This document shows, piece by piece, positions 1-64,000 of a DNA stretch of 64,000 bases. The notes under the pieces were generated by a model. The model ran no database searches. It was not told where the DNA came from and saw only the letters and a program-made list of their open reading frames with translations. Source of the stretch: Frankiaceae bacterium (GTDB lineage: Bacteria; Actinomycetota; Actinomycetes; BP-191). Positions within the stretch are counted from its first letter, which is position 1. Each line of letters starts with the position of its first letter. The stretch covers positions 173 through 64,172 of the forward strand of contig JAVEEC010000020.1 of NCBI GenBank assembly GCA_030840645.1. Direction: 5' to 3'. A program made the translations under genes and the position numbers.

Positions 1-54
1 GCGGTCCGGGCGGCGGGCGGCAGGAGGCACGCCGCGCGTGGCGTATCTGGAGTC

Positions 55-1476
55 ATGCGCCGACTGCTGCTCCTCACGACAGTTCTCGCCCTGGCGGTTC
101 CGGTGGCGGGCTCCGCGGCCCCGCCCGCCGGGCTGGCCGCGAGCCCGAACCTCAAGCCGGTCGCGCACCTCCAGTGGCGGGGCGGCACCGACCTCGAGCT
201 GGTGCGCATCAAGGGGCGCCGCTACGTCGTCGCCGGCGCGCAGAACAACTACAACGCCACCAACTCGGCCGGCCTGCGGATCGTCGACGTCACGACCCCG
301 ACCAAGCCGAAGGTCACCGGCTTCCTCTCCTGCAACGCGTCGCAGAACGACGTCCAGGTGCAGGGCACCCGCGCGTACCTCGCCGTCGACTTCAACGCCA
401 AGACCGACATCGACGACCGCTCCGACTGCTGGTCGCAGATCGGTCCCGACCAGCCGCCGAAGACCGGCGTCGTCATCGTCGACATCGCCAACCCGGCGAA
501 GCCGCGCGCGATCGGCTTCCTGCCGCTGGCGACCGGTGCGCACAACACGACAGTCCACCCGACCAAGCCGATCCTCTACGTCAGCGAGTCCGAGTCGCTC
601 AACCCGGACCAGACGCCGAAGCAGATGCCTGTCTACGTCGTCGATGTCGCGAACCCGAAGAAGCCGCGGATCGTCACGACGTTCCCGCTCGGCCCGGGCG
701 ACAGCGCACACGACATCACGTTCAACGCGAAGGGCACCCGCGCGTACGTCGCCGCCGGCTTCGGCGGCGTTGCCGCGATCCTCGACACGACCAAGCCGAC
801 CGAGCCCCGGCTGATCAGCCGGATCGTCGACCCGGCCATCAACTTCTCGCACCAGGCCGACCCGACGCCCGACGGCAAGTACCTGCTCGTCACCGACGAG
901 CTCGCCGGCGCGGAGGGCAACTCGTACTGCCCCGGCGGCGGCATCCACGTCTGGGACATCTCGAACGAAGCCGCCCCGGTCAAGGTCGGGGCGTACTTCA
1001 TCCCCGACTCGTTCCCGAGCGCCGACCCGGGCCCGCGCCCGAACATCGTCGGCAAGGGACCCACGGTGTTCCGCTGCACCGCGCACGTCATGCGGATCGC
1101 GCCGGACGGCAAGACGCTCGCGATGGCGTGGTACTCGCAGGGCGTGCAGATCCTCGACCTGTCCGGCCTGCCCGGCGCGTCGGTCGGCGTCACCGGCAAG
1201 GACGCGGGCACCGGCATCAAGCGGCTCGGCAACTGGACGGCTAACGGCGTCGACGCGTGGAGCGCGAAGATGGACGACCGGGGCTACGTCTTCACCGGCG
1301 ACACCGGCCGCGGCATGGACATCGTGAAGTACAACCGCAAGGCCGCGGCGTCGCCGAACCCCGGCGTCTGGCTGACGCCGTCGCAGGCGCTGTTCCGCGC
1401 GCTGCGCGACCACGCGCGGCAGACCACGGGCCGTACCTACTTCTGCTTCGAGCGGGCCACCCGGCTCGGCCTCTAG
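55..1476 (+). CDS. Secreted LVIVD-repeat beta-propeller protein
   Basis: 473-aa ORF with Sec signal peptide MRRLLLLTTVLALAVPVAGSAA. Recurring LVIVD-type strands: LRIVDVTTPTKPK, VVIVDIANPAKPR, VYVVDVANPKKPR, AAILDTTKPTEPR, IHVWDISNEAAP. Confidence 0.8.
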   Translation: MRRLLLLTTVLALAVPVAGSAAPPAGLAASPNLKPVAHLQWRGGTDLELVRIKGRRYVVAGAQNNYNATNSAGLRIVDVTTPTKPKVTGFLSCNASQNDVQVQGTRAYLAVDFNAKTDIDDRSDCWSQIGPDQPPKTGVVIVDIANPAKPRAIGFLPLATGAHNTTVHPTKPILYVSESESLNPDQTPKQMPVYVVDVANPKKPRIVTTFPLGPGDSAHDITFNAKGTRAYVAAGFGGVAAILDTTKPTEPRLISRIVDPAINFSHQADPTPDGKYLLVTDELAGAEGNSYCPGGGIHVWDISNEAAPVKVGAYFIPDSFPSADPGPRPNIVGKGPTVFRCTAHVMRIAPDGKTLAMAWYSQGVQILDLSGLPGASVGVTGKDAGTGIKRLGNWTANGVDAWSAKMDDRGYVFTGDTGRGMDIVKYNRKAAASPNPGVWLTPSQALFRALRDHARQTTGRTYFCFERATRLGL

Positions 1477-1490
1477 CCTCAGGAGAACTG

Positions 1491-1718
1491 ATGCGCCGCA
1501 CCCTGCTCGCCGCCGCCGCGTTCGCCGCGGTGGCCCTCCCGATCGCCGCGCAGGCGGCGCCCGAGTACCCGGTGGTGCTCGTCGCCGAGCCGGGCTCCTG
1601 CCCGCCAGGGTACCGGGACCGCGGCTACGTCGGCCCGCCCGGGGCGCGCTGGCGGATCTGCGACCACGGCCCGTACGAGTGCCCGCCGCCGGCCTGCGCC
1701 GTCGCCGTCCTGCCCTAG
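1491..1718 (+). CDS. Small secreted 4-Cys protein (75-aa precursor)
   Basis: ATG 1491 is preceded by AGGAGA (1481-1486), 14 nt after the LVIVD gene stop. Signal peptide MRRTLLAAAAFAAVALPIAAQAA, then a ~52-aa Pro/Gly-rich mature part with 4 Cys. The upstream part of the 1257..1718 ORF overlaps the LVIVD gene and looks non-coding. Confidence 0.55.
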   Translation: MRRTLLAAAAFAAVALPIAAQAAPEYPVVLVAEPGSCPPGYRDRGYVGPPGARWRICDHGPYECPPPACAVAVLP

Positions 1719-1728
1719 CGCACGCGTC

Positions 1729-2886
1729 CTAGAGGTTGGTGAACAACAGGTCGTTGTTGGCGTAGGTCACGCCGGTTACGACGTTCTGCGTCACCAGGCT
1801 CGCCAGCGCCGCCGAGACGTCCAGCGGCGTCGCCAGCGGGTGAGTCTGCAGGTACTGCGCCGCAACGCCCGCGACGTGCGGGCTGGCCATCGACGTGCCG
1901 CTCATGGTCGCCGTCGCCGTGTCGCTGGCGTTGCCCGCGGACAGGATGCTCACGCCGGGGGCGTACCAGTCGACGCAGACGCCCCAGTTCGAGAACGACG
2001 CCGCGCGGTCCGCCGAGTCGGACGCGCCGACCGTCATCGCCTCGGGCGTCGCCGCGGGGGACGACGTGCAGGCGTCGCGGTTGTCGTTGCCGGCCGCGAC
2101 CGCGTACGCCACCCGCCCGGCCACGATCGAGCCGCGGACCGCGAGGTCGAGCGCCGCGAACTGGCCGCCGCCGAGGCTCATGTTCGCGACCGCCGGCGTG
2201 GCGGCGTTCAGCGTCATGTGGTCGGCGGTGACCCAGTCGACGGCCGCGATGACGTTGGTGACCGGCGCGCTGCCCGCGCAGTCGAGGACCCGGACGCCGA
2301 CCAGCGTGACGCCCTTGGCGACGCCGTACGTCGAGCCGCCGATGGTGCCCGCGACGTGGGTGCCGTGGCCGTGGCAGTCGACGCCGCCGTTCGGGGTCGC
2401 CGACAGGTCGGCGCCGAACACCGCGCGGCCGCCGAACTGGCTGTGCGAGTAGCGGATGCCGGTGTCGATGACGTACGCGCGAACGCCCGCGCCGTCGGCC
2501 GACCAGGTGTACGAGCCGGACGCCGGCAGCGCGCGCTGGTCGATCCGGTCGAGGCCCCATGGCGGGCTCGGCTGCGAGCCGTTCAACGAGAGGGTGCCGC
2601 TGCGCTCGACCAGCGTGACGGCCGGGTCGCGGCGGACCGCGGCGAGCGCCGGGTCGCTGAACGTCGCGGCGTAGCCGTGCAGCGCGTACCGGTAGACGAA
2701 CGACACGTGGGCGCCGAGCGCGCGGGCGGCGTCGGCGGCGGAGTCCGGCGAGACGCCGGCGCGGAGGACGACGACGTACTCGCCGGCCGTACCGGCGCCG
2801 GCGGGTGACGCGGGCGCGGCGCCGACGAGGAGTGCGAGGGCCGAGCCGACGAGGGCGGCGCGGGAGAGGAGGTGACGGGGGCGCAT
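1729..2886 (-). CDS. Secreted S8 subtilisin/proteinase-K-like serine peptidase with I9-type propeptide
   Basis: Catalytic motifs VIDTGI (Asp), HGHGTHVAGT (His) and SGTSMASPHVAG (Ser). Signal peptide MRPRHLLSRAALVGSALALLVGAAPA, then a propeptide (EYVVVLRAG...). Start placed at ATG 2886; the ORF-track start 2952 adds 22 non-signal residues. Confidence 0.9.
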   Translation of the reverse strand: MRPRHLLSRAALVGSALALLVGAAPASPAGAGTAGEYVVVLRAGVSPDSAADAARALGAHVSFVYRYALHGYAATFSDPALAAVRRDPAVTLVERSGTLSLNGSQPSPPWGLDRIDQRALPASGSYTWSADGAGVRAYVIDTGIRYSHSQFGGRAVFGADLSATPNGGVDCHGHGTHVAGTIGGSTYGVAKGVTLVGVRVLDCAGSAPVTNVIAAVDWVTADHMTLNAATPAVANMSLGGGQFAALDLAVRGSIVAGRVAYAVAAGNDNRDACTSSPAATPEAMTVGASDSADRAASFSNWGVCVDWYAPGVSILSAGNASDTATATMSGTSMASPHVAGVAAQYLQTHPLATPLDVSAALASLVTQNVVTGVTYANNDLLFTNL

Positions 2887-2948
2887 GCGGGTGCTCCTTG
2901 GTAGGGGTGGGGGGCACGAGATCCGGTGGTTCCCTGCGGGAAAGGGTG

Positions 2949-3884
2949 TCACACCCAGCGGCGGGGCGAGCCGGTCGCGCGGCCGAGCCGTACCGCCAGG
3001 CCCGCCGCGGCCTCCAGGACGCAGAGCGCGGCAAGCCGGACGGTCCGCTCGTCGGGGTCGTTCGTCGCGTCGACCTCGGTCACGTCGACGCCGCGCACGC
3101 GCGGGTCGCTGCCCGCGAGGTACGCGGCGGCCAGCAGCTCGTCCGCGCTCAGTCCCCCCGGCAGGCTGGCCGGGCAGCCCGGCGCGACCGCCCGGTCGCA
3201 GACGTCGACGTCCAGGTCGACGAGGACCGGCCCGCCGCCCGCGCCCGCGATGTCGAGCGCGCGGCGTACCGCGTCCTCGATCCCGCGCTCGGCGACGGAC
3301 CGGCGGTACGTCACGGTGATCCCGCGCGCGTGCGCCTCCTCGGCGTAGGAACGGCTGTTCGCCCAGTCCGCGATCCCCACCTGGACGACGTGCTCGCCGG
3401 GCAGGCCCGCGTCCAGCAGGCGGCGCACGGGGGAGCCGTTGCTCCGCCCCTCGCGGATGTCGTGGTGCGCGTCGAGCGTGACCAGCCCGGCCCGGCTCAG
3501 GTCACCCAGGACGCCGACGCCGAACGGCGCCGTCAGCGCGTTGTCACCGCCGATCGCGACGACGAGCGGGGCCCGGCGCGCCGCGCTCGCCGCCGCGGTG
3601 CTGACGCGCCACTCCCCCTCGTCGCCGAGGTCGGGGTCGTCGACGTTGCCGAGGTCCAGCGGCGCCAGGTCGGCCAGGTCCACGCCCCGGCTCGGGCACC
3701 ACGTGGAGAGGCGACCGAGGACGCGGCGGACGGCGTTCGGAGTGGAGTGGGCGCCGCTGCCGCTGATCGAGGTGGCGTACGTCGGCACGCCGAGCACGGC
3801 GAGGTCCGGCTCGCGGCTGCCAGGCCCTGCCGCCAGCCAGGCGGCGGCGCGCGGCCACCGCGGGTCCTCCGGTCGTTGCGCCAC
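2949..3884 (-). CDS. Arginase/ureohydrolase family protein (agmatinase or formimidoylglutamase-like)
   Basis: Family metal-binding motifs in order: GGDNALT, LDAHHD, DLDVDVCD. GTG start at 3884. 311 aa. Confidence 0.8.
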   Translation of the reverse strand: MAQRPEDPRWPRAAAWLAAGPGSREPDLAVLGVPTYATSISGSGAHSTPNAVRRVLGRLSTWCPSRGVDLADLAPLDLGNVDDPDLGDEGEWRVSTAAASAARRAPLVVAIGGDNALTAPFGVGVLGDLSRAGLVTLDAHHDIREGRSNGSPVRRLLDAGLPGEHVVQVGIADWANSRSYAEEAHARGITVTYRRSVAERGIEDAVRRALDIAGAGGGPVLVDLDVDVCDRAVAPGCPASLPGGLSADELLAAAYLAGSDPRVRGVDVTEVDATNDPDERTVRLAALCVLEAAAGLAVRLGRATGSPRRWV

Positions 3885-3944
3885 GAGGCATCCAACCGCG
3901 TTTGAGGCGCGGCGGCGCGGACGCTACAGTTGCGCCTCGCACGT

Positions 3945-4020
3945 GCGGACGTGGCTCAGCTGGTAGAGCATCACCTTGCCAAGGTGAGGGTCGCGGGTTC
4001 GAATCCCGTCGTCCGCTCCA
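3945..4020 (+). tRNA. tRNA-Gly (anticodon GCC), CCA encoded
   Basis: Cloverleaf read by hand: acceptor GCGGACG/CGTCCGC, D arm GCTC-AGCTGGTA-GAGC, anticodon arm TCACC-TTGCCAA-GGTGA, T arm GCGGG-TTCGAAT-CCCGT, discriminator T, then CCA. Confidence 0.9.
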
Positions 4021-4097
4021 GACTATTGACGTCATCCCCCCTTAAAGTGGACATTGTTCGCTGGCGAAGACTGTACGAGTTCTGAACGGGGGACGCG

Positions 4098-5081
4098 GTG
4101 ACCGCGACAGCGGGTACTCGAAAGGCTCGTCCGGGCAGACGTATCGCCCAGGCAGCGTTCGGCTGCACTCTCGCCCTGGTCGGCGCCACCATCACCGCTA
4201 CGTCCACCTACGCGGCGCCATCTGCCGTCGCCTATCGCATACCCGGCACGAATGTCGTCTGCTCGGGGGGCGACGTCTCCGCCCCGACGCTCGGCGCCCG
4301 CAAGGCTGCCGACGACCCGGCCGGCTGGGCTTCGGCGTCGGCCACCGAGCGCGACCTGCTGAACCACACCTACTCCGGTACGACCTGCCGGTCGGCGTGG
4401 TCGCGGGTCATCGGGCTGCTGCCGCCGCTCGTGACCGCGCTCGGCCCGCGGCTCGATCCGCTCCTCGTGCCCGCAGCGCAACCGTCCGACCCGATGAACT
4501 GCTGGAGCCCGTCCGACTTCCCTGCGTCGTACAAGAACTGCAACACCACCGGTACCGCGCAGTTCGGTGAGTGCCCGCCGACCCCGGGGCTCGGCACGCT
4601 CGACCATCCCGGCTGCCTCACGATGTACACCGAGATGGACTCGACGCTCTACCCCGACGACCATTACAAGTTCGACGGCATAGAGCAGCTCGAGGCGGAC
4701 ATCTACCTGCCGAACGACACAGGCGTCTGGACGCCCAACGCCGCTGTGCTGAACGACAACCATGGCAACCACGCAACGAGCCTGGTTCAGGACCCGTTCT
4801 ACACGTTCAACTACGGCAACCATCGCGGCTACGGCACGACGATCCATGGCAGCATGGACTACCGGTTCTTCAAGGCGCCCAAGAAAATCGGCCTCCAGGA
4901 CATGCTCGAGGCCGTCGCCGGATGGGGCGAGTTGTTCACCGAGCGCGTGCATCTGGCCTACCAGGCCACTCTGCACCAGGACTGCCCCTGCGGTACCGCG
5001 GCGGACGAGAGCTTCTGCCTCTTCTCCGACTGGGCGGCGAACGACACGCTGCTCCAGGTCGACCGGTGCGTGAACCCGTAG
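4098..5081 (+). CDS. Secreted Cys-rich hypothetical protein
   Basis: 327-aa ORF with a GTG start. N-terminal basic region plus hydrophobic stretch (RRIAQAAFGCTLALVGATITATSTYAAPS). About 11 Cys. No family recognised. Codon usage is less GC3-biased than the surroundings. Confidence 0.6.
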   Translation: MTATAGTRKARPGRRIAQAAFGCTLALVGATITATSTYAAPSAVAYRIPGTNVVCSGGDVSAPTLGARKAADDPAGWASASATERDLLNHTYSGTTCRSAWSRVIGLLPPLVTALGPRLDPLLVPAAQPSDPMNCWSPSDFPASYKNCNTTGTAQFGECPPTPGLGTLDHPGCLTMYTEMDSTLYPDDHYKFDGIEQLEADIYLPNDTGVWTPNAAVLNDNHGNHATSLVQDPFYTFNYGNHRGYGTTIHGSMDYRFFKAPKKIGLQDMLEAVAGWGELFTERVHLAYQATLHQDCPCGTAADESFCLFSDWAANDTLLQVDRCVNP

Positions 5082-5449
5082 TGGGCGACGAGCTGATCGG
5101 CCACGAGACCCTGGCGGCGCCCACCGAGCGAGGGTGGTTCCGCCGCCCCTTCCTGGTCTGCATCGTCGCGTTCCTCGGACTCTGGACCGAGCAGATCACC
5201 CGCGCGCCACTCGTATTGCAAGCGGTCACGGCGGTCGCGGTCGTGCTCGGCCTGCTCGTGGTGATCGTCCATACCGCCGTACGGACTCCACGCGACCACT
5301 CCCGGAGGTTCTGGCTGTTCTTCGTCGCGGTCGTGTACAGCGTGCCGTTGACCGTCGGCCTCGCGGGTCTGTTGCTGCGGTCGACGCCCCGTCCGACGTT
5401 ACCGACACCCGCGCCCGCCAGCCCCATCCTGCCCGGGCGAACGCCATGA
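5081..5449 (+). CDS. Small integral membrane protein (3 predicted TM helices)
   Basis: GTG 5081 overlaps the previous TAG by 1 nt. Hydrophobic segments FLVCIVAFLGLW, VTAVAVVLGLLVVIV and LFFVAVVYSVPLTVGLAGLLL. The upstream part of ORF 4571..5449 overlaps the previous gene. Confidence 0.5.
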   Translation: MGDELIGHETLAAPTERGWFRRPFLVCIVAFLGLWTEQITRAPLVLQAVTAVAVVLGLLVVIVHTAVRTPRDHSRRFWLFFVAVVYSVPLTVGLAGLLLRSTPRPTLPTPAPASPILPGRTP

Positions 5450-6315
5450 CCACCGGCCGACTCCGGCGTTACGCGGCCCTCGCGGCCGTCGCCTGCGTGC
5501 TCGCCAGTGCGCCGGCGGTCGCCACGAGCGCGCCGCACGGGCTGCTCGTACTCTCCGGGAGCCGCAGCGCGCACCAGGACGTGACCTTCGCGAGCCGCAT
5601 GACGTTCGACGCCGCGGGCGAGGGCATCCGCTACGACACGCACGGCTCGTACGCGGGCTTCTACCTCGAACCGCTGACCGGGGACCGGGCGGACGGTGTC
5701 GGCCAGGTTCGCCCGGCGGCGTTCGGCGAGGCGGGGTTCCCGAGCCTCGGGCTCCCCCTGGGTAGGCGACAGGTCGGCGCGCTGCTCACGTCCCCGGTCA
5801 CCGTGCCGGCCGGCCGCTACCGGGTTCACCTGATCGCGGACGGAGCCACGGTCGTCACGGTGCCGGTCGTCGGGATCGCGGGGAAGCGCGTCGTCCGGCC
5901 GACCACGCCGACGACGGTGAGCGTGCGGGTGTCGGACGTCACGCCGCGACCCGGCGGGGTCGGCAACGTGCCCGGCTTCGCGTCGTTCACCGGCGCGGTC
6001 TCCGTCGGGTCACGCACGATCGCGATCTCCGCGATCCACGTCCTGCGCGAGGGCACGACGGCGGCCGCGCAGGCCGTCTACACCGGGTGCATCGAGGCCG
6101 ACCCCGTGCCGGTGTGCCGGTCGAACGGCGATACGTACTTTGACTCCACCGGCCACTACCCGAGCAACTCGACGGCGTTCACCGAGTCGGTGTGCTCGGC
6201 CGCGTACTACTTTCCCGGCGACGCACCACCGGGCATCGACACCGCCCAGGCTTCCGTCACCACACCCTCCACCCTCCGCTCGGTGATTGGGCTGGCGTTC
6301 GCTATCGGGCTCTGA
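5446..6315 (+). CDS. Secreted hypothetical protein
   Basis: ATG 5446 overlaps the previous stop (ATGA). Signal peptide MTTGRLRRYAALAAVACVLASAPAVATSA. 289 aa. No family recognised. Confidence 0.6.
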   Translation: MTTGRLRRYAALAAVACVLASAPAVATSAPHGLLVLSGSRSAHQDVTFASRMTFDAAGEGIRYDTHGSYAGFYLEPLTGDRADGVGQVRPAAFGEAGFPSLGLPLGRRQVGALLTSPVTVPAGRYRVHLIADGATVVTVPVVGIAGKRVVRPTTPTTVSVRVSDVTPRPGGVGNVPGFASFTGAVSVGSRTIAISAIHVLREGTTAAAQAVYTGCIEADPVPVCRSNGDTYFDSTGHYPSNSTAFTESVCSAAYYFPGDAPPGIDTAQASVTTPSTLRSVIGLAFAIGL

Positions 6316-6334
6316 CGTAGACACGGAGGAACGC

Positions 6335-6956
6335 ATGTCCGCACGCCGCCGCCACATCCGCGCTCGCAGGACTGGCGCTGCTCGCCGGCGCGTTCGCGCC
6401 GTCAGCCCACGCGGAGACTCCGCTCGACACCTGGGAGACGTCGTTCGACTCGCCCACCGAGATCGTCGTACCCGACAGCGACCTCGCGGTCCTGTTCAGC
6501 GGCTCCGTCGACGTGTTCGCGCTCGTCCCGTACCTCCAGATCACCGCTGCGAAGAAGTGCGCCTACACCATCACCGCGCGCAGCAAGATCGCCCGTACCG
6601 GCGGATCGACGATCACGGAGTCGATCTCGATGACAGTCACCTACAACTGCGGGTCGTTCGCCGCGAACGTCACCGTGCGCGACGAGCTGCCACAGGGTCT
6701 CGAGTCGGTGTCCGCCACGAAGTCGCTCTCGGGCTCGGGCACGCTCAAGCCCGCGACCAGCCAGACCGTGACGTACTTCACGGCCGGCGTCGCACCGACC
6801 CGGCCGAGCACGACCGTGCACTTCGTCTACCGGGTCGGACGGACGGCGAGCAACTACACGTTCTGCTTCGACCACACGTACGCGATCGCGCTCGGCGGGC
6901 CGCCGACCGACAACGGCGTTCGGCCGATGACGCACGCGCAGTGCAACAGCGGCTGA
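6335..6956 (+). pseudogene. DUF11-like secreted protein with an apparent 1-nt frameshift inside the signal peptide
   Basis: GGAGGA (6325-6330) plus ATG 6335 opens frame 2 (MSARRRHI...), which becomes Arg-rich nonsense. The protein-like frame (..ALAGLALLAGAFAPSAHA/ETPLDTWETS...VTVRDELPQGLESVSAT...) is frame 0 and has no ATG/GTG/TTG before 6513. Skipping one nt near 6357 restores a textbook signal peptide. Confidence 0.45.
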
Positions 6957-7043
6957 TCTCAGCGTTCGGTCAGACCGGCGCGGAGATCACGAGCCGGCGT
7001 CGGTGACCGGCCCGACGGGACCGGCCACCGACACCACCGTCGA

Positions 7044-9717
<2,674 letters not shown>

Positions 9718-9738
9718 GCCCGGACCCTAGCGCCAATT

Positions 9739-9753
9739 CTGGAGTGAGTCCAG
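9739..9753. promoter_or_regulatory. Palindrome CTGGA-N5-TCCAG upstream of furA (candidate FurA operator)
   Basis: ctggagtgagtccag lies 22 nt upstream of the furA ATG, inside an otherwise GC-rich spacer next to the AT-richer string aattct. The only support is symmetry and position. Confidence 0.25.
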
Positions 9754-9841
9754 ATCGGGCCGACCCCCCTGGTGAGGACCGGACATTCGCGGCATCCTGC
9801 TCCCGCCCGGCCCGGGCACCCGCCGAACACTGGAGGCCCCC

Positions 9842-10591
9842 ATGTTCCGTCTCCGTTCTCTCGCCCTGGTCGCCGCGGGGCTGCTGGCCGTGACCGCCGC
9901 ACCGGGCGGTGCGGCACCCGCGACGTCCGTCGACGTGTTCACGGGCATCCGTCCCGGGGCCCTCATGGTGTCGCCGAGTCAGTGCACGATGGGCTTCGTA
10001 TTCCAGACCACCGAGGGCGCCTTCGATCCGGCCCAGCAGCTCTACATCGGGACCGCGGCACACTGCGTCGGCTCCGTCGGCCAGCACGTGTCGCTACGGG
10101 TGATCAGCCCGACCGACGGCCTCCCGGTGACCGTCGACATCGGCACGGTCGCCGTCCTCGGCGGCGGCGCGTTCACCGACGACTTCGCTCTCGTCGCGAT
10201 CGACCCGGCGCTCAGCTCGTGGGTCAGTCCGTCCGTGGCGCACTGGGGTGGTCCGACCGGCGCCGACCTCACGTCAGGACCCGGCACCGGGATCACGTTC
10301 ACCGGCCACGGCCTCGACGTCACGACAGGACCCGGCTACCCCCGGGCCGGGGTGCTCGGGTTCCGTGCCCCGGGGTACGTCAAGTGGTTCGGAGCCACGT
10401 TGGGCGGCGACTCCGGTGGCCCGGTGACCACCGCGGCCGGCCTGGCTGTCGCCGGGCACAAGGGCCTGGTCGTCAACACCGACGGCATGGCGGTGGGCGT
10501 CAGCATCCAGTCCATGCTCACGATCGGCGGCAAGCCGCTGTCGACCTGCCCCTCCCGGACCCCGTGGCCGCTGCCTGGCTGCCCGGGCTAG
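9842..10591 (+). CDS. Secreted S1 (chymotrypsin/alpha-lytic-like) serine protease
   Basis: GGAGG sits 5 nt before ATG 9842. Signal peptide MFRLRSLALVAAGLLAVTAAPGGAA. Catalytic triad context TAAHC (His), DDFALV (Asp), GDSGGP (Ser). Confidence 0.85.
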   Translation: MFRLRSLALVAAGLLAVTAAPGGAAPATSVDVFTGIRPGALMVSPSQCTMGFVFQTTEGAFDPAQQLYIGTAAHCVGSVGQHVSLRVISPTDGLPVTVDIGTVAVLGGGAFTDDFALVAIDPALSSWVSPSVAHWGGPTGADLTSGPGTGITFTGHGLDVTTGPGYPRAGVLGFRAPGYVKWFGATLGGDSGGPVTTAAGLAVAGHKGLVVNTDGMAVGVSIQSMLTIGGKPLSTCPSRTPWPLPGCPG

Positions 10592-10593
10592 CC

Positions 10594-10646
10594 GCGTTCT
10601 GTGCAGGAATCCCGCCCCTCTCGAGCGTGGTGATCTTCACAGAACG
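10594..10646 (+). repeat. Copy 1 of a 53-nt inverted-repeat element (CGTTCTGTG-N34-CACAGAACG)
   Basis: 46/53 identical to 21438..21490, in the same orientation. 9-bp perfect terminal inverted repeat. Starts 3 nt after the S1 protease stop. Confidence 0.7.
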
Positions 10647-10663
10647 AGTCGGGCGGGTCGCTG

Positions 10664-10867
10664 CTAGACCGGGGAGCAGATCACGACCCAGGGGCCGGTG
10701 TCGGTGAAGCCGTTGTTGAACACCGTGCGGGTGCCGGCCGGGCAGGTGAACGTCTGGCAGCGGCTGTCGAGCGAGATGCAGGTCAGGGCCACACCGGCCG
10801 CCGTGGCCGGGGCCGCGGTGACGGCCGCGAGGGCGAGGCCGGCGGCGAGAGCGAGTACGCGCAGCAT
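10664..10867 (-). CDS. Small secreted 4-Cys peptide (67-aa precursor, ~43-aa mature)
   Basis: ATG 10867 with GGAGGA 3 nt upstream. Signal peptide MLRVLALAAGLALAAVTAAPATAA, then GVALTCISLDSRCQTFTCPAGTRTVFNNGFTDTGPWVVICSPV. Its 5' 85 nt overlap the tail of the adhesin gene in another frame. Confidence 0.55.
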   Translation of the reverse strand: MLRVLALAAGLALAAVTAAPATAAGVALTCISLDSRCQTFTCPAGTRTVFNNGFTDTGPWVVICSPV

Positions 10868-13800
10868 GGTTCCTCCAGAGGTGAGATAGCGGCTCGGCGG
10901 GCGAGGGTCAGGGCGGCGGCGCCGAGGGTCAGCAGCGCGAGGCCGAAGGCGGTCAACGGCACCGGGTCGCCACCCGTGGCCGGCAGCGCGGGCACCGGCG
11001 CGGCGACGGCGGACACGATCAGCGTGTCGGAGTTGTCGGCCGGGTTGCGGTCCGCGGCGGACGAGACCACCGTCGCGGGGTTGGTCAGCCGGCCGCCGGT
11101 CACGACGCGAGTGACGACGGTGATGGTCGACACCGCCCCCGCGGCCAGCGGCCCGGCGTGGACGCAGGTCACGACCTGGCCGGCCGCAGAGCAGGCCCAG
11201 CCGGGGCCGGACGCGGCGGTGAAGGTGAGGCCGGCGGGAAGTGTGTCGACCATGGTGACCGGGCCGGGCGCGGCGGAGAGCCCGGCGTTCGAGACGACCA
11301 GGTGCCAGGTCGCGTCGGCGCCGACGACGGCCGGGCCGACGATCGTCTTTCTGAGCCTCAGGTCGACGTCGGGTACGACCTGCGTCGAGTCGGTGGCGTG
11401 GTTGTCGGCCGGGTTCAGGTCCGGCGCCGGGCTGGCCACGTCGGCGACGTTGACGCTGGTCGCCGCGGCGGTGGGGCCGACGGCGACGACCAGCGTGATC
11501 GCCGACGACGCCCCCGCGGCGAGCGGGCCGGTGAAGGTGCAGGTGACGGTGCGCGCCACGGCCCCGCACACCCAACCGGTGCCGGTGCCGCTGACGTAGG
11601 TGAAACCGGCGGGCAGCGCGTCCGTCAGGGTGACCGCGGCCGCCGCCGACGGGCCGTGGTTGGTGACCGTCAGCAGGTACGTCCCCCGCTCGCCGACCCG
11701 GAACGCGCCCGTGTGCGACTTGGTCACGGCCAGGTCGACGGACGGGACCACGAGCGTCGGGTCGTCGTCGGCGTTGTCGGTCGGGTCGGGGTCGGTGGCC
11801 GGGCCGCTGACCTCGACGTGGTTGACGGCGGTGCCCGCCGCGGCCGGGCCGACGGAGACGACGAGCGTGATCGTCACGCTCGCGCCGTTGGCCAGGGCGG
11901 CGGCCCGGGTGCAGGTGACGGTCTGGGCAGCGGCCGTGCAGGTGAACCCGCCGCCGCCCGCGGACACGAACCCGAGGCCGGCCGGCAGCGTGTCGACCAC
12001 GGTGATCGGCCCGGTCGCCTCGGTCGGGCCTTCGTTGCCGACGGTGAGGGTGTAGGTGCCGTTGGTGCCGACGCCGAAGCTCCCGGCGTGCGTCTTGGTC
12101 ACCGTCAGGTCGGCGCGCGGCTCGACCGTGGCCGGGTCGGACGCCGTGTTGTTGCTGGTCACGGGCTCGTTCGTCCCGGCCGGCGTGTCGACCGTCGTGA
12201 CGTTGGTGACCGAGGGGTACGCCGCCGCCCCGACCGTCGCCGTGACGGTGATGGGCGGCAGCGTGACACCGATGCCTACGCCCCCGGCACGCGTGCACGT
12301 GACCGCCTGCGCGACGATCCCGCACGTCCAGCCGGTGCCGGACGCCCCGGTCGGGGTCAGGCCGGCCGGCAACGGGTCGTGCACGGTGACCGTGCCGGTG
12401 GCGGCGGACGGGCCGTTGTTGGCGACCGTGATCGTGTACGACGCCGTCCCGCCGACGAGGAACGTCCCGGTGTGGCTCTTGCCGATCGCCAGGTCCACGG
12501 TCGGGGTCGCCGGGTCGGACGCGGTCGAGGTGTCGTTGGCGGGGTTCGGGTCGAGCGTGGGGCCGTCGACGGCGGCCGTGTTGTCCACGACCGAGCCGAC
12601 GGTGGCGCCGACGTCGACGGTGACCGTGACGACGGAGTCGGGCCCGGTCGCCAGCGACCCGGCGTGCGTGCACGTGACGTCCTGTCCGGTCGCCGCGCAG
12701 GCCCAGCCGGTGCCGGTACCCGAGACGAACGTGAGCCCGGTCGGCAGCGTGTCGGTCACGACGATCGGCCCGGCCGCCGTGGAGGGGCCCGCGTTGCTCA
12801 CCGTGAGCGTGTAGCCGGCCTGCTGGCCGACCACGAACGTCCCGGTCGCGGCCTTGACGATGCCGAGGTCGGCGACGGGGACCACCGTCGTCGGGTCGGC
12901 GGAGGTGTTGTTGCTCGGGTCCGGGTCCGCCGTGGCGCCCGGGTCGACAGCGGCGGTGTTGGTCACGCCGCCCTCGGCGGCGGTCGTGACGGCCACCGTG
13001 AGCGTGATCGCGGGCAGGCTGCTGCCCGCCGCGAGCGGCCCGGCGTGCGCGCAGGAGACCGTCGCGCTTCCCGTGCAGGTCCACCCGGTCCCGGCCGCCG
13101 ACACGAACGTAAGGCCCGGAGGCAGCGTGTCCGTCACGGTGAACGGCCCGGCCGCGGCCGACGGGCCGTCGTTGCCGACCAGGATCGTGTAGGCGGCGTC
13201 CGAGCCGACCAGGAACGCGCCGGCGTGGCTCTTGGTGATCGTGACGTCGGCCGAGGGGACGGCGGTGACGTCGGAGGTCGCCGTGTTGTTCGACAGGTCC
13301 GGGTCGAACGTCGCGCTGGTCACCGACGCCGGGTTGGTGACCGTGGAGGCGGCGTCCGCCGTCACGGTCGCCACCACGGTGATCGGCGGCAGCGCCGACG
13401 CATTCGCCAGCGCCCCGGCGCGGGTGCAGGTGACCGTGCCGGCGGCCTCGCCGCAGGTCCAGCCGGTGCCGCCGGCCGAGACGTACGTCGTGCCGGCCGG
13501 CAGCGTGTCCGTCACGGTGATCGGCCCGGCCGCCGCGGCCGGACCCGCGTTGCTCACGGTGACGGTCCATGACGCGTCGTCACCGGCCGACACGGTCGGC
13601 GTGCTCGTCGTCTTGGTGACGACCAGGTCCGCCTGCTGCTGGTAGCCGAAGTCGGCGCCGGTCTCGGCCTCCCCCGGCGTGAGCGTGGTGGCGATCGTCG
13701 CCGCGGTCGTGGCGACGTACCCGGGGGGCAGGCCGCCGGTCACGGCCACTGCGTAGGCCCCCGGCGGCAGCCCGGGGATGGCGTAGACGCCGGAGCCGTT

Positions 13801-15681
13801 GGTCGTGCCGGTGAACGCGCGGTCGTCGGGCGTGCCCGCCGTGCCGTCGAAGCCGGCCCAGGTCGCGGTGACCGTGACGCCCGCGATCCCGGGCTCGCCG
13901 CCGTCCTGGACGCCGTCGCCGTCGAGGTCGTTCCAGACGCGGTCGCCGATCGAGGCGGTGCCCGTGTAGCCGAAGTCGGCCGTCAGGTCCTGCTGACCCG
14001 CGCCGAGCGTGACCGGGAACGGGTCCGTCCCCGCCGTGAGCACGAACCCCGCCGGCCCGACCGGGTCCACCTGGTACTGGCCGGCCGCGAGCCCGGTGAA
14101 CAGGTACCCGCCGTTGGCGTCGGTCGTCGTGTCGGTGATCTCGTCGTCGGCGGTACTGAAAGTGTCGTCCGCGCCGGCCCAGACCAGCCGGACCGGGACG
14201 GCGGGGAACCCGGGCTCCCCGGCGTCCTGCGTCCCGTCGCCGTCGGCGTCGTAGAACACCAGGTTGCCGATGGCGCCGGTGCCGACCACGTCGACGTCCG
14301 TCGCGACCGCGGGGGTGAAACTGTTGCCGAACGAGTCCTGGTACGCGACCGACACGTCGTTGGTCAGCGGGCCGGTCGCCCCGGTGTCGACGGTGACGGT
14401 GACGGCCAGGGTCGCCGACGCCCCTGCGTTCATGGCGCCGGTCAGCGTGGCCGTGACGACGCCCGCGCTCGCGCCGCACGTTCCCGTCGCGGGAGCGACG
14501 AAGCCGCAGCTGATGAACGTCGTGCCGGCCGGCAGCGTGTCGGTGGCGACGACCGCGGTGGCGGCGCCCGGGAGGACCGGGTCGCCGGTGTTCGTGATGC
14601 CGACGGTGTAGGTGAGGGTGTCGCCGGAGGCAGCCACCGCCTCGCCGTCGCTCTTGGTGACGTCCAGGGCCGGCGCCGGGGGCCGCGCGGAGAACGCGGG
14701 GACGTTGAACTGCCCCTCCTGGATGAACTGGTTGCCGCTGCTCACGCACGAGCTGATCCGCCACCAGCCCGCCTCGGGGTTGGTGATGACGTCCCCCGCG
14801 CCCCGGCTGACCGCGTTGCTGACGTTCCACGTCGCGCTCGGGGCGGAGACGGTGCCCGCGGTGACCGTGCCGCTCGGGGACACGTAGTTGACCGCCGAGC
14901 CGGGGATCGCCGTGAGGTCGTAGTCGAAGTTGTGGATGTTCATGGTCGCCTGGCCGGGCCCGACGAACTCGTAGAGGTCGATGCAGGCGTTGGCGCCGGA
15001 GTTCTGCTGGTAGGAGACCGCCGACTGGCCGACGACCAGCTCGTCGTTCGTGCCGGGGACGCCGTCGAGGTCGTCGACCGGCGCGGTCGCGACGTTGCTG
15101 TCCGCGTCGAAGCCGACCCGGATCCGCCAGCCGTTCTGGTCGTCGGTGGCGGTGGCGCTGCGCACGACGTACGTACCGCAGGTCACCGGGCTGAGCGTGG
15201 CGAAGCGCACCCAGGCCTCCGCGACCCCGGTCGCCGACGGCGGGTAGCTGGTGAGCAGCGTGCCGGTGCCAGGCGCGGGCTGGTCGAAGCCGGGGCCGAC
15301 CGGCGTGCCCGGCCCGTAGAGCTCGAACGTCGTGGTGTCGAGGCTGCCGGCGCCCTCGTCGTGCGTGGTCAGCGCGGCCGCGTCGGCGTTCATCTCCGGG
15401 CTGAACAGGTCGACGGTGACCGGCGTGGTCGTCGGCCACCCGCACGGGACCGCGAACTGGACGTAGTGGTAGCCGGCGCCCGCACCGGGGGCCGCGGAGG
15501 CGTACCAGTCGCCGTTGCCGAGGGCGGCGCCGGGGCCGTTGGTCTGGAAGAAGAACGGCGAGCCGGTCGGCGGGATCTCGGCCGCGGCCGCCGCGCCGGC
15601 CGACCCGACCTGGCCCGCGATCAGCACGACCGCCGCCGCCGCGGCGCGCGACAGCACGGGTGCCCAACGTCGCCGGGTCAT
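10783..15681 (-). CDS. Giant LPXTG-anchored surface protein (unknown N-domain, 8 DUF11 repeats, 2 SdrD-B/Cna-B-like domains)
   Basis: Start set at ATG 15681 (MTRRRWAPVLSRAAAAAVVLIAGQVGSAGAAAAA signal). Two SdrD-B-type modules: GNLVFYDADGDGTQDAGEPG... and GDRVWNDLDGDGVQDGGEPG.... Eight ~90-aa DUF11 units (..VTDTLPAGLTFVS..GTGWTC....VTCT..). LPATG (10972..10986), then a hydrophobic helix and ARR. Confidence 0.9.
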   Translation of the reverse strand: MTRRRWAPVLSRAAAAAVVLIAGQVGSAGAAAAAEIPPTGSPFFFQTNGPGAALGNGDWYASAAPGAGAGYHYVQFAVPCGWPTTTPVTVDLFSPEMNADAAALTTHDEGAGSLDTTTFELYGPGTPVGPGFDQPAPGTGTLLTSYPPSATGVAEAWVRFATLSPVTCGTYVVRSATATDDQNGWRIRVGFDADSNVATAPVDDLDGVPGTNDELVVGQSAVSYQQNSGANACIDLYEFVGPGQATMNIHNFDYDLTAIPGSAVNYVSPSGTVTAGTVSAPSATWNVSNAVSRGAGDVITNPEAGWWRISSCVSSGNQFIQEGQFNVPAFSARPPAPALDVTKSDGEAVAASGDTLTYTVGITNTGDPVLPGAATAVVATDTLPAGTTFISCGFVAPATGTCGASAGVVTATLTGAMNAGASATLAVTVTVDTGATGPLTNDVSVAYQDSFGNSFTPAVATDVDVVGTGAIGNLVFYDADGDGTQDAGEPGFPAVPVRLVWAGADDTFSTADDEITDTTTDANGGYLFTGLAAGQYQVDPVGPAGFVLTAGTDPFPVTLGAGQQDLTADFGYTGTASIGDRVWNDLDGDGVQDGGEPGIAGVTVTATWAGFDGTAGTPDDRAFTGTTNGSGVYAIPGLPPGAYAVAVTGGLPPGYVATTAATIATTLTPGEAETGADFGYQQQADLVVTKTTSTPTVSAGDDASWTVTVSNAGPAAAAGPITVTDTLPAGTTYVSAGGTGWTCGEAAGTVTCTRAGALANASALPPITVVATVTADAASTVTNPASVTSATFDPDLSNNTATSDVTAVPSADVTITKSHAGAFLVGSDAAYTILVGNDGPSAAAGPFTVTDTLPPGLTFVSAAGTGWTCTGSATVSCAHAGPLAAGSSLPAITLTVAVTTAAEGGVTNTAAVDPGATADPDPSNNTSADPTTVVPVADLGIVKAATGTFVVGQQAGYTLTVSNAGPSTAAGPIVVTDTLPTGLTFVSGTGTGWACAATGQDVTCTHAGSLATGPDSVVTVTVDVGATVGSVVDNTAAVDGPTLDPNPANDTSTASDPATPTVDLAIGKSHTGTFLVGGTASYTITVANNGPSAATGTVTVHDPLPAGLTPTGASGTGWTCGIVAQAVTCTRAGGVGIGVTLPPITVTATVGAAAYPSVTNVTTVDTPAGTNEPVTSNNTASDPATVEPRADLTVTKTHAGSFGVGTNGTYTLTVGNEGPTEATGPITVVDTLPAGLGFVSAGGGGFTCTAAAQTVTCTRAAALANGASVTITLVVSVGPAAAGTAVNHVEVSGPATDPDPTDNADDDPTLVVPSVDLAVTKSHTGAFRVGERGTYLLTVTNHGPSAAAAVTLTDALPAGFTYVSGTGTGWVCGAVARTVTCTFTGPLAAGASSAITLVVAVGPTAAATSVNVADVASPAPDLNPADNHATDSTQVVPDVDLRLRKTIVGPAVVGADATWHLVVSNAGLSAAPGPVTMVDTLPAGLTFTAASGPGWACSAAGQVVTCVHAGPLAAGAVSTITVVTRVVTGGRLTNPATVVSSAADRNPADNSDTLIVSAVAAPVPALPATGGDPVPLTAFGLALLTLGAAALTLARRAAISPLEEPCCAYSLSPPASPSRPSPRPRPRRPVWP
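11030..13630 (-). repeat. Tandem ~270-nt coding repeats (DUF11 units 2-8 of the adhesin)
   Basis: Seven consecutive units share the K-x-H/T-x-G-x-F-x-V-G ... N-x-GPS-x-A-x-GP-x-TV-x-DTLP-x-GL-x-F skeleton. Boundaries are approximate. This generates long shadow ORFs in other frames. Confidence 0.7.
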
Positions 15682-15921
15682 CGCAACAGCGAACCTCGCC
15701 TCGGTCGGCCCCCGTAGTGGTCGCGAGGATTCGATCAGGTCGCCGAACGATTCGCAACGATCATCACGGCGTGTCGGACGTATCCCTGCGGTTACCCGGA
15801 ACCCGACACGCGACGGCCGTCGCCCGGCGCCCGCCCGCCTCGCGACGGGGGCCGTGCGGTGCCGGAAGCCCCGTTTCGCCCGGCACCGCACGGTCGTATG
15901 CCATCAACCTCTACTTGAGGT

Positions 15922-16887
15922 TTAGCCGATCAGGGTCTCCTTGACCATCTGCAGGGTCGGGCGCTGGGCGCCCTTGATGAACACGCTGATGTCGATCTTG
16001 TTGAACCCGGGGACGGTGTTCGGCAGCTTCTTGAACGCGGCGAAGTTGTCGCCGCAGTACTGCCAGAGCGCGATCTCCTCGAGGTCGAACGCCTGGAGGC
16101 CGTTGCGCACCATCGACGACGTGTAGCTCGGGTTCCAGACGACGTCGCAGCCCATCTTGTCGTTCGTGATGCCGAGGTCACGCATCGCGCCGCGGCCGTA
16201 GAGCATGACGTTGCGGCCGGTCTGCTCGCGGAGGCGGTTGGCGCACTCGGTCGCGCAGTCGATGACCTGCTGGGCGCTCGCCTTGCGGTTCGGGTGCTTC
16301 TCGCCGCCGAGCTCGACGTCGATGACCGGCAGGATGTCGCCGCTCGGGTCCCAGCCGCCGGCGGTCTCGATCGCCTGGAGGTACGCGTCCGCCTGGTCCG
16401 CGCCGCTCAGCGTGAGCTGGAGGAACAGGTACGCGCCCCGGAACCAGCTCACGCCGTACCGGTCGCCGCCCGCGTCGCGCACGAGCGGCCAGTTGTGCGT
16501 GAACCAGCCCTTGTCGTTGAACCGCAGGCCGTCCCACGCCTTGAGGATGGCCCCGCAGAAGCCGGGCGTGGCGAGCAGCGTGGCCCACGGCGGCTCGAAG
16601 CCGCTGTCGAGGGAATACTGGTCGACGAACAGGTACGGCGGCCCCGGGTCGTCCTGGTCGACGCCGTCGGTGCTCTCGGTGGCGGCGACGGTGGTGTCCG
16701 GCTCGGTGTCGCCCTCGGTCTCGGTCTCGAGGACGCGTTCGCGCTCGGTCTCGTCCTCCATCTCGATGTCCGCGGGGTCGACGCTCGTGTCCGTCGTGCC
16801 GGTGTCGGTCCCGCCGGTAACGGTCGTGCCGGTGTCCGTCCTGTCGGTGTCGGTGGTGTCGAGCGGTGTCTCGTCCATCTCGGTCAT
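15922..16887 (-). CDS. GH25-family muramidase domain with ~85-aa Thr/Asp/Glu-rich N-terminal tail, no signal peptide
   Basis: Collinear with Streptomyces GH25 lysozyme (cellosyl): FRGAYLF, DQADAYL, AGGW, LPVIDVE (DxE catalytic motif), LWQY...IDISVF. The N-terminus is MTEMDETPLDTTDTDRTDTGTTVTGGTDTGTTDTS.... GGAGG sits 8 nt before ATG 16887. Confidence 0.75.
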   Translation of the reverse strand: MTEMDETPLDTTDTDRTDTGTTVTGGTDTGTTDTSVDPADIEMEDETERERVLETETEGDTEPDTTVAATESTDGVDQDDPGPPYLFVDQYSLDSGFEPPWATLLATPGFCGAILKAWDGLRFNDKGWFTHNWPLVRDAGGDRYGVSWFRGAYLFLQLTLSGADQADAYLQAIETAGGWDPSGDILPVIDVELGGEKHPNRKASAQQVIDCATECANRLREQTGRNVMLYGRGAMRDLGITNDKMGCDVVWNPSYTSSMVRNGLQAFDLEEIALWQYCGDNFAAFKKLPNTVPGFNKIDISVFIKGAQRPTLQMVKETLIG

Positions 16888-16930
16888 GGTGCGGTCCTCC
16901 TCTGTAGGGCTCCCCCGTGCCGGCCGCGAT

Positions 16931-18448
16931 CTACGGCCAGCTGAGTGAGTCGTCCGGGTCGGGAGCCTTCGGCAGGGTGCGGCAGACGAACGCGAGCACG
17001 TAGATCTCGTCCGGGTCGCTGGTGGTCTCCGTGGACTCCGGCGGCGGCGGCGGGAGCGTGTGGCGCGGCGGCAGCATGATGCCGAGCCGCGTGCTCGTGA
17101 TCCGGCTGAGGAGCAGGTCCTTGGCGAACGGCCGCCCGGTGGCGCGGATGCCGGTCGTCACGATCGGTGACTCCCCGGCTACGCTCTCGCGCGCGATCAG
17201 CGGCCGGGCCGCCATCCGGGCGAACGACCCCCGCATCGCGACCCGCGAGACCGTCGGCTCGGCGGGCGGGGCCGCGGCCGGCTCGGCGACCGCCGTCGCG
17301 CGCAGCGCCAGCGTGTACGGGCGGGCGCGCAGGCTCGTCGCGGCACTGAGCTTGGCGATCGGCAGGAACCCCAGGCTCGGGGTGGTCCCGGCCGCTGCCG
17401 GGCGGCGGACGGTGATGTTGCGCGCGAGGACCAGCCCCGTGACGTACGCCGCGCACTCCCCCGCGGGCGGCGTCGCGCCGTCGGAGAGGACCCGGTCCTT
17501 GTCCCGGAACCGCCAGGCGCGCGACGCCAGCGCGCCCGGCGTGAACCATGGCCGGCTGACCGTCACCGTCGAGTACTGGAACGACACCGACTCGACCTCG
17601 GCGTCGTCGCTCGACTCCAGGCGGGCCCGCAGCTCCGCGGGCGCGCTCGCGGAGAGCGCGGCCAGTTCCTCGCGCGTCGCGGTGATGGTCGGCCAGGCCG
17701 CGTCGACGACGTCGGACGGCAGGTACCCCGTCGGGACGAACGACGACCCGTCGGGCGACGTGCGGAAGTAGATCTCCGGCAGGTCCGGGTCGTACTGCTT
17801 GCGGTAGTCGGCCCACGCCGCCGCCGGGGACCGCGAGGCGAGGTCGCGCAGCACCCGCCGCGCGTCGCCGACCTCGTCCCGCCTGCCCGCGACCGCCCAG
17901 TCCTGCTCCGCCTCGTCGACGGCCCCCTTGAGCTTCGGCTCGTCGGCCGCCCAGGCCTTCGCCACCTCGGCGTCGGTCGAGACGGCGGCCTCGCTCTTGC
18001 GGTTGTTGTACTCCTGGATGGCGGCGAGGTAGGCGTCGCGGCGCTGCTCGTACGTCACCACGACGGCGGACGCCGTGACGGTCCCGTCGCCGGCGACCTG
18101 GTACAGGAGGTCGTACGCCGTCCGGTACTTCTGCTCCTCGGCCTCGGTGCGCGGCGGCGCGTCGGCCAGGTCGGAGTGCGCGAGGACGTCGCCGTAGACG
18201 TCCCAGAGCCGGTCCCCGTCGGGCTGCCAGAGCGGCCCGGCGGGGATCTCGTTGACGAGCAGCGAGAACTCGGTGAGCGCCTGCGCGCCCTCCGGGCTGA
18301 ACGGGTCCGCGACGAGCGCCTTCAGGCGGCTCGCCTCGATCCCGACCGGCCCGAGCGGGAAGCTGAGGTAGGTCCCCTCCTCCGCGAACACGGTCGCCGC
18401 CTTGCCGGCGAGCCCGAGCACCACGGTGGCGTCGATGCCTGTGGACAC
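16931..18448 (-). CDS. Hypothetical protein, paralogue of 18488..19951 (505 aa, no signal peptide)
   Basis: GTG 18448 with a GGAGGAGAGGG RBS. Collinear motifs shared with the upstream gene (AYLAAIQEYNNRK; AEVESVSFQYSTVTVSRPWFTPGALASRAWRF; LSDGATPPAGE). No family recognised. Confidence 0.75.
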   Translation of the reverse strand: MSTGIDATVVLGLAGKAATVFAEEGTYLSFPLGPVGIEASRLKALVADPFSPEGAQALTEFSLLVNEIPAGPLWQPDGDRLWDVYGDVLAHSDLADAPPRTEAEEQKYRTAYDLLYQVAGDGTVTASAVVVTYEQRRDAYLAAIQEYNNRKSEAAVSTDAEVAKAWAADEPKLKGAVDEAEQDWAVAGRRDEVGDARRVLRDLASRSPAAAWADYRKQYDPDLPEIYFRTSPDGSSFVPTGYLPSDVVDAAWPTITATREELAALSASAPAELRARLESSDDAEVESVSFQYSTVTVSRPWFTPGALASRAWRFRDKDRVLSDGATPPAGECAAYVTGLVLARNITVRRPAAAGTTPSLGFLPIAKLSAATSLRARPYTLALRATAVAEPAAAPPAEPTVSRVAMRGSFARMAARPLIARESVAGESPIVTTGIRATGRPFAKDLLLSRITSTRLGIMLPPRHTLPPPPPESTETTSDPDEIYVLAFVCRTLPKAPDPDDSLSWP

Positions 18449-18487
18449 GATCCCTCTCCTCCCGATCGGGCCGGTCGTCCGGCCGGG

Positions 18488-19951
18488 CTAGACGAAGTCG
18501 GCGTCCTTCAGCTCTTCGAGCGGGTTCGGGGCCTTGCCGATCAGGTGGTTGACGAACCCGATGATCTGCATGCCGCCGACCTTGAGCGTCTGGCCGTCGT
18601 CCGTGGACTCGGTCTTGTTGTGGTGCTCGTCGTGCGCGTAGCCTCCGGAGAGCCGGAACGGGCCCCAGCCGACGCTGGCGTTCGCGTCCACGTGCGACTT
18701 CACGTCGTGGTACTTGGACACGAACTCCTTCGACTCGATCTCTACGTTGCGCACGAAGATCGCCTGCGTCGCGTACCCGATGAACTCGCCCTTCGGCGGC
18801 GCGCCGCCATCCGACGGCAGGTCGCTGAAGTTCCAGCCCTCCCCCTTGCGCAGCGTCCAGCCGCGGTTGGCGAACCACTCCGGGTAGAACCACGGCCGGA
18901 CGATGACCGCCTGGGCGAGGTCGAACGAGAGCCGGAACGACTCGACCTCGGTGCTGCCGTCGACCTCGGTCTTGGTGCTGTTGACGCCGCCGCTGGCGGA
19001 GAACAGCCCGAAGTTCACGCCGCCGCCGGCGTTCCACGACGTGGACGACTCGTCGGTCGTCGACACCTGGTGCAGGTGGCTGACGCCGAGGTTGGTCCAG
19101 CCGCCGGCCGTCGCGATGTTGCCGGGGACCAGGGTCGTGTAGCGGAACGGGATCGGAACCTCGGTGCTGGTGACGACGCCCTTCTCGTACGCCTCCTCGA
19201 GGCTCTGCTTCCAGAGCACCATGCTGCGCTCGGTGGTCTGGTTGATGAACGCGTTGATCTCGTCGACGTCGTTGCGGTAGCCGCCCGAGGTCCACGCGTC
19301 GGCCGCGGCCTTCACCTTGAGGGCATACGTCTGCGCGTTCATCGACCAGTCGGCGACCGCCGCCTTGCCCTCGGGGCCGGTCGCGCCCGCGGCCGCCGCG
19401 CGCTTGGCGTTGTACTCGGTGGTGGCCGCGAGGTAGGCGGCCATCTTCTCGTTGTACGCCCGCAGCAGCGGGCTCTCCTCGATGACCTCCTTGACCTCGT
19501 CGGTCACCAGGTCGGTGACCTTCTTGGTCACGAACAGCTTGCCGCGCAGCTGCTCCAGCTTCTGCTTCTCCTTGTCGGTCAGCTCGGTGCTGACGACTTT
19601 GGAGAAGCGCAGGATCTGGCGGTACATCTCGCTGAGCCGCTTCTCCGCGTCGGGCTTGTACATGCCCTCCTGGCGGTCGTTGCTGTACGGCGCCCCGGCG
19701 TCGGGGATGAAGTCGAGCAGCATCGAGAGCGCGAACGCGTGGCTGAGGCGGGTGTTCATCTCCTCGGCGGTCGGCGCGGAGTAGATGCCCTTGGCGCAGA
19801 AGTCGAGGTCGGCCTCGGTGAACGGCAGGCCGGGCATCGCCCAGGTGAAGAACGTGTTCTTGGGGGGCTGCACGGTGTCGTCGCCACCCATGACGGTGTG
19901 GTAGATCTGGGAGGTCAGCGCCTTGCCCATGTCGTTCAGGGGGTAACCCAT
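18488..19951 (-). CDS. Hypothetical protein, paralogue of 16931..18448 (487 aa, no signal peptide)
   Basis: ATG 19951 (MGYPLNDMGK...) with GGAGG 8 nt upstream, overlapping the previous stop. The ORF-track N-extension to 20527 overlaps the hemopexin gene and is Arg-rich shadow. Helical Lys/Glu-rich N-half and beta-rich C-half, with a Gly/Ser/Thr stretch SWNAGGGVNFGLFSASGGVNSTKTEVDGS. Confidence 0.75.
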   Translation of the reverse strand: MGYPLNDMGKALTSQIYHTVMGGDDTVQPPKNTFFTWAMPGLPFTEADLDFCAKGIYSAPTAEEMNTRLSHAFALSMLLDFIPDAGAPYSNDRQEGMYKPDAEKRLSEMYRQILRFSKVVSTELTDKEKQKLEQLRGKLFVTKKVTDLVTDEVKEVIEESPLLRAYNEKMAAYLAATTEYNAKRAAAAGATGPEGKAAVADWSMNAQTYALKVKAAADAWTSGGYRNDVDEINAFINQTTERSMVLWKQSLEEAYEKGVVTSTEVPIPFRYTTLVPGNIATAGGWTNLGVSHLHQVSTTDESSTSWNAGGGVNFGLFSASGGVNSTKTEVDGSTEVESFRLSFDLAQAVIVRPWFYPEWFANRGWTLRKGEGWNFSDLPSDGGAPPKGEFIGYATQAIFVRNVEIESKEFVSKYHDVKSHVDANASVGWGPFRLSGGYAHDEHHNKTESTDDGQTLKVGGMQIIGFVNHLIGKAPNPLEELKDADFV

Positions 19952-19962
19952 CTCTTGGCCTC

Positions 19963-21213
19963 CTACGGCTTGCCGGGGAAATACAGGACGTTGCCGTCGA
20001 GGCCCTTGGCCCGGACGGTGGCCGCGTTCGTGAACAGGTCCACGTCGGCGTCGTTGCGGGGCTTCACGCCGGGGTTCCCGGCCTCGCTCATGCGGCACTC
20101 GGTCGCCGCGCTCGCCCAGTCCTGGGCGCGCGCCGCGGCCGCGAACTTCGGCCATCCCGACGCGAAGGCGGGGCCGAGCGCCCAGGCCATGCTGTGCAGG
20201 CCGAGGCGGGCGTCGGCCGGGTAGGAGTCCCAGTCCGGGAACGCCGCCCGCAGCGTGGCCTCGTTGGCGTCGAACTTCGTGTGCATCAGGTCGTCCATCC
20301 CGGCCTCGGTGAGCTTGAGGCTGGTCACCTTCTCCGCGGCGCGGTGGCCCTTCTGCGCGAGGCTGGTGTCGGCCTTGACCGCGCGCCACTCGGCGCTGAT
20401 CTCGTCGCGCGTCGCGGGCGAGCCGTCGCTCTTGTGCACGAACGGCAGCCCGAGGGCGGCCGGCTCGGGGTCGATGAGGTTGCCGACGGCGACCGTCACC
20501 AGCGCCTTGACGTCCAGGTACATCCACGGGACCCGGCCCTCGAACCGCGTCGTGAACGCGGGGAACGCGTCGCGGACGCTCGTGGCGCTGCCCGCGGGCG
20601 CGTGCGGCGTGACCGCGGCGCCGATCGGCAGGCCGTTCCAGCCGTCAACGATCGGGCGCGGGTAGCCGTCGTACGCGCGGTCGTTGGCGACGTCGTACTT
20701 GACGTACTCGTCGCCCTTGAAGAAGAACACGTCGCCGGTCGGCCACGCGACGGCCGCCTCGATGCCCTCGGTGAACACGCCGGGCCAGCTATCCGCGATC
20801 TTTTGCGGGTACCCCTCGGCGGCTCCGTCGTTGGCGACGTCGTACTTGACGTACTCGTCGCCCTTGAAGAAGTACGCCGACTCCCCGCCCGGCCAGAGCA
20901 CGGCCGCGTCGATGCCGTCGGTGAACACGCCGGGCCAGTTCTCCGCGATCGACCTCGGGTAGCCGTCGGCGACCTTGTCGGCGGTCATGTCGTACTGGAC
21001 GTAGTCCGTTCCCCTGAAGAAGTACCCGTTCCCGTCCGGCCACTCCAACGCCGCGTCGATGCCGTCGAACAGCCCCGCCCAGGCGCCCGCGATCGGCTGC
21101 GGGTAGCCGTCGTCGACGGCGTCGGCCGCGATGTCGTAGCGGACGTAGTCAGGTCCGGTGAAGAAGTACGCGTACTCCTTGCCAGGTCCGACCAGCCCGG
21201 TGAGCTTGGTCAT
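19963..21213 (-). CDS. Hemopexin-like four-blade repeat protein fused to a lysozyme-like (T4/GH24-type) domain, no signal peptide
   Basis: Four repeats of the type YAYFFTGPDYVRYD...GYPQPIAGAW (also FFRGTDYVQYD..GYPRSIAENW, FFKGDEYVKYD..GYPQKIADSW, FFKGDEYVKYD..GYPRPIVDGW). The C-half has FEGRVPWMYLDVKALVTVAVGNL (E-x8-D-x5-T lysozyme-like motif). Start at ATG 21213 with a GGGAGAGG RBS. Confidence 0.7.
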   Translation of the reverse strand: MTKLTGLVGPGKEYAYFFTGPDYVRYDIAADAVDDGYPQPIAGAWAGLFDGIDAALEWPDGNGYFFRGTDYVQYDMTADKVADGYPRSIAENWPGVFTDGIDAAVLWPGGESAYFFKGDEYVKYDVANDGAAEGYPQKIADSWPGVFTEGIEAAVAWPTGDVFFFKGDEYVKYDVANDRAYDGYPRPIVDGWNGLPIGAAVTPHAPAGSATSVRDAFPAFTTRFEGRVPWMYLDVKALVTVAVGNLIDPEPAALGLPFVHKSDGSPATRDEISAEWRAVKADTSLAQKGHRAAEKVTSLKLTEAGMDDLMHTKFDANEATLRAAFPDWDSYPADARLGLHSMAWALGPAFASGWPKFAAAARAQDWASAATECRMSEAGNPGVKPRNDADVDLFTNAATVRAKGLDGNVLYFPGKP

Positions 21214-21437
21214 GAGCCACCTCTCCCGTGAGTCACACCAGTCACCCCGGTCACAGCGGGGCAGACCGTATCGAACCCCGGTCAATAGCGATAGAGCGGG
21301 GCCGATCGGGACGAGTCAAGACCTCCTGCGGCGGCGGTGCAGTCGCCTTCATGACAGAACTTTGTGACCATCGCCTCTAGCCGGGTGTGCTCGTCAATAT
21401 CCCCGGGTAGCCAGATGGGTTTGCGGTCGGCGCGGAA

Positions 21438-21490
21438 GCGTTCTGTGCAGCCCACCCGCCCCCCTTGAGCGTGCTGATCTTCACAGAACG
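21438..21490 (+). repeat. Copy 2 of the 53-nt inverted-repeat element
   Basis: gcgttctgtgcag...gagcgtgctgatcttcacagaacg. 10-bp stem when 21438/21491 are included. Contains the TGA (21481..21483, minus strand) of the 936-aa BNR protein. Confidence 0.7.
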
Positions 21491-24291
21491 CATCGGCGCG
21501 GCCGGGTTCGGGTCCGGGTACGCAGCGCGGTGGCGGTGGCAGCGGCGGCGACCAGCCCGGCGAGGCACTGGACGGCGGCGAGGGCGGCGTCGCCGTCCCC
21601 CGGACGTGACGCGGCGAGCGAGGAGTCGCCGATCCGCTCGCGGGCGACCTGGACCCGCTCCTGCTCGGTGAGGGCCAGGCCTGCGTTGGGCTGTGACCCC
21701 TGCTGCGCGTTGGCCTGGCCCTGGCCCTGCCCCTGCGACTGCGTCTGCGGCTGGGTCTGGGGCTGGAGCTGGATGGGCGCGGGCGGCGCGGCGGCCACGC
21801 CGGGCAGCGCAGCGACGACGGCCGGGGGGCGCTCGTTCCCTGCGGGCCGGGAACGCGGCCCCGGGTCGGCGGCCGGGATCGCGACGGCGACCTCGCCGGT
21901 TGCGCGGGAGGGGTCGTAGGCGGCACCGGCGCCGGCGAACGTCGCGACGACCGGCTCCGTCCTGATGGCCGGCCGGGCAGCCGGGCGGCCCGGCGGCCGG
22001 TAGGCCCGGCACGCGATCCCCGCCGCGTCCGTGCGGGCAGCGCCGAGGGAGCGACCGGCCACGGCCAGGCTGACCGGCTGGCCGGGGAGCGGGCTCCCGG
22101 ACGGGAAGGTGAGCCGGGCGCACACGTCGGCACTCGTACCGAGGCGGATGGCGGGCCGGCCGAGGACGGCGAGCCGGGTGGGCGACCCGCACAGGCCGGC
22201 CGGGCTCTGGAACGCCGCGAGCAGGGTGTCGCTGACCCGCAGCCACACCGCCGGGACGGGGTACGTCGCGGAGTCGCAGGCGAGTGACGCGCTGTCGACG
22301 CTCGAGGTCGGCGGATGGGAGTACACGCCGAGCGTGCGGCAGCCACGGTCGATCCGGACGATGGTGACGCCGTCGTACCAGTCGACGAGTGCGGTGCCGT
22401 CGCCGAGGGAGACGATCGCCCGGGCGCCGTCGGGCTTCGCACCGCTCTGGATCGGGGCGTATGGGGTGCCGTAGCCCGTGTACGAGCAGCCGCCGGTCAG
22501 CTCCCCGCGCTTGTTCACGAACGAGATGGTGCGGCCGAGCTCGCTACCGAGCCAGAAGTCGTCGCGGGTGGGGTCGTAGGCCCACCGGCAGGACGGGTCG
22601 CAGGCGTAGATGAACAGCCTGGTCGTGGCACCGGTGCGTGGGTCGAACCGCGCCACCCCCGACCGGTAGAAGTAGGGCTCCTTGGTGCCCGATCCGCCCA
22701 CCATCGGGTGGTCGGCGTTGGCGAACAGGTACAGCGACTGGCGCGGCCGGTCCCAGCTGTAGGTGACCGTCCTCATGTCGCCGGCGAGCGGCATCGGCCG
22801 GTCGGCGTGCATACCGGTCGTGCTCACCCGGTGTACCGCGGCGACCCACTTGCTCGTGCCCGCAACGGTGAACAGCAGCGACTCCCCGTCGAACGCGAGC
22901 TGCCGGCCGCTGTCCTTCGGCACCGGCAGGACGCCCAATGGCAGCAGCGGCGTGCGAGGGAGCCCACCCGGCGGCGGCGTCCGTCCCCGCGAGGGCGTGG
23001 GGGGGTCGTCCGGCGGCCGCACCGTGGACGAGGTCGTCAGCCGGTAGGTCCGGCCGTCGCGCGCGCAGCGGACCAGGAACGCCGCCTGACGGCTCCCCGA
23101 CACGCGCAGCGCCTCGGGTCGGCACGCGTCGGGCAGCCCGCGCCACAGCCCCGTGATGCTCCGGCCGGAGCCGTCGAACAGCACGATCGTCCTGTCGACG
23201 AGCACCACGGCGCGGTTCGGTCGGTCGTGCGGGTCATGGATCGTCAGGCAACGGTCGTCCGGCTCGGCAGCGCACGGCGGCTCGCCCGGCACTGCGCGGA
23301 TCCCGGTCACCGCGGACCTCTGGAGCCCGGCGGTCGTGTAAAAGGACCCGCCGGCGCCGCCGCGGCGGCTGTCCGCATAGAAGAGACCGTTGTTGACGGA
23401 CGTCGCCCAGAACACCGGACTCGGCGGCAGGTACGCGGCGTTGCCCCGCGCCGCCACCGGCACCATCGCCGCATCCTGGACCATGCTCGGCGAGGAGCCG
23501 TTGATGGTGTCGCTGTGCCAGGTGTCCCGTGGCGCGGTCGTGTCCCACTGCCGGCCCAGGTGGAACCACATCCGTGCCGCGGCTGGGTCGGCGCCCGCGC
23601 GCGGGTCACCGTCCTGCGACGGCGCGCTGACCGCGTACTCCCACCCCGATGCGTCGTCCACGAACAGGCGCGTGAACAGCATCGGCGGTACCGGAGCGCC
23701 CTCCCAGAGACCCAGTGAGGAGCGCGGCCGGAACGTCGCGCCGCCGTCGGTACTGCCGTACAACGTCGGGACCCCGGGCACCGGCGACCGCACCGACACC
23801 AGCACGTTGCGGCTCTGCCGCGTCGTACCGTACGTCTGCCCGGCCGTCGCCGCGACGACGTCGCCGCCCACCCGGGGCACGCCGTTCGCCGACAGGAACA
23901 GCGGCGACGTGAAGGTCTCCCCGCCATCCGTCGTCAGCAGGACACCGCCGTCCTGCAACGCCACCAGCGCCCGCCGCTCGCCCATCCGCTCGGTGAAGAG
24001 CCCCACCGCCGGCGTCGCCAGGCTCAAGCGGCGCAGCCAGCGAGCGCCGCCGTCCGCGGACACCCAGACGTCCGACGCGGTGACCGCGAGCATCCGGCAC
24101 GGGTCCTCGTCGAACTGGTCCACCGCGACGACCGGTGCGCGGTCCGGCACGTCCACCGCCCGCCAGCGCCACGGCGCGTCCTCCGCGACGCAGGACGGCG
24201 GCACCGCGCGCGCCGTGACGACAGGTACGGCGAGCCCGAGAACGCCCGCCACCACCGCGACTCGCACCAGCCTCGCCGACACGTGACTCAC
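21481..24291 (-). CDS. Large secreted BNR/Asp-box beta-propeller protein with Gln-rich linker and C-terminal membrane anchor
   Basis: 936 aa. Signal peptide MSHVSARLVRVAVVAGVLGLAVPVVTARA. Asp-boxes SADGGARW, TTDGGETF, STDGGATF. QLQPQTQPQTQSQGQGQGQ low-complexity tract. C-terminal hydrophobic helix plus RTRTRTRPRR. The GTG start overlaps the upstream stop (GTGA). Confidence 0.8.
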   Translation of the reverse strand: MSHVSARLVRVAVVAGVLGLAVPVVTARAVPPSCVAEDAPWRWRAVDVPDRAPVVAVDQFDEDPCRMLAVTASDVWVSADGGARWLRRLSLATPAVGLFTERMGERRALVALQDGGVLLTTDGGETFTSPLFLSANGVPRVGGDVVAATAGQTYGTTRQSRNVLVSVRSPVPGVPTLYGSTDGGATFRPRSSLGLWEGAPVPPMLFTRLFVDDASGWEYAVSAPSQDGDPRAGADPAAARMWFHLGRQWDTTAPRDTWHSDTINGSSPSMVQDAAMVPVAARGNAAYLPPSPVFWATSVNNGLFYADSRRGGAGGSFYTTAGLQRSAVTGIRAVPGEPPCAAEPDDRCLTIHDPHDRPNRAVVLVDRTIVLFDGSGRSITGLWRGLPDACRPEALRVSGSRQAAFLVRCARDGRTYRLTTSSTVRPPDDPPTPSRGRTPPPGGLPRTPLLPLGVLPVPKDSGRQLAFDGESLLFTVAGTSKWVAAVHRVSTTGMHADRPMPLAGDMRTVTYSWDRPRQSLYLFANADHPMVGGSGTKEPYFYRSGVARFDPRTGATTRLFIYACDPSCRWAYDPTRDDFWLGSELGRTISFVNKRGELTGGCSYTGYGTPYAPIQSGAKPDGARAIVSLGDGTALVDWYDGVTIVRIDRGCRTLGVYSHPPTSSVDSASLACDSATYPVPAVWLRVSDTLLAAFQSPAGLCGSPTRLAVLGRPAIRLGTSADVCARLTFPSGSPLPGQPVSLAVAGRSLGAARTDAAGIACRAYRPPGRPAARPAIRTEPVVATFAGAGAAYDPSRATGEVAVAIPAADPGPRSRPAGNERPPAVVAALPGVAAAPPAPIQLQPQTQPQTQSQGQGQGQANAQQGSQPNAGLALTEQERVQVARERIGDSSLAASRPGDGDAALAAVQCLAGLVAAAATATALRTRTRTRPRRCVL

Positions 24292-25685
24292 GCCTTGCCT
24301 TCGTACCGCTCGAACGTGTCCGGCGTCGACGCGAAGAACACCCGCCGAGGCGTCACCGTCGAGATCGAGGGCGCAGTCACCCAGCGGCGCTTCGGGTCAC
24401 AGCAGGACCCATGTGGCACCGCGTACCTGCCGGACACGTCGATCCAGGGGTTCTTCGCCCGCGCCCGCAGCCGCGTCCAGGACAGGATCCAGAGCTTGTT
24501 GCCGGGTCCGGCGGCGACCAGGTCGTGCGGGTTGCTGCCCGGGAACAGCCGGTTGTAGTTGGGGTAAGCCCGGCCGGACGTGTACATCGCCGGCTCGTCG
24601 AAGTCACCTTCAGGGACACGGGGGAACGTCGCGCCGCCGTCGTCCGAGCGGTACATCCTGTTCCCCTGGTAGAGCGCGTAGACCCGGGCCTTGTTCGCCC
24701 CCGGGAGCGCGACGGCGAGGACCTGGGCCACGTACGAGGCGTTCGGGTTGCCGACGTTGGTCGGCCGCTGCCACGTCGCGCCGCCGTCCGTCGAGTGCCG
24801 GAAGTCGCCGTACCCGTACGCGTCGAAGCAAGCGCTCTCCGTGCAGTCGCCCTCCCAGAGCTCGTTCGCGTTCAGCGGGTTGACGGCCAGGAAGATCTGG
24901 CCGTCGTGGCGGGAGTCCCCGACGTCGCTGACCGACTGCACACTCCAGTGCGCTCCGCCGTCTTTGCTGCGGTAATAGAGCTTGCCGCCCTGCGGGCGGA
25001 GCTGCACGCCGAGGTAGACGACGTTCGGGTCCCGCGGCGCGACCGCCAGGGTCGCGCTCCAGGCCGACGAGGGCGTCTGGCCGGCGCTGGGGACCGCGGC
25101 GTTCACGTCGAGCTGGGAGTAGGTCCAGTGGTCGGCGCCGTTGCGGCTCGTCGCGACCACCACCCCGCCGCTCGGCCCGTCGACGATGACGAGGTGCACG
25201 CGCGCGTGCACCGACTTCGCGTCGGGTGTGACGATGCCGGTGATCGTCATCGCGTCGTACGTCGTGCGGACCGAGCTCACGTCCGGCGACGGCGGCACGT
25301 CGACCAGCGCCGTCAGGCCGCCCGTGCTGAACGTCTCCTTCCAGGTGCAGCCACCGTCGGCCGAGCGGAGCAGCGACCTGCCGTTCGTCACGTAGAGGAC
25401 CCGCGCGTCCCACCGGTCGACGCCGGTCGCGTTGACGTTCTCGCCGCCCTGGCCGCCGAAGGGGTACAGCGTGCCGAGCTTCGACGGGTCGGCCAGCACG
25501 TCGCGGAACGCCGGGTACTTGATCGTCGTCCAGCCGCCGCCGCGCGGCGTGATCTGTCCCTTGACCGAGCAGCCGGCGGCGCGCGCCGGGCCGACGGAGG
25601 GCGGGGCGGCCAGCGTCGCCGCAAGCGCGGCGACGGCCAGGAGCCGGAACATGCCGGTCCGGCCGGCGATCGTCGAGAGCTGCAT
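24288..25685 (-). CDS. Secreted BNR/Asp-box repeat (sialidase/GH74-like fold) protein
   Basis: Asp-boxes SADGGCTW, SRNGADHW, SKDGGAHW, STDGGATW, SDDGGATF. Start chosen at ATG 25685 (GAGGA upstream). Alternative starts are GTG 25700 or ATG 25652 (MFRLLAVAALAATLAAPP signal). Confidence 0.8.
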   Translation of the reverse strand: MQLSTIAGRTGMFRLLAVAALAATLAAPPSVGPARAAGCSVKGQITPRGGGWTTIKYPAFRDVLADPSKLGTLYPFGGQGGENVNATGVDRWDARVLYVTNGRSLLRSADGGCTWKETFSTGGLTALVDVPPSPDVSSVRTTYDAMTITGIVTPDAKSVHARVHLVIVDGPSGGVVVATSRNGADHWTYSQLDVNAAVPSAGQTPSSAWSATLAVAPRDPNVVYLGVQLRPQGGKLYYRSKDGGAHWSVQSVSDVGDSRHDGQIFLAVNPLNANELWEGDCTESACFDAYGYGDFRHSTDGGATWQRPTNVGNPNASYVAQVLAVALPGANKARVYALYQGNRMYRSDDGGATFPRVPEGDFDEPAMYTSGRAYPNYNRLFPGSNPHDLVAAGPGNKLWILSWTRLRARAKNPWIDVSGRYAVPHGSCCDPKRRWVTAPSISTVTPRRVFFASTPDTFERYEGKA

Positions 25686-25758
25686 CGGAACCGTCCTCAC
25701 TTTCCGGCCTTCACGACCACAGTGACCGCGCTCCGAACGACCATTGCGCCACCCATTC

Positions 25759-28284
25759 CTATCCGTCCCCGGCGGTCACGCGAACCGTCACAGGAGCTGA
25801 GATCGCACTGAGGATGCCGACCCCACCGGCGTAGGACGCGACATAGACCTGGTCCAGGCGCGGACGGTCAGTCGCGCGGAACCGGCCGCCCGAATCGGTG
25901 CGGACGCGCGCGAAGACGGCGTACGTCCCCGCCGTGGCCGCCCGCCGCGAGAGCTCGACCACGAGGCCCGCCGCCGGCCGGCCGGCCACCCGCAGCACGC
26001 CGCCGACGACGACCGTGCCACCGGCACGAACGCGCGCCGGCGCCGCAGTCAATGTCAGCGAGGCCTTCGCGGGCGGAACGATCGCGCGGACGCGAGGGCC
26101 GTCGGCGAAGACGACGCGGCCGTCAGGCAGCGCCACGACGCTCGACGGGGAGTCCACCGCGGCGTCGGCGGCCGCCCCGCCGTCGCCGGCAAAGCCGGTG
26201 GCGCCCGAGCCGGCGACGGTCGTGATCCGCCCGGACGCGTCGATGCGTCGGATCCGGTGGTTGCCGTAGTCGGCGACGTACACCTGGCCCGACGCGTCGG
26301 CGGCCGCACCGGCGGGCGCGCGGAGAGCCGCGTCCGGCGCCGGACCCTCGTCGCCGCCATACCCGTTCTTGCCGGAGCCGGCGAAGGTCGTGATGATGCC
26401 GTCCGGCGCGACCCGGCGGATCCGGTTCGTGTTGTACTCCACGATGTACAGGTCACCGGCCGGCGCGACGGCGAGCGCGGCTGGCTCGACATGAGCGGCG
26501 GTCGCCGGGCCACCATCGCCGAGCGCGGACGGCGCCGGAACCATGCCCGCGACAGTGCGGACGATGCCGTCCGTCGCGACCCGGCGGACCTGCTGAGGAA
26601 CGGCGACGAACAGCCCGCCTCGTGGATCCGCGGCGATCGCGACGATGGAGTCGAAGTACGTCTCCGTCGCGCGTCGACCGTCGGTCTGGTCGCGGCCGTC
26701 GCCCACGACGCCCGCGAACAGCGCGAGCGACCCATCGGCGGTGACCTTCCATACCAGGCCGCGCCCACCGGCCTGCGACGCGACGTACAGCGTGCCCGCC
26801 GTGTCGACCGCGATACCGACGATGCCGATGCCGACGTTGTTGTCGAAGCGCGCGCCACGCGCCGCGACGCCATCGGCCAGAGCCTCCGTACCGCCACCGA
26901 CGACCGTGTCTACCCGGCCGCTGCGCACCCGCCGCACGATGTCCGCGGACCCTGCCACTGAATCGATGAAGTAGAACGTTCCGGCGGCCGATGTGAGCGA
27001 CCGCGGGTTGGACACCATGACCGCCGTCGCGAGGAGTCCGTCGCCGAACGAGCCAGCTCGCATGCCGGCGGCTGTCGTCACGACCCCGGTCGCGGCAGAG
27101 ACTGTCAACACGCGGCTGCCGTCGGCGACATAGAGATCGCCGTGGGGACCGACCGCGACTCCGGTGACGGCCTCGAGGCTCGCCGCGGTGGCGGGGCCAC
27201 CCTCACCGCGGTACCCGACTTTGCCATCGCCCGCCACCGTGCTGACGGTCGAGCCGACGACCTTGCGCACCCGAAGCTTGCCCACCCAGTTGCTGGCGTT
27301 GCTGGCTACCATCCCGTCCGCGACATAGACAGCGCCCGAAGCGTCGACCGCGACGCCGTTCGGATTTCCGAACGCCGCGAGCGACGCGGGCCCTCCGTCG
27401 CCGGTGTACTGCCACGCGTTCGCGGCGGTCGGCCCGCCACCCAACGTCGCCGCGATTCCGGTTACCGCGGTGGGCAGGTCGCCAGCGGGCGAGCCGAGGC
27501 CGGCGGACGGCGTGACGCGGCCATCGGTGCCGACCTTGTACACGGAGCGCGTGGCGTCTCCGACGACGTACAGGCTGCCGTCGCGGTCGACTGTCAGGGC
27601 GCGTGGAGCGCGCAGCGTCGCGCCGGTCGCCGGGTCTGCGCCAGTGGTCGCCGAGCCGTCGGCCGTCAGGCCGACGCCGACGTAGGTGCTGATGACTCCG
27701 GTCGGGCTGACCTTGCGTATGCGGTGCTCGCTCGCTTCGGCGATGTACATCGCGCCGGCGGCATCGACAGCGAGACCAGTCGGCAGGTAGATCTGGGCCG
27801 CTGTCGCGGGTCCACCGTCGCCCAGACCTCCCGGAACGCCCGTTCCGGCGACCGTCGAGATGACGCCGCCCGGCGTGATCCGGCGGACGCGGTAGCTATC
27901 CGCGACATACAGGTTGCCGGCCGCGTCGAGCGTGATAGCGCTAGCCGACTTCAGGGTGGCGCGCGTGGCCGGACCTCCGTCACCGAGCGGGCCACTGCCG
28001 ACGACACCCGCGACCCGCGTCGCGTACCCGTCGAGGTCGATGCGAAATACGACAGCGCCGGGGCCGGCCATGGACGCGACGTAGACGCGACCGGCGGGAT
28101 CCACGACGAGATCGGTCGTCGCCAAGGGCAGCTGGTCGGCCGGGATCCGTGTCGAGAGTCCACCGGCAACGGTGTCGATCGTCGCCTCGCCGATCGCCTG
28201 GGGGACGGCGGTCGCGCCCGGCACCACCGCCGCGGCGGCCACCGCCACCGCGAGCAGCGTGAGTCGATACGCGTTCCCTGCCAT
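25759..28284 (-). CDS. Secreted NHL-repeat beta-propeller protein (multi-propeller) with C-terminal Ig-like region
   Basis: More than 10 repeats of the type G-x-GDGGPAT-x-A-x-L-x-x-P-x-G-x-AVD-x-x-G-x-(L/V)Y(V/I)AD-x-x-x-x-R(I/V)RR(I/V). Start at ATG 28284 (MAGNAYRLTLLAVAVAAAAVVPGATA signal). Confidence 0.85.
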   Translation of the reverse strand: MAGNAYRLTLLAVAVAAAAVVPGATAVPQAIGEATIDTVAGGLSTRIPADQLPLATTDLVVDPAGRVYVASMAGPGAVVFRIDLDGYATRVAGVVGSGPLGDGGPATRATLKSASAITLDAAGNLYVADSYRVRRITPGGVISTVAGTGVPGGLGDGGPATAAQIYLPTGLAVDAAGAMYIAEASEHRIRKVSPTGVISTYVGVGLTADGSATTGADPATGATLRAPRALTVDRDGSLYVVGDATRSVYKVGTDGRVTPSAGLGSPAGDLPTAVTGIAATLGGGPTAANAWQYTGDGGPASLAAFGNPNGVAVDASGAVYVADGMVASNASNWVGKLRVRKVVGSTVSTVAGDGKVGYRGEGGPATAASLEAVTGVAVGPHGDLYVADGSRVLTVSAATGVVTTAAGMRAGSFGDGLLATAVMVSNPRSLTSAAGTFYFIDSVAGSADIVRRVRSGRVDTVVGGGTEALADGVAARGARFDNNVGIGIVGIAVDTAGTLYVASQAGGRGLVWKVTADGSLALFAGVVGDGRDQTDGRRATETYFDSIVAIAADPRGGLFVAVPQQVRRVATDGIVRTVAGMVPAPSALGDGGPATAAHVEPAALAVAPAGDLYIVEYNTNRIRRVAPDGIITTFAGSGKNGYGGDEGPAPDAALRAPAGAAADASGQVYVADYGNHRIRRIDASGRITTVAGSGATGFAGDGGAAADAAVDSPSSVVALPDGRVVFADGPRVRAIVPPAKASLTLTAAPARVRAGGTVVVGGVLRVAGRPAAGLVVELSRRAATAGTYAVFARVRTDSGGRFRATDRPRLDQVYVASYAGGVGILSAISAPVTVRVTAGDG

Positions 28285-28390
28285 CAGAGCGCCACCCTCC
28301 CGACCGGCCGCGACCGGCACCCCCGCCTAGTGAGATTCGCGGCGCGCGCGAAAGGCTCCTGTGCGCGCCAACCAAAGTTGGTCGCCTCCG

Positions 28391-28621
28391 TCACGACCCC
28401 TCGTCCGGGCCCCGGGCGACGACCCAGAGAACGAACTGCGTCCGGCTCGTGACCTCGGCCCGCCGGTAGAGCCGGTGGATCCGCCACTTGACCGTGCCCA
28501 GGGGCATGCCGAGCGCGCGGGCGATCGCCCGGTTGTCCTCCCCGGCGACGACCAGGCTGACGATGCGCCGGTCGGTGTCGTCCTCGACGAGGCGCCGGCG
28601 GTAGCGCGGGCTGGGCTCCAC
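28391..28621 (-). CDS. Stand-alone LuxR-type HTH protein (76 aa)
   Basis: RIVSLVVAGEDNRAIARALGMPLGTVKWRIHRLYRRAEVTSRTQFVLW matches the LuxR/GerE C-terminal HTH pattern. No receiver or ligand domain. Confidence 0.65.
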   Translation of the reverse strand: MEPSPRYRRRLVEDDTDRRIVSLVVAGEDNRAIARALGMPLGTVKWRIHRLYRRAEVTSRTQFVLWVVARGPDEGS

Positions 28622-28686
28622 ACGGCGTTACCGTACGGACCCCTGGTGCCCTTCACATACGACGGAACTACCGATATTTTCTCCGG

Positions 28687-31464
28687 ATGGCCGCTCTCGT
28701 CGGGCGTACGGCGGAGACCGACCGGGTCCGGGCGGTGTTGCTGGGGACCGCGCGGCGCACCGGGCCGCGGGCGGTGCTCCTCACGGGCGAGGCCGGGATC
28801 GGCAAGAGCAGCCTGATCGCCGCGACGGCGCCCGCCCACGGCGTCGTCGCCCACATCGCGTTCTCCGCCGCGCCCCTCGCGGCGCCCGGCTTCGGGCTGC
28901 GTTGCCTCGCGTCCGCGCTCGGCGACGCGGGCGCGGACCTCACCGCGCAGCTCGACCACCCGGACAGCGCCGACCCGGACCGCGAGCAGCACATCTGGCA
29001 GGCCGCGAACGCCGCTGTGACCGCGGCGGGCGGCGTCCTCGTCGTCGACGACCTCCAGTGGTCGGACGGCCTCACCCTCGGCTGGCTCGGCCAGCTCGGC
29101 GACGTGCTGTGGACCCGCCGGGTCCGGCTCCTCGCCGCGGTCCGGACGGCGGGCACGCTGCCGCCGACCCTCGCCGCGGCACTCCTGCCGCTGTACCGGC
29201 GCGGGCTCGTGACCGAGGTCGGCCTCCGACCGCTGAGCACCGGCGACGTCGCGGAGGTTCTCGCGGCGGCCGGTCTGCGCGCGTCGGTGGAGACGGCCCG
29301 CCTGCTGCACGCGCGCACCGACGGCGTTCCTGTCGCCGTGACGGAGCTCGTCCGCGAGGCGCGCCGGGTCGGCGTCCACCGGCTCACCGACGAGTGGCTC
29401 AGGCGCCTGCGCGCGGGGCGGGAGATGCCGCTGTTCGCGGCGCTCGTCAACGAGCAGGTGGCCGCGCTGCCCGTCGACCCGCGCGAGCTCGCGTGGATCG
29501 CGGCGCTCGCCCCGCAGCCGGCCGACCCGCAGGTCCTGCGGGCCGCGCTCGGCTGGACCGGGCGGCGCTACCACGATGCGCGGCGCGAGCTCGTCGCGTC
29601 GGGGCTGGTCCTCGTCGACCGGGGCCTCGTGGCGTTCACGCACGACCTGCATCGCGAGGCGCTCGCCGACCTGGCACCGGACGACCGCCGCAGGGACCTG
29701 CACGCCGCGCTCGCGCAGGCGCTGATCCGCGTCGCGGGACCGGCTGCCGCGGTCGCGCCGCAGCTCGCCGCCGCCGGCGACACCGGCGCGGCCGTCGAGT
29801 GGTACCTCCGCGCGGCCGACGAGGCCGTGCAGGCGCACGACTACGGCACCGCCATCCGGCACCTGCGGCACGCGTTCGACCTCGCGGACGACGAGGGCGA
29901 CCCCGCCCGCATCGCGGCCGTCGCGCGGCAGGCGACGCAGCTCGCCCGCTGGGCCCGGCGGCCCGACGACGCGCTCGAGATCTTCGACCGGGTACGGGGC
30001 AGCCGCGTCACGGCCGCGGACCACGCCGCGCTGCTCGTGGACAAGGCGCGCCTCCTCTCCACCGCCGGCCGGTACCCGGAGGCGACGGCCCTGCTGAAGG
30101 AGGCCTTGGACGCGTACCGCGCGCTCGGCGACGACTCGGGGGTGGCGGACACGCTGGGCCGCCTCGGGTACGCGGTCGGCGGGCAGTACCCGGTCGAGCA
30201 GTACATCGCCTACGCGCGGGAGGGTCTCGCGCTCGCCGAGCGGATCGGCGACACCCTGGTCACGGTGGGGTGCCTCTCGGCGCTGGCGCTCAGCACCTAC
30301 CTCGCGGGCGACGTCACGGCGTTCGAGGTGTGGCGCCGCGCGTTCGAGGTCGCGGAGACACGGTCGGACTTCGGCATGGAGAACAGGCTCGCGCTCCTCG
30401 CGGGCAACTGGGCGACGGCCAGCTTGCTGCACGGCGACCTCGACGGGGCCCTGGTCGTCATGGACCGCGCGGCCACGCTGGTGACGCCGCTCCTGTCGAC
30501 GTACTCCCTCGCGCCGTGCCGCGCCGTCGTCGAGTGGCGGTCCGGCGCGTGGGACGCCGCTCTCGCGCGCGCCGGCGGGCTCGTCGCCGGCCAGCCGCTG
30601 GGCGCGCTGGCCCCGGCGGACCTCGTCCTCGCCGCGATCCGGCTCGAACGCGACCGGCGGATGACCACGGCCGGACTCGAGAGCGCGACCCGCCGGGCAC
30701 TCAGGACGCACGACCGCGCGTGGATGGCGGTCATCCAGGCGGTGGCCATGCGGGTCCGCGCGGCCCGGCGGGAGCCACAGCCGGAGCGCGGCCTGACCGA
30801 GGCGCTGCGCGCGATCGTGGAGTTCGACGTCCGCCAGGGGTGGGAGGACCTGCTCTGGACCACCGCGCGGATCTCGCCCGCGCTCCACGGCCAGACCGTC
30901 CGCGCCCTCGACGGCCGGGTGTCCAGCAGCCTGCGCTTCGAGCCGTGCCACGCCTACGCGGCCGCGCTCGTCGCCGCCCGGACGCGCGACACGAGCGAGG
31001 CACTGGCCGGGGCCGCGGCGCGCTTCGACGAGCTCGGCGAGCCGTACCTCGCCGCGGGGGCGCTCGCCGCCGCGGGCGAGACCGCCCGCCGGCACGACGG
31101 CGGCCGTACCGCGCTGCTCGCGGAGGCGGCCCGCCGGTTCACGGCGCTGCGCGCCGACCGCTCGCTGGCCGACCTGCTGCGCCGCAACCCCGGAGTCGGG
31201 GCGCTCGCCGGCTTCGCGGTGCCGCCCGGGCAGGCGTACGCCTCCTCGCCCGGCCTGACCCGGCGCGAGGCCGCGGTGGCCGAGCTGATGCGCCGCGGGT
31301 TGACGACGGCGGACATCGCCGAGGACCTCGGCGTCGCGCTCGGGACCGCGCGGGTGCACGTCGCCAACGTCCGCGCCAAGTTCGGCGGGGTCCGCAAGAG
31401 CCAGGTCGCGCGCCTGCTGAACGAGTCGGAGCCGTTCCGCGGCTGGATGGACGCCGGGAGTTAG
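28687..31464 (+). CDS. LAL-type (large ATP-binding LuxR family) transcriptional regulator
   Basis: 925 aa. N-terminal Walker A LLTGEAGIGKSS, a long helical/TPR-like middle, and a C-terminal LuxR HTH LTRREAAVAELMRRGLTTADIAEDLGVALGTARVHVANVRAKFG. Confidence 0.9.
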   Translation: MAALVGRTAETDRVRAVLLGTARRTGPRAVLLTGEAGIGKSSLIAATAPAHGVVAHIAFSAAPLAAPGFGLRCLASALGDAGADLTAQLDHPDSADPDREQHIWQAANAAVTAAGGVLVVDDLQWSDGLTLGWLGQLGDVLWTRRVRLLAAVRTAGTLPPTLAAALLPLYRRGLVTEVGLRPLSTGDVAEVLAAAGLRASVETARLLHARTDGVPVAVTELVREARRVGVHRLTDEWLRRLRAGREMPLFAALVNEQVAALPVDPRELAWIAALAPQPADPQVLRAALGWTGRRYHDARRELVASGLVLVDRGLVAFTHDLHREALADLAPDDRRRDLHAALAQALIRVAGPAAAVAPQLAAAGDTGAAVEWYLRAADEAVQAHDYGTAIRHLRHAFDLADDEGDPARIAAVARQATQLARWARRPDDALEIFDRVRGSRVTAADHAALLVDKARLLSTAGRYPEATALLKEALDAYRALGDDSGVADTLGRLGYAVGGQYPVEQYIAYAREGLALAERIGDTLVTVGCLSALALSTYLAGDVTAFEVWRRAFEVAETRSDFGMENRLALLAGNWATASLLHGDLDGALVVMDRAATLVTPLLSTYSLAPCRAVVEWRSGAWDAALARAGGLVAGQPLGALAPADLVLAAIRLERDRRMTTAGLESATRRALRTHDRAWMAVIQAVAMRVRAARREPQPERGLTEALRAIVEFDVRQGWEDLLWTTARISPALHGQTVRALDGRVSSSLRFEPCHAYAAALVAARTRDTSEALAGAAARFDELGEPYLAAGALAAAGETARRHDGGRTALLAEAARRFTALRADRSLADLLRRNPGVGALAGFAVPPGQAYASSPGLTRREAAVAELMRRGLTTADIAEDLGVALGTARVHVANVRAKFGGVRKSQVARLLNESEPFRGWMDAGS

Positions 31465-31479
31465 GGAGACCTAACATGC
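31461..31479. promoter_or_regulatory. IdeR/DtxR-like iron-box candidate upstream of bfd
   Basis: TTAGGGAGACCTAA (TTAGG-N4-CCTAA palindrome) lies 5-23 nt before the bfd GTG. It is the reverse complement of the motif at 32297..32310. Confidence 0.4.
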
Positions 31480-31483
31480 CTGC

Positions 31484-31693
31484 GTGTACATCTGCCACTG
31501 CCGCGCCGTGACCGAACGCACGGTCCGCGCCGCGGTCGCGGCGGGCGCGGGCTCGGTGGAGGAGATCGGGCGGCGCTGCACCGCGGGCACGCACTGCGGC
31601 GCCTGCCACCCCGAGCTGGAGCGGCTACTGTCCGAACGCCGGCGCCCCCCGGGTGACGCGGTGGTCGACCTGCGGAGCTGGAGGCACGCGTGA
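31484..31693 (+). CDS. bfd: Bacterioferritin-associated ferredoxin (2Fe-2S)
   Basis: 69 aa, VYICHCRAVTE...CTAGTHCGACHPE with four-Cys BFD-type spacing, directly upstream of bfr. Confidence 0.85.
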   Translation: MYICHCRAVTERTVRAAVAAGAGSVEEIGRRCTAGTHCGACHPELERLLSERRRPPGDAVVDLRSWRHA

Positions 31694-32160
31694 GAGGGCA
31701 CCAGGACGTCATCGACCTGCTCAACGAGGTCCTGACCGCCGAGCTGACGGCGATCAACCAGTACTTCGTCGACGCGAAGATGATCGGCAACTGGGGCTAC
31801 GCGCGCCTCGCCGAGCACTTCCGCGAGGACTCGATCGACGAGATGCGCGACGCGGAGCGGCTGGTCGACCGCATCCTGTTCCTCGAGGGCATGCCGAACC
31901 TCCAGCGCCTCGGCACCGTCCGGGTCGGCGAGACCGTCACGGAGAAGCTCGAGCTGGCCCTCGCCGTCGAGCACGAGGCCGTCGAACGCCTCAACCGCGC
32001 GATCGCGGCCTCGGTCGCGGTCGGCGACAACGGCAGCCGCGACGTGTTCGCCGAGATCCTGCGCGGCGAGGAGGAGCACGCCGACTGGCTGGAGACGCAG
32101 CTCGGCCTGATCCGCCACCTGGGCGAGGCCGCGTACCTCGCGGAGCAGCTCGGCTCGTAA
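31690..32160 (+). CDS. bfr: Bacterioferritin
   Basis: 156 aa. LNEVLTAELTAINQYF, EHFREDSIDEMRDAE and EEEHADWLETQL, i.e. ferroxidase-centre ligands and a heme-Met context. The GTG start overlaps the bfd stop (GTGA). Confidence 0.95.
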   Translation: MRGHQDVIDLLNEVLTAELTAINQYFVDAKMIGNWGYARLAEHFREDSIDEMRDAERLVDRILFLEGMPNLQRLGTVRVGETVTEKLELALAVEHEAVERLNRAIAASVAVGDNGSRDVFAEILRGEEEHADWLETQLGLIRHLGEAAYLAEQLGS

Positions 32161-32296
32161 CCCGGCGAACGCCCCCACCGCCCGTCCCGCGACACCCGCC
32201 GCCCCCCGCGCTAAGAATCGGTGAGTAGCGACGCCGCCGTTCACCGGTTCCGGAGCGTGAGGTACGGGGTGGTTTGACGCGGGGCGCGGGGTGCGC

Positions 32297-32330
32297 TTAG
32301 GTCTCCCTTACTTAGGTTGACCTAACTTAG
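32297..32330. promoter_or_regulatory. Two adjacent IdeR/DtxR-like iron boxes upstream of the heme operon
   Basis: TTAGGTCTCCCTTA (32297..32310) and TTAGGTTGACCTAACTTAG (32312..32330). The second matches 14/19 positions of the IdeR consensus TTAGGTTAGGCTAACCTAA. It ends at the AGGAG RBS of the 32339 gene. Confidence 0.5.
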
Positions 32331-32338
32331 GAGTACGG

Positions 32339-32635
32339 ATGTCCGACCGCCCGTTCGACAGCGCGGTCGTGGCCGCGGTCACGACGCACGTCAACGACGA
32401 CCACGCCGACCACTGCCTCGACATCGTCCGCGGCCTGGGCAACCTGCCCCGCGCCACCGAGGCCTGCCTCGACGACATCGACGGCGCGGCCGCGACGTTC
32501 GCCGCCGTCATCGACGGCACCGTCGTCCGCGTCCGGGTGCCGTGGACCCGCCGGATCGCCGACCGCGCCGAGATCCGCGCCGAGGTCGTCGCGATGCACG
32601 AGCGCGCGGCCGCCGCGCTCGCGGGCGCCCGGTGA
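32339..32635 (+). CDS. DUF2470-like small protein (heme-utilisation associated)
   Basis: 98 aa. The VNDDHADHCLDIVRGLG motif is typical of DUF2470 (C-terminal domain of HugZ-like heme proteins). First gene of the heme operon. Confidence 0.55.
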   Translation: MSDRPFDSAVVAAVTTHVNDDHADHCLDIVRGLGNLPRATEACLDDIDGAAATFAAVIDGTVVRVRVPWTRRIADRAEIRAEVVAMHERAAAALAGAR

Positions 32636-33429
32636 GCGGGCTCCGTACGGCCCTCGCCGCCACCGCCCTCGGCGCCACCGCACTGGCGGGGCCCGCCGCC
32701 GCCGCGCCCCGCGTGACCGTGCTGCCCTGGACGACCGGCCTCGACCCGGCCGGTCAGGCGCTGACCGTGCGCGGCAGCGGCTTCGACCCGACCGCCAACG
32801 GCGGGGTCGGCATCTACGTCGTGTTCGGCCCGAAGGGCGCCGACTACTCCACCAACGCCGACCGGTACGAGGCCGCGAAGTGGGTCCGTACGGCCGCCTT
32901 CGGGGGCGCGGGGCAGAGCGAGCTGCGGAGCGACGGGACGTTCGAGGTGACGCTGCCCGGGCTCAAGGCGAAGTACCTCGACGCGAACGACCGGCTGGTC
33001 GACTGCTACCGCGACGGCTGCCAGGTGATGACGTTCACCGCGCACGGCATCCCCGACAGGGGCAACGACACGTTCACGCCGGTGTCGTTCGCGACCGGGA
33101 AGCCCGCTCCCGTAGGGCGCGCGGTGGTGCCGTACCGGCCGGGCGCCACGCCGCGAGCCGGCGCGACCGCGACGCCGGCGGCCGCCCAGCGGGCCACGGG
33201 CGGCCCGCCCGTCGGCAGCCCGGCACCGAGCGCGGCGGCGGTCGTACCCACCGGGACCGTCAGCCCCACCGCCAGCGGTACGCCCGCCGCGGAGCCGGAC
33301 ATCGCGGCGCCGCCGCCGCTAAGGCGCTCCTCGACGGCGCCCGTCGCCGCGAGCGTCGTCGTCGGGCTGGCCGGCGGGGCCGGCGCGACGTACGCGCTCC
33401 GCCGCCGGTCCGTCAGGCGGGCGTCGTGA
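32632..33429 (+). CDS. Secreted, C-terminally membrane-anchored protein, putative cell-surface heme-binding protein (paralogue A)
   Basis: GTGA overlap start. Signal peptide [25 protein letters not shown]. Module TVRGSGFDP...GIYVVF...DCYRDGCQVMTFTAH. Pro/Ala linker, TM helix, then RRRSVRR. The function is inferred from operon context only. Confidence 0.6.
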   Translation: MSGLRTALAATALGATALAGPAAAAPRVTVLPWTTGLDPAGQALTVRGSGFDPTANGGVGIYVVFGPKGADYSTNADRYEAAKWVRTAAFGGAGQSELRSDGTFEVTLPGLKAKYLDANDRLVDCYRDGCQVMTFTAHGIPDRGNDTFTPVSFATGKPAPVGRAVVPYRPGATPRAGATATPAAAQRATGGPPVGSPAPSAAAVVPTGTVSPTASGTPAAEPDIAAPPPLRRSSTAPVAASVVVGLAGGAGATYALRRRSVRRAS

Positions 33430-34031
33430 CCGCGCTGCGCGACGCCACGCGCGGCGACCACGCCCGCACCGAGCGGTCGCCGTTCGTCACGGCGCTGCTC
33501 GGCGGCGTGCTCGACCGCGCCGCGTACGCCGACCTGCTCGCGCAGTGGCACGCGGTCTACAGCGCGCTGGAGTCGGCCGGGGACGCGTTCGCGGCCGACC
33601 CGGTCGCCGGTCCGTTCGTCGACCAGGACCTGCGCCGGGTGCCCGCGCTCGCGGCGGACCTCGCGTACCTGGCCGGGCCGTCCTGGCCGGCCGAGCACCC
33701 GCTCACCGCCGCGACCGGCCGGTACGTCGCGCGGATCGCCGCGAGCCGCGAGCCGCTGGCGTTCCTCGCGCACCACTACACCCGCTACCTCGGCGACCTC
33801 TCCGGCGGGCAGGTGATCGGCCGGGCGGTACGGAGCGCGTACGCGCTGGACGGCGGCGGCGCGACGTTCTTCACGTTCGCCGCGATCCCCGACGCGAAGG
33901 CGTACAAGGACGCCTACCGTGCCCGGCTCGACGCGCTACCGCCCGGAGCGCTGACCGCCGAGGTGTCGGTGGCGTACGGCCACAACGCCGCGGTCTTCGC
34001 GGCGCTCGCCGAACGCCACCTCGCGCCGTGA
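33426..34031 (+). CDS. hmuO: Heme oxygenase (biliverdin-producing)
   Basis: 201 aa. The HHYTRYLGDLSGGQ signature of canonical HO, plus N-terminal LRDATRGDHARTE. GTGA overlap start. Confidence 0.85.
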   Translation: MTALRDATRGDHARTERSPFVTALLGGVLDRAAYADLLAQWHAVYSALESAGDAFAADPVAGPFVDQDLRRVPALAADLAYLAGPSWPAEHPLTAATGRYVARIAASREPLAFLAHHYTRYLGDLSGGQVIGRAVRSAYALDGGGATFFTFAAIPDAKAYKDAYRARLDALPPGALTAEVSVAYGHNAAVFAALAERHLAP

Positions 34032-34549
34032 TCGCGCTCCTGCTCGCCCTCGCCTCCCCCGCCATCACGGTGTCGGACGCCGACGGGCTGCGGCCGGGCG
34101 GCGACACGGTCGTCGTGTCGGGCAGTGGGTTCGACGTGACGAAGGGGGTGTACGTCGCGTTCTGCGTCGACCGCGGCCCCGGCGTGCGGCCGACGCCCTG
34201 CGGCGGCGGCGCCGACACGACGGGGGCGAGCGGCGGCTCGCAATGGGTGTCGTCGGACCCGCCGCCGTACGGCCGCGGCCTCGCGGTGCCGTACGGCCCG
34301 GGCGGGACGTTCACCGTCCGGCTCGCGGTGAGCGCGAAGATCGGGACGTACGACTGCCGCGACGTCCGCTGCGCGGTCGTCACGCGCGCCGACCACACCC
34401 GCACCGAGGACCGGACGCAGGACGCACGGGTGCCGGTGACGTTCGCCGCCCCCGCGACGAACGGCCCGATGCCGCTCGCGGCCGGTGTCGGCGCCGCGAG
34501 CGTCGGCGCTCTCGGCGTGGCGCTGCTCGGCCGCCGGCGGCGAACGTGA
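34028..34549 (+). CDS. Secreted, C-terminally membrane-anchored protein, putative heme-binding protein (paralogue B)
   Basis: GTGA overlap start. VVSGSGFDVTKGVYVAF...YDCRDVRCAVVTRADH parallels paralogue A. C-terminal TM plus GRRRRT. Confidence 0.55.
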   Translation: MIALLLALASPAITVSDADGLRPGGDTVVVSGSGFDVTKGVYVAFCVDRGPGVRPTPCGGGADTTGASGGSQWVSSDPPPYGRGLAVPYGPGGTFTVRLAVSAKIGTYDCRDVRCAVVTRADHTRTEDRTQDARVPVTFAAPATNGPMPLAAGVGAASVGALGVALLGRRRRT

Positions 34550-35535
34550 TCCGCGTCGCCGCCACCGCAGTCGCGGTCGCGCTGCTGGGCGCGAGCGGCT
34601 GCGCGGCAACGTCGCGCGCCGCAGGTCCCGCCTGCACGCCCGTCACGCTCTCGGTCGACGACCGGGTCGACGCGCTGCCCGCGCCGGTGCCGCGGCTGCC
34701 GGTCACCGTACGTTCCGCCGACGGCCGCGACGTCACCGTCCGCGACGCGTCGCGCATCCTCGCCGTGAACCTCTACGGCTCCCTCGCCGAGATCGTCTAC
34801 GGCCTCGGCCTCGGCGCCCGCCTGGTCGGGCGCGACCGTTCCACGACGTTCGCGGGCGCGCGGAACCTTCCGCTCGTCACCGGCACCGGCCACGACCTCG
34901 CGGCCGAGGCGGTGCTCCGCCTCGACCCGACCGTCGTGATCACCGACGGCAGCATCGGCCCGAACGCCGTCCTCGCCCAGCTCCGCGCGGCCGGCGTCCC
35001 CGTCGTCCTCGTCGACGACGAGCAGTCGGTCGCCGGTGTCGCGACCCACGTCCGCGCGGTCGCGGCCGCGCTCGGCGTGCGCGACGCCGGCGAACACCTC
35101 GCCGCCAGGATCGGCCGCGACCTGCTCGCCGCACGGCCGGGCGCCGCGACGACGAAGCCGGTCGTCGCGTTCCTCTACCTGCGCGGCAGCGCGGGCGTCT
35201 ATCTCCTCGGCGGCGACGGCGCCGGCTCCGACGACCTGATCGAGGCCGCGGGCGGGATCGACGCAGGCACCCGGGCGCACCTGCAACGGTTCCGCCCGAT
35301 CACCAGCGAGGCGCTCGCCGCCGCGCGGCCGGACGTCATCCTGGTCATGACCGGCTCGCTCGCCTCGGTCGGGGGCGTGGACGGGCTGCTGGCGATGCCG
35401 GGCATCGCGCAGACGCCGGCCGCCGCCCACCGGCGGGTGATCGCTGTCGACGACGGGCTGCTGCTGTCGTTCGGTACGCGCACCCCACGGGTCGTCAGCG
35501 CCCTCGCGAACGCGCTGCGCGAGCCCTGCCCGTGA
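34546..35535 (+). CDS. hmuT: Hemin ABC transporter substrate-binding lipoprotein
   Basis: Lipobox VALLGASGC. Class III (FecB/HmuT-like) periplasmic-binding pattern: RILAVNLYGSLAEIVYGLGLGARLVG...DPTVVIT...PDVILVM. GTGA overlap start. Confidence 0.8.
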   Translation: MIRVAATAVAVALLGASGCAATSRAAGPACTPVTLSVDDRVDALPAPVPRLPVTVRSADGRDVTVRDASRILAVNLYGSLAEIVYGLGLGARLVGRDRSTTFAGARNLPLVTGTGHDLAAEAVLRLDPTVVITDGSIGPNAVLAQLRAAGVPVVLVDDEQSVAGVATHVRAVAAALGVRDAGEHLAARIGRDLLAARPGAATTKPVVAFLYLRGSAGVYLLGGDGAGSDDLIEAAGGIDAGTRAHLQRFRPITSEALAAARPDVILVMTGSLASVGGVDGLLAMPGIAQTPAAAHRRVIAVDDGLLLSFGTRTPRVVSALANALREPCP

Positions 35536-36557
35536 CCGCCCGCGTCTGCGTCGCGCTCGGCGTGACGCTGCTCGCGCTCTGCGTCGTCGCGGCGGGCGCC
35601 GGCCAGCTGCACGTCTCCCCCGCCGAGGTGCTCGGCTCGGTGCTGCACCGGATCGGCGTCGACGCGGGCCCGCTGCCGCGAGCGGCACAGGGCGAGAACG
35701 TCCTCTGGCTGGTGCGGTTCCCCCGCATCGCGCTCGCTGTCGTCGTCGGGGCGTCGCTCGGCTGCGCGGGCGCGGTGATGCAGGGCGTGTTCCGCAACCC
35801 GCTCGCCGAGCCCGGCGTCGTCGGCGTCTCGGCGGGCAGCGCGCTCGGCGCGGCGCTCGTCCTGGTCAGCGGCGCGTCGGCGCTCGGCGCGTGGACGCTG
35901 CCGGCGGGCGGCTTCGCGGGCGGCGTCGTCGCGTCCCTCGCTGTGTACTTCCTCGCGCGGTCGGGGGGCCGGACCGAGGTCGTCACGCTGGTGCTGACCG
36001 GCGTCGCCGTGAACGCGTTCGCCGGGGCGGGCATCGGGCTGATGACGTTCGCGGCGGACGGCCCGCGGCTGCGCGCGATCGCGACGTTCAACCTCGGCAG
36101 CCTCGCGGGCGCGACCTGGCCCGCCGTCGCCGCCGTACTGCCGGTCGCGGTCGCCGGCGTCGCCGTCAGCCTCCGCTGCGCCCGCCGCCTCGACCTGCTC
36201 GCCCTCGGCGAGGGCGCCGCCGGGCATCTCGGCGTGCGGGTGCAGCGCCTGACGTTCGCGCTCGTCGTCGCGGTCTCGCTGCTGACCGCGGCGGCGACGG
36301 CGTTCACCGGCATCGTCGTGTTCGTCGGCCTGGTCGTGCCGCACGTCGTCCGCCTGGCTGCCGGGCCGGCCCACCGCGTCGTCGTCCCCGCGAGCGCCCT
36401 CGGCGGGGCGGTCGTCCTCGTCGCCGCCGACCTCGTGGCGCGCACCGCCGTCGCCGGGCAGGAGCTGCCGCTCGGCGTCCTCACCTCGCTGGTCGGCGGC
36501 CCCTTCTTCCTCTGGCTGCTCCGCCGGGCCCGCGCGGAGAGCGGCGGCTGGGCGTGA
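35532..36557 (+). CDS. hmuU: Hemin ABC transporter permease (FecCD family)
   Basis: 341 aa, about 9-10 TM helices. Family motifs RFPRIALAVVVGASLGCAGAVMQGVFRNPLAEPGVVGVSAG and PLGVLTSLVGGPFFLWLL. Confidence 0.9.
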   Translation: MTARVCVALGVTLLALCVVAAGAGQLHVSPAEVLGSVLHRIGVDAGPLPRAAQGENVLWLVRFPRIALAVVVGASLGCAGAVMQGVFRNPLAEPGVVGVSAGSALGAALVLVSGASALGAWTLPAGGFAGGVVASLAVYFLARSGGRTEVVTLVLTGVAVNAFAGAGIGLMTFAADGPRLRAIATFNLGSLAGATWPAVAAVLPVAVAGVAVSLRCARRLDLLALGEGAAGHLGVRVQRLTFALVVAVSLLTAAATAFTGIVVFVGLVVPHVVRLAAGPAHRVVVPASALGGAVVLVAADLVARTAVAGQELPLGVLTSLVGGPFFLWLLRRARAESGGWA

Positions 36558-37360
36558 CGGCTCTCGCGGCGTGCGGTGTCCGCGTCGAACGCTGCGGCCG
36601 GACCGTTCTCGCTGCCTCCCTGTTCGCGAGCTATGGCGAGCTGGTCGCGGTCGCCGGACCGAACGGCGCGGGCAAGTCGACGCTGCTCGCCACGCTCGCC
36701 GGCGACGTCTCGCCCGTCGCGGGCGAGGTGCGCCTCGACGGGCGGCCGATCGGCTCGTACCCGCCCGCCACTCTCGCCCGGCTGCGCAGCGTGCTGCCGC
36801 AACGGTCGGCGGTGACGTTCCCGTTCCGCGTCGCGGAGGTCGTCGCGATGGGCCGCGCGGCCTGGGCCGGCACGCCGCGCGCCGCGTTCGACGACGCGGC
36901 GGTCGAGGCGGCGCTGGGCACGACGGAGCTCGCGGCGTTGCGGCAGCGGCCGGTCACCCGGCTGTCCGGCGGCGAGCAGGCCAGGGTCGCCCTCGCCCGC
37001 GTCCTCGCGCAGGACACGCCGGTCGTGCTGCTCGACGAGCCGACCGCGTCGCTCGACCTGCGGCACCAGGAACGCGTCCTCCGCGAAGCACGCCGCCTCG
37101 CGGACGCCGGGCGCGCGGTGGTCGCCGTGCTGCACGACCTCGGCGCCGCGGCGGCGTACGCCGACACGGTCGTGCTGCTCCACCGCGGCCGGGTCGTCGC
37201 CGCGGGGCCGCCGGGCGAGGTGCTCGACCCGGCCGTCGTCTCCGCGGTGTACGACCAGCCGGTCGACGTCGTCCGGCACCCGGTGACCGGAGCGCCGCTC
37301 GTCACGCCGCGCCGTGACGCCCGGTCCGGCGCGGGCGCGCGCACTACAGTTCTGGGGTGA
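36554..37360 (+). CDS. hmuV: Hemin ABC transporter ATP-binding protein
   Basis: Walker A GPNGAGKST, signature LSGGEQ, Walker B VLLLDEPT, H-loop VLHDL. GTGA overlap start. Confidence 0.9.
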   Translation: MTALAACGVRVERCGRTVLAASLFASYGELVAVAGPNGAGKSTLLATLAGDVSPVAGEVRLDGRPIGSYPPATLARLRSVLPQRSAVTFPFRVAEVVAMGRAAWAGTPRAAFDDAAVEAALGTTELAALRQRPVTRLSGGEQARVALARVLAQDTPVVLLDEPTASLDLRHQERVLREARRLADAGRAVVAVLHDLGAAAAYADTVVLLHRGRVVAAGPPGEVLDPAVVSAVYDQPVDVVRHPVTGAPLVTPRRDARSGAGARTTVLG

Positions 37361-38067
37361 ACGACAGGGACGCGTGGGCCCGGCTGCTCGCCGGTGCCGT
37401 CGCCGAGCGCAGCGACCAGTCGCGCCGCATCTGCGACCTCTGCGTCGAGATGCTCGGCGTCACCGGCGCGGGCATCTCCCTGGTCACCGCGAGCGGCAAC
37501 CGCGGCGTCGTGTGCGCGAGCGACGACGTCGCCGCGCGGATCGAGGACCTCCAGATCACGCTCGGCGAGGGGCCGTGCGTCGATGCGGTGCGCTCGGGCG
37601 CGCCGGTCCTCGTCCCCGACCTCGACAACCCCGAGGATGTCGCCGTCGGGCGGTGGCCGGCGTTCATGGAGGGCGCCGGGACGGCGGGCGTCCGGGCGGT
37701 GTTCGCGTTCCCGGTCCGCGTCGGGGCGGCGGGGCTCGGCGCGCTCGACCTCTACCGCGCGAGCGCGGGCGCCCTCGACGGTGACCAGCTCGGCGGCGCG
37801 CTGATGGCGGCCGACGCCGCCGCGCTGGCGCTGCTCGAGCTCGACGTGGGCGCCGGCGGCGCGTTCCCCGACGGCCTCGGCACCGGGTCGGCGTACCACT
37901 CCCAGGTACACCAGGCCACGGGGATGGTGCAGGTCCAGCTCGGCGTCACGACCAAGGAGGCGTTCGCGATGCTGCGGGCACGCGCGTTCGCGCAAGGTCG
38001 CCCGCTTCTCGGGGTAGCGACAGACGTCGTCGAACGGCGCTTACGATTTGCTGCGGAGGACCGATGA
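37357..38067 (+). CDS. GAF-ANTAR domain RNA-binding regulator 1
   Basis: 236 aa. GAF-like core ([19 protein letters not shown]). C-terminal ANTAR helices ([42 protein letters not shown]). The GTG overlaps the hmuV stop. Confidence 0.8.
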
Positions 38068-38843
38068 CTGAGGACAGCTCTCGCGGCCGGCCCGCCGCGG
38101 TGGGCAGCCGCGAGCAGGAGCTCGCCGAGATCTTCGTCGTGCTCGCGGACACCCTGGTCGACGACTACGACATCGTCGACCTGCTGGACCGGCTCGTCGG
38201 GGCCTGCGTCGACCTCCTCGGCGTCACCGCGGCCGGGCTGCTGCTCGACGACCAGCAGGGCAGGCTCGCCGTCGTCGCGTCGTCGAGCGAGGCGACCCGG
38301 CTGCTCGAGATCTTCCAGCTGCAGAACAACGAGGGGCCGTGCCTGGAGTGCGTCAGGACCGGCATCGCGGTCACCAGCGGGGACCTCGCCGCCGAGCGCG
38401 AGCGCTGGCCGCTGTTCGTCCCCGCGGCGCTCGACGCCGGGTTCCGGTCGGTCGCGGCCGTCCCGCTGCGCCTGCGCGACCAGACCATCGGCGGGCTGAA
38501 CGTCTTCGGCGAACGCGCCGAGCCGGTGCCCGCGGCGGACCAGCGGCTGGCCCAGGCGCTGGCCGACGTGGCGACCATCGGCATCCTGCAGCGGCGTTCC
38601 GTGCACCGCAGCTCGATGATGGCCGAGCAGCTGCAGCACGCCCTCAACAGCCGGATCGTCATCGAGCAGGCGAAGGGCGTCATCGCCGAGCGCAAGGGCG
38701 TCGACATGGACGCGGCGTTCGCGGCACTGCGCCGCCACGCCCGCGACCACAACCTCAAGCTCACCGAGGTCGCTCGCGCGGTGATCCAAGGGGGCACCGC
38801 GCCGGACATGCTCCCCGCCCCGCCACGCCAGGACCCGACCTAA
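38064..38843 (+). CDS. GAF-ANTAR domain RNA-binding regulator 2
   Basis: 259 aa. GAF ([15 protein letters not shown]). Canonical [51 protein letters not shown] overlap start. Confidence 0.85.
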
Positions 38844-38957
38844 CTGGACACCTGGCGAGGTAACGCCAGTTCCGGCGTACGCTGGGCTGGTCGCCTCGTT
38901 CGGGCGGCCCCGTCCGGACCGCGCGGGTACGTACCTCGCGGCCTTCGGGGGAACGGC

Positions 38958-40859
38958 ATGATCCATGAGCGGCAGCTGTCAGCGGTGTTGAGCGAGTTCG
39001 CTCGCACCATGGTCACCGACTTCCCGATCCAGAGCATTCTCGACCGGTTGGTGGAGCGGATCGTCGACGTGCTCCCGGTCACCGCCGCCGGCGTGACGTT
39101 GATATCCCCTGGCATCGCCCCGTACTACATCGCCGCGTCGAACGACGCCGCGCTCGAGTTCGAGAAGCTCCAGACGGCGTCCGGCGAAGGGCCGTGCGTC
39201 GCCGCGTTCCAGACCGGCGAGGCGGTCAGCGTCCCCGACCTCGGCGCCGACGACCGGTTCCCGGCGTTCGCCAACGCGGCCGCGCAGGCCGGCCTCGCCG
39301 CGGTGTTCACGTTCCCGTTGCGTCACGACGAAGGCCGGCTCGGGGCCCTCGACCTCTACCGCGACACCACAGGGCCGCTGGACCCGGACGACATGGCCGC
39401 GGCGCAGACCCTCGCCGACGTCGCCGCCGCCTACCTGCTGAACGCCCAGGCCCGCCAGGAGGCCGGTGAGACCGCCGACCGGCTGATCGCCAGCACGCTG
39501 CACGACCCGCTGACGGGGCTGCCGAATCGCGTGCTGCTGCAGCAGCGCCTCGCGCACGCGGCGGAACGCGCGCAGCGTTCGCACTCCGAGGCCGCCGTGC
39601 TCTTCGCCGACCTCGACGGCTTCAAGCAGGTCAACGACGTCCACGGGCACGGGGTCGGCGACGAGCTGCTCGTCGCGGTGGCCGAGCGGCTGTCCGCGCT
39701 GCTACGGCCGGGTGACACCCTGGCGCGCGTCTCCGGCGACGAGTTCGTGATCCTCTGCGAGGACCTCCAGGCCGCCTCCGACATCGACGACCTGGCCAAC
39801 CGCATCGACAACGCGTTCACCACGCCGTTCGCCGTCGCGGACAAGGATGCGGCGCCGGTCGAGATCAGCATCACCGCCAGCGTGGGGATGGCGTTCTCCG
39901 GGCACGCCGAAGACATCACCCGGCACCTGGTCCGCGACGCCGACATCGCGATGTACCAGGCCAAGCGCAAGGGCGGCGCCGCCCATCAGGTCATCGACCT
40001 GCACGAGGCCCGCAGGGCCGCCGACCTCGACGAGATGTACCGCGACCTGCGCACGGCGTTCTGCCAGGACGAGCTCACCGTGGCGTACCAGCCGATCGTG
40101 TCCGTCGCGGACGGGCTCGTGACGGGCGTCGAGGCGCTGCTGCGCTGGGTCCACCCGATCCGCGGCCCGGTCCCGACTCTGTCGATGATCGGCGTTGCCG
40201 AGGAGAGCTCGCTGATCGTGAGCATCGGCGCGTGGGTCCTCGAACGCGGCTGCCGGGACTCGATGCGCTACCTGCACGAGCGCCCGGACGCGCCCCTGGA
40301 CCTGGCCGTGAACGTGTCGGTGCGCCAGCTGATGGGCGCCGGGTTCGCGGACACCGTCCTGCAGGTGCTCGACCGGACCGGCATGCGCGCATCGCGGCTG
40401 ATCCTGGAGATGACCGAGAGCATCTTCCTGGACGACGGCGCCCGCGCGATGACCGTGCTCGCGGACCTCAAGGACCTCGGCGTCCGGCTGGCGCTGGACG
40501 ACTTCGGGACCGGCTACTCGTCGCTGAACTACCTGCGCAGGTTCCCCGTCGACATCGTCAAGATCGACCAGGCGTACGTCGCCGGCATCGGCGACCAGCA
40601 GCGCGGCACCGAGATCGTCGGCGCGGTCACCGGCCTCGCCCACGCGCTGGGCCTCAGCGTCACCGCGGAAGGCGTCGAGACCTCCGACCAGCACGACATC
40701 GTCGTGGCGGTCGGCTGCGACTCCGCGCAGGGCTTCCACTACGCGCCGGCGCTGACGTTCGACGAGCTCGCCGCCCGGCTGCGGGCGCACCCGGCCGGGC
40801 TGCTGCGCCTGCCGGACGAGATCGTGCTGCCGGAGCCGGCGGTCGGCGCGGGCGCCTGA
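38958..40859 (+). CDS. GAF-GGDEF-EAL cyclic-di-GMP turnover protein
   Basis: 633 aa. GAF N-domain; diguanylate-cyclase domain with a degenerate SGDEF site (RVSGDEFVIL); EAL domain (EALLRW, DDFGTGYSSL, KIDQAYV). Confidence 0.9.
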   Translation: MIHERQLSAVLSEFARTMVTDFPIQSILDRLVERIVDVLPVTAAGVTLISPGIAPYYIAASNDAALEFEKLQTASGEGPCVAAFQTGEAVSVPDLGADDRFPAFANAAAQAGLAAVFTFPLRHDEGRLGALDLYRDTTGPLDPDDMAAAQTLADVAAAYLLNAQARQEAGETADRLIASTLHDPLTGLPNRVLLQQRLAHAAERAQRSHSEAAVLFADLDGFKQVNDVHGHGVGDELLVAVAERLSALLRPGDTLARVSGDEFVILCEDLQAASDIDDLANRIDNAFTTPFAVADKDAAPVEISITASVGMAFSGHAEDITRHLVRDADIAMYQAKRKGGAAHQVIDLHEARRAADLDEMYRDLRTAFCQDELTVAYQPIVSVADGLVTGVEALLRWVHPIRGPVPTLSMIGVAEESSLIVSIGAWVLERGCRDSMRYLHERPDAPLDLAVNVSVRQLMGAGFADTVLQVLDRTGMRASRLILEMTESIFLDDGARAMTVLADLKDLGVRLALDDFGTGYSSLNYLRRFPVDIVKIDQAYVAGIGDQQRGTEIVGAVTGLAHALGLSVTAEGVETSDQHDIVVAVGCDSAQGFHYAPALTFDELAARLRAHPAGLLRLPDEIVLPEPAVGAGA

Positions 40860-40863
40860 GACG

Positions 40864-42327
40864 TCAGGCGGCGCTGTCCCGCGGCGTCAGGCAGGCGTAG
40901 CCGAACACCGACGACGGCCCGAAGAACGGCACCTTCGCCGGCGCCGCACCGAGCCACGAGGCGCGGATCGGCGCGACGACCGTCGGCGCGGGGCCCGCGG
41001 TCTTCTTCACCCGCAGCACGTCGATGCCGCGGGCGACGTCGGCGGTGTAGACGATGTCGTCGGTGACCCAGTACGCGCCCCAGGCGACGCCGTTCGGCGG
41101 CAGCCAGTAGCCGACCTGGCGGATGTCCTTCGGGTTGCGCGTGTCCAGCAGCCGCAGCCCCTGCTCGTACCAGCCGACGGCCGCGATGCCGCCCCGCTCG
41201 CGGAACCAGTGCGAGGAGCAGTTGGCGGTGACGGGGGCCTTGGAGCCGTTCAGCAGCGGAACGCCCTCGACCTCGGTGAGCCACTGGTCGAGCAGGCCCA
41301 TCGTCCTGCCGCTCTCGTGGCCGCGGACGTCCCATGTCTGGAACTTGCCCTGGCCGCGGCAGCCGCCGGGCGGCGTCTCGCCGGTGTCGACGTAGTCCTC
41401 CTCGGTGACGAGGAGGACGTCGCCCTTGGCGAGGTTATTGCCGGCGTGCTTCTTGTACGACGTGGCCGACGGGCGGATGGCGTTGTGCAGGATGAAGTCG
41501 TTGACCTTCTCCTCGGTGCCCTGCTTGCCGGTCGTGGCGAGCAGCTTGGGGTGCACGGGGTCCTTCGTGGAGTACGCCGCCGCGCCGCCAGAGCCGGTGA
41601 CCCAGACGGTGCCGGTCGCGTCGCGCTCGGCGTCGTGGGTGGCGCCGGTGCCGATCTTGCCCGGCGTGCCGAAGCCCGCGCTGCCCGCCGACGTCGGCGA
41701 CGCGAACGCGCCCGCCAGCAGCGGGTTGTGGACGTCGCGCAGGTCGACGACCCAGACGCGGTTGCCGCCGGTGAGCCAGACCCACTTGCAGCCGTCCTTG
41801 ACGCAGTTCGCGATGTGGCCAGGCCCGCGCTCCGTGGAGGTGATCTGGCTGAGCGAGAGCACCGATGCCAGCGCAGGCGACGCCGGGTTGGTCACGTCGA
41901 CGACGTAGAGGGCGCCGCCCTTGTTCTCCTTCTCGCGGTCGTTCGCGATGAGCACGATCTTGCCGTCGCTCTCGACGTCCTCGTTCTCGAAGTGCGCGAT
42001 CGGCAGCACCGAGACGACCTTCGGCGCGGCCGGCGTGCTGATGTCGAGGATCGTCAGGCCGGACCAGCCGGTGACGTACGCGTACTTGCCGACGATCCGC
42101 ATGCCCGCGGCGGAGCCCGGGACGGTCGTGAGCAGCTCGACGTTGTCGGAGGAGAGGGGGCCGACGCCGGTCGCCAGCGTGGTGCCGACCCGCTCGGCCG
42201 TGTGCTGGGCGAGGGCCAGGGGCGTGGGCGCCGGCGCGCGGCCGGGCGCGCCGAGGGCCGGCGTGGACAGCGCGAGCGCCGAGGCGGCAACGACGGCGGT
42301 CCCCGCCCACCGGAACGACAGGCTCAT
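40864..42327 (-). CDS. Secreted LVIVD-repeat beta-propeller protein (paralogue type of 55..1476)
   Basis: ATG 42327 with a GGAGGAG RBS. Signal peptide MSLSFRWAGTAVVAASALALSTPALGA. Strands LTILDISTPAAPK, LYVVDVTNPASPA, VWVVDLRDVHNP. The longer ORF to 43536 is a shadow over the next gene. Confidence 0.8.
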   Translation of the reverse strand: MSLSFRWAGTAVVAASALALSTPALGAPGRAPAPTPLALAQHTAERVGTTLATGVGPLSSDNVELLTTVPGSAAGMRIVGKYAYVTGWSGLTILDISTPAAPKVVSVLPIAHFENEDVESDGKIVLIANDREKENKGGALYVVDVTNPASPALASVLSLSQITSTERGPGHIANCVKDGCKWVWLTGGNRVWVVDLRDVHNPLLAGAFASPTSAGSAGFGTPGKIGTGATHDAERDATGTVWVTGSGGAAAYSTKDPVHPKLLATTGKQGTEEKVNDFILHNAIRPSATSYKKHAGNNLAKGDVLLVTEEDYVDTGETPPGGCRGQGKFQTWDVRGHESGRTMGLLDQWLTEVEGVPLLNGSKAPVTANCSSHWFRERGGIAAVGWYEQGLRLLDTRNPKDIRQVGYWLPPNGVAWGAYWVTDDIVYTADVARGIDVLRVKKTAGPAPTVVAPIRASWLGAAPAKVPFFGPSSVFGYACLTPRDSAA

Positions 42328-42407
42328 GATTGCTCCTCCGTAGACGAACGCGTGCAGGTCCAGTTCGACACCGGACCCCCACGTCCTCTTCGCGACGAGC
42401 GCCTGGT

Positions 42408-43796
42408 TCAGCGGATGCCGGCGCCGGCCTCCCCCTCGCCGCGCGGGATCCAGACCGTCTCCGGCTCGCCCCGCAGCACGGCGTTGACAAACTCCACGCC
42501 CTGCATCGCCGAGTGGTCCATGTTGCCGATCTCGTAGAGCCACCCGCCGAACCGCCCCCGCGACCAGATGTCGTGCGAACGCAGCCACGGCTGGATGGTG
42601 CCGAGCGCCGCGTCCCGGCCGACGGACGGCACGGGGTAGGACATGTCCGGCGAGCAGAGCCAGCGGTCCGCGATCAGGTCGCGGTCGGACTCCTCCATCA
42701 GCCCGGTGGCCTGCAGCCCGTCGACGACGCGTTCGACGATGGTGGCGGGGTCCTCCGGCTTGTACCGGGACCGCGACGTCTCCGTCAGGAAGATGGTCTG
42801 GTCGGGCCGCGGCGTGAGGTACGGCGAGTAGTTGGAGAGGTACGTGACCCGGTAGAACGGCACGTCCGGCTCGGGGAAGTAGATCCAGTTCTTGCTCGAC
42901 AGCGCGGGCCGGTCCACGCCGATGCCGACGATGTGCGAGCCGCTCCACACCAGGTCGCCGGCCGCGTCGCGGACCACGCCGGGCACGCCGCTGGTCATCG
43001 AGTCGACCAACTTGGTCAACGGCATGGTGTTGAGCAGGACGTCGTACGGCCACCGCCGTCCGTCGGCGGTCGTGACGACCTTCGCCACCGGGTCGACCGA
43101 CGCGACCGGTGTGGACAGCTCGAGGCGGTGCTCCACGTACTTCCGCATGCCCTCGTACAGGAAGCCGGTGCCGCCGCGCAGCGGGTACTTGAACGTGGAG
43201 TTCGGCCCCCACTGCGTCTCCGGCTTCTCGAACAGCACGTTGCGCAGCAGGTCCTCGACGTCGACGACCGCGACCCGCTCGCCGATCCAGACGTAGTTCA
43301 TCAGCTCCGGCGGCGTGGCCCAGACCTTGAAGTTGTACGGCAGCATGAAGTGCTTCGCGATGCCGTCGCCCATCGTCGCGAGGACCCACTCGCGGAAGTT
43401 CGCAGGCGCCGCGCCGGACGCCTCGTAGCGCGCCCTGACCGCGCCGGTCACGCAGTCGAAGACGGTCTGCGGCTCGAGCCCGCCGATGTTGTTCTGGAAC
43501 GGGTACGGGATGAAGCGGTCCTCCATCCACACCCACGCCTCGCGGTTCAGCGTCGTGTACTCGTCGCCCATCAGGCGTTCGACGAGGTCGTCGTAGTACG
43601 GGTAGTGGCTGAACATGACGTGGCCGCCCACGTCGTAGGTGAACCCGTTCTCCGACGTGAACGACGTGGCGAGGCCGCCGACGCGGTCGCTCGCCTCGAG
43701 GATCACCCAGTCGTCGTAGCCGAGCTCGTTCAGCCGGTACCCGGCGCCGAGGCCGGTGGGCCCGGCGCCGATGATGACGATGCGCGGGTCGTCCAT
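42408..43796 (-). CDS. FAD-dependent UDP-galactopyranose-mutase-like oxidoreductase (long, eukaryote-like form)
   Basis: 462 aa. IVIIGAGPTGLGAGYRL dinucleotide fold. Motif series DVGGHVMFSHYPYYDD, YPFQNNI, LPYNFKVWA, WIGERVA, WGPNSTFKYPLRGGTG, WIYFPEPDVPFYRVTYLSNYSPY, DIWSRGRFGGWLYEIGNMDHS. This mirrors fungal/kinetoplastid UGM as I remember it, not E. coli-type Glf. Confidence 0.6.
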   Translation of the reverse strand: MDDPRIVIIGAGPTGLGAGYRLNELGYDDWVILEASDRVGGLATSFTSENGFTYDVGGHVMFSHYPYYDDLVERLMGDEYTTLNREAWVWMEDRFIPYPFQNNIGGLEPQTVFDCVTGAVRARYEASGAAPANFREWVLATMGDGIAKHFMLPYNFKVWATPPELMNYVWIGERVAVVDVEDLLRNVLFEKPETQWGPNSTFKYPLRGGTGFLYEGMRKYVEHRLELSTPVASVDPVAKVVTTADGRRWPYDVLLNTMPLTKLVDSMTSGVPGVVRDAAGDLVWSGSHIVGIGVDRPALSSKNWIYFPEPDVPFYRVTYLSNYSPYLTPRPDQTIFLTETSRSRYKPEDPATIVERVVDGLQATGLMEESDRDLIADRWLCSPDMSYPVPSVGRDAALGTIQPWLRSHDIWSRGRFGGWLYEIGNMDHSAMQGVEFVNAVLRGEPETVWIPRGEGEAGAGIR

Positions 43797-44953
43797 CACG
43801 CCGTCTCCTCGGCGACGGCGACCGAGCCCGCGACCTCGTCCATGAGGCGTTCCATCTCGCCGGCGATCCAGTCCCAGCGGTACCTGGTGAGGACGGACGC
43901 GAGCCGCGCGTCGCGGTCGGCGACGTCGTGGCCGCGGACCTCGCGGCAGGCCGCCGCGAAGGCGGCGCCGTCGTCCGCGAGCCGCACGAACGCGCCGAAG
44001 TCGCTCACCACGTCCGGCACCCGGGTCGAGACAACGGGCAGGCCGGCCGCGAGGTACTCCAGCGTCTTGGTCGGGCTGATCGAGCGGGTGGCGTCGTTGA
44101 GCGCGAACGGCATCAGCGCCACGTCGAAGCCGCCCATGACGTCGGGCAGCTTGTCGTACGGCTGCTTGCCTGGGTAGTCGAGGTTCGGCGCCTGGGGCAG
44201 CGTCGCCGGGTCGATCTTGGTGACGGGGCCGACGAGGCGGACGTCCCACTCGGGCAGCGCGGCCGCCAGGTCGGCGACCAGCCCGAGGTCGAGGCGTTCG
44301 TCGATGACGCCGACGTAGCCCGCGACCGGCCGGCCGCGCCGCGCCCGCCGGAGCCGGCGCGCGGGGGCGTAGTGCTCGGCGTCGACGCCGCTCGGGAACA
44401 GGTACGTCTGCGGGTTGTGTCCCGCGACGCCCCGGTGGATCGACCGCCCACCGGTGAACACGACCGACGCCTGCTGGAGCGCCTGGCGCTCGCGCAGCAG
44501 CAGCGCGGGCGGCGCGCCGGCGAACGACGACAGGTCGTCCATCACGTCGTACACGAGCAGCCGCGGCACCAGCGCGAGGGCGAGGTCGAGCCCCATCGGC
44601 GTGTAGAGCCAGACGTCGCGCGCGCCGGCCGGGACGCCGAGCAGCGCGGTGAGCCGCGCCGGGTACGACTCCGCGCCGGGGTCGCCGAAGCCGAGGTGCG
44701 TCCCCGCGGTGCCGGGGACCTCGAGCCAGACCCGCGTGACCGCCCCGGCGTCGACGGTGACGATCCGCGGCTCGACGATGCCGTCGACGGAGACGGGCTC
44801 CTCTACGAACCACGTGCGCCGCCCGCGCCCCACCCGCGAGATGAGGTGCTGCGGGCGCTGCCACACCCAGTCCCACCGCAGGTGGGACACCACCACCAGC
44901 TCGTCCTGCTCCGACGCGTGCACTCCGTCCTCCCCGTTGGGAAAGGCCCGCAT
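43796..44953 (-). CDS. GT-B fold glycosyltransferase (GT1/GT4-like)
   Basis: 385 aa. C-terminal nucleotide-sugar binding pattern GYVGVIDERLD...PYDKLPDVMGGFDVALMPF...SPTKTLEYLAAGLPVVST. Its stop overlaps the UGM-like start (ATGA). Confidence 0.7.
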   Translation of the reverse strand: MRAFPNGEDGVHASEQDELVVVSHLRWDWVWQRPQHLISRVGRGRRTWFVEEPVSVDGIVEPRIVTVDAGAVTRVWLEVPGTAGTHLGFGDPGAESYPARLTALLGVPAGARDVWLYTPMGLDLALALVPRLLVYDVMDDLSSFAGAPPALLLRERQALQQASVVFTGGRSIHRGVAGHNPQTYLFPSGVDAEHYAPARRLRRARRGRPVAGYVGVIDERLDLGLVADLAAALPEWDVRLVGPVTKIDPATLPQAPNLDYPGKQPYDKLPDVMGGFDVALMPFALNDATRSISPTKTLEYLAAGLPVVSTRVPDVVSDFGAFVRLADDGAAFAAACREVRGHDVADRDARLASVLTRYRWDWIAGEMERLMDEVAGSVAVAEETA

Positions 44954-45041
44954 GGGCTGCGGGCCGCTGCGCCATGCCTACCCGGCCCGACTCGGCCGCT
45001 AACGTCGCGGACCGCGGCCCGCACCCCACCCGTGACGCCGC

Positions 45042-46040
45042 TCAGGGGCGGGGCGCCCGGTCGCGTTCGAGGACCGCGCGCAGCTCGGCGGCGGTGCGCT
45101 CGGGAACGGTGTCATTGACGAACGCCCCGCCGCCGAGCTCGGACCCGGCGAGGTACTTCAGCTTCGTCGCGGTGCGGTGCGGCGGCGTCAGCTCGATGTG
45201 CAGGTGGCTGACGTGCTGCCACTGGCCGTCGTCGGTCGGCGCCTGGTGCATCGACATGACGTACGGCATCGGGAAGCCGAACAACCCGTCGTACGCCCGC
45301 AGCACGGCCCGCAGCACCTCGGCGAGGCGGAGGCGTTCCGGGGCGGTCACGTCGAGCAGCGAGGCCGCGTGCCTGCGCATGGTGACGTGGACCTCGTACG
45401 GGTACCGCGCCCAGTACGGCACGTAGGCGACGACGCTCTCGTTGCCGCAGACGACGCGCACGCCGTCGACCCGCTCGCGCGCCACCACGTCGCAGTACAC
45501 GCAGGTGCCCTGCGCCGCGAAGTGGTCCAGCGCCGCGGTCAGCTCGCGCATCGGGCGCGGGGGGATCTCCGGGTACGCGTACACCTGGCCGTGCGGGTGG
45601 TGCAGCGTGACGCCCATCGCCTCGCCCTTGTTCTCGAACACGAACACGTAGGCGACCTCGTCGCGGCGGCCCAGCTCGGCGTACCTGTCCGCCCACACGT
45701 CCACCAGCCGGGCGAGCCGCTCGGCCGGCATGTCGGCGAGCTTCAGGTCGTGGTCGTCCGAGTACACGATGACCTCGGTGGCGCCGCGCGCGGGCGCGAC
45801 GTCGTACACGCCTGACGGAGGCGCGACGGGCTGCGGTGCGTCCGCGGTGAGCGAAGGGAACTTGTTGTCGAAGACGACGAAGTCGTACGCCGCCCGCGGG
45901 ACCTCGGTCGGGTGCTCAGGGTCGCGCGTGGGGCAGAGAGGGCACTGGTCGGCGGGCGGCAGGAACGTCCGGTCCTGCCGGTGCGTCGCGAACGTCGTCC
46001 AATCGCCGGTCGTCGGGTCGCGCCGCCGCTCGCCGCTCAC
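45042..46040 (-). CDS. galT: Galactose-1-phosphate uridylyltransferase
   Basis: 332 aa. Zn site CPLCP; active-site HHPHGQ (HPH motif); FENKG, VPYWARYPYE. The GTG start overlaps the GH2 stop (GTGA). Confidence 0.9.
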   Translation of the reverse strand: MSGERRRDPTTGDWTTFATHRQDRTFLPPADQCPLCPTRDPEHPTEVPRAAYDFVVFDNKFPSLTADAPQPVAPPSGVYDVAPARGATEVIVYSDDHDLKLADMPAERLARLVDVWADRYAELGRRDEVAYVFVFENKGEAMGVTLHHPHGQVYAYPEIPPRPMRELTAALDHFAAQGTCVYCDVVARERVDGVRVVCGNESVVAYVPYWARYPYEVHVTMRRHAASLLDVTAPERLRLAEVLRAVLRAYDGLFGFPMPYVMSMHQAPTDDGQWQHVSHLHIELTPPHRTATKLKYLAGSELGGGAFVNDTVPERTAAELRAVLERDRAPRP

Positions 46041-48820
46041 GCGTCCTCCCAGGCGTAGAACGTCACGGCCCGGCCGTCCTCGCGGGTGACGCGTTCGCGG
46101 ACCATCCGCGGGCGCGGCGCGGCGGCCCACGACACGAGGTCGCCGAGCACCGCGAGCGCCGCCGGGTCGCCGGCGAGGGCTGGCTCGGCGAGGCGGTACT
46201 GGCAGACGATCAGCCGGCCGGGGCCGACGCGGTGCGCGCCGATGACGCGGCCGGTGACGGCGTTGGGCGCGGGCTTGTACGCGATGACCTCGGGGACGTC
46301 CGGCCACGCCTCGCCGCCGAGCCGGACGACGATCGCGCGGGCCTGGATCGTCGAGTCCTCCGCGACGAGGACCGCGCGGCGCGGCAGCGAGGGCAGCGAC
46401 CCCGAGTCGGTCGTGAAGTGGAAGACGGTCGAGCCCCAGACCGTCTCCACGTCGACGATCTCGGCGGGTACGGGGTAGGCCGCCCCGGCGTCCGCGTGCT
46501 GCGCGAGCACCACGACGGTCTCGCCGCCCGCCAGCAGGCCGGCGAGGACCGGCGTGAGGGCGGGCGTCAGGGCGTACTCCGCGACGAACGCAGGCCCCGC
46601 GTCGCCGACCGTCGCGCCGGTCGCGGCGAGCGCGGCCGCCGTGGCGCCGTCGCCGAGGACGCGCACGGTGTGGGCCGTCGCGTCCGGCGCGCGGACGACG
46701 TGGATCGGGTAGCGGTTCTCGGCGACGGCGACGCCGCCGGCGTGCAGCCGGACGAGCAGGTCGTGGCTGCCGGGGACCTCTGGCACCTCCACGACGACCT
46801 CGCCGTGGCGGGCCGCGCGGAACGCCGCGAGCCGCGGGATCCTGGTGCCCCACGTCGACTCGTCGAAGCGCGCCAGCGTCTTGCCGACGTTCAGCGTCCC
46901 GCCGCGCAGCTCCTCCCCGGGGACCGCCTCGGCGGTGCCGCCGAAGCGGACCTCGACGGTGACGCCGGCCAGCTCCGGGCCGTCGTTGCTGACGTGCAGC
47001 GGCGCCGTGAGGTAGGTCCCCGCCTGCACGACGAGGGACTCCAGCTCCAGCATCGGCAGCACGGTCTGGTTCGCGCGGGTGATCTCGGCGACCGCCAGCG
47101 GCTTGGGGTTGCGGCGCAGGTCGAGCAGGCCGTTCAGCTCGTGCGGCACGTCGGTCAGCTCGGTCAGGCAGTACCCGCCGATGTGGTCGTGCCTGCGGAA
47201 CACCTCGGTCTGCAACCGGTCCGAGAGCCCCTGGTAGCGCTGGGTCTCCGCGACGAAGCGCGCGACCGTGCTCGGCCAGAGCGACGCCGCGAGGCCGGTC
47301 GCGTAGATGTCGTGGGTGTCCCAGAACGGCGCGTCCGGCAGGAGCGGCATCTGCGGCAGCCCCCAGTCGCCGTACTCGGTGACGTAGAGGGGCTTGCCGA
47401 CGTCGCGGTAGCGCGCCGACTCGCGCTCGATCTTCGCGAGGTACTCCGCGTGCAGCCGGCCGTACCAGTGCGCGGTGAGGATCGGGGACCGGAAGACGCG
47501 CTCCGGCTCCGGCTCGACCCACTCGTTCTCGATGCACGGGCGGGTCGGGTCGAGGTCGACGACAGCGCCGTAGAGCGTGCGCGCGAACTCCTCGTACGAG
47601 TCCCAGTCGTGGGCGCCCTCGCGGTCCAGCGTCAGCTCGTTCATGGCCGCCCAGAGGACGACGCTCGGGTGGTTGCGGTCGCGGCGGACCTGCTCGCGGA
47701 TCGCGCGCAGGCAGGCGCGCGCGGTCTCGGTGTCGGCGCCGAGGTCGTCGTGGTCGATCGGCTCGGCGACCGGCAGGTCGCACTCCAGCAGCATGCCCAG
47801 CTCGTCGCAGACGTCGAGGTACGCGGGGTCGAACGCCTTGATGTGCAGCCGCAGCGTGTTGAAGCCCATCGCGGCGGCGGCGCGTACCTCCGCCTCGATC
47901 TCGGCGCGGGTGCCCTCCGCGTACAGCCGGTCGGCCGTGAAGCCCTGGACGAGAACGGACTTCATCCGGTACGGCCGGTCGTTAACCAGCAGCCGGGACC
48001 CGTCGACGCGGATGGTCCGCAGCCCGAACCGCACCCGCGTCGTGTCGCTCGCGACCCCGTCCGCGAGGACGTCGACCAGCGCGGTGTAGAGGTTCGGCTC
48101 GTCCGGGTGCCAGCGCCGCGCGCGGGTCGCGCCGACCTCGAGCGTGAGGACCTCGGTGGCGCCCGGCGCGACGGTGACGTCGCGCTCCGCGACGCGCGCG
48201 ACGATCCGCGCGCCGACCCGCGCGGCGACCGGCTCGGCCGACCGGTTCGTCACCTCGACGCGGACGCGCAGGTCGTCGGGGTCGGCGTTGACGAACACGT
48301 CGTCGAGGACGACCGGTCCGTGGCGCCGCAGCGTGACCGGCTGCCAGATGCCGCCGTACGTCATGTAGAGGCTCGGCCGCGAAGGGAAGTGGTTGTTGGC
48401 CCAGCCCTGCTTGCCGTGCGGCAGCCGGATGTGGTCGGGGTCGTCCAGCGAGGGGTCGACCACCCGGACGGCCAGCTCGTTCTCGCCCGCCCGCAGCAGC
48501 GAGGTGGGGTCAAGCGAGAACGGCGTGAACGGGCTGTCGTGCGACCCGAGCTCGTGACCGTTCAGGCAGACGTCGGCGATGTCCATGACGGCCCCGAACG
48601 TCAGCGTCCACCAGCCGCTCACGTCCTCGAGGGTGAACCGGCGGCGGTACCACGCGACGCCGTCCAGCTCGAGGTACCCCTGCGCCTCCCACAGCCCGGG
48701 CACCTGGATCGGCTGCGGCGTCAGGCCGTCTAGCGCGTCGAGCGAGGGCGCGCCGGGGAAGAACTCCCACTCCCCGTCGAGCGACGCGATGCCGTACTCG
48801 TCGAAGGCGAGGCCGGTCAC
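46037..48820 (-). CDS. Glycoside hydrolase family 2 (beta-galactosidase/beta-mannosidase-like), cytoplasmic
   Basis: 927 aa. Sugar-binding N-domain (WYRRRF...[20 protein letters not shown]); TIM barrel with [13 protein letters not shown] (acid/base Glu) and [10 protein letters not shown] (nucleophile Glu). GTG 48820 overlaps the ADH stop. Confidence 0.8.
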
Positions 48821-49866
48821 CGCACGACCGCGACCTTGCCCGCCACGCCGCTGTCGGCCACCTGGTACGCCTCCGCCACCTGCTCGAGCGGGAACCGATG
48901 TGTCACCAGCACCTCCGGGTGCAGGTCCCACCTTACGAGTCGTTCGAGCAGCTCCGCCGTACGCCACCGGCTGGTGACCCACGAGCCGAGGACGGTGAGG
49001 TTGCGGTGGATCAGCGTCGCGCTCACGTCCACGTCGAGCCGCCCGCCCTCGCCGACCATCGCGACGCGCCCCCACCGCCGCGCGCCCTCCAGCGCGGTCG
49101 CGCGCCCGGCGGGCGAGCCCGAGCAGTCCACGGCGGTCTCGCACCCCTCGCCGCCGGTGCGGCGGCGGACCTCCGCGGCGGTGTCTCCGGTCGCGGGCAG
49201 GACCTCGTCGCAGGCGCCGGTCGACAGGGCGAGGTCGCGGCGTTCCGGTGCCGGGTCGACGCCGATCACCACCGTCGCGCCGAGTGCCTTGCCGAGCAGC
49301 CCGGCGGCCAGGCCGACCGGGCCGAGCCCGGTCACCAGCAGCGCGTCGCGGCCGGACACGCCGAGGCGGCAGAGCGCCTCGTACGCCGTGCCGAAGCTGC
49401 ACGCGACGCTCGCGCCGTCGACGTAGGACAGCGCGTCCGGCAGCCGGACCAGCGAGCGCTGTTCCACGAGGACGAACTCCGCGTGTCCGCCGTCGCGCTG
49501 CCAGCCGTAGGCGCGGCGCAGCGGCGACTGGCAGGAGATGTCGTACCCCGCCATGCAGTCGGCGCAGGAGCCGCATCCGGCGATGTGGTAGACGACGACC
49601 CGGTCGCCGGGGGCGAACGCCGTGACTCCCGGGCCCGCGACGACCACGTCGCCGCAGGGCTCGTGGCCGGCGACGACACCCTGGTACGCCTCCGCGCCGT
49701 GACCCAGGTGCTCGCGGTAGATCGCGCGCAGGTCGGACCCGCAGATCGTGGACGCACCCATCCGCACGAGCAGCTGGCCGGGCCCCGGCTCGGGGACGGG
49801 GACGTCGCGCAGGTCGACCACCCGCCCGCCCGGCAGGTACGCCGCGCGCATCGTCGCGGCGGGCAC
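48817..49866 (-). CDS. Zinc-dependent medium-chain alcohol/polyol dehydrogenase
   Basis: 349 aa. Catalytic Zn motif GHEPCG, structural Zn cluster [15 protein letters not shown], Rossmann GLGPVGL. Confidence 0.85.
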
Positions 49867-49867
49867 G

Positions 49868-50905
49868 TCAGCGCGGCCCGGCGCGGCGGGGGTCGGCGGG
49901 CCCGGAGCCCGCGCTGGTGCGCTCGACCGCGCGCGCCAGCTCGCCGAGATCCTCGTCCGTCAGCGTCAGCGTCGCGGCCGGCAGCCAGCCGTCGACCTGG
50001 GCCGCCGTCCGCGCGCCGACGATGGCGCCTGTGACGCCGTCCCACGCGAGCGTCCACGCGACGGCGACGGCGGCGACGGGGACGTCGTGGCGTTCGGCCA
50101 CGGGTCGCAGCGCGGCGGCGAGCGCCATGTTCCTGCGACCGCCCTCGCCGGTGAAGTCGTCGTTCGACGAGCGCCAGTCGTCCGCCGGCAGCGCCGCCAC
50201 CCGCTCCGGCGTCATCGCGCCGGTGAGCAGCCCCGAGTGCATCGGGCTGTAGACGACGACGCCGGTGCCGTTCTCGGCGCACCAGGGGATCAGGTCGGCC
50301 GCCGCATCGCGCGCGACCAGCGACAGCGGCGGCTGCAGCGAGTCGACGTGCGCGACCTCCTCCGCCCGGGTCAGCTGCTTCACGTCGTGGTTGGACATGC
50401 CGATGGCGCGGACCGTACCTGCGGCCTTCAGCTCCGCCATCACCGCCCAGTACTCCTCCAGCGGCGTGCCGTCGGTCGGCGGCCAGTGCACCTGGTAGAG
50501 GTCGATCCGCTCGACGCCGAGGCGGCGCAGCGACTCCTCGACCTCGTGGCGGACCGACTCCGGCGCCATGACGTTGTCCGGGCCGTTCTCCGCGTTGCCC
50601 TGCCAGCGCAGGCCGCACTTCGTGAAGACGTAGGGGCGGTCGTTCTCGGGCAGGTCGCGCAGCGCGCGGCCGACGACGGTCTCGGACCGGCCGAGGCCGT
50701 AGATGGGCGCGGTGTCGACCCAGTTGACGCCATGCTCGACGGCGGCCCGGATGGCCGCGACCGAGTCGTCGTCGTCCTGCCCGCCCCAGCCACCGCCCCA
50801 GCCGCCGCCGCCGACGGCCCACGCGCCGAAGCCGACGCGGGTGATCTCCAGGCCCGACGTGCCGAGCGGTGCCGTGGGCAGCGCCCGGTCCCCGTTACGC
50901 GGCAC
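49868..50905 (-). CDS. Aldo/keto reductase
   Basis: AKR pattern [50 protein letters not shown]. Start uncertain: GTG 50905 (11-nt overlap with the upstream gene) versus ATG 50962. Confidence 0.8.
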
Positions 50906-51836
50906 CGGTGAGCCTCTCGACGTTGCCCGCCGCGAACGCCGCCGCGGACACCGAGGTCGCATACAGCTGCCACGGCAGCCCGTCGCCGTCGCGGTGCTGG
51001 AAGAACAGGTGGACGCGGCCGCGGTGGACGGCGACGGCCGGGTGGCCGTTCTCGCCGGTCCGCCCGTACGCCGCCGGGTCGAGCGCGGGTCCGATGACGT
51101 CGTAGGGACCGGTCGGCTCGTCGGCGACGGCGAGCAGCACCCGCTGCCGCGTCGCCTCCGCGCCCTCGGGCAGGAAGCAGACGGCGGCGAGCAGCGTCCG
51201 CCCGTCGGGCAGCTCGGCGAGCTGGCCGCCCTCGAGCCCCCACTCGTACGCGGGGCAGCCGCGCGGGTTGTGGCAGGCGACGTCGTCGTGGCCGAGGACG
51301 ACGCCGAGGCGCTTCCACGGGCCCGCCCAGTCCGCGGCGCGGGCGAGGTGCAGGTCCGGCTCGCCGACGGTCGACATGCCCGCGTAGACGAGGTACCGCT
51401 CGCCCTCGACCTCGCACGGGTGGGCGTCGTAGAGGCCGGCCTCGGTCGTCCCCGGCAACGACGCCAGCGCCGTCCCCACCGCGTCGAACGTCGCGCCGCC
51501 GTCGTCGGAGACGAGGTGCGTGATCGTGCCGCCGAGGAGGTTGTACGCCTCCTGCAGGAACAGGTGCAGCCGGTCGCCCTCGGCGACGACGCCTGGCGCG
51601 CAGCGGCTCGGGCCGTGCGCGCCGCGGATCTCGACGGGCGGCAGCGGCGTCCACGGCCCGCCGGGGCGGGGCGCGACCGCGTGCACCAGGTCGTACCGGT
51701 ACCCCTCGTGGCAGCCGGTCGCGAACAGGTGCCAGCGGTCGCCCACCCGCGTCACGCAGGGGTCCTTGAGGCCGCCGTAACGGCCGAGCGGGACGACCGG
51801 GCTCGGCCGGCGCCACGGGAGCGATCGTGCCGTCAT
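50895..51836 (-). CDS. Five-bladed beta-propeller glycosidase-like protein (GH43/GH32 clan-like), no signal peptide
   Basis: 313 aa from ATG 51836. DPCVTRVGDRWHLFAT, GDRLHLFLQE, GERYLVYAG and RVHLFFQHRD repeat like the blade strands of clan GH-F/J enzymes. The family assignment is tentative. Confidence 0.45.
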   Translation of the reverse strand: MTARSLPWRRPSPVVPLGRYGGLKDPCVTRVGDRWHLFATGCHEGYRYDLVHAVAPRPGGPWTPLPPVEIRGAHGPSRCAPGVVAEGDRLHLFLQEAYNLLGGTITHLVSDDGGATFDAVGTALASLPGTTEAGLYDAHPCEVEGERYLVYAGMSTVGEPDLHLARAADWAGPWKRLGVVLGHDDVACHNPRGCPAYEWGLEGGQLAELPDGRTLLAAVCFLPEGAEATRQRVLLAVADEPTGPYDVIGPALDPAAYGRTGENGHPAVAVHRGRVHLFFQHRDGDGLPWQLYATSVSAAAFAAGNVERLTGAA

Positions 51837-51908
51837 GCGCGGCTCCGTACCCTTCGCGATCTTCGGATAATCGTGAGTGTCGCGCTCGCGGCGGGTAGAC
51901 AGGGGGAC

Positions 51909-52913
51909 GTGACGGGACGAGTCAGCGCGTTCGCGCCCGCCCGGGTCAACCTCATCGGCGACCACACCGACTACACCGGCGGCCTCGCCTGCCCGATGGC
52001 CGTCGACCTCGGCACCACCGTGACGCTCGACCCGGGCGGCGACGCGGTCCGGCTGGTGTCGGACGCGACCGGCACCGCGGCGGACGTCCCTCTCGACGTC
52101 GCCGACGTCGCGTCGGTCACCCCGCCCTGGGCGCGCTACGTCGCCGGCGTCGTCGCGCTGCTCCGCCCCCCCGCCGGCGGTACGGGCGTCGTGGCGTCGA
52201 CCGTGCCGCTCGGCGCGGGGCTGTCGTCCAGCGCCTCATTGGAGCTCGCGGTCGCGCTCGCGCTCGGCTTCGCGGGGACGCCGTTGGACCTGGCCAGGCT
52301 CGGCCAGGCCGCCGAGCACCTGGCGACCGGCACGCCGACCGGCCTGCTCGACCAGGTCGCGTCGGCGTGCGGCCGGGCCGGGCATGCGATGGTCGTCGAC
52401 TTCACGACCCTCGACGTCGACCACGTCCCCCTGCCCGACGGCGTCGAGGTCGTCGTCGTGGACTCGGGGCAACGCCGCGAGCTCGCGACGACGGCGTACG
52501 CCGAGCGGCGGGCCCAGTGCGCCGCCGCCGCCGACCTCATCGGCCCGCTCGCGACCGCCACCGAGGCGGACGCCGAGTCCCTCGCCGACCCGGTGCTGCG
52601 CCGCAGGGCGCGCCACGTCGTGACGGAGAACGCCCGGGTGCGCGCGTTCGCGACCGCGCTGCGCGCCGGGGACGCGGTCGAGGCCGGGCGGCTGATGCTG
52701 GCGAGCCACGCCAGCCTGGCGACCGACTTCGAGGTGAGCGTGCCCGCGCTCGACGGCCGGGTCGGCGAGCTGCGCCAGACACCCGGGGTGTACGGCGCGC
52801 GGATGACCGGCGGCGGGTTCGGCGGCTGCGTGGTCGCGCTGACCGAGCCGGGCGCCGTACGCGCGGGGTGGCACGTCCGCGCCGTCGCCGGCGCCGCCCG
52901 ACTCGTTCCGTGA
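51909..52913 (+). CDS. galK: Galactokinase
   Basis: APARVNLIGDHTDYTGG (GHMP motif I), PLGAGLSSSASLE (motif II), MTGGGFGGC (motif III). Start uncertain: GTG 51909 or GTG 51873. Confidence 0.9.
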   Translation: MTGRVSAFAPARVNLIGDHTDYTGGLACPMAVDLGTTVTLDPGGDAVRLVSDATGTAADVPLDVADVASVTPPWARYVAGVVALLRPPAGGTGVVASTVPLGAGLSSSASLELAVALALGFAGTPLDLARLGQAAEHLATGTPTGLLDQVASACGRAGHAMVVDFTTLDVDHVPLPDGVEVVVVDSGQRRELATTAYAERRAQCAAAADLIGPLATATEADAESLADPVLRRRARHVVTENARVRAFATALRAGDAVEAGRLMLASHASLATDFEVSVPALDGRVGELRQTPGVYGARMTGGGFGGCVVALTEPGAVRAGWHVRAVAGAARLVP

Positions 52914-52922
52914 CCCGGCCGC

Positions 52923-55178
52923 CTACCCGACCGCGGCGAGCCGGCGGACCGCGCGCATCCGCAGGGTGAACGTGCTCCCCCCGCCCGGCGCCGGCGCGAC
53001 GTCGAGCGTGCCGCCCATCGTGGTCGCGAGGTGCCGGGCGATGTAGAGCCCGAGCCCGGTCCCGGTCTGCGCCGGCGTGTCGGCGAGCCGCTCGAACCGC
53101 TGGAAGATGCGTTCCCTGGCCTCGGGCGGGATGCCGGGCCCGCGGTCGGTCACCGCGATCGACACGATGCCGGACGCGCGCTCGATCGAGACGTCGATCG
53201 GGAGGCCCTTCGGGGCGTACTTCACGGCGTTGGCGACGAGGTTGGTCACCACCTGCTCGATCCGGACCGCACGACCGGCGACGAACGCCACATCGTCCGC
53301 GCCGGAGAGCACGATCCGCCGGTCCGGCGCGAGCAGCGCGAAGTCGTCGACGACCTTCGCGACGGCGGCGGCCGCGTCGACCGCCTCCTCGGTCGCCGGC
53401 CCGGCGTTGAGATCGGTCTCGACCCGGCTGTCCTCGAGGATGTTGAGGATCAGCTGGTGCAGCCGGTCGGCCTGCCGCAGGATCGCGCGCGCGCCCTCCT
53501 GCCGCTGCTCCGCCGACAGCTCGTCGGCGCGCTGCAGGAGCGTGACGGCCCAGCCCTTGATCGGCGCCAACGGCGTCCGCAGCTCGTGCGACACGACCGC
53601 GACGAAGTCGTCCTTCAGCTTGTCGAGCTCGTGCACCTTGGTGACGTCGCGGGCCATCACGACGAGCTGCGCGCCGCGGCCGTCGCGGGCGGGCAGGTGG
53701 CCGTACGTGCAGGACAGCCAGCGCGACTGCCCGTCCTCGCAGGTGACCTCGACCGCCGTCGGCAGCGCCGCCGTCCGGCCCGCCCAGGCGGCGAGGTCGA
53801 GCGGCGCGCCCTGGCCGTCGCGCGGCCGCAGCACGCCGTCCGGCAGGCGCCCCACCATGACCTCGGCGTCGTACCCGGTGATCTGCTCGATGCCGGCGTT
53901 CCACGTCGTCACGACGCCGCCCGCGTCGAGGGTGAGGATGCCGTCGGAGGTGTTGCCGACGATGTCGGCGAGCCGGCGCCGTTCGTCCAGGATCGCGTCG
54001 AGCAGCGCCGCCTTGTCCAGCGCGCCGGCGACCTCGGCGGCGAGGGCTTCGAGGACCGCGACCTCGCCGCGTTCGAAGCCCTCCGTCCCGCCGCGGTTGT
54101 AGACGCAGAGCACGCCGAACGACTTCTCGCCGGTCCGCACCGGCGCGGCGGCGGCGACCCGCCAGCCTTCGCGGGCGAGCAGCGCGTCGTCGCGCGAGTC
54201 GACCACGAGCGAGCCGCCGCCCGACACCATGGCGAGCAGCGCGGCGGTCGACGTGCCGTCGTCGGGACCCGCGGCGTACGGCGCGTCGCCCGCGACGCGG
54301 TGCAGGACGGGCCCCCCGGGCGAGAGCTCGAGCAGGTCGACGGCCTCGGCCTCGAAGCAGTGGCGCACCTCGGCGAGGAACGCCGGCACGGCCTCGCGCG
54401 GGTCGATCGGCCGGGCGAGCGCGTGGGTCGCGGCCTGGAGGCCGGCCAGGCGGACGCGGTCGGTGCGCGCGGTCGCGAAGCCGCGGCTCCCCCAGTGCAG
54501 GACCACGAGCGGCGCGACCATGAGGACGACGGCGAACGGCGTGCGCAGGTACGCGGACACGAACAGGAGGCCGAACACCAGGTTGGCGGCCGAGCCGCCG
54601 ACCCAGCCGATCGGGATGACCGGCCGCAGCTCGGCGAGCACCACGCGGATCGGCCGCCGCGTCGCCAGCGCGAGGACGGCGGCGACCGACGTGTAGTTGA
54701 CGACCGCGACGACGAGGATCGCCAGCGCGAGCGCGAGGACGTTGCGCGCCGGCAGCCCCTCGCCGGAACGCAGCGCGGCGAACACCAGCGCGCCGCAGCC
54801 GGTCGCCGCGCCCCACTGCGCGGCGTTGAACGTCGTCTTCACCGGGGCGTTGCGGTGCAGCGCGCCGACCAGCCCCTTCGCGACGATCGCGAGGCCGACC
54901 GCGACCGGGCCGGGGAACACGACGATGGTCGGCGCGAGCACCGCCTCGAACAGGTCGAGCGCCTCCATGTCGTCGCCGCACTGGACCCGGATCAGCAGGT
55001 GGCTGGCGAGCGCGAGGACGGCGAGGACCAACGGCGCCTGGCCCCACGGCGTCCCGCCGTGCCGGCCCGCGACCGCCTCGGCCGCGAGCCCGGTCCCCAG
55101 GGCCGTGGCGAACAGCAGCGCGCTGAACGCCGCGATCCGCCAGTCCCTCCCCGGGGCGGTCTCGGGTCCGTCGGTCAC
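52923..55178 (-). CDS. Sensor histidine kinase: polytopic membrane domain, GAF, PAS, HisKA, HATPase_c (orphan)
   Basis: 751 aa from GTG 55178 (overlaps the S8 stop, GTGA). About 8 hydrophobic helices with short loops. PAS (TSDGILTLDAGGVVTTWNAG). H-box SHELRTPLAPIKG, N-box NLVANAVKY, G-boxes DRGPGI and GTGLGLYI. The 1414-aa ORF-track entry is this gene plus a shadow of the S8 gene. Confidence 0.9.
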   Translation of the reverse strand: MTDGPETAPGRDWRIAAFSALLFATALGTGLAAEAVAGRHGGTPWGQAPLVLAVLALASHLLIRVQCGDDMEALDLFEAVLAPTIVVFPGPVAVGLAIVAKGLVGALHRNAPVKTTFNAAQWGAATGCGALVFAALRSGEGLPARNVLALALAILVVAVVNYTSVAAVLALATRRPIRVVLAELRPVIPIGWVGGSAANLVFGLLFVSAYLRTPFAVVLMVAPLVVLHWGSRGFATARTDRVRLAGLQAATHALARPIDPREAVPAFLAEVRHCFEAEAVDLLELSPGGPVLHRVAGDAPYAAGPDDGTSTAALLAMVSGGGSLVVDSRDDALLAREGWRVAAAAPVRTGEKSFGVLCVYNRGGTEGFERGEVAVLEALAAEVAGALDKAALLDAILDERRRLADIVGNTSDGILTLDAGGVVTTWNAGIEQITGYDAEVMVGRLPDGVLRPRDGQGAPLDLAAWAGRTAALPTAVEVTCEDGQSRWLSCTYGHLPARDGRGAQLVVMARDVTKVHELDKLKDDFVAVVSHELRTPLAPIKGWAVTLLQRADELSAEQRQEGARAILRQADRLHQLILNILEDSRVETDLNAGPATEEAVDAAAAVAKVVDDFALLAPDRRIVLSGADDVAFVAGRAVRIEQVVTNLVANAVKYAPKGLPIDVSIERASGIVSIAVTDRGPGIPPEARERIFQRFERLADTPAQTGTGLGLYIARHLATTMGGTLDVAPAPGGGSTFTLRMRAVRRLAAVG

Positions 55179-64000: not shown

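Follow-up and report, generated by a model that had tools for sequence, protein, structure and literature searches.

How could peptidoglycan hydrolases without export signals reach the cell wall, and what do the two proteins encoded between them contribute? These questions were raised by four co-directional genes of a Frankiaceae bacterium, located on the minus strand at 15922-21213 of the window (the whole 64,000-nucleotide stretch analyzed here, from contig JAVEEC010000020.1) and closed by a hairpin:

19963-21213, minus strand: g1, 416 aa, leaderless; hemopexin plus probable T4-lysozyme-like domain
18488-19951, minus strand: g2, highly conserved A-type subunit, 487 aa, without signal peptide or TM helix
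16931-18448, minus strand: g3, B-type paralogue, 505 aa, GTG start
15922-16887, minus strand: g4, 321 aa, leaderless GH25 muramidase
15852-15893, minus strand: terminator-like hairpin closing the operon, 14-bp perfect inverted-repeat stem

The first-pass annotation described these genes as an operon with GGAGG-type ribosome-binding sites and 11-43-nt spacers, and we obtained the same picture. RBS-like GGAGG/GGAGA sequences were present 6-10 nt 5' of every start, and the spacers g1-g2, g2-g3, and g3-g4 measured 11, 39, and 43 nt, with gaps of 267 and 240 nt flanking the operon. The closing hairpin starts 29 nt past the g4 stop, and its region folds at -48.4 kcal/mol (z = -3.87; 0 of 200 shuffles as stable); a consensus terminator scan was silent on it because the U-tract is absent, and no hairpin of similar strength was found between the four genes. 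None of the N-termini of g1-g4 was signal-peptide-like, and no 19-residue window in the four proteins had a Kyte-Doolittle mean >1.4, in agreement with the earlier statement that signal peptides are missing. We also found no hydrophobic segment, lipid-modification site, or adjacent activating protease, and no holin-like small TM ORF. Phage genes were absent around the operon, as had been noted for phage structural genes.

The two outer genes encode the muralytic enzymes, whose domains are as follows:

20599-21213, minus strand: four-blade hemopexin domain of g1, N-terminal (residues ~1-205)
19963-20598, minus strand: probable T4-lysozyme-like (GH24-like) domain of g1, C-terminal (PHROG, PDB, hhalign)
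16603-16887, minus strand: Asp/Thr/Glu-rich disordered extension of g4, N-terminal (residues ~1-95)
15922-16602, minus strand: GH25 domain of g4 (Pfam Glyco_hydro_25)

For g1, a hemopexin-lysozyme fusion had been claimed. The four-blade hemopexin part was clear (Pfam Hemopexin x4, E = 2e-39; PDB matches to the hemopexin domains of MMP-14 and vitronectin, E = 1e-21), whereas the lysozyme-like part was weakly backed by sequence: it had no Pfam match, and its best PDB matches were T4-type lysozymes throughout, yet with E = 0.14-0.5. The same domain matched an endolysin in PHROG (E = 2e-4) and T4 lysozyme (T4L) by hhalign (E = 5e-4, probability 31%). In addition, the E11/D20/T26 spacing of T4L (Glu-9-Asp-6-Thr) is mirrored in g1, with a Glu and an Asp that do not vary across the family. 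Thus, the C-terminal domain is probably T4-lysozyme-like. The assignment of g4 as a GH25 muramidase held (36.2 bits against Pfam Glyco_hydro_25, cut-off 27; PHROG endolysin, E = 1e-4; DxE motif aligned with the solved PDB muramidase 6zmv), but its acidic disordered region, described earlier as a tail, is N-terminal.

The proteins encoded by g2 and g3 proved to be collinear paralogues, as initially suggested: they matched each other by BLASTP (E = 2e-15, 24% identity over 320 aa), their family profiles aligned by hhalign with a probability of 99.9% (E = 7e-32), and every motif pair quoted for them was present. No match was obtained for either protein in Pfam, NCBIfam, PHROG, PADLOC, or PDB, consistent with the earlier failure to recognize a family, and the PADLOC models matched 0 of 48 family members. 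Foldseek searches with predicted structures, proposed in the first-pass annotation, likewise gave no known-family match, with no significant neighbor for the AF2 model of g2 (pLDDT 74) and no significant match in PDB or BFVD for that of g3 (core pLDDT >90, pTM 0.78). The GC3 of g2 (0.98) was on par with that of the neighboring genes, and its lower G+C resulted from amino-acid composition. The residues invariant in both paralogues were Tyr, Trp, Gly, Pro, Leu, and one Arg, and no catalytic-type constellation was conserved across them. We regard g2 and g3 as a widespread, previously undescribed protein pair with a probably new fold, and the two members differ in three segments:

18896-19045, minus strand: putative amphipathic beta-hairpin 1 of g2 (residues ~303-352, TSWNAGGGVNFGLFSA...EVESFRLSFDLAQAVIVR)
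18548-18679, minus strand: putative amphipathic beta-hairpin 2 of g2 (residues ~425-468, SVGWGPFRLSGGYAH...TLKVGGMQIIGFVNHL)
17087-17365, minus strand: hypervariable Pro/Ala/Arg-rich disordered linker of g3 (residues ~362-454)

In hairpin 1, the hydrophobic/polar alternation was kept across 49 homologues, and solitary homologues from Proteobacteria, ~25% identical, retain the segment; AF2 pLDDT at residues ~291-330 was 26-51. Hairpin 2 showed an alternating pattern with a conserved GWGPF.L.G.Y motif. BLASTP and hhalign comparison revealed no hairpin 1 in g3, and the position of hairpin 2 is occupied there by the disordered linker; g3 has the core fold of g2 minus both Gly-rich hairpins, which confirms that the Gly/Ser-rich amphipathic stretch is confined to g2. 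This stretch had also been said to resemble the membrane-inserting hairpins of beta-pore-forming toxins, but a relationship to such toxins found no support, as no pore-forming-toxin family was matched by sequence or fold. The g3 linker (pLDDT <50) sits between the core and a conserved C-terminal strand (...VYVLAFVCRTLPKAPDPDDSLSWP) and was unalignable among homologues; other lineages carry an inserted lectin or beta-domain at this place, and g3 homologues bear LysM, PG_binding_1, RDD, or Tachylectin domains.

The distribution of these genes showed that the conserved unit is the g2-g3 pair rather than the four-gene set that had been taken as one cassette. The adjacent pair was found in about 50 loci of at least five phyla (Actinomycetota, Cyanobacteria, Chloroflexota, Acidobacteriota, and Proteobacteria), the superfamily comprised 2,448 clusters at 50% identity, and more than 190 close homologues of g2 (47-80% identity) occurred in several phyla. 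A peptidoglycan hydrolase or binding domain lay beside the pair in 31 of 52 related loci, an association much stronger than a single locus could reveal. At least seven kinds of module were involved: GH24-like (9 of the 52 loci), hemopexin-GH73 (16 Streptomyces loci), Amidase_2 (3), GH25 (2), LysM (6), PG_binding_1, and Tachylectin, the last two and LysM being carried by g3-type proteins themselves. Hemopexin-hydrolase genes like g1 occurred in 23 of the 52 loci, with a hydrolase domain that differs by lineage, and a GH25 gene adjoined the pair in one further lineage only (L057). No signal peptide was found on the pair-associated hydrolases inspected. Most non-actinobacterial loci had no detectable peptidoglycan hydrolase adjoining the pair, and the A-type gene was solitary in some Proteobacteria and Planctomycetota and is therefore an autonomous unit; it also evolved more slowly than the B-type (in a Streptomyces example, 51% versus 33-37% identity). 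Both Gram-positive and Gram-negative phyla harbor the module, always in leaderless form, with Gram-negative copies on plasmids or mobile elements, and, unlike phage cassettes, the g2/g3 family was missing from 50,697 phage genomes. We proposed that the module was horizontally spread and that this operon is a lineage-specific version.

On this basis, we tentatively favor a soluble membrane-permeabilizing pair that gives leaderless muralytic enzymes access to the wall as a phage-independent lysis device, a reading that is possible if short of probable. The A-type g2 would be the conserved effector, and we infer that its two Gly/Ser-rich amphipathic segments may refold into membrane-inserting beta-hairpins that permeabilize the cytoplasmic membrane from inside; the B-type g3, without hairpins and with a linker or glycan-binding modules, would be a regulatory or targeting partner. 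The g1 hemopexin-lysozyme and the g4 muramidase would gain access to peptidoglycan via the breached membrane, and the producing cell or hyphal compartment would lyse without a holin or a phage. Because g1 and g4 are leaderless, which is an endolysin hallmark, a membrane-breaching partner would be needed to open peptidoglycan to them, and the swapping of hydrolase domains next to a constant partner indicates functional coupling. The occurrence of a leaderless, mobile module in both Gram-positive and Gram-negative bacteria is easier to reconcile with an effector that acts from inside than with one that is exported, and the conserved low-confidence Gly-rich segments of g2, with no catalytic constellation, support the lysis reading. 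Against it, neither g2 nor g3 was significantly similar to pore-forming families in sequence or structure, no hydrophobic segment, lipid-modification site, or adjacent activating protease indicates a trigger, non-actinobacterial loci are mostly hydrolase-free, and the LysM, PG_binding_1, and Tachylectin domains of B-type proteins are easier to explain outside the cell.

The last point would suit an outside-in antibacterial (bacteriolytic) binary toxin, released, for example, by lysis of a subpopulation or in vesicles: the B-type protein and the hemopexin-hydrolases would dock on competitor peptidoglycan, the hydrolases would open the wall, and the A-type would insert in the target membrane. 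The variable, swappable glycan-binding modules of the B-type recall toxin receptor-binding components, and its faster evolution, the several distinct muralytic activities adjoining the pair, and producers that are soil taxa with known bacteriolytic lifestyles point the same way. FemAB-like proteins confer immunity to lysostaphin and zoocin A, and a FemAB-family gene adjoins the module in Kribbella, but this linkage is synteny restricted to Kribbella; a conserved, uncharacterized ~210-aa gene 3' of the pair in Streptomyces could be an immunity gene, but the window contains no candidate. Moreover, no export signal or secretion system was found at loci of any lineage, and solitary Gram-negative A-type proteins have no wall-targeting partner and would face an outer membrane, and we consider such a toxin rather unlikely.

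We judged it improbable that the pair is not membrane-active and serves instead as a new envelope-binding or -degrading factor, or as a scaffold or regulator of muralytic enzymes, in wall remodeling, hyphal or cell separation, or germination. The strong, specific tie to peptidoglycan-binding and -cleaving domains, some B-type proteins annotated solely via LysM, the absence of positive pore evidence, and host taxa that are often filamentous or developmentally complex would agree with such a role. However, wall enzymes with house-keeping roles in Actinomycetota usually have Sec or Tat signals, whereas every component here is leaderless; the patchy, cross-phylum, mobile-element-linked spread is unlike that of core morphogenetic genes, no catalytic-type residues are conserved, and such a role would not account for the Gly-rich amphipathic hairpins and their conservation.

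Abortive-infection defense, with the pair as a latent death effector triggered by phage (cf. gasdermin, Pepco, and EACC1) and muralytic enzymes hastening premature lysis, is very improbable, since, although the cassette is mobile and patchy over several phyla, copies adjoin toxin-antitoxin pairs in Acuticoccus (a plasmid copy, also beside a restriction-modification/helicase cluster) and Methylovulum (Gp49/HTH, with a resolvase), and cytoplasmic latent pore-formers are an established defense logic (PMC12642450; bioRxiv 10.1101/2021.06.07.447441), the PADLOC models were silent, no protease, NTPase, or sensor gene adjoined any locus, the actinobacterial loci lie outside defense islands, and known effectors have no glycan-binding domains. 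Of holin-independent lysis, an antibacterial toxin, and wall remodeling, the three options initially listed and all retained here, the evidence favors the first two without separating them.

Among known systems, the staphylococcal leukocidins LukS/LukF and two-component CDC-like/MACPF toxins (pleurotolysin) are tandem paralogues with ~25-30% identity, one of them binding-specialized, and these bicomponent beta-pore toxins are secreted by signal peptides and have recognizable Pfam families and folds. The g2/g3 pair resembles them in its tandem paralogy and Gly/Ser/Thr-rich amphipathic hairpin stretches, but is leaderless and family-less, with hairpins on one paralogue only. Bacterial gasdermins (bGSDM; 7n50, 7n52; bioRxiv 10.1101/2021.06.07.447441), Pepco, and EACC1 (PMC12642450) are, like g2/g3, soluble, leaderless, and cytoplasmic with a beta-sheet core, and share a cross-phylum spread tied to mobile elements. 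Membrane insertion of two hairpins per protomer from inside is a further proposed likeness, and the g3 linker followed by a conserved C-terminal strand packed on the core recalls an autoinhibitory tail. Although gasdermins were recurrent top Foldseek matches for both independent models, these matches were non-significant and at noise level (E = 0.26-0.39, TM <= 0.25) and there was no sequence similarity; g2/g3 are double the size, with a ~90-residue four-helix insertion, have no adjacent protease, and are paired paralogues coupled to peptidoglycan enzymes.

Class III bacteriocins/bacteriolysins (lysostaphin, zoocin A, and enterolysin A) combine, like g1, a muralytic enzyme with a wall-binding domain, and the FemAB-type gene of Kribbella adds a likeness, although a non-general one. 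LytA of S. pneumoniae is a leaderless autolysin that gains access to the wall only after membrane damage (PMC12029793). Neither the bacteriolysins nor LytA has a g2/g3 counterpart, and hemopexin, present in g1, is not known to serve them as a wall-binding module. Unlike holin cassettes, this operon encodes no small TM protein, its breaching candidates being two ~500-aa soluble paralogues, and unlike holin-endolysin cassettes and the type 10 secretion system (T10SS), it has no spanin and no large leaderless cargo toxin was identified. The T10SS is a domesticated lysis cassette, as in Tc-toxin release by Yersinia entomophaga (PMC10847048) and TcdE of C. difficile (PMC10516005), and it shares with this operon a non-phage, chromosomal context. 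Both holin-endolysin cassettes and the T10SS place leaderless muralytic enzymes and wall-binding modules beside a non-enzymatic membrane-breaching partner, and their catalytic and binding domains are modularly swapped, as are those associated with the g2-g3 pair.

The four genes lie co-directionally on the minus strand of a contig that derives from JGI metagenome 3300044703, and were arranged as follows:

19963-21213, minus strand: g1, 416 aa, hemopexin protein with a probable lysozyme-like domain
18488-19951, minus strand: g2, 487 aa, the A-type (g2-type) subunit
16931-18448, minus strand: g3, 505 aa, GTG start, the B-type (g3-type) paralogue
15922-16887, minus strand: g4, 321 aa, GH25 muramidase

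The first-pass annotation had described four co-directional genes with GGAGG-type ribosome-binding sites and 11-43-nt spacers, and this layout was confirmed from the open reading frames, the spacers and a terminal hairpin. In particular, a GGAGG- or GGAGA-type motif precedes every start codon, the intergenic spacers are 11, 39, and 43 nt, and the operon is separated by 267 and 240 nt from the genes on either side. An inverted repeat with a perfect 14-bp stem (15852-15893), located 29 nt past the g4 stop, forms a hairpin much stabler than shuffled controls (z = -3.87), and no comparable hairpin was found between the operon genes. Together with a uniform GC3 of 0.97-0.98 across g1-g4, these motifs, short spacers and the closing hairpin supported a single transcription unit. 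A scan for consensus promoters and terminators in the high-GC DNA of the window gave nothing informative.

Several features of the surroundings were also recorded. Three large genes without assigned function (21481-28284, minus strand) lie directly upstream of the operon and co-directional with it; they encode a 933-aa protein with a weak BNR match and a signal-peptide-like N-terminus, a 465-aa BNR/sortilin-like protein, and an 841-aa NHL-repeat protein. This trio is flanked by regulators, namely a 76-aa GerE protein (28391-28621, minus strand) and an AAA_16-TPR-GerE protein of the LuxR type (28561-31464, plus strand), with which it may form a larger co-regulated extracellular set. GerE/LuxR-type regulators also occur upstream of the module in Kribbella, and stand at a greater distance from it in the window. 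On the other side, a 1,632-aa repeat-rich surface protein (10783-15681, minus strand) with CLIPPER and SdrD_B repeats and a C-terminal hydrophobic, anchor-like end begins 240 nt downstream of the operon, beyond the terminator-like hairpin. Further along, a FUR-family regulator is placed directly upstream of a KatG-type catalase-peroxidase (7044-9726, minus strand), a furA-katG arrangement typical of Actinomycetota. Though commonplace, it agrees with a placement in that phylum, which is also indicated by the high G+C of the contig and by its nearest relatives.

We then analyzed the two hydrolases. The g1 protein contains four tandem hemopexin repeats (PF00045, E = 2e-39, 133.6 bits against a Pfam cut-off of 21.3), the number expected of a four-blade propeller, and its N-terminal domain aligns in the PDB with the hemopexin domains of MMP-14 and vitronectin (E = 1e-21). 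The C-terminal ~210 residues had no Pfam match, even at E <= 5, among eight family members; they matched a PHROG endolysin family (E = 2e-4), and T4-type lysozymes made up six of the seven matches, all weak (E = 0.14-0.5), when the family profile was searched against the PDB. In hhalign the domain is collinear with T4 lysozyme (T4L) over T4L residues 9-136 (E = 5e-4, probability 31%). The segment FEGRVPWMYLDVKALVTV, which was aligned to T4L in both the PDB search and hhalign, carries a Glu, an Asp at +9 and a Thr at +15, the spacing of T4L E11/D20/T26; in eight homologues the catalytic-type Glu and Asp never vary, and the third position is taken by Thr or Ser. Of the hemopexin-lysozyme fusion first proposed, the hemopexin part was confirmed, and the lysozyme part, judged from weak profile matches and residue spacing, is a probable GH24-like domain. 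The g4 protein was assigned to GH25 (PF01183, 36.2 bits against a gathering threshold of 27), and its IDVELGGE aligned with LDMEYGS of muramidase 6zmv, corresponding to the DxE catalytic motif. Its acidic disordered region, earlier taken for a tail, proved to be an N-terminal extension rich in Thr, Asp and Glu. As the first-pass annotation had stated, none of the four proteins has a signal peptide or transmembrane helix: no hydrophobic segment or signal-like N-terminus was present, and the Kyte-Doolittle mean over 19 residues reached a maximum of 1.39.

The relationship between g2 and g3, proposed from shared motifs, was borne out by BLASTP (E = 2e-15) and by hhalign of profiles built from 49 g2-type and 36 g3-type sequences, which aligned across almost the entire core (probability 99.9%, E = 7e-32). 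The accompanying statement that they belong to no recognised family also stood. No consistent match emerged when g2, g3 and 48 family members were searched against Pfam, NCBIfam, PHROG and PADLOC; faint matches to Fil_haemagg_2 and Porin_4, the only ones seen, were due to Gly-rich segments. Against PDB sequences, phmmer and profile hmmsearch picked up nothing beyond HlyD-type coiled-coil noise. The AlphaFold2 model of g2 was fair (pLDDT 74), and that of g3 was confident (core pLDDT >90, pTM 0.78) with residues 362-454 disordered; Foldseek found no neighbour with E <= 0.001 for either model in the PDB, or for g3 in BFVD. The recurring top matches of both models were bacterial gasdermins at noise level (E = 0.26-0.39, TM <= 0.25), a resemblance between predicted structures that we regard as no more than a lead. 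The superfamily delimited by exhaustive profile search comprises 2,448 clusters (50% identity) at E <= 1e-3, 810 of them at E <= 1e-30. Where its members carry a name in the sources, it is "hypothetical protein" or is derived from a terminal LysM domain, and no published description was found in the literature. By the tests applied, the g2/g3 family is new to the literature and unrelated to known families.

The two paralogues differ in defined places. The Gly/Ser/Thr alternating stretch that had been noticed in g2 and found lacking in g3 turned out to be two such segments, both with a conserved alternating hydrophobic/polar pattern and both confined to g2-type proteins:

g2 segment 1, residues ~303-352: TSWnAGGGvNfGLFs ... 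VxxFxLSFxLxQxxIVR
g2 segment 2, residues ~425-468: SVGWGPFxLsGsYsH ... tLxVpGMQIIGF

Both patterns are kept across the 49 homologues, and still at ~25% identity, and segment 1 falls mostly within the least confident region of the AlphaFold2 model. At the site of segment 1, g3 has short helices instead, and segment 2 has given way either to a disordered linker of hypervariable sequence or to a lectin-like insert. Positions identical throughout both paralogues hold Tyr, Trp, Gly, Pro, Leu and one Arg, a set that speaks for a function in structure or binding and not for a catalytic one. Two cysteines of g3, Cys332 (~17453-17455) and Cys489 (~16982-16984), are each >90% conserved in g3-type proteins and absent in g2-type, and flank strands that the model puts in one sheet. 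A conserved disulfide between them was considered and rejected, since the cysteines were lost independently in a few homologues (P0181 and P0190/P0191), which makes an obligate bond unlikely.

The window's domains were searched by tblastn against 45 genome loci at first and then against 52 non-redundant loci. A g2-type gene followed directly by a g3-type gene was observed in Actinomycetota (Kribbella, Nocardioides, Streptomyces, Embleya, Gordonia, Mycobacterium and Phytoactinopolyspora), Cyanobacteria (Alkalinema), Chloroflexota (Ktedonobacteraceae), Acidobacteriota (Solibacteraceae) and Betaproteobacteria (Roseateles and Massilia), and a divergent pair is carried by a Rhizobium plasmid. A more divergent branch of solitary g2-type genes, found in an Acuticoccus plasmid, Methylovulum, Pirellulales and Conexibacter, keeps both Gly-rich motifs and tends towards mobile-element contexts. 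Relative to the window, g2 is 51% identical in Streptomyces and 47% in Proteobacteria, and g3 33-37% and 31-32%, respectively; judged from these sequence identities, the two subunits differ in evolutionary rate. The codon usage of the module is that of the host in every lineage checked, which indicated that its copies are not recent transfers, and the lower G+C of g2 was likewise not a sign of recent transfer, its GC3 being 0.98 and host-like throughout.

Some individual loci departed from this pattern. Four tandem members (g3-type, g2-type, g3-type and a g2-type with 29% identity) occupy 6193-12575 of L014, from an uncultured Actinomycetota MAG, suggesting local module amplification. L028, a 208-kb contig of a MAG labelled Methanotrichaceae archaeon, carries a pair with 52% and 34% identity to the window, reflecting either binning contamination or cross-domain transfer. 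In L054 (6185-9430, Acuticoccus plasmid p3), the solitary g2-type gene lies between two genes whose products have signal peptides, a 252-aa coiled-coil-like protein and an OmpA-family peptidoglycan-binding protein, with an RM/helicase cluster, an integrase and a VapBC pair nearby.

A peptidoglycan hydrolase or binding domain was present beside the pair on the same strand at 31 of the 52 loci, and a hemopexin gene at 23 of them; all of the pair-associated hydrolases inspected were leaderless.

Modules beside the pair or within g3-type proteins
Hemopexin plus GH24-like: window, Kribbella and two MAGs; as a separate gene in L005, L013, L041 and L045
Hemopexin plus GH73 glucosaminidase (PF01832, E = 5e-25): 16 Streptomyces/Embleya loci
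Amidase_2: three loci
GH25: window, and L057, there upstream of the pair
PG_binding_1/endolysin-like protein: L058
C-terminal LysM on g3-type: many g3-type proteins
PG_binding_1 on g3-type: one protein
N-terminal RDD (PF06271) on g3-type: P0167, 633 aa, the sole member seen with a predicted membrane anchor
Tachylectin in the g3-type variable linker: P0214 (L058), a metagenomic homologue

When ten superfamily members of unusual length were scanned for domains, the Tachylectin insert was the only one revealed. That the pair stays constant while the muralytic module beside it is exchanged strongly supports functional coupling, and it makes the four-gene arrangement of the window a local solution. 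The conserved unit is the g2-g3 pair and not the four-gene operon; in particular, the GH25 gene has no syntenic counterpart in the closest relatives.

Lineage-specific features accompany the pair in two groups. In Streptomyces, g3-type proteins (e.g., L019 9530-11062) have a ~120-aa, folded-looking, beta-rich insert of unknown family (…TWTLDLDNGIAGGDMNTADLWWEW…VLVVQYGYDLQLRWVAY…) in place of the disordered linker, at the same position as the Tachylectin of P0214. A conserved, leaderless protein of ~210-226 aa is encoded directly downstream of the g3-type gene at ~20 Streptomyces/Embleya loci (L016-L033, L042-L044 and L048; tblastn E down to 1e-135); it has no Pfam match and no counterpart in the window, and could represent a fourth component or else confer immunity. 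In each of the three Kribbella genomes (L059 13393-15529, L003 and L004), and in no other genus, FemAB-family peptidyltransferase and alanine-racemase-like genes lie just downstream on the opposite strand. Immunity to some bacteriolysins is conferred by FemAB-like proteins; a general role of FemAB as immunity partner of the pair was rejected on its Kribbella-only synteny.

No holin was found in the operon: g1-g4 have no transmembrane-like segment, no extra open reading frame fits the 11-43-nt spacers, and the flanking gaps were inspected. The absence of phage genes nearby, noted at the outset, was upheld, the neighbours in the window being ordinary chromosomal genes. Because tblastn found no family homologue in 50,697 phage records and one pattern searched in IMG/VR gave no match, a phage lysis cassette or prophage remnant was rejected.

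Leaderless muralytic enzymes with wall-binding modules need a partner to cross the membrane, and with no holin, no phage context and g2/g3 as the sole constant partners, a soluble two-paralogue permeabilising module is favoured. We therefore tentatively proposed, as the leading reading though less likely than not, that g2 and g3 are a soluble membrane-permeabilising pair acting with leaderless muralytic enzymes from inside the producer. The features of the autonomous g2-type protein would fit a protomer that inserts two hairpins into the membrane; the pair would permeabilise the membrane from inside, and the enzymes would then reach the wall. A broader form of this proposal, about which we are slightly more doubtful, is that g2/g3 constitute a phylum-spanning superfamily of soluble pore-formers with a new fold that replace holins, in a phage-independent, transcriptionally controlled, inside-out system that frees leaderless muralytic enzymes, targeted by hemopexin or LysM, so that cells or hyphal compartments undergo programmed lysis.

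The main rival, an outside-in antibacterial binary toxin with muralytic helpers, would better account for the glycan-binding modules on g3-type proteins but accounts worse for the universal absence of an export route, and we consider it unlikely. A non-membrane role of g2/g3 in wall biology seems improbable, and abortive-infection defence is the least probable of these explanations.

If permeabilisation by the g2/g3 pair is correct, it would give a function to ~2,400 clusters (50% identity) now called "hypothetical protein" or misnamed by a terminal LysM, and would mean that bacteria own a holin-free route bringing leaderless peptidoglycan hydrolases to the wall. It would bear on programmed compartment death in Streptomyces and other multicellular bacteria, on the release of leaderless autolysins, and on the exit of large proteins without a secretion system. 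Hemopexin propellers would join the bacterial cell-wall-binding modules, and pore-formers would gain a new membrane-active scaffold, possibly an inducible lysis tool for high-GC Gram-positive hosts. Should both pore formation and a new fold be confirmed, the g2/g3 system would approach a new class.

We compared the module with known systems. Membership among type VII secretion substrates, which are paired helical proteins of WXG/LXG-type fold, was rejected: WXG100 appeared in one of 48 members (E = 0.17), and the range of the pair extends to Cyanobacteria, Proteobacteria and Chloroflexota, which are not known to have this system. Hemopexin has been linked to eCIS (PMC8213781); no contractile-injection genes were present in the window or related loci, and this link was set aside. 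Pepco/EACC1 effectors are small (~100-130 aa) and encoded beside a protease (PMC12642450); compared by published description, g2 and g3 are 487 and 505 aa with no protease neighbour, and do not belong to them. Likeness to bacterial gasdermins was not seen in sequence or fold, with no PADLOC match among 48 members, no Pfam match, and best Foldseek matches of E = 0.29 (g2) and E = 0.39 (g3) at TM <= 0.25; no activating protease adjoins the pair in any annotated neighbourhood. At L061 only, a trypsin-integrase fusion was observed 5 kb from the pair.

The resemblance of g2 to the hairpins of beta-pore-forming toxins is one of composition only. The two segments recall an amphipathic, Gly/Ser/Thr-rich pre-stem hairpin, being conserved, alternating in polarity and low in pLDDT. 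No toxin family was matched by profile or fold: aerolysin/ETX-MTX2, leukocidin, MACPF/CDC and Toxin_10 gave no Pfam match for the window proteins or for the 48 members scanned at E <= 1, and no known toxin structure of this kind was among the Foldseek matches. In phages and type 10 secretion systems, holins carry muralytic enzymes past the membrane (PMC10847048, PMC10516005); type 10 systems are dedicated to the release of a leaderless cargo, and the operon has endolysin-like enzymes as they do, but neither a holin nor a spanin was identified in it. Bacteria are known to use latent pore-formers that reside in the cytoplasm, as gasdermins, Pepco and EACC1 show (PMC12642450; bioRxiv 10.1101/2021.06.07.447441); g2/g3, however, fall outside these families in every comparison. 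The logic of the system, by analogy, resembles that of known lysis and pore-forming cassettes.
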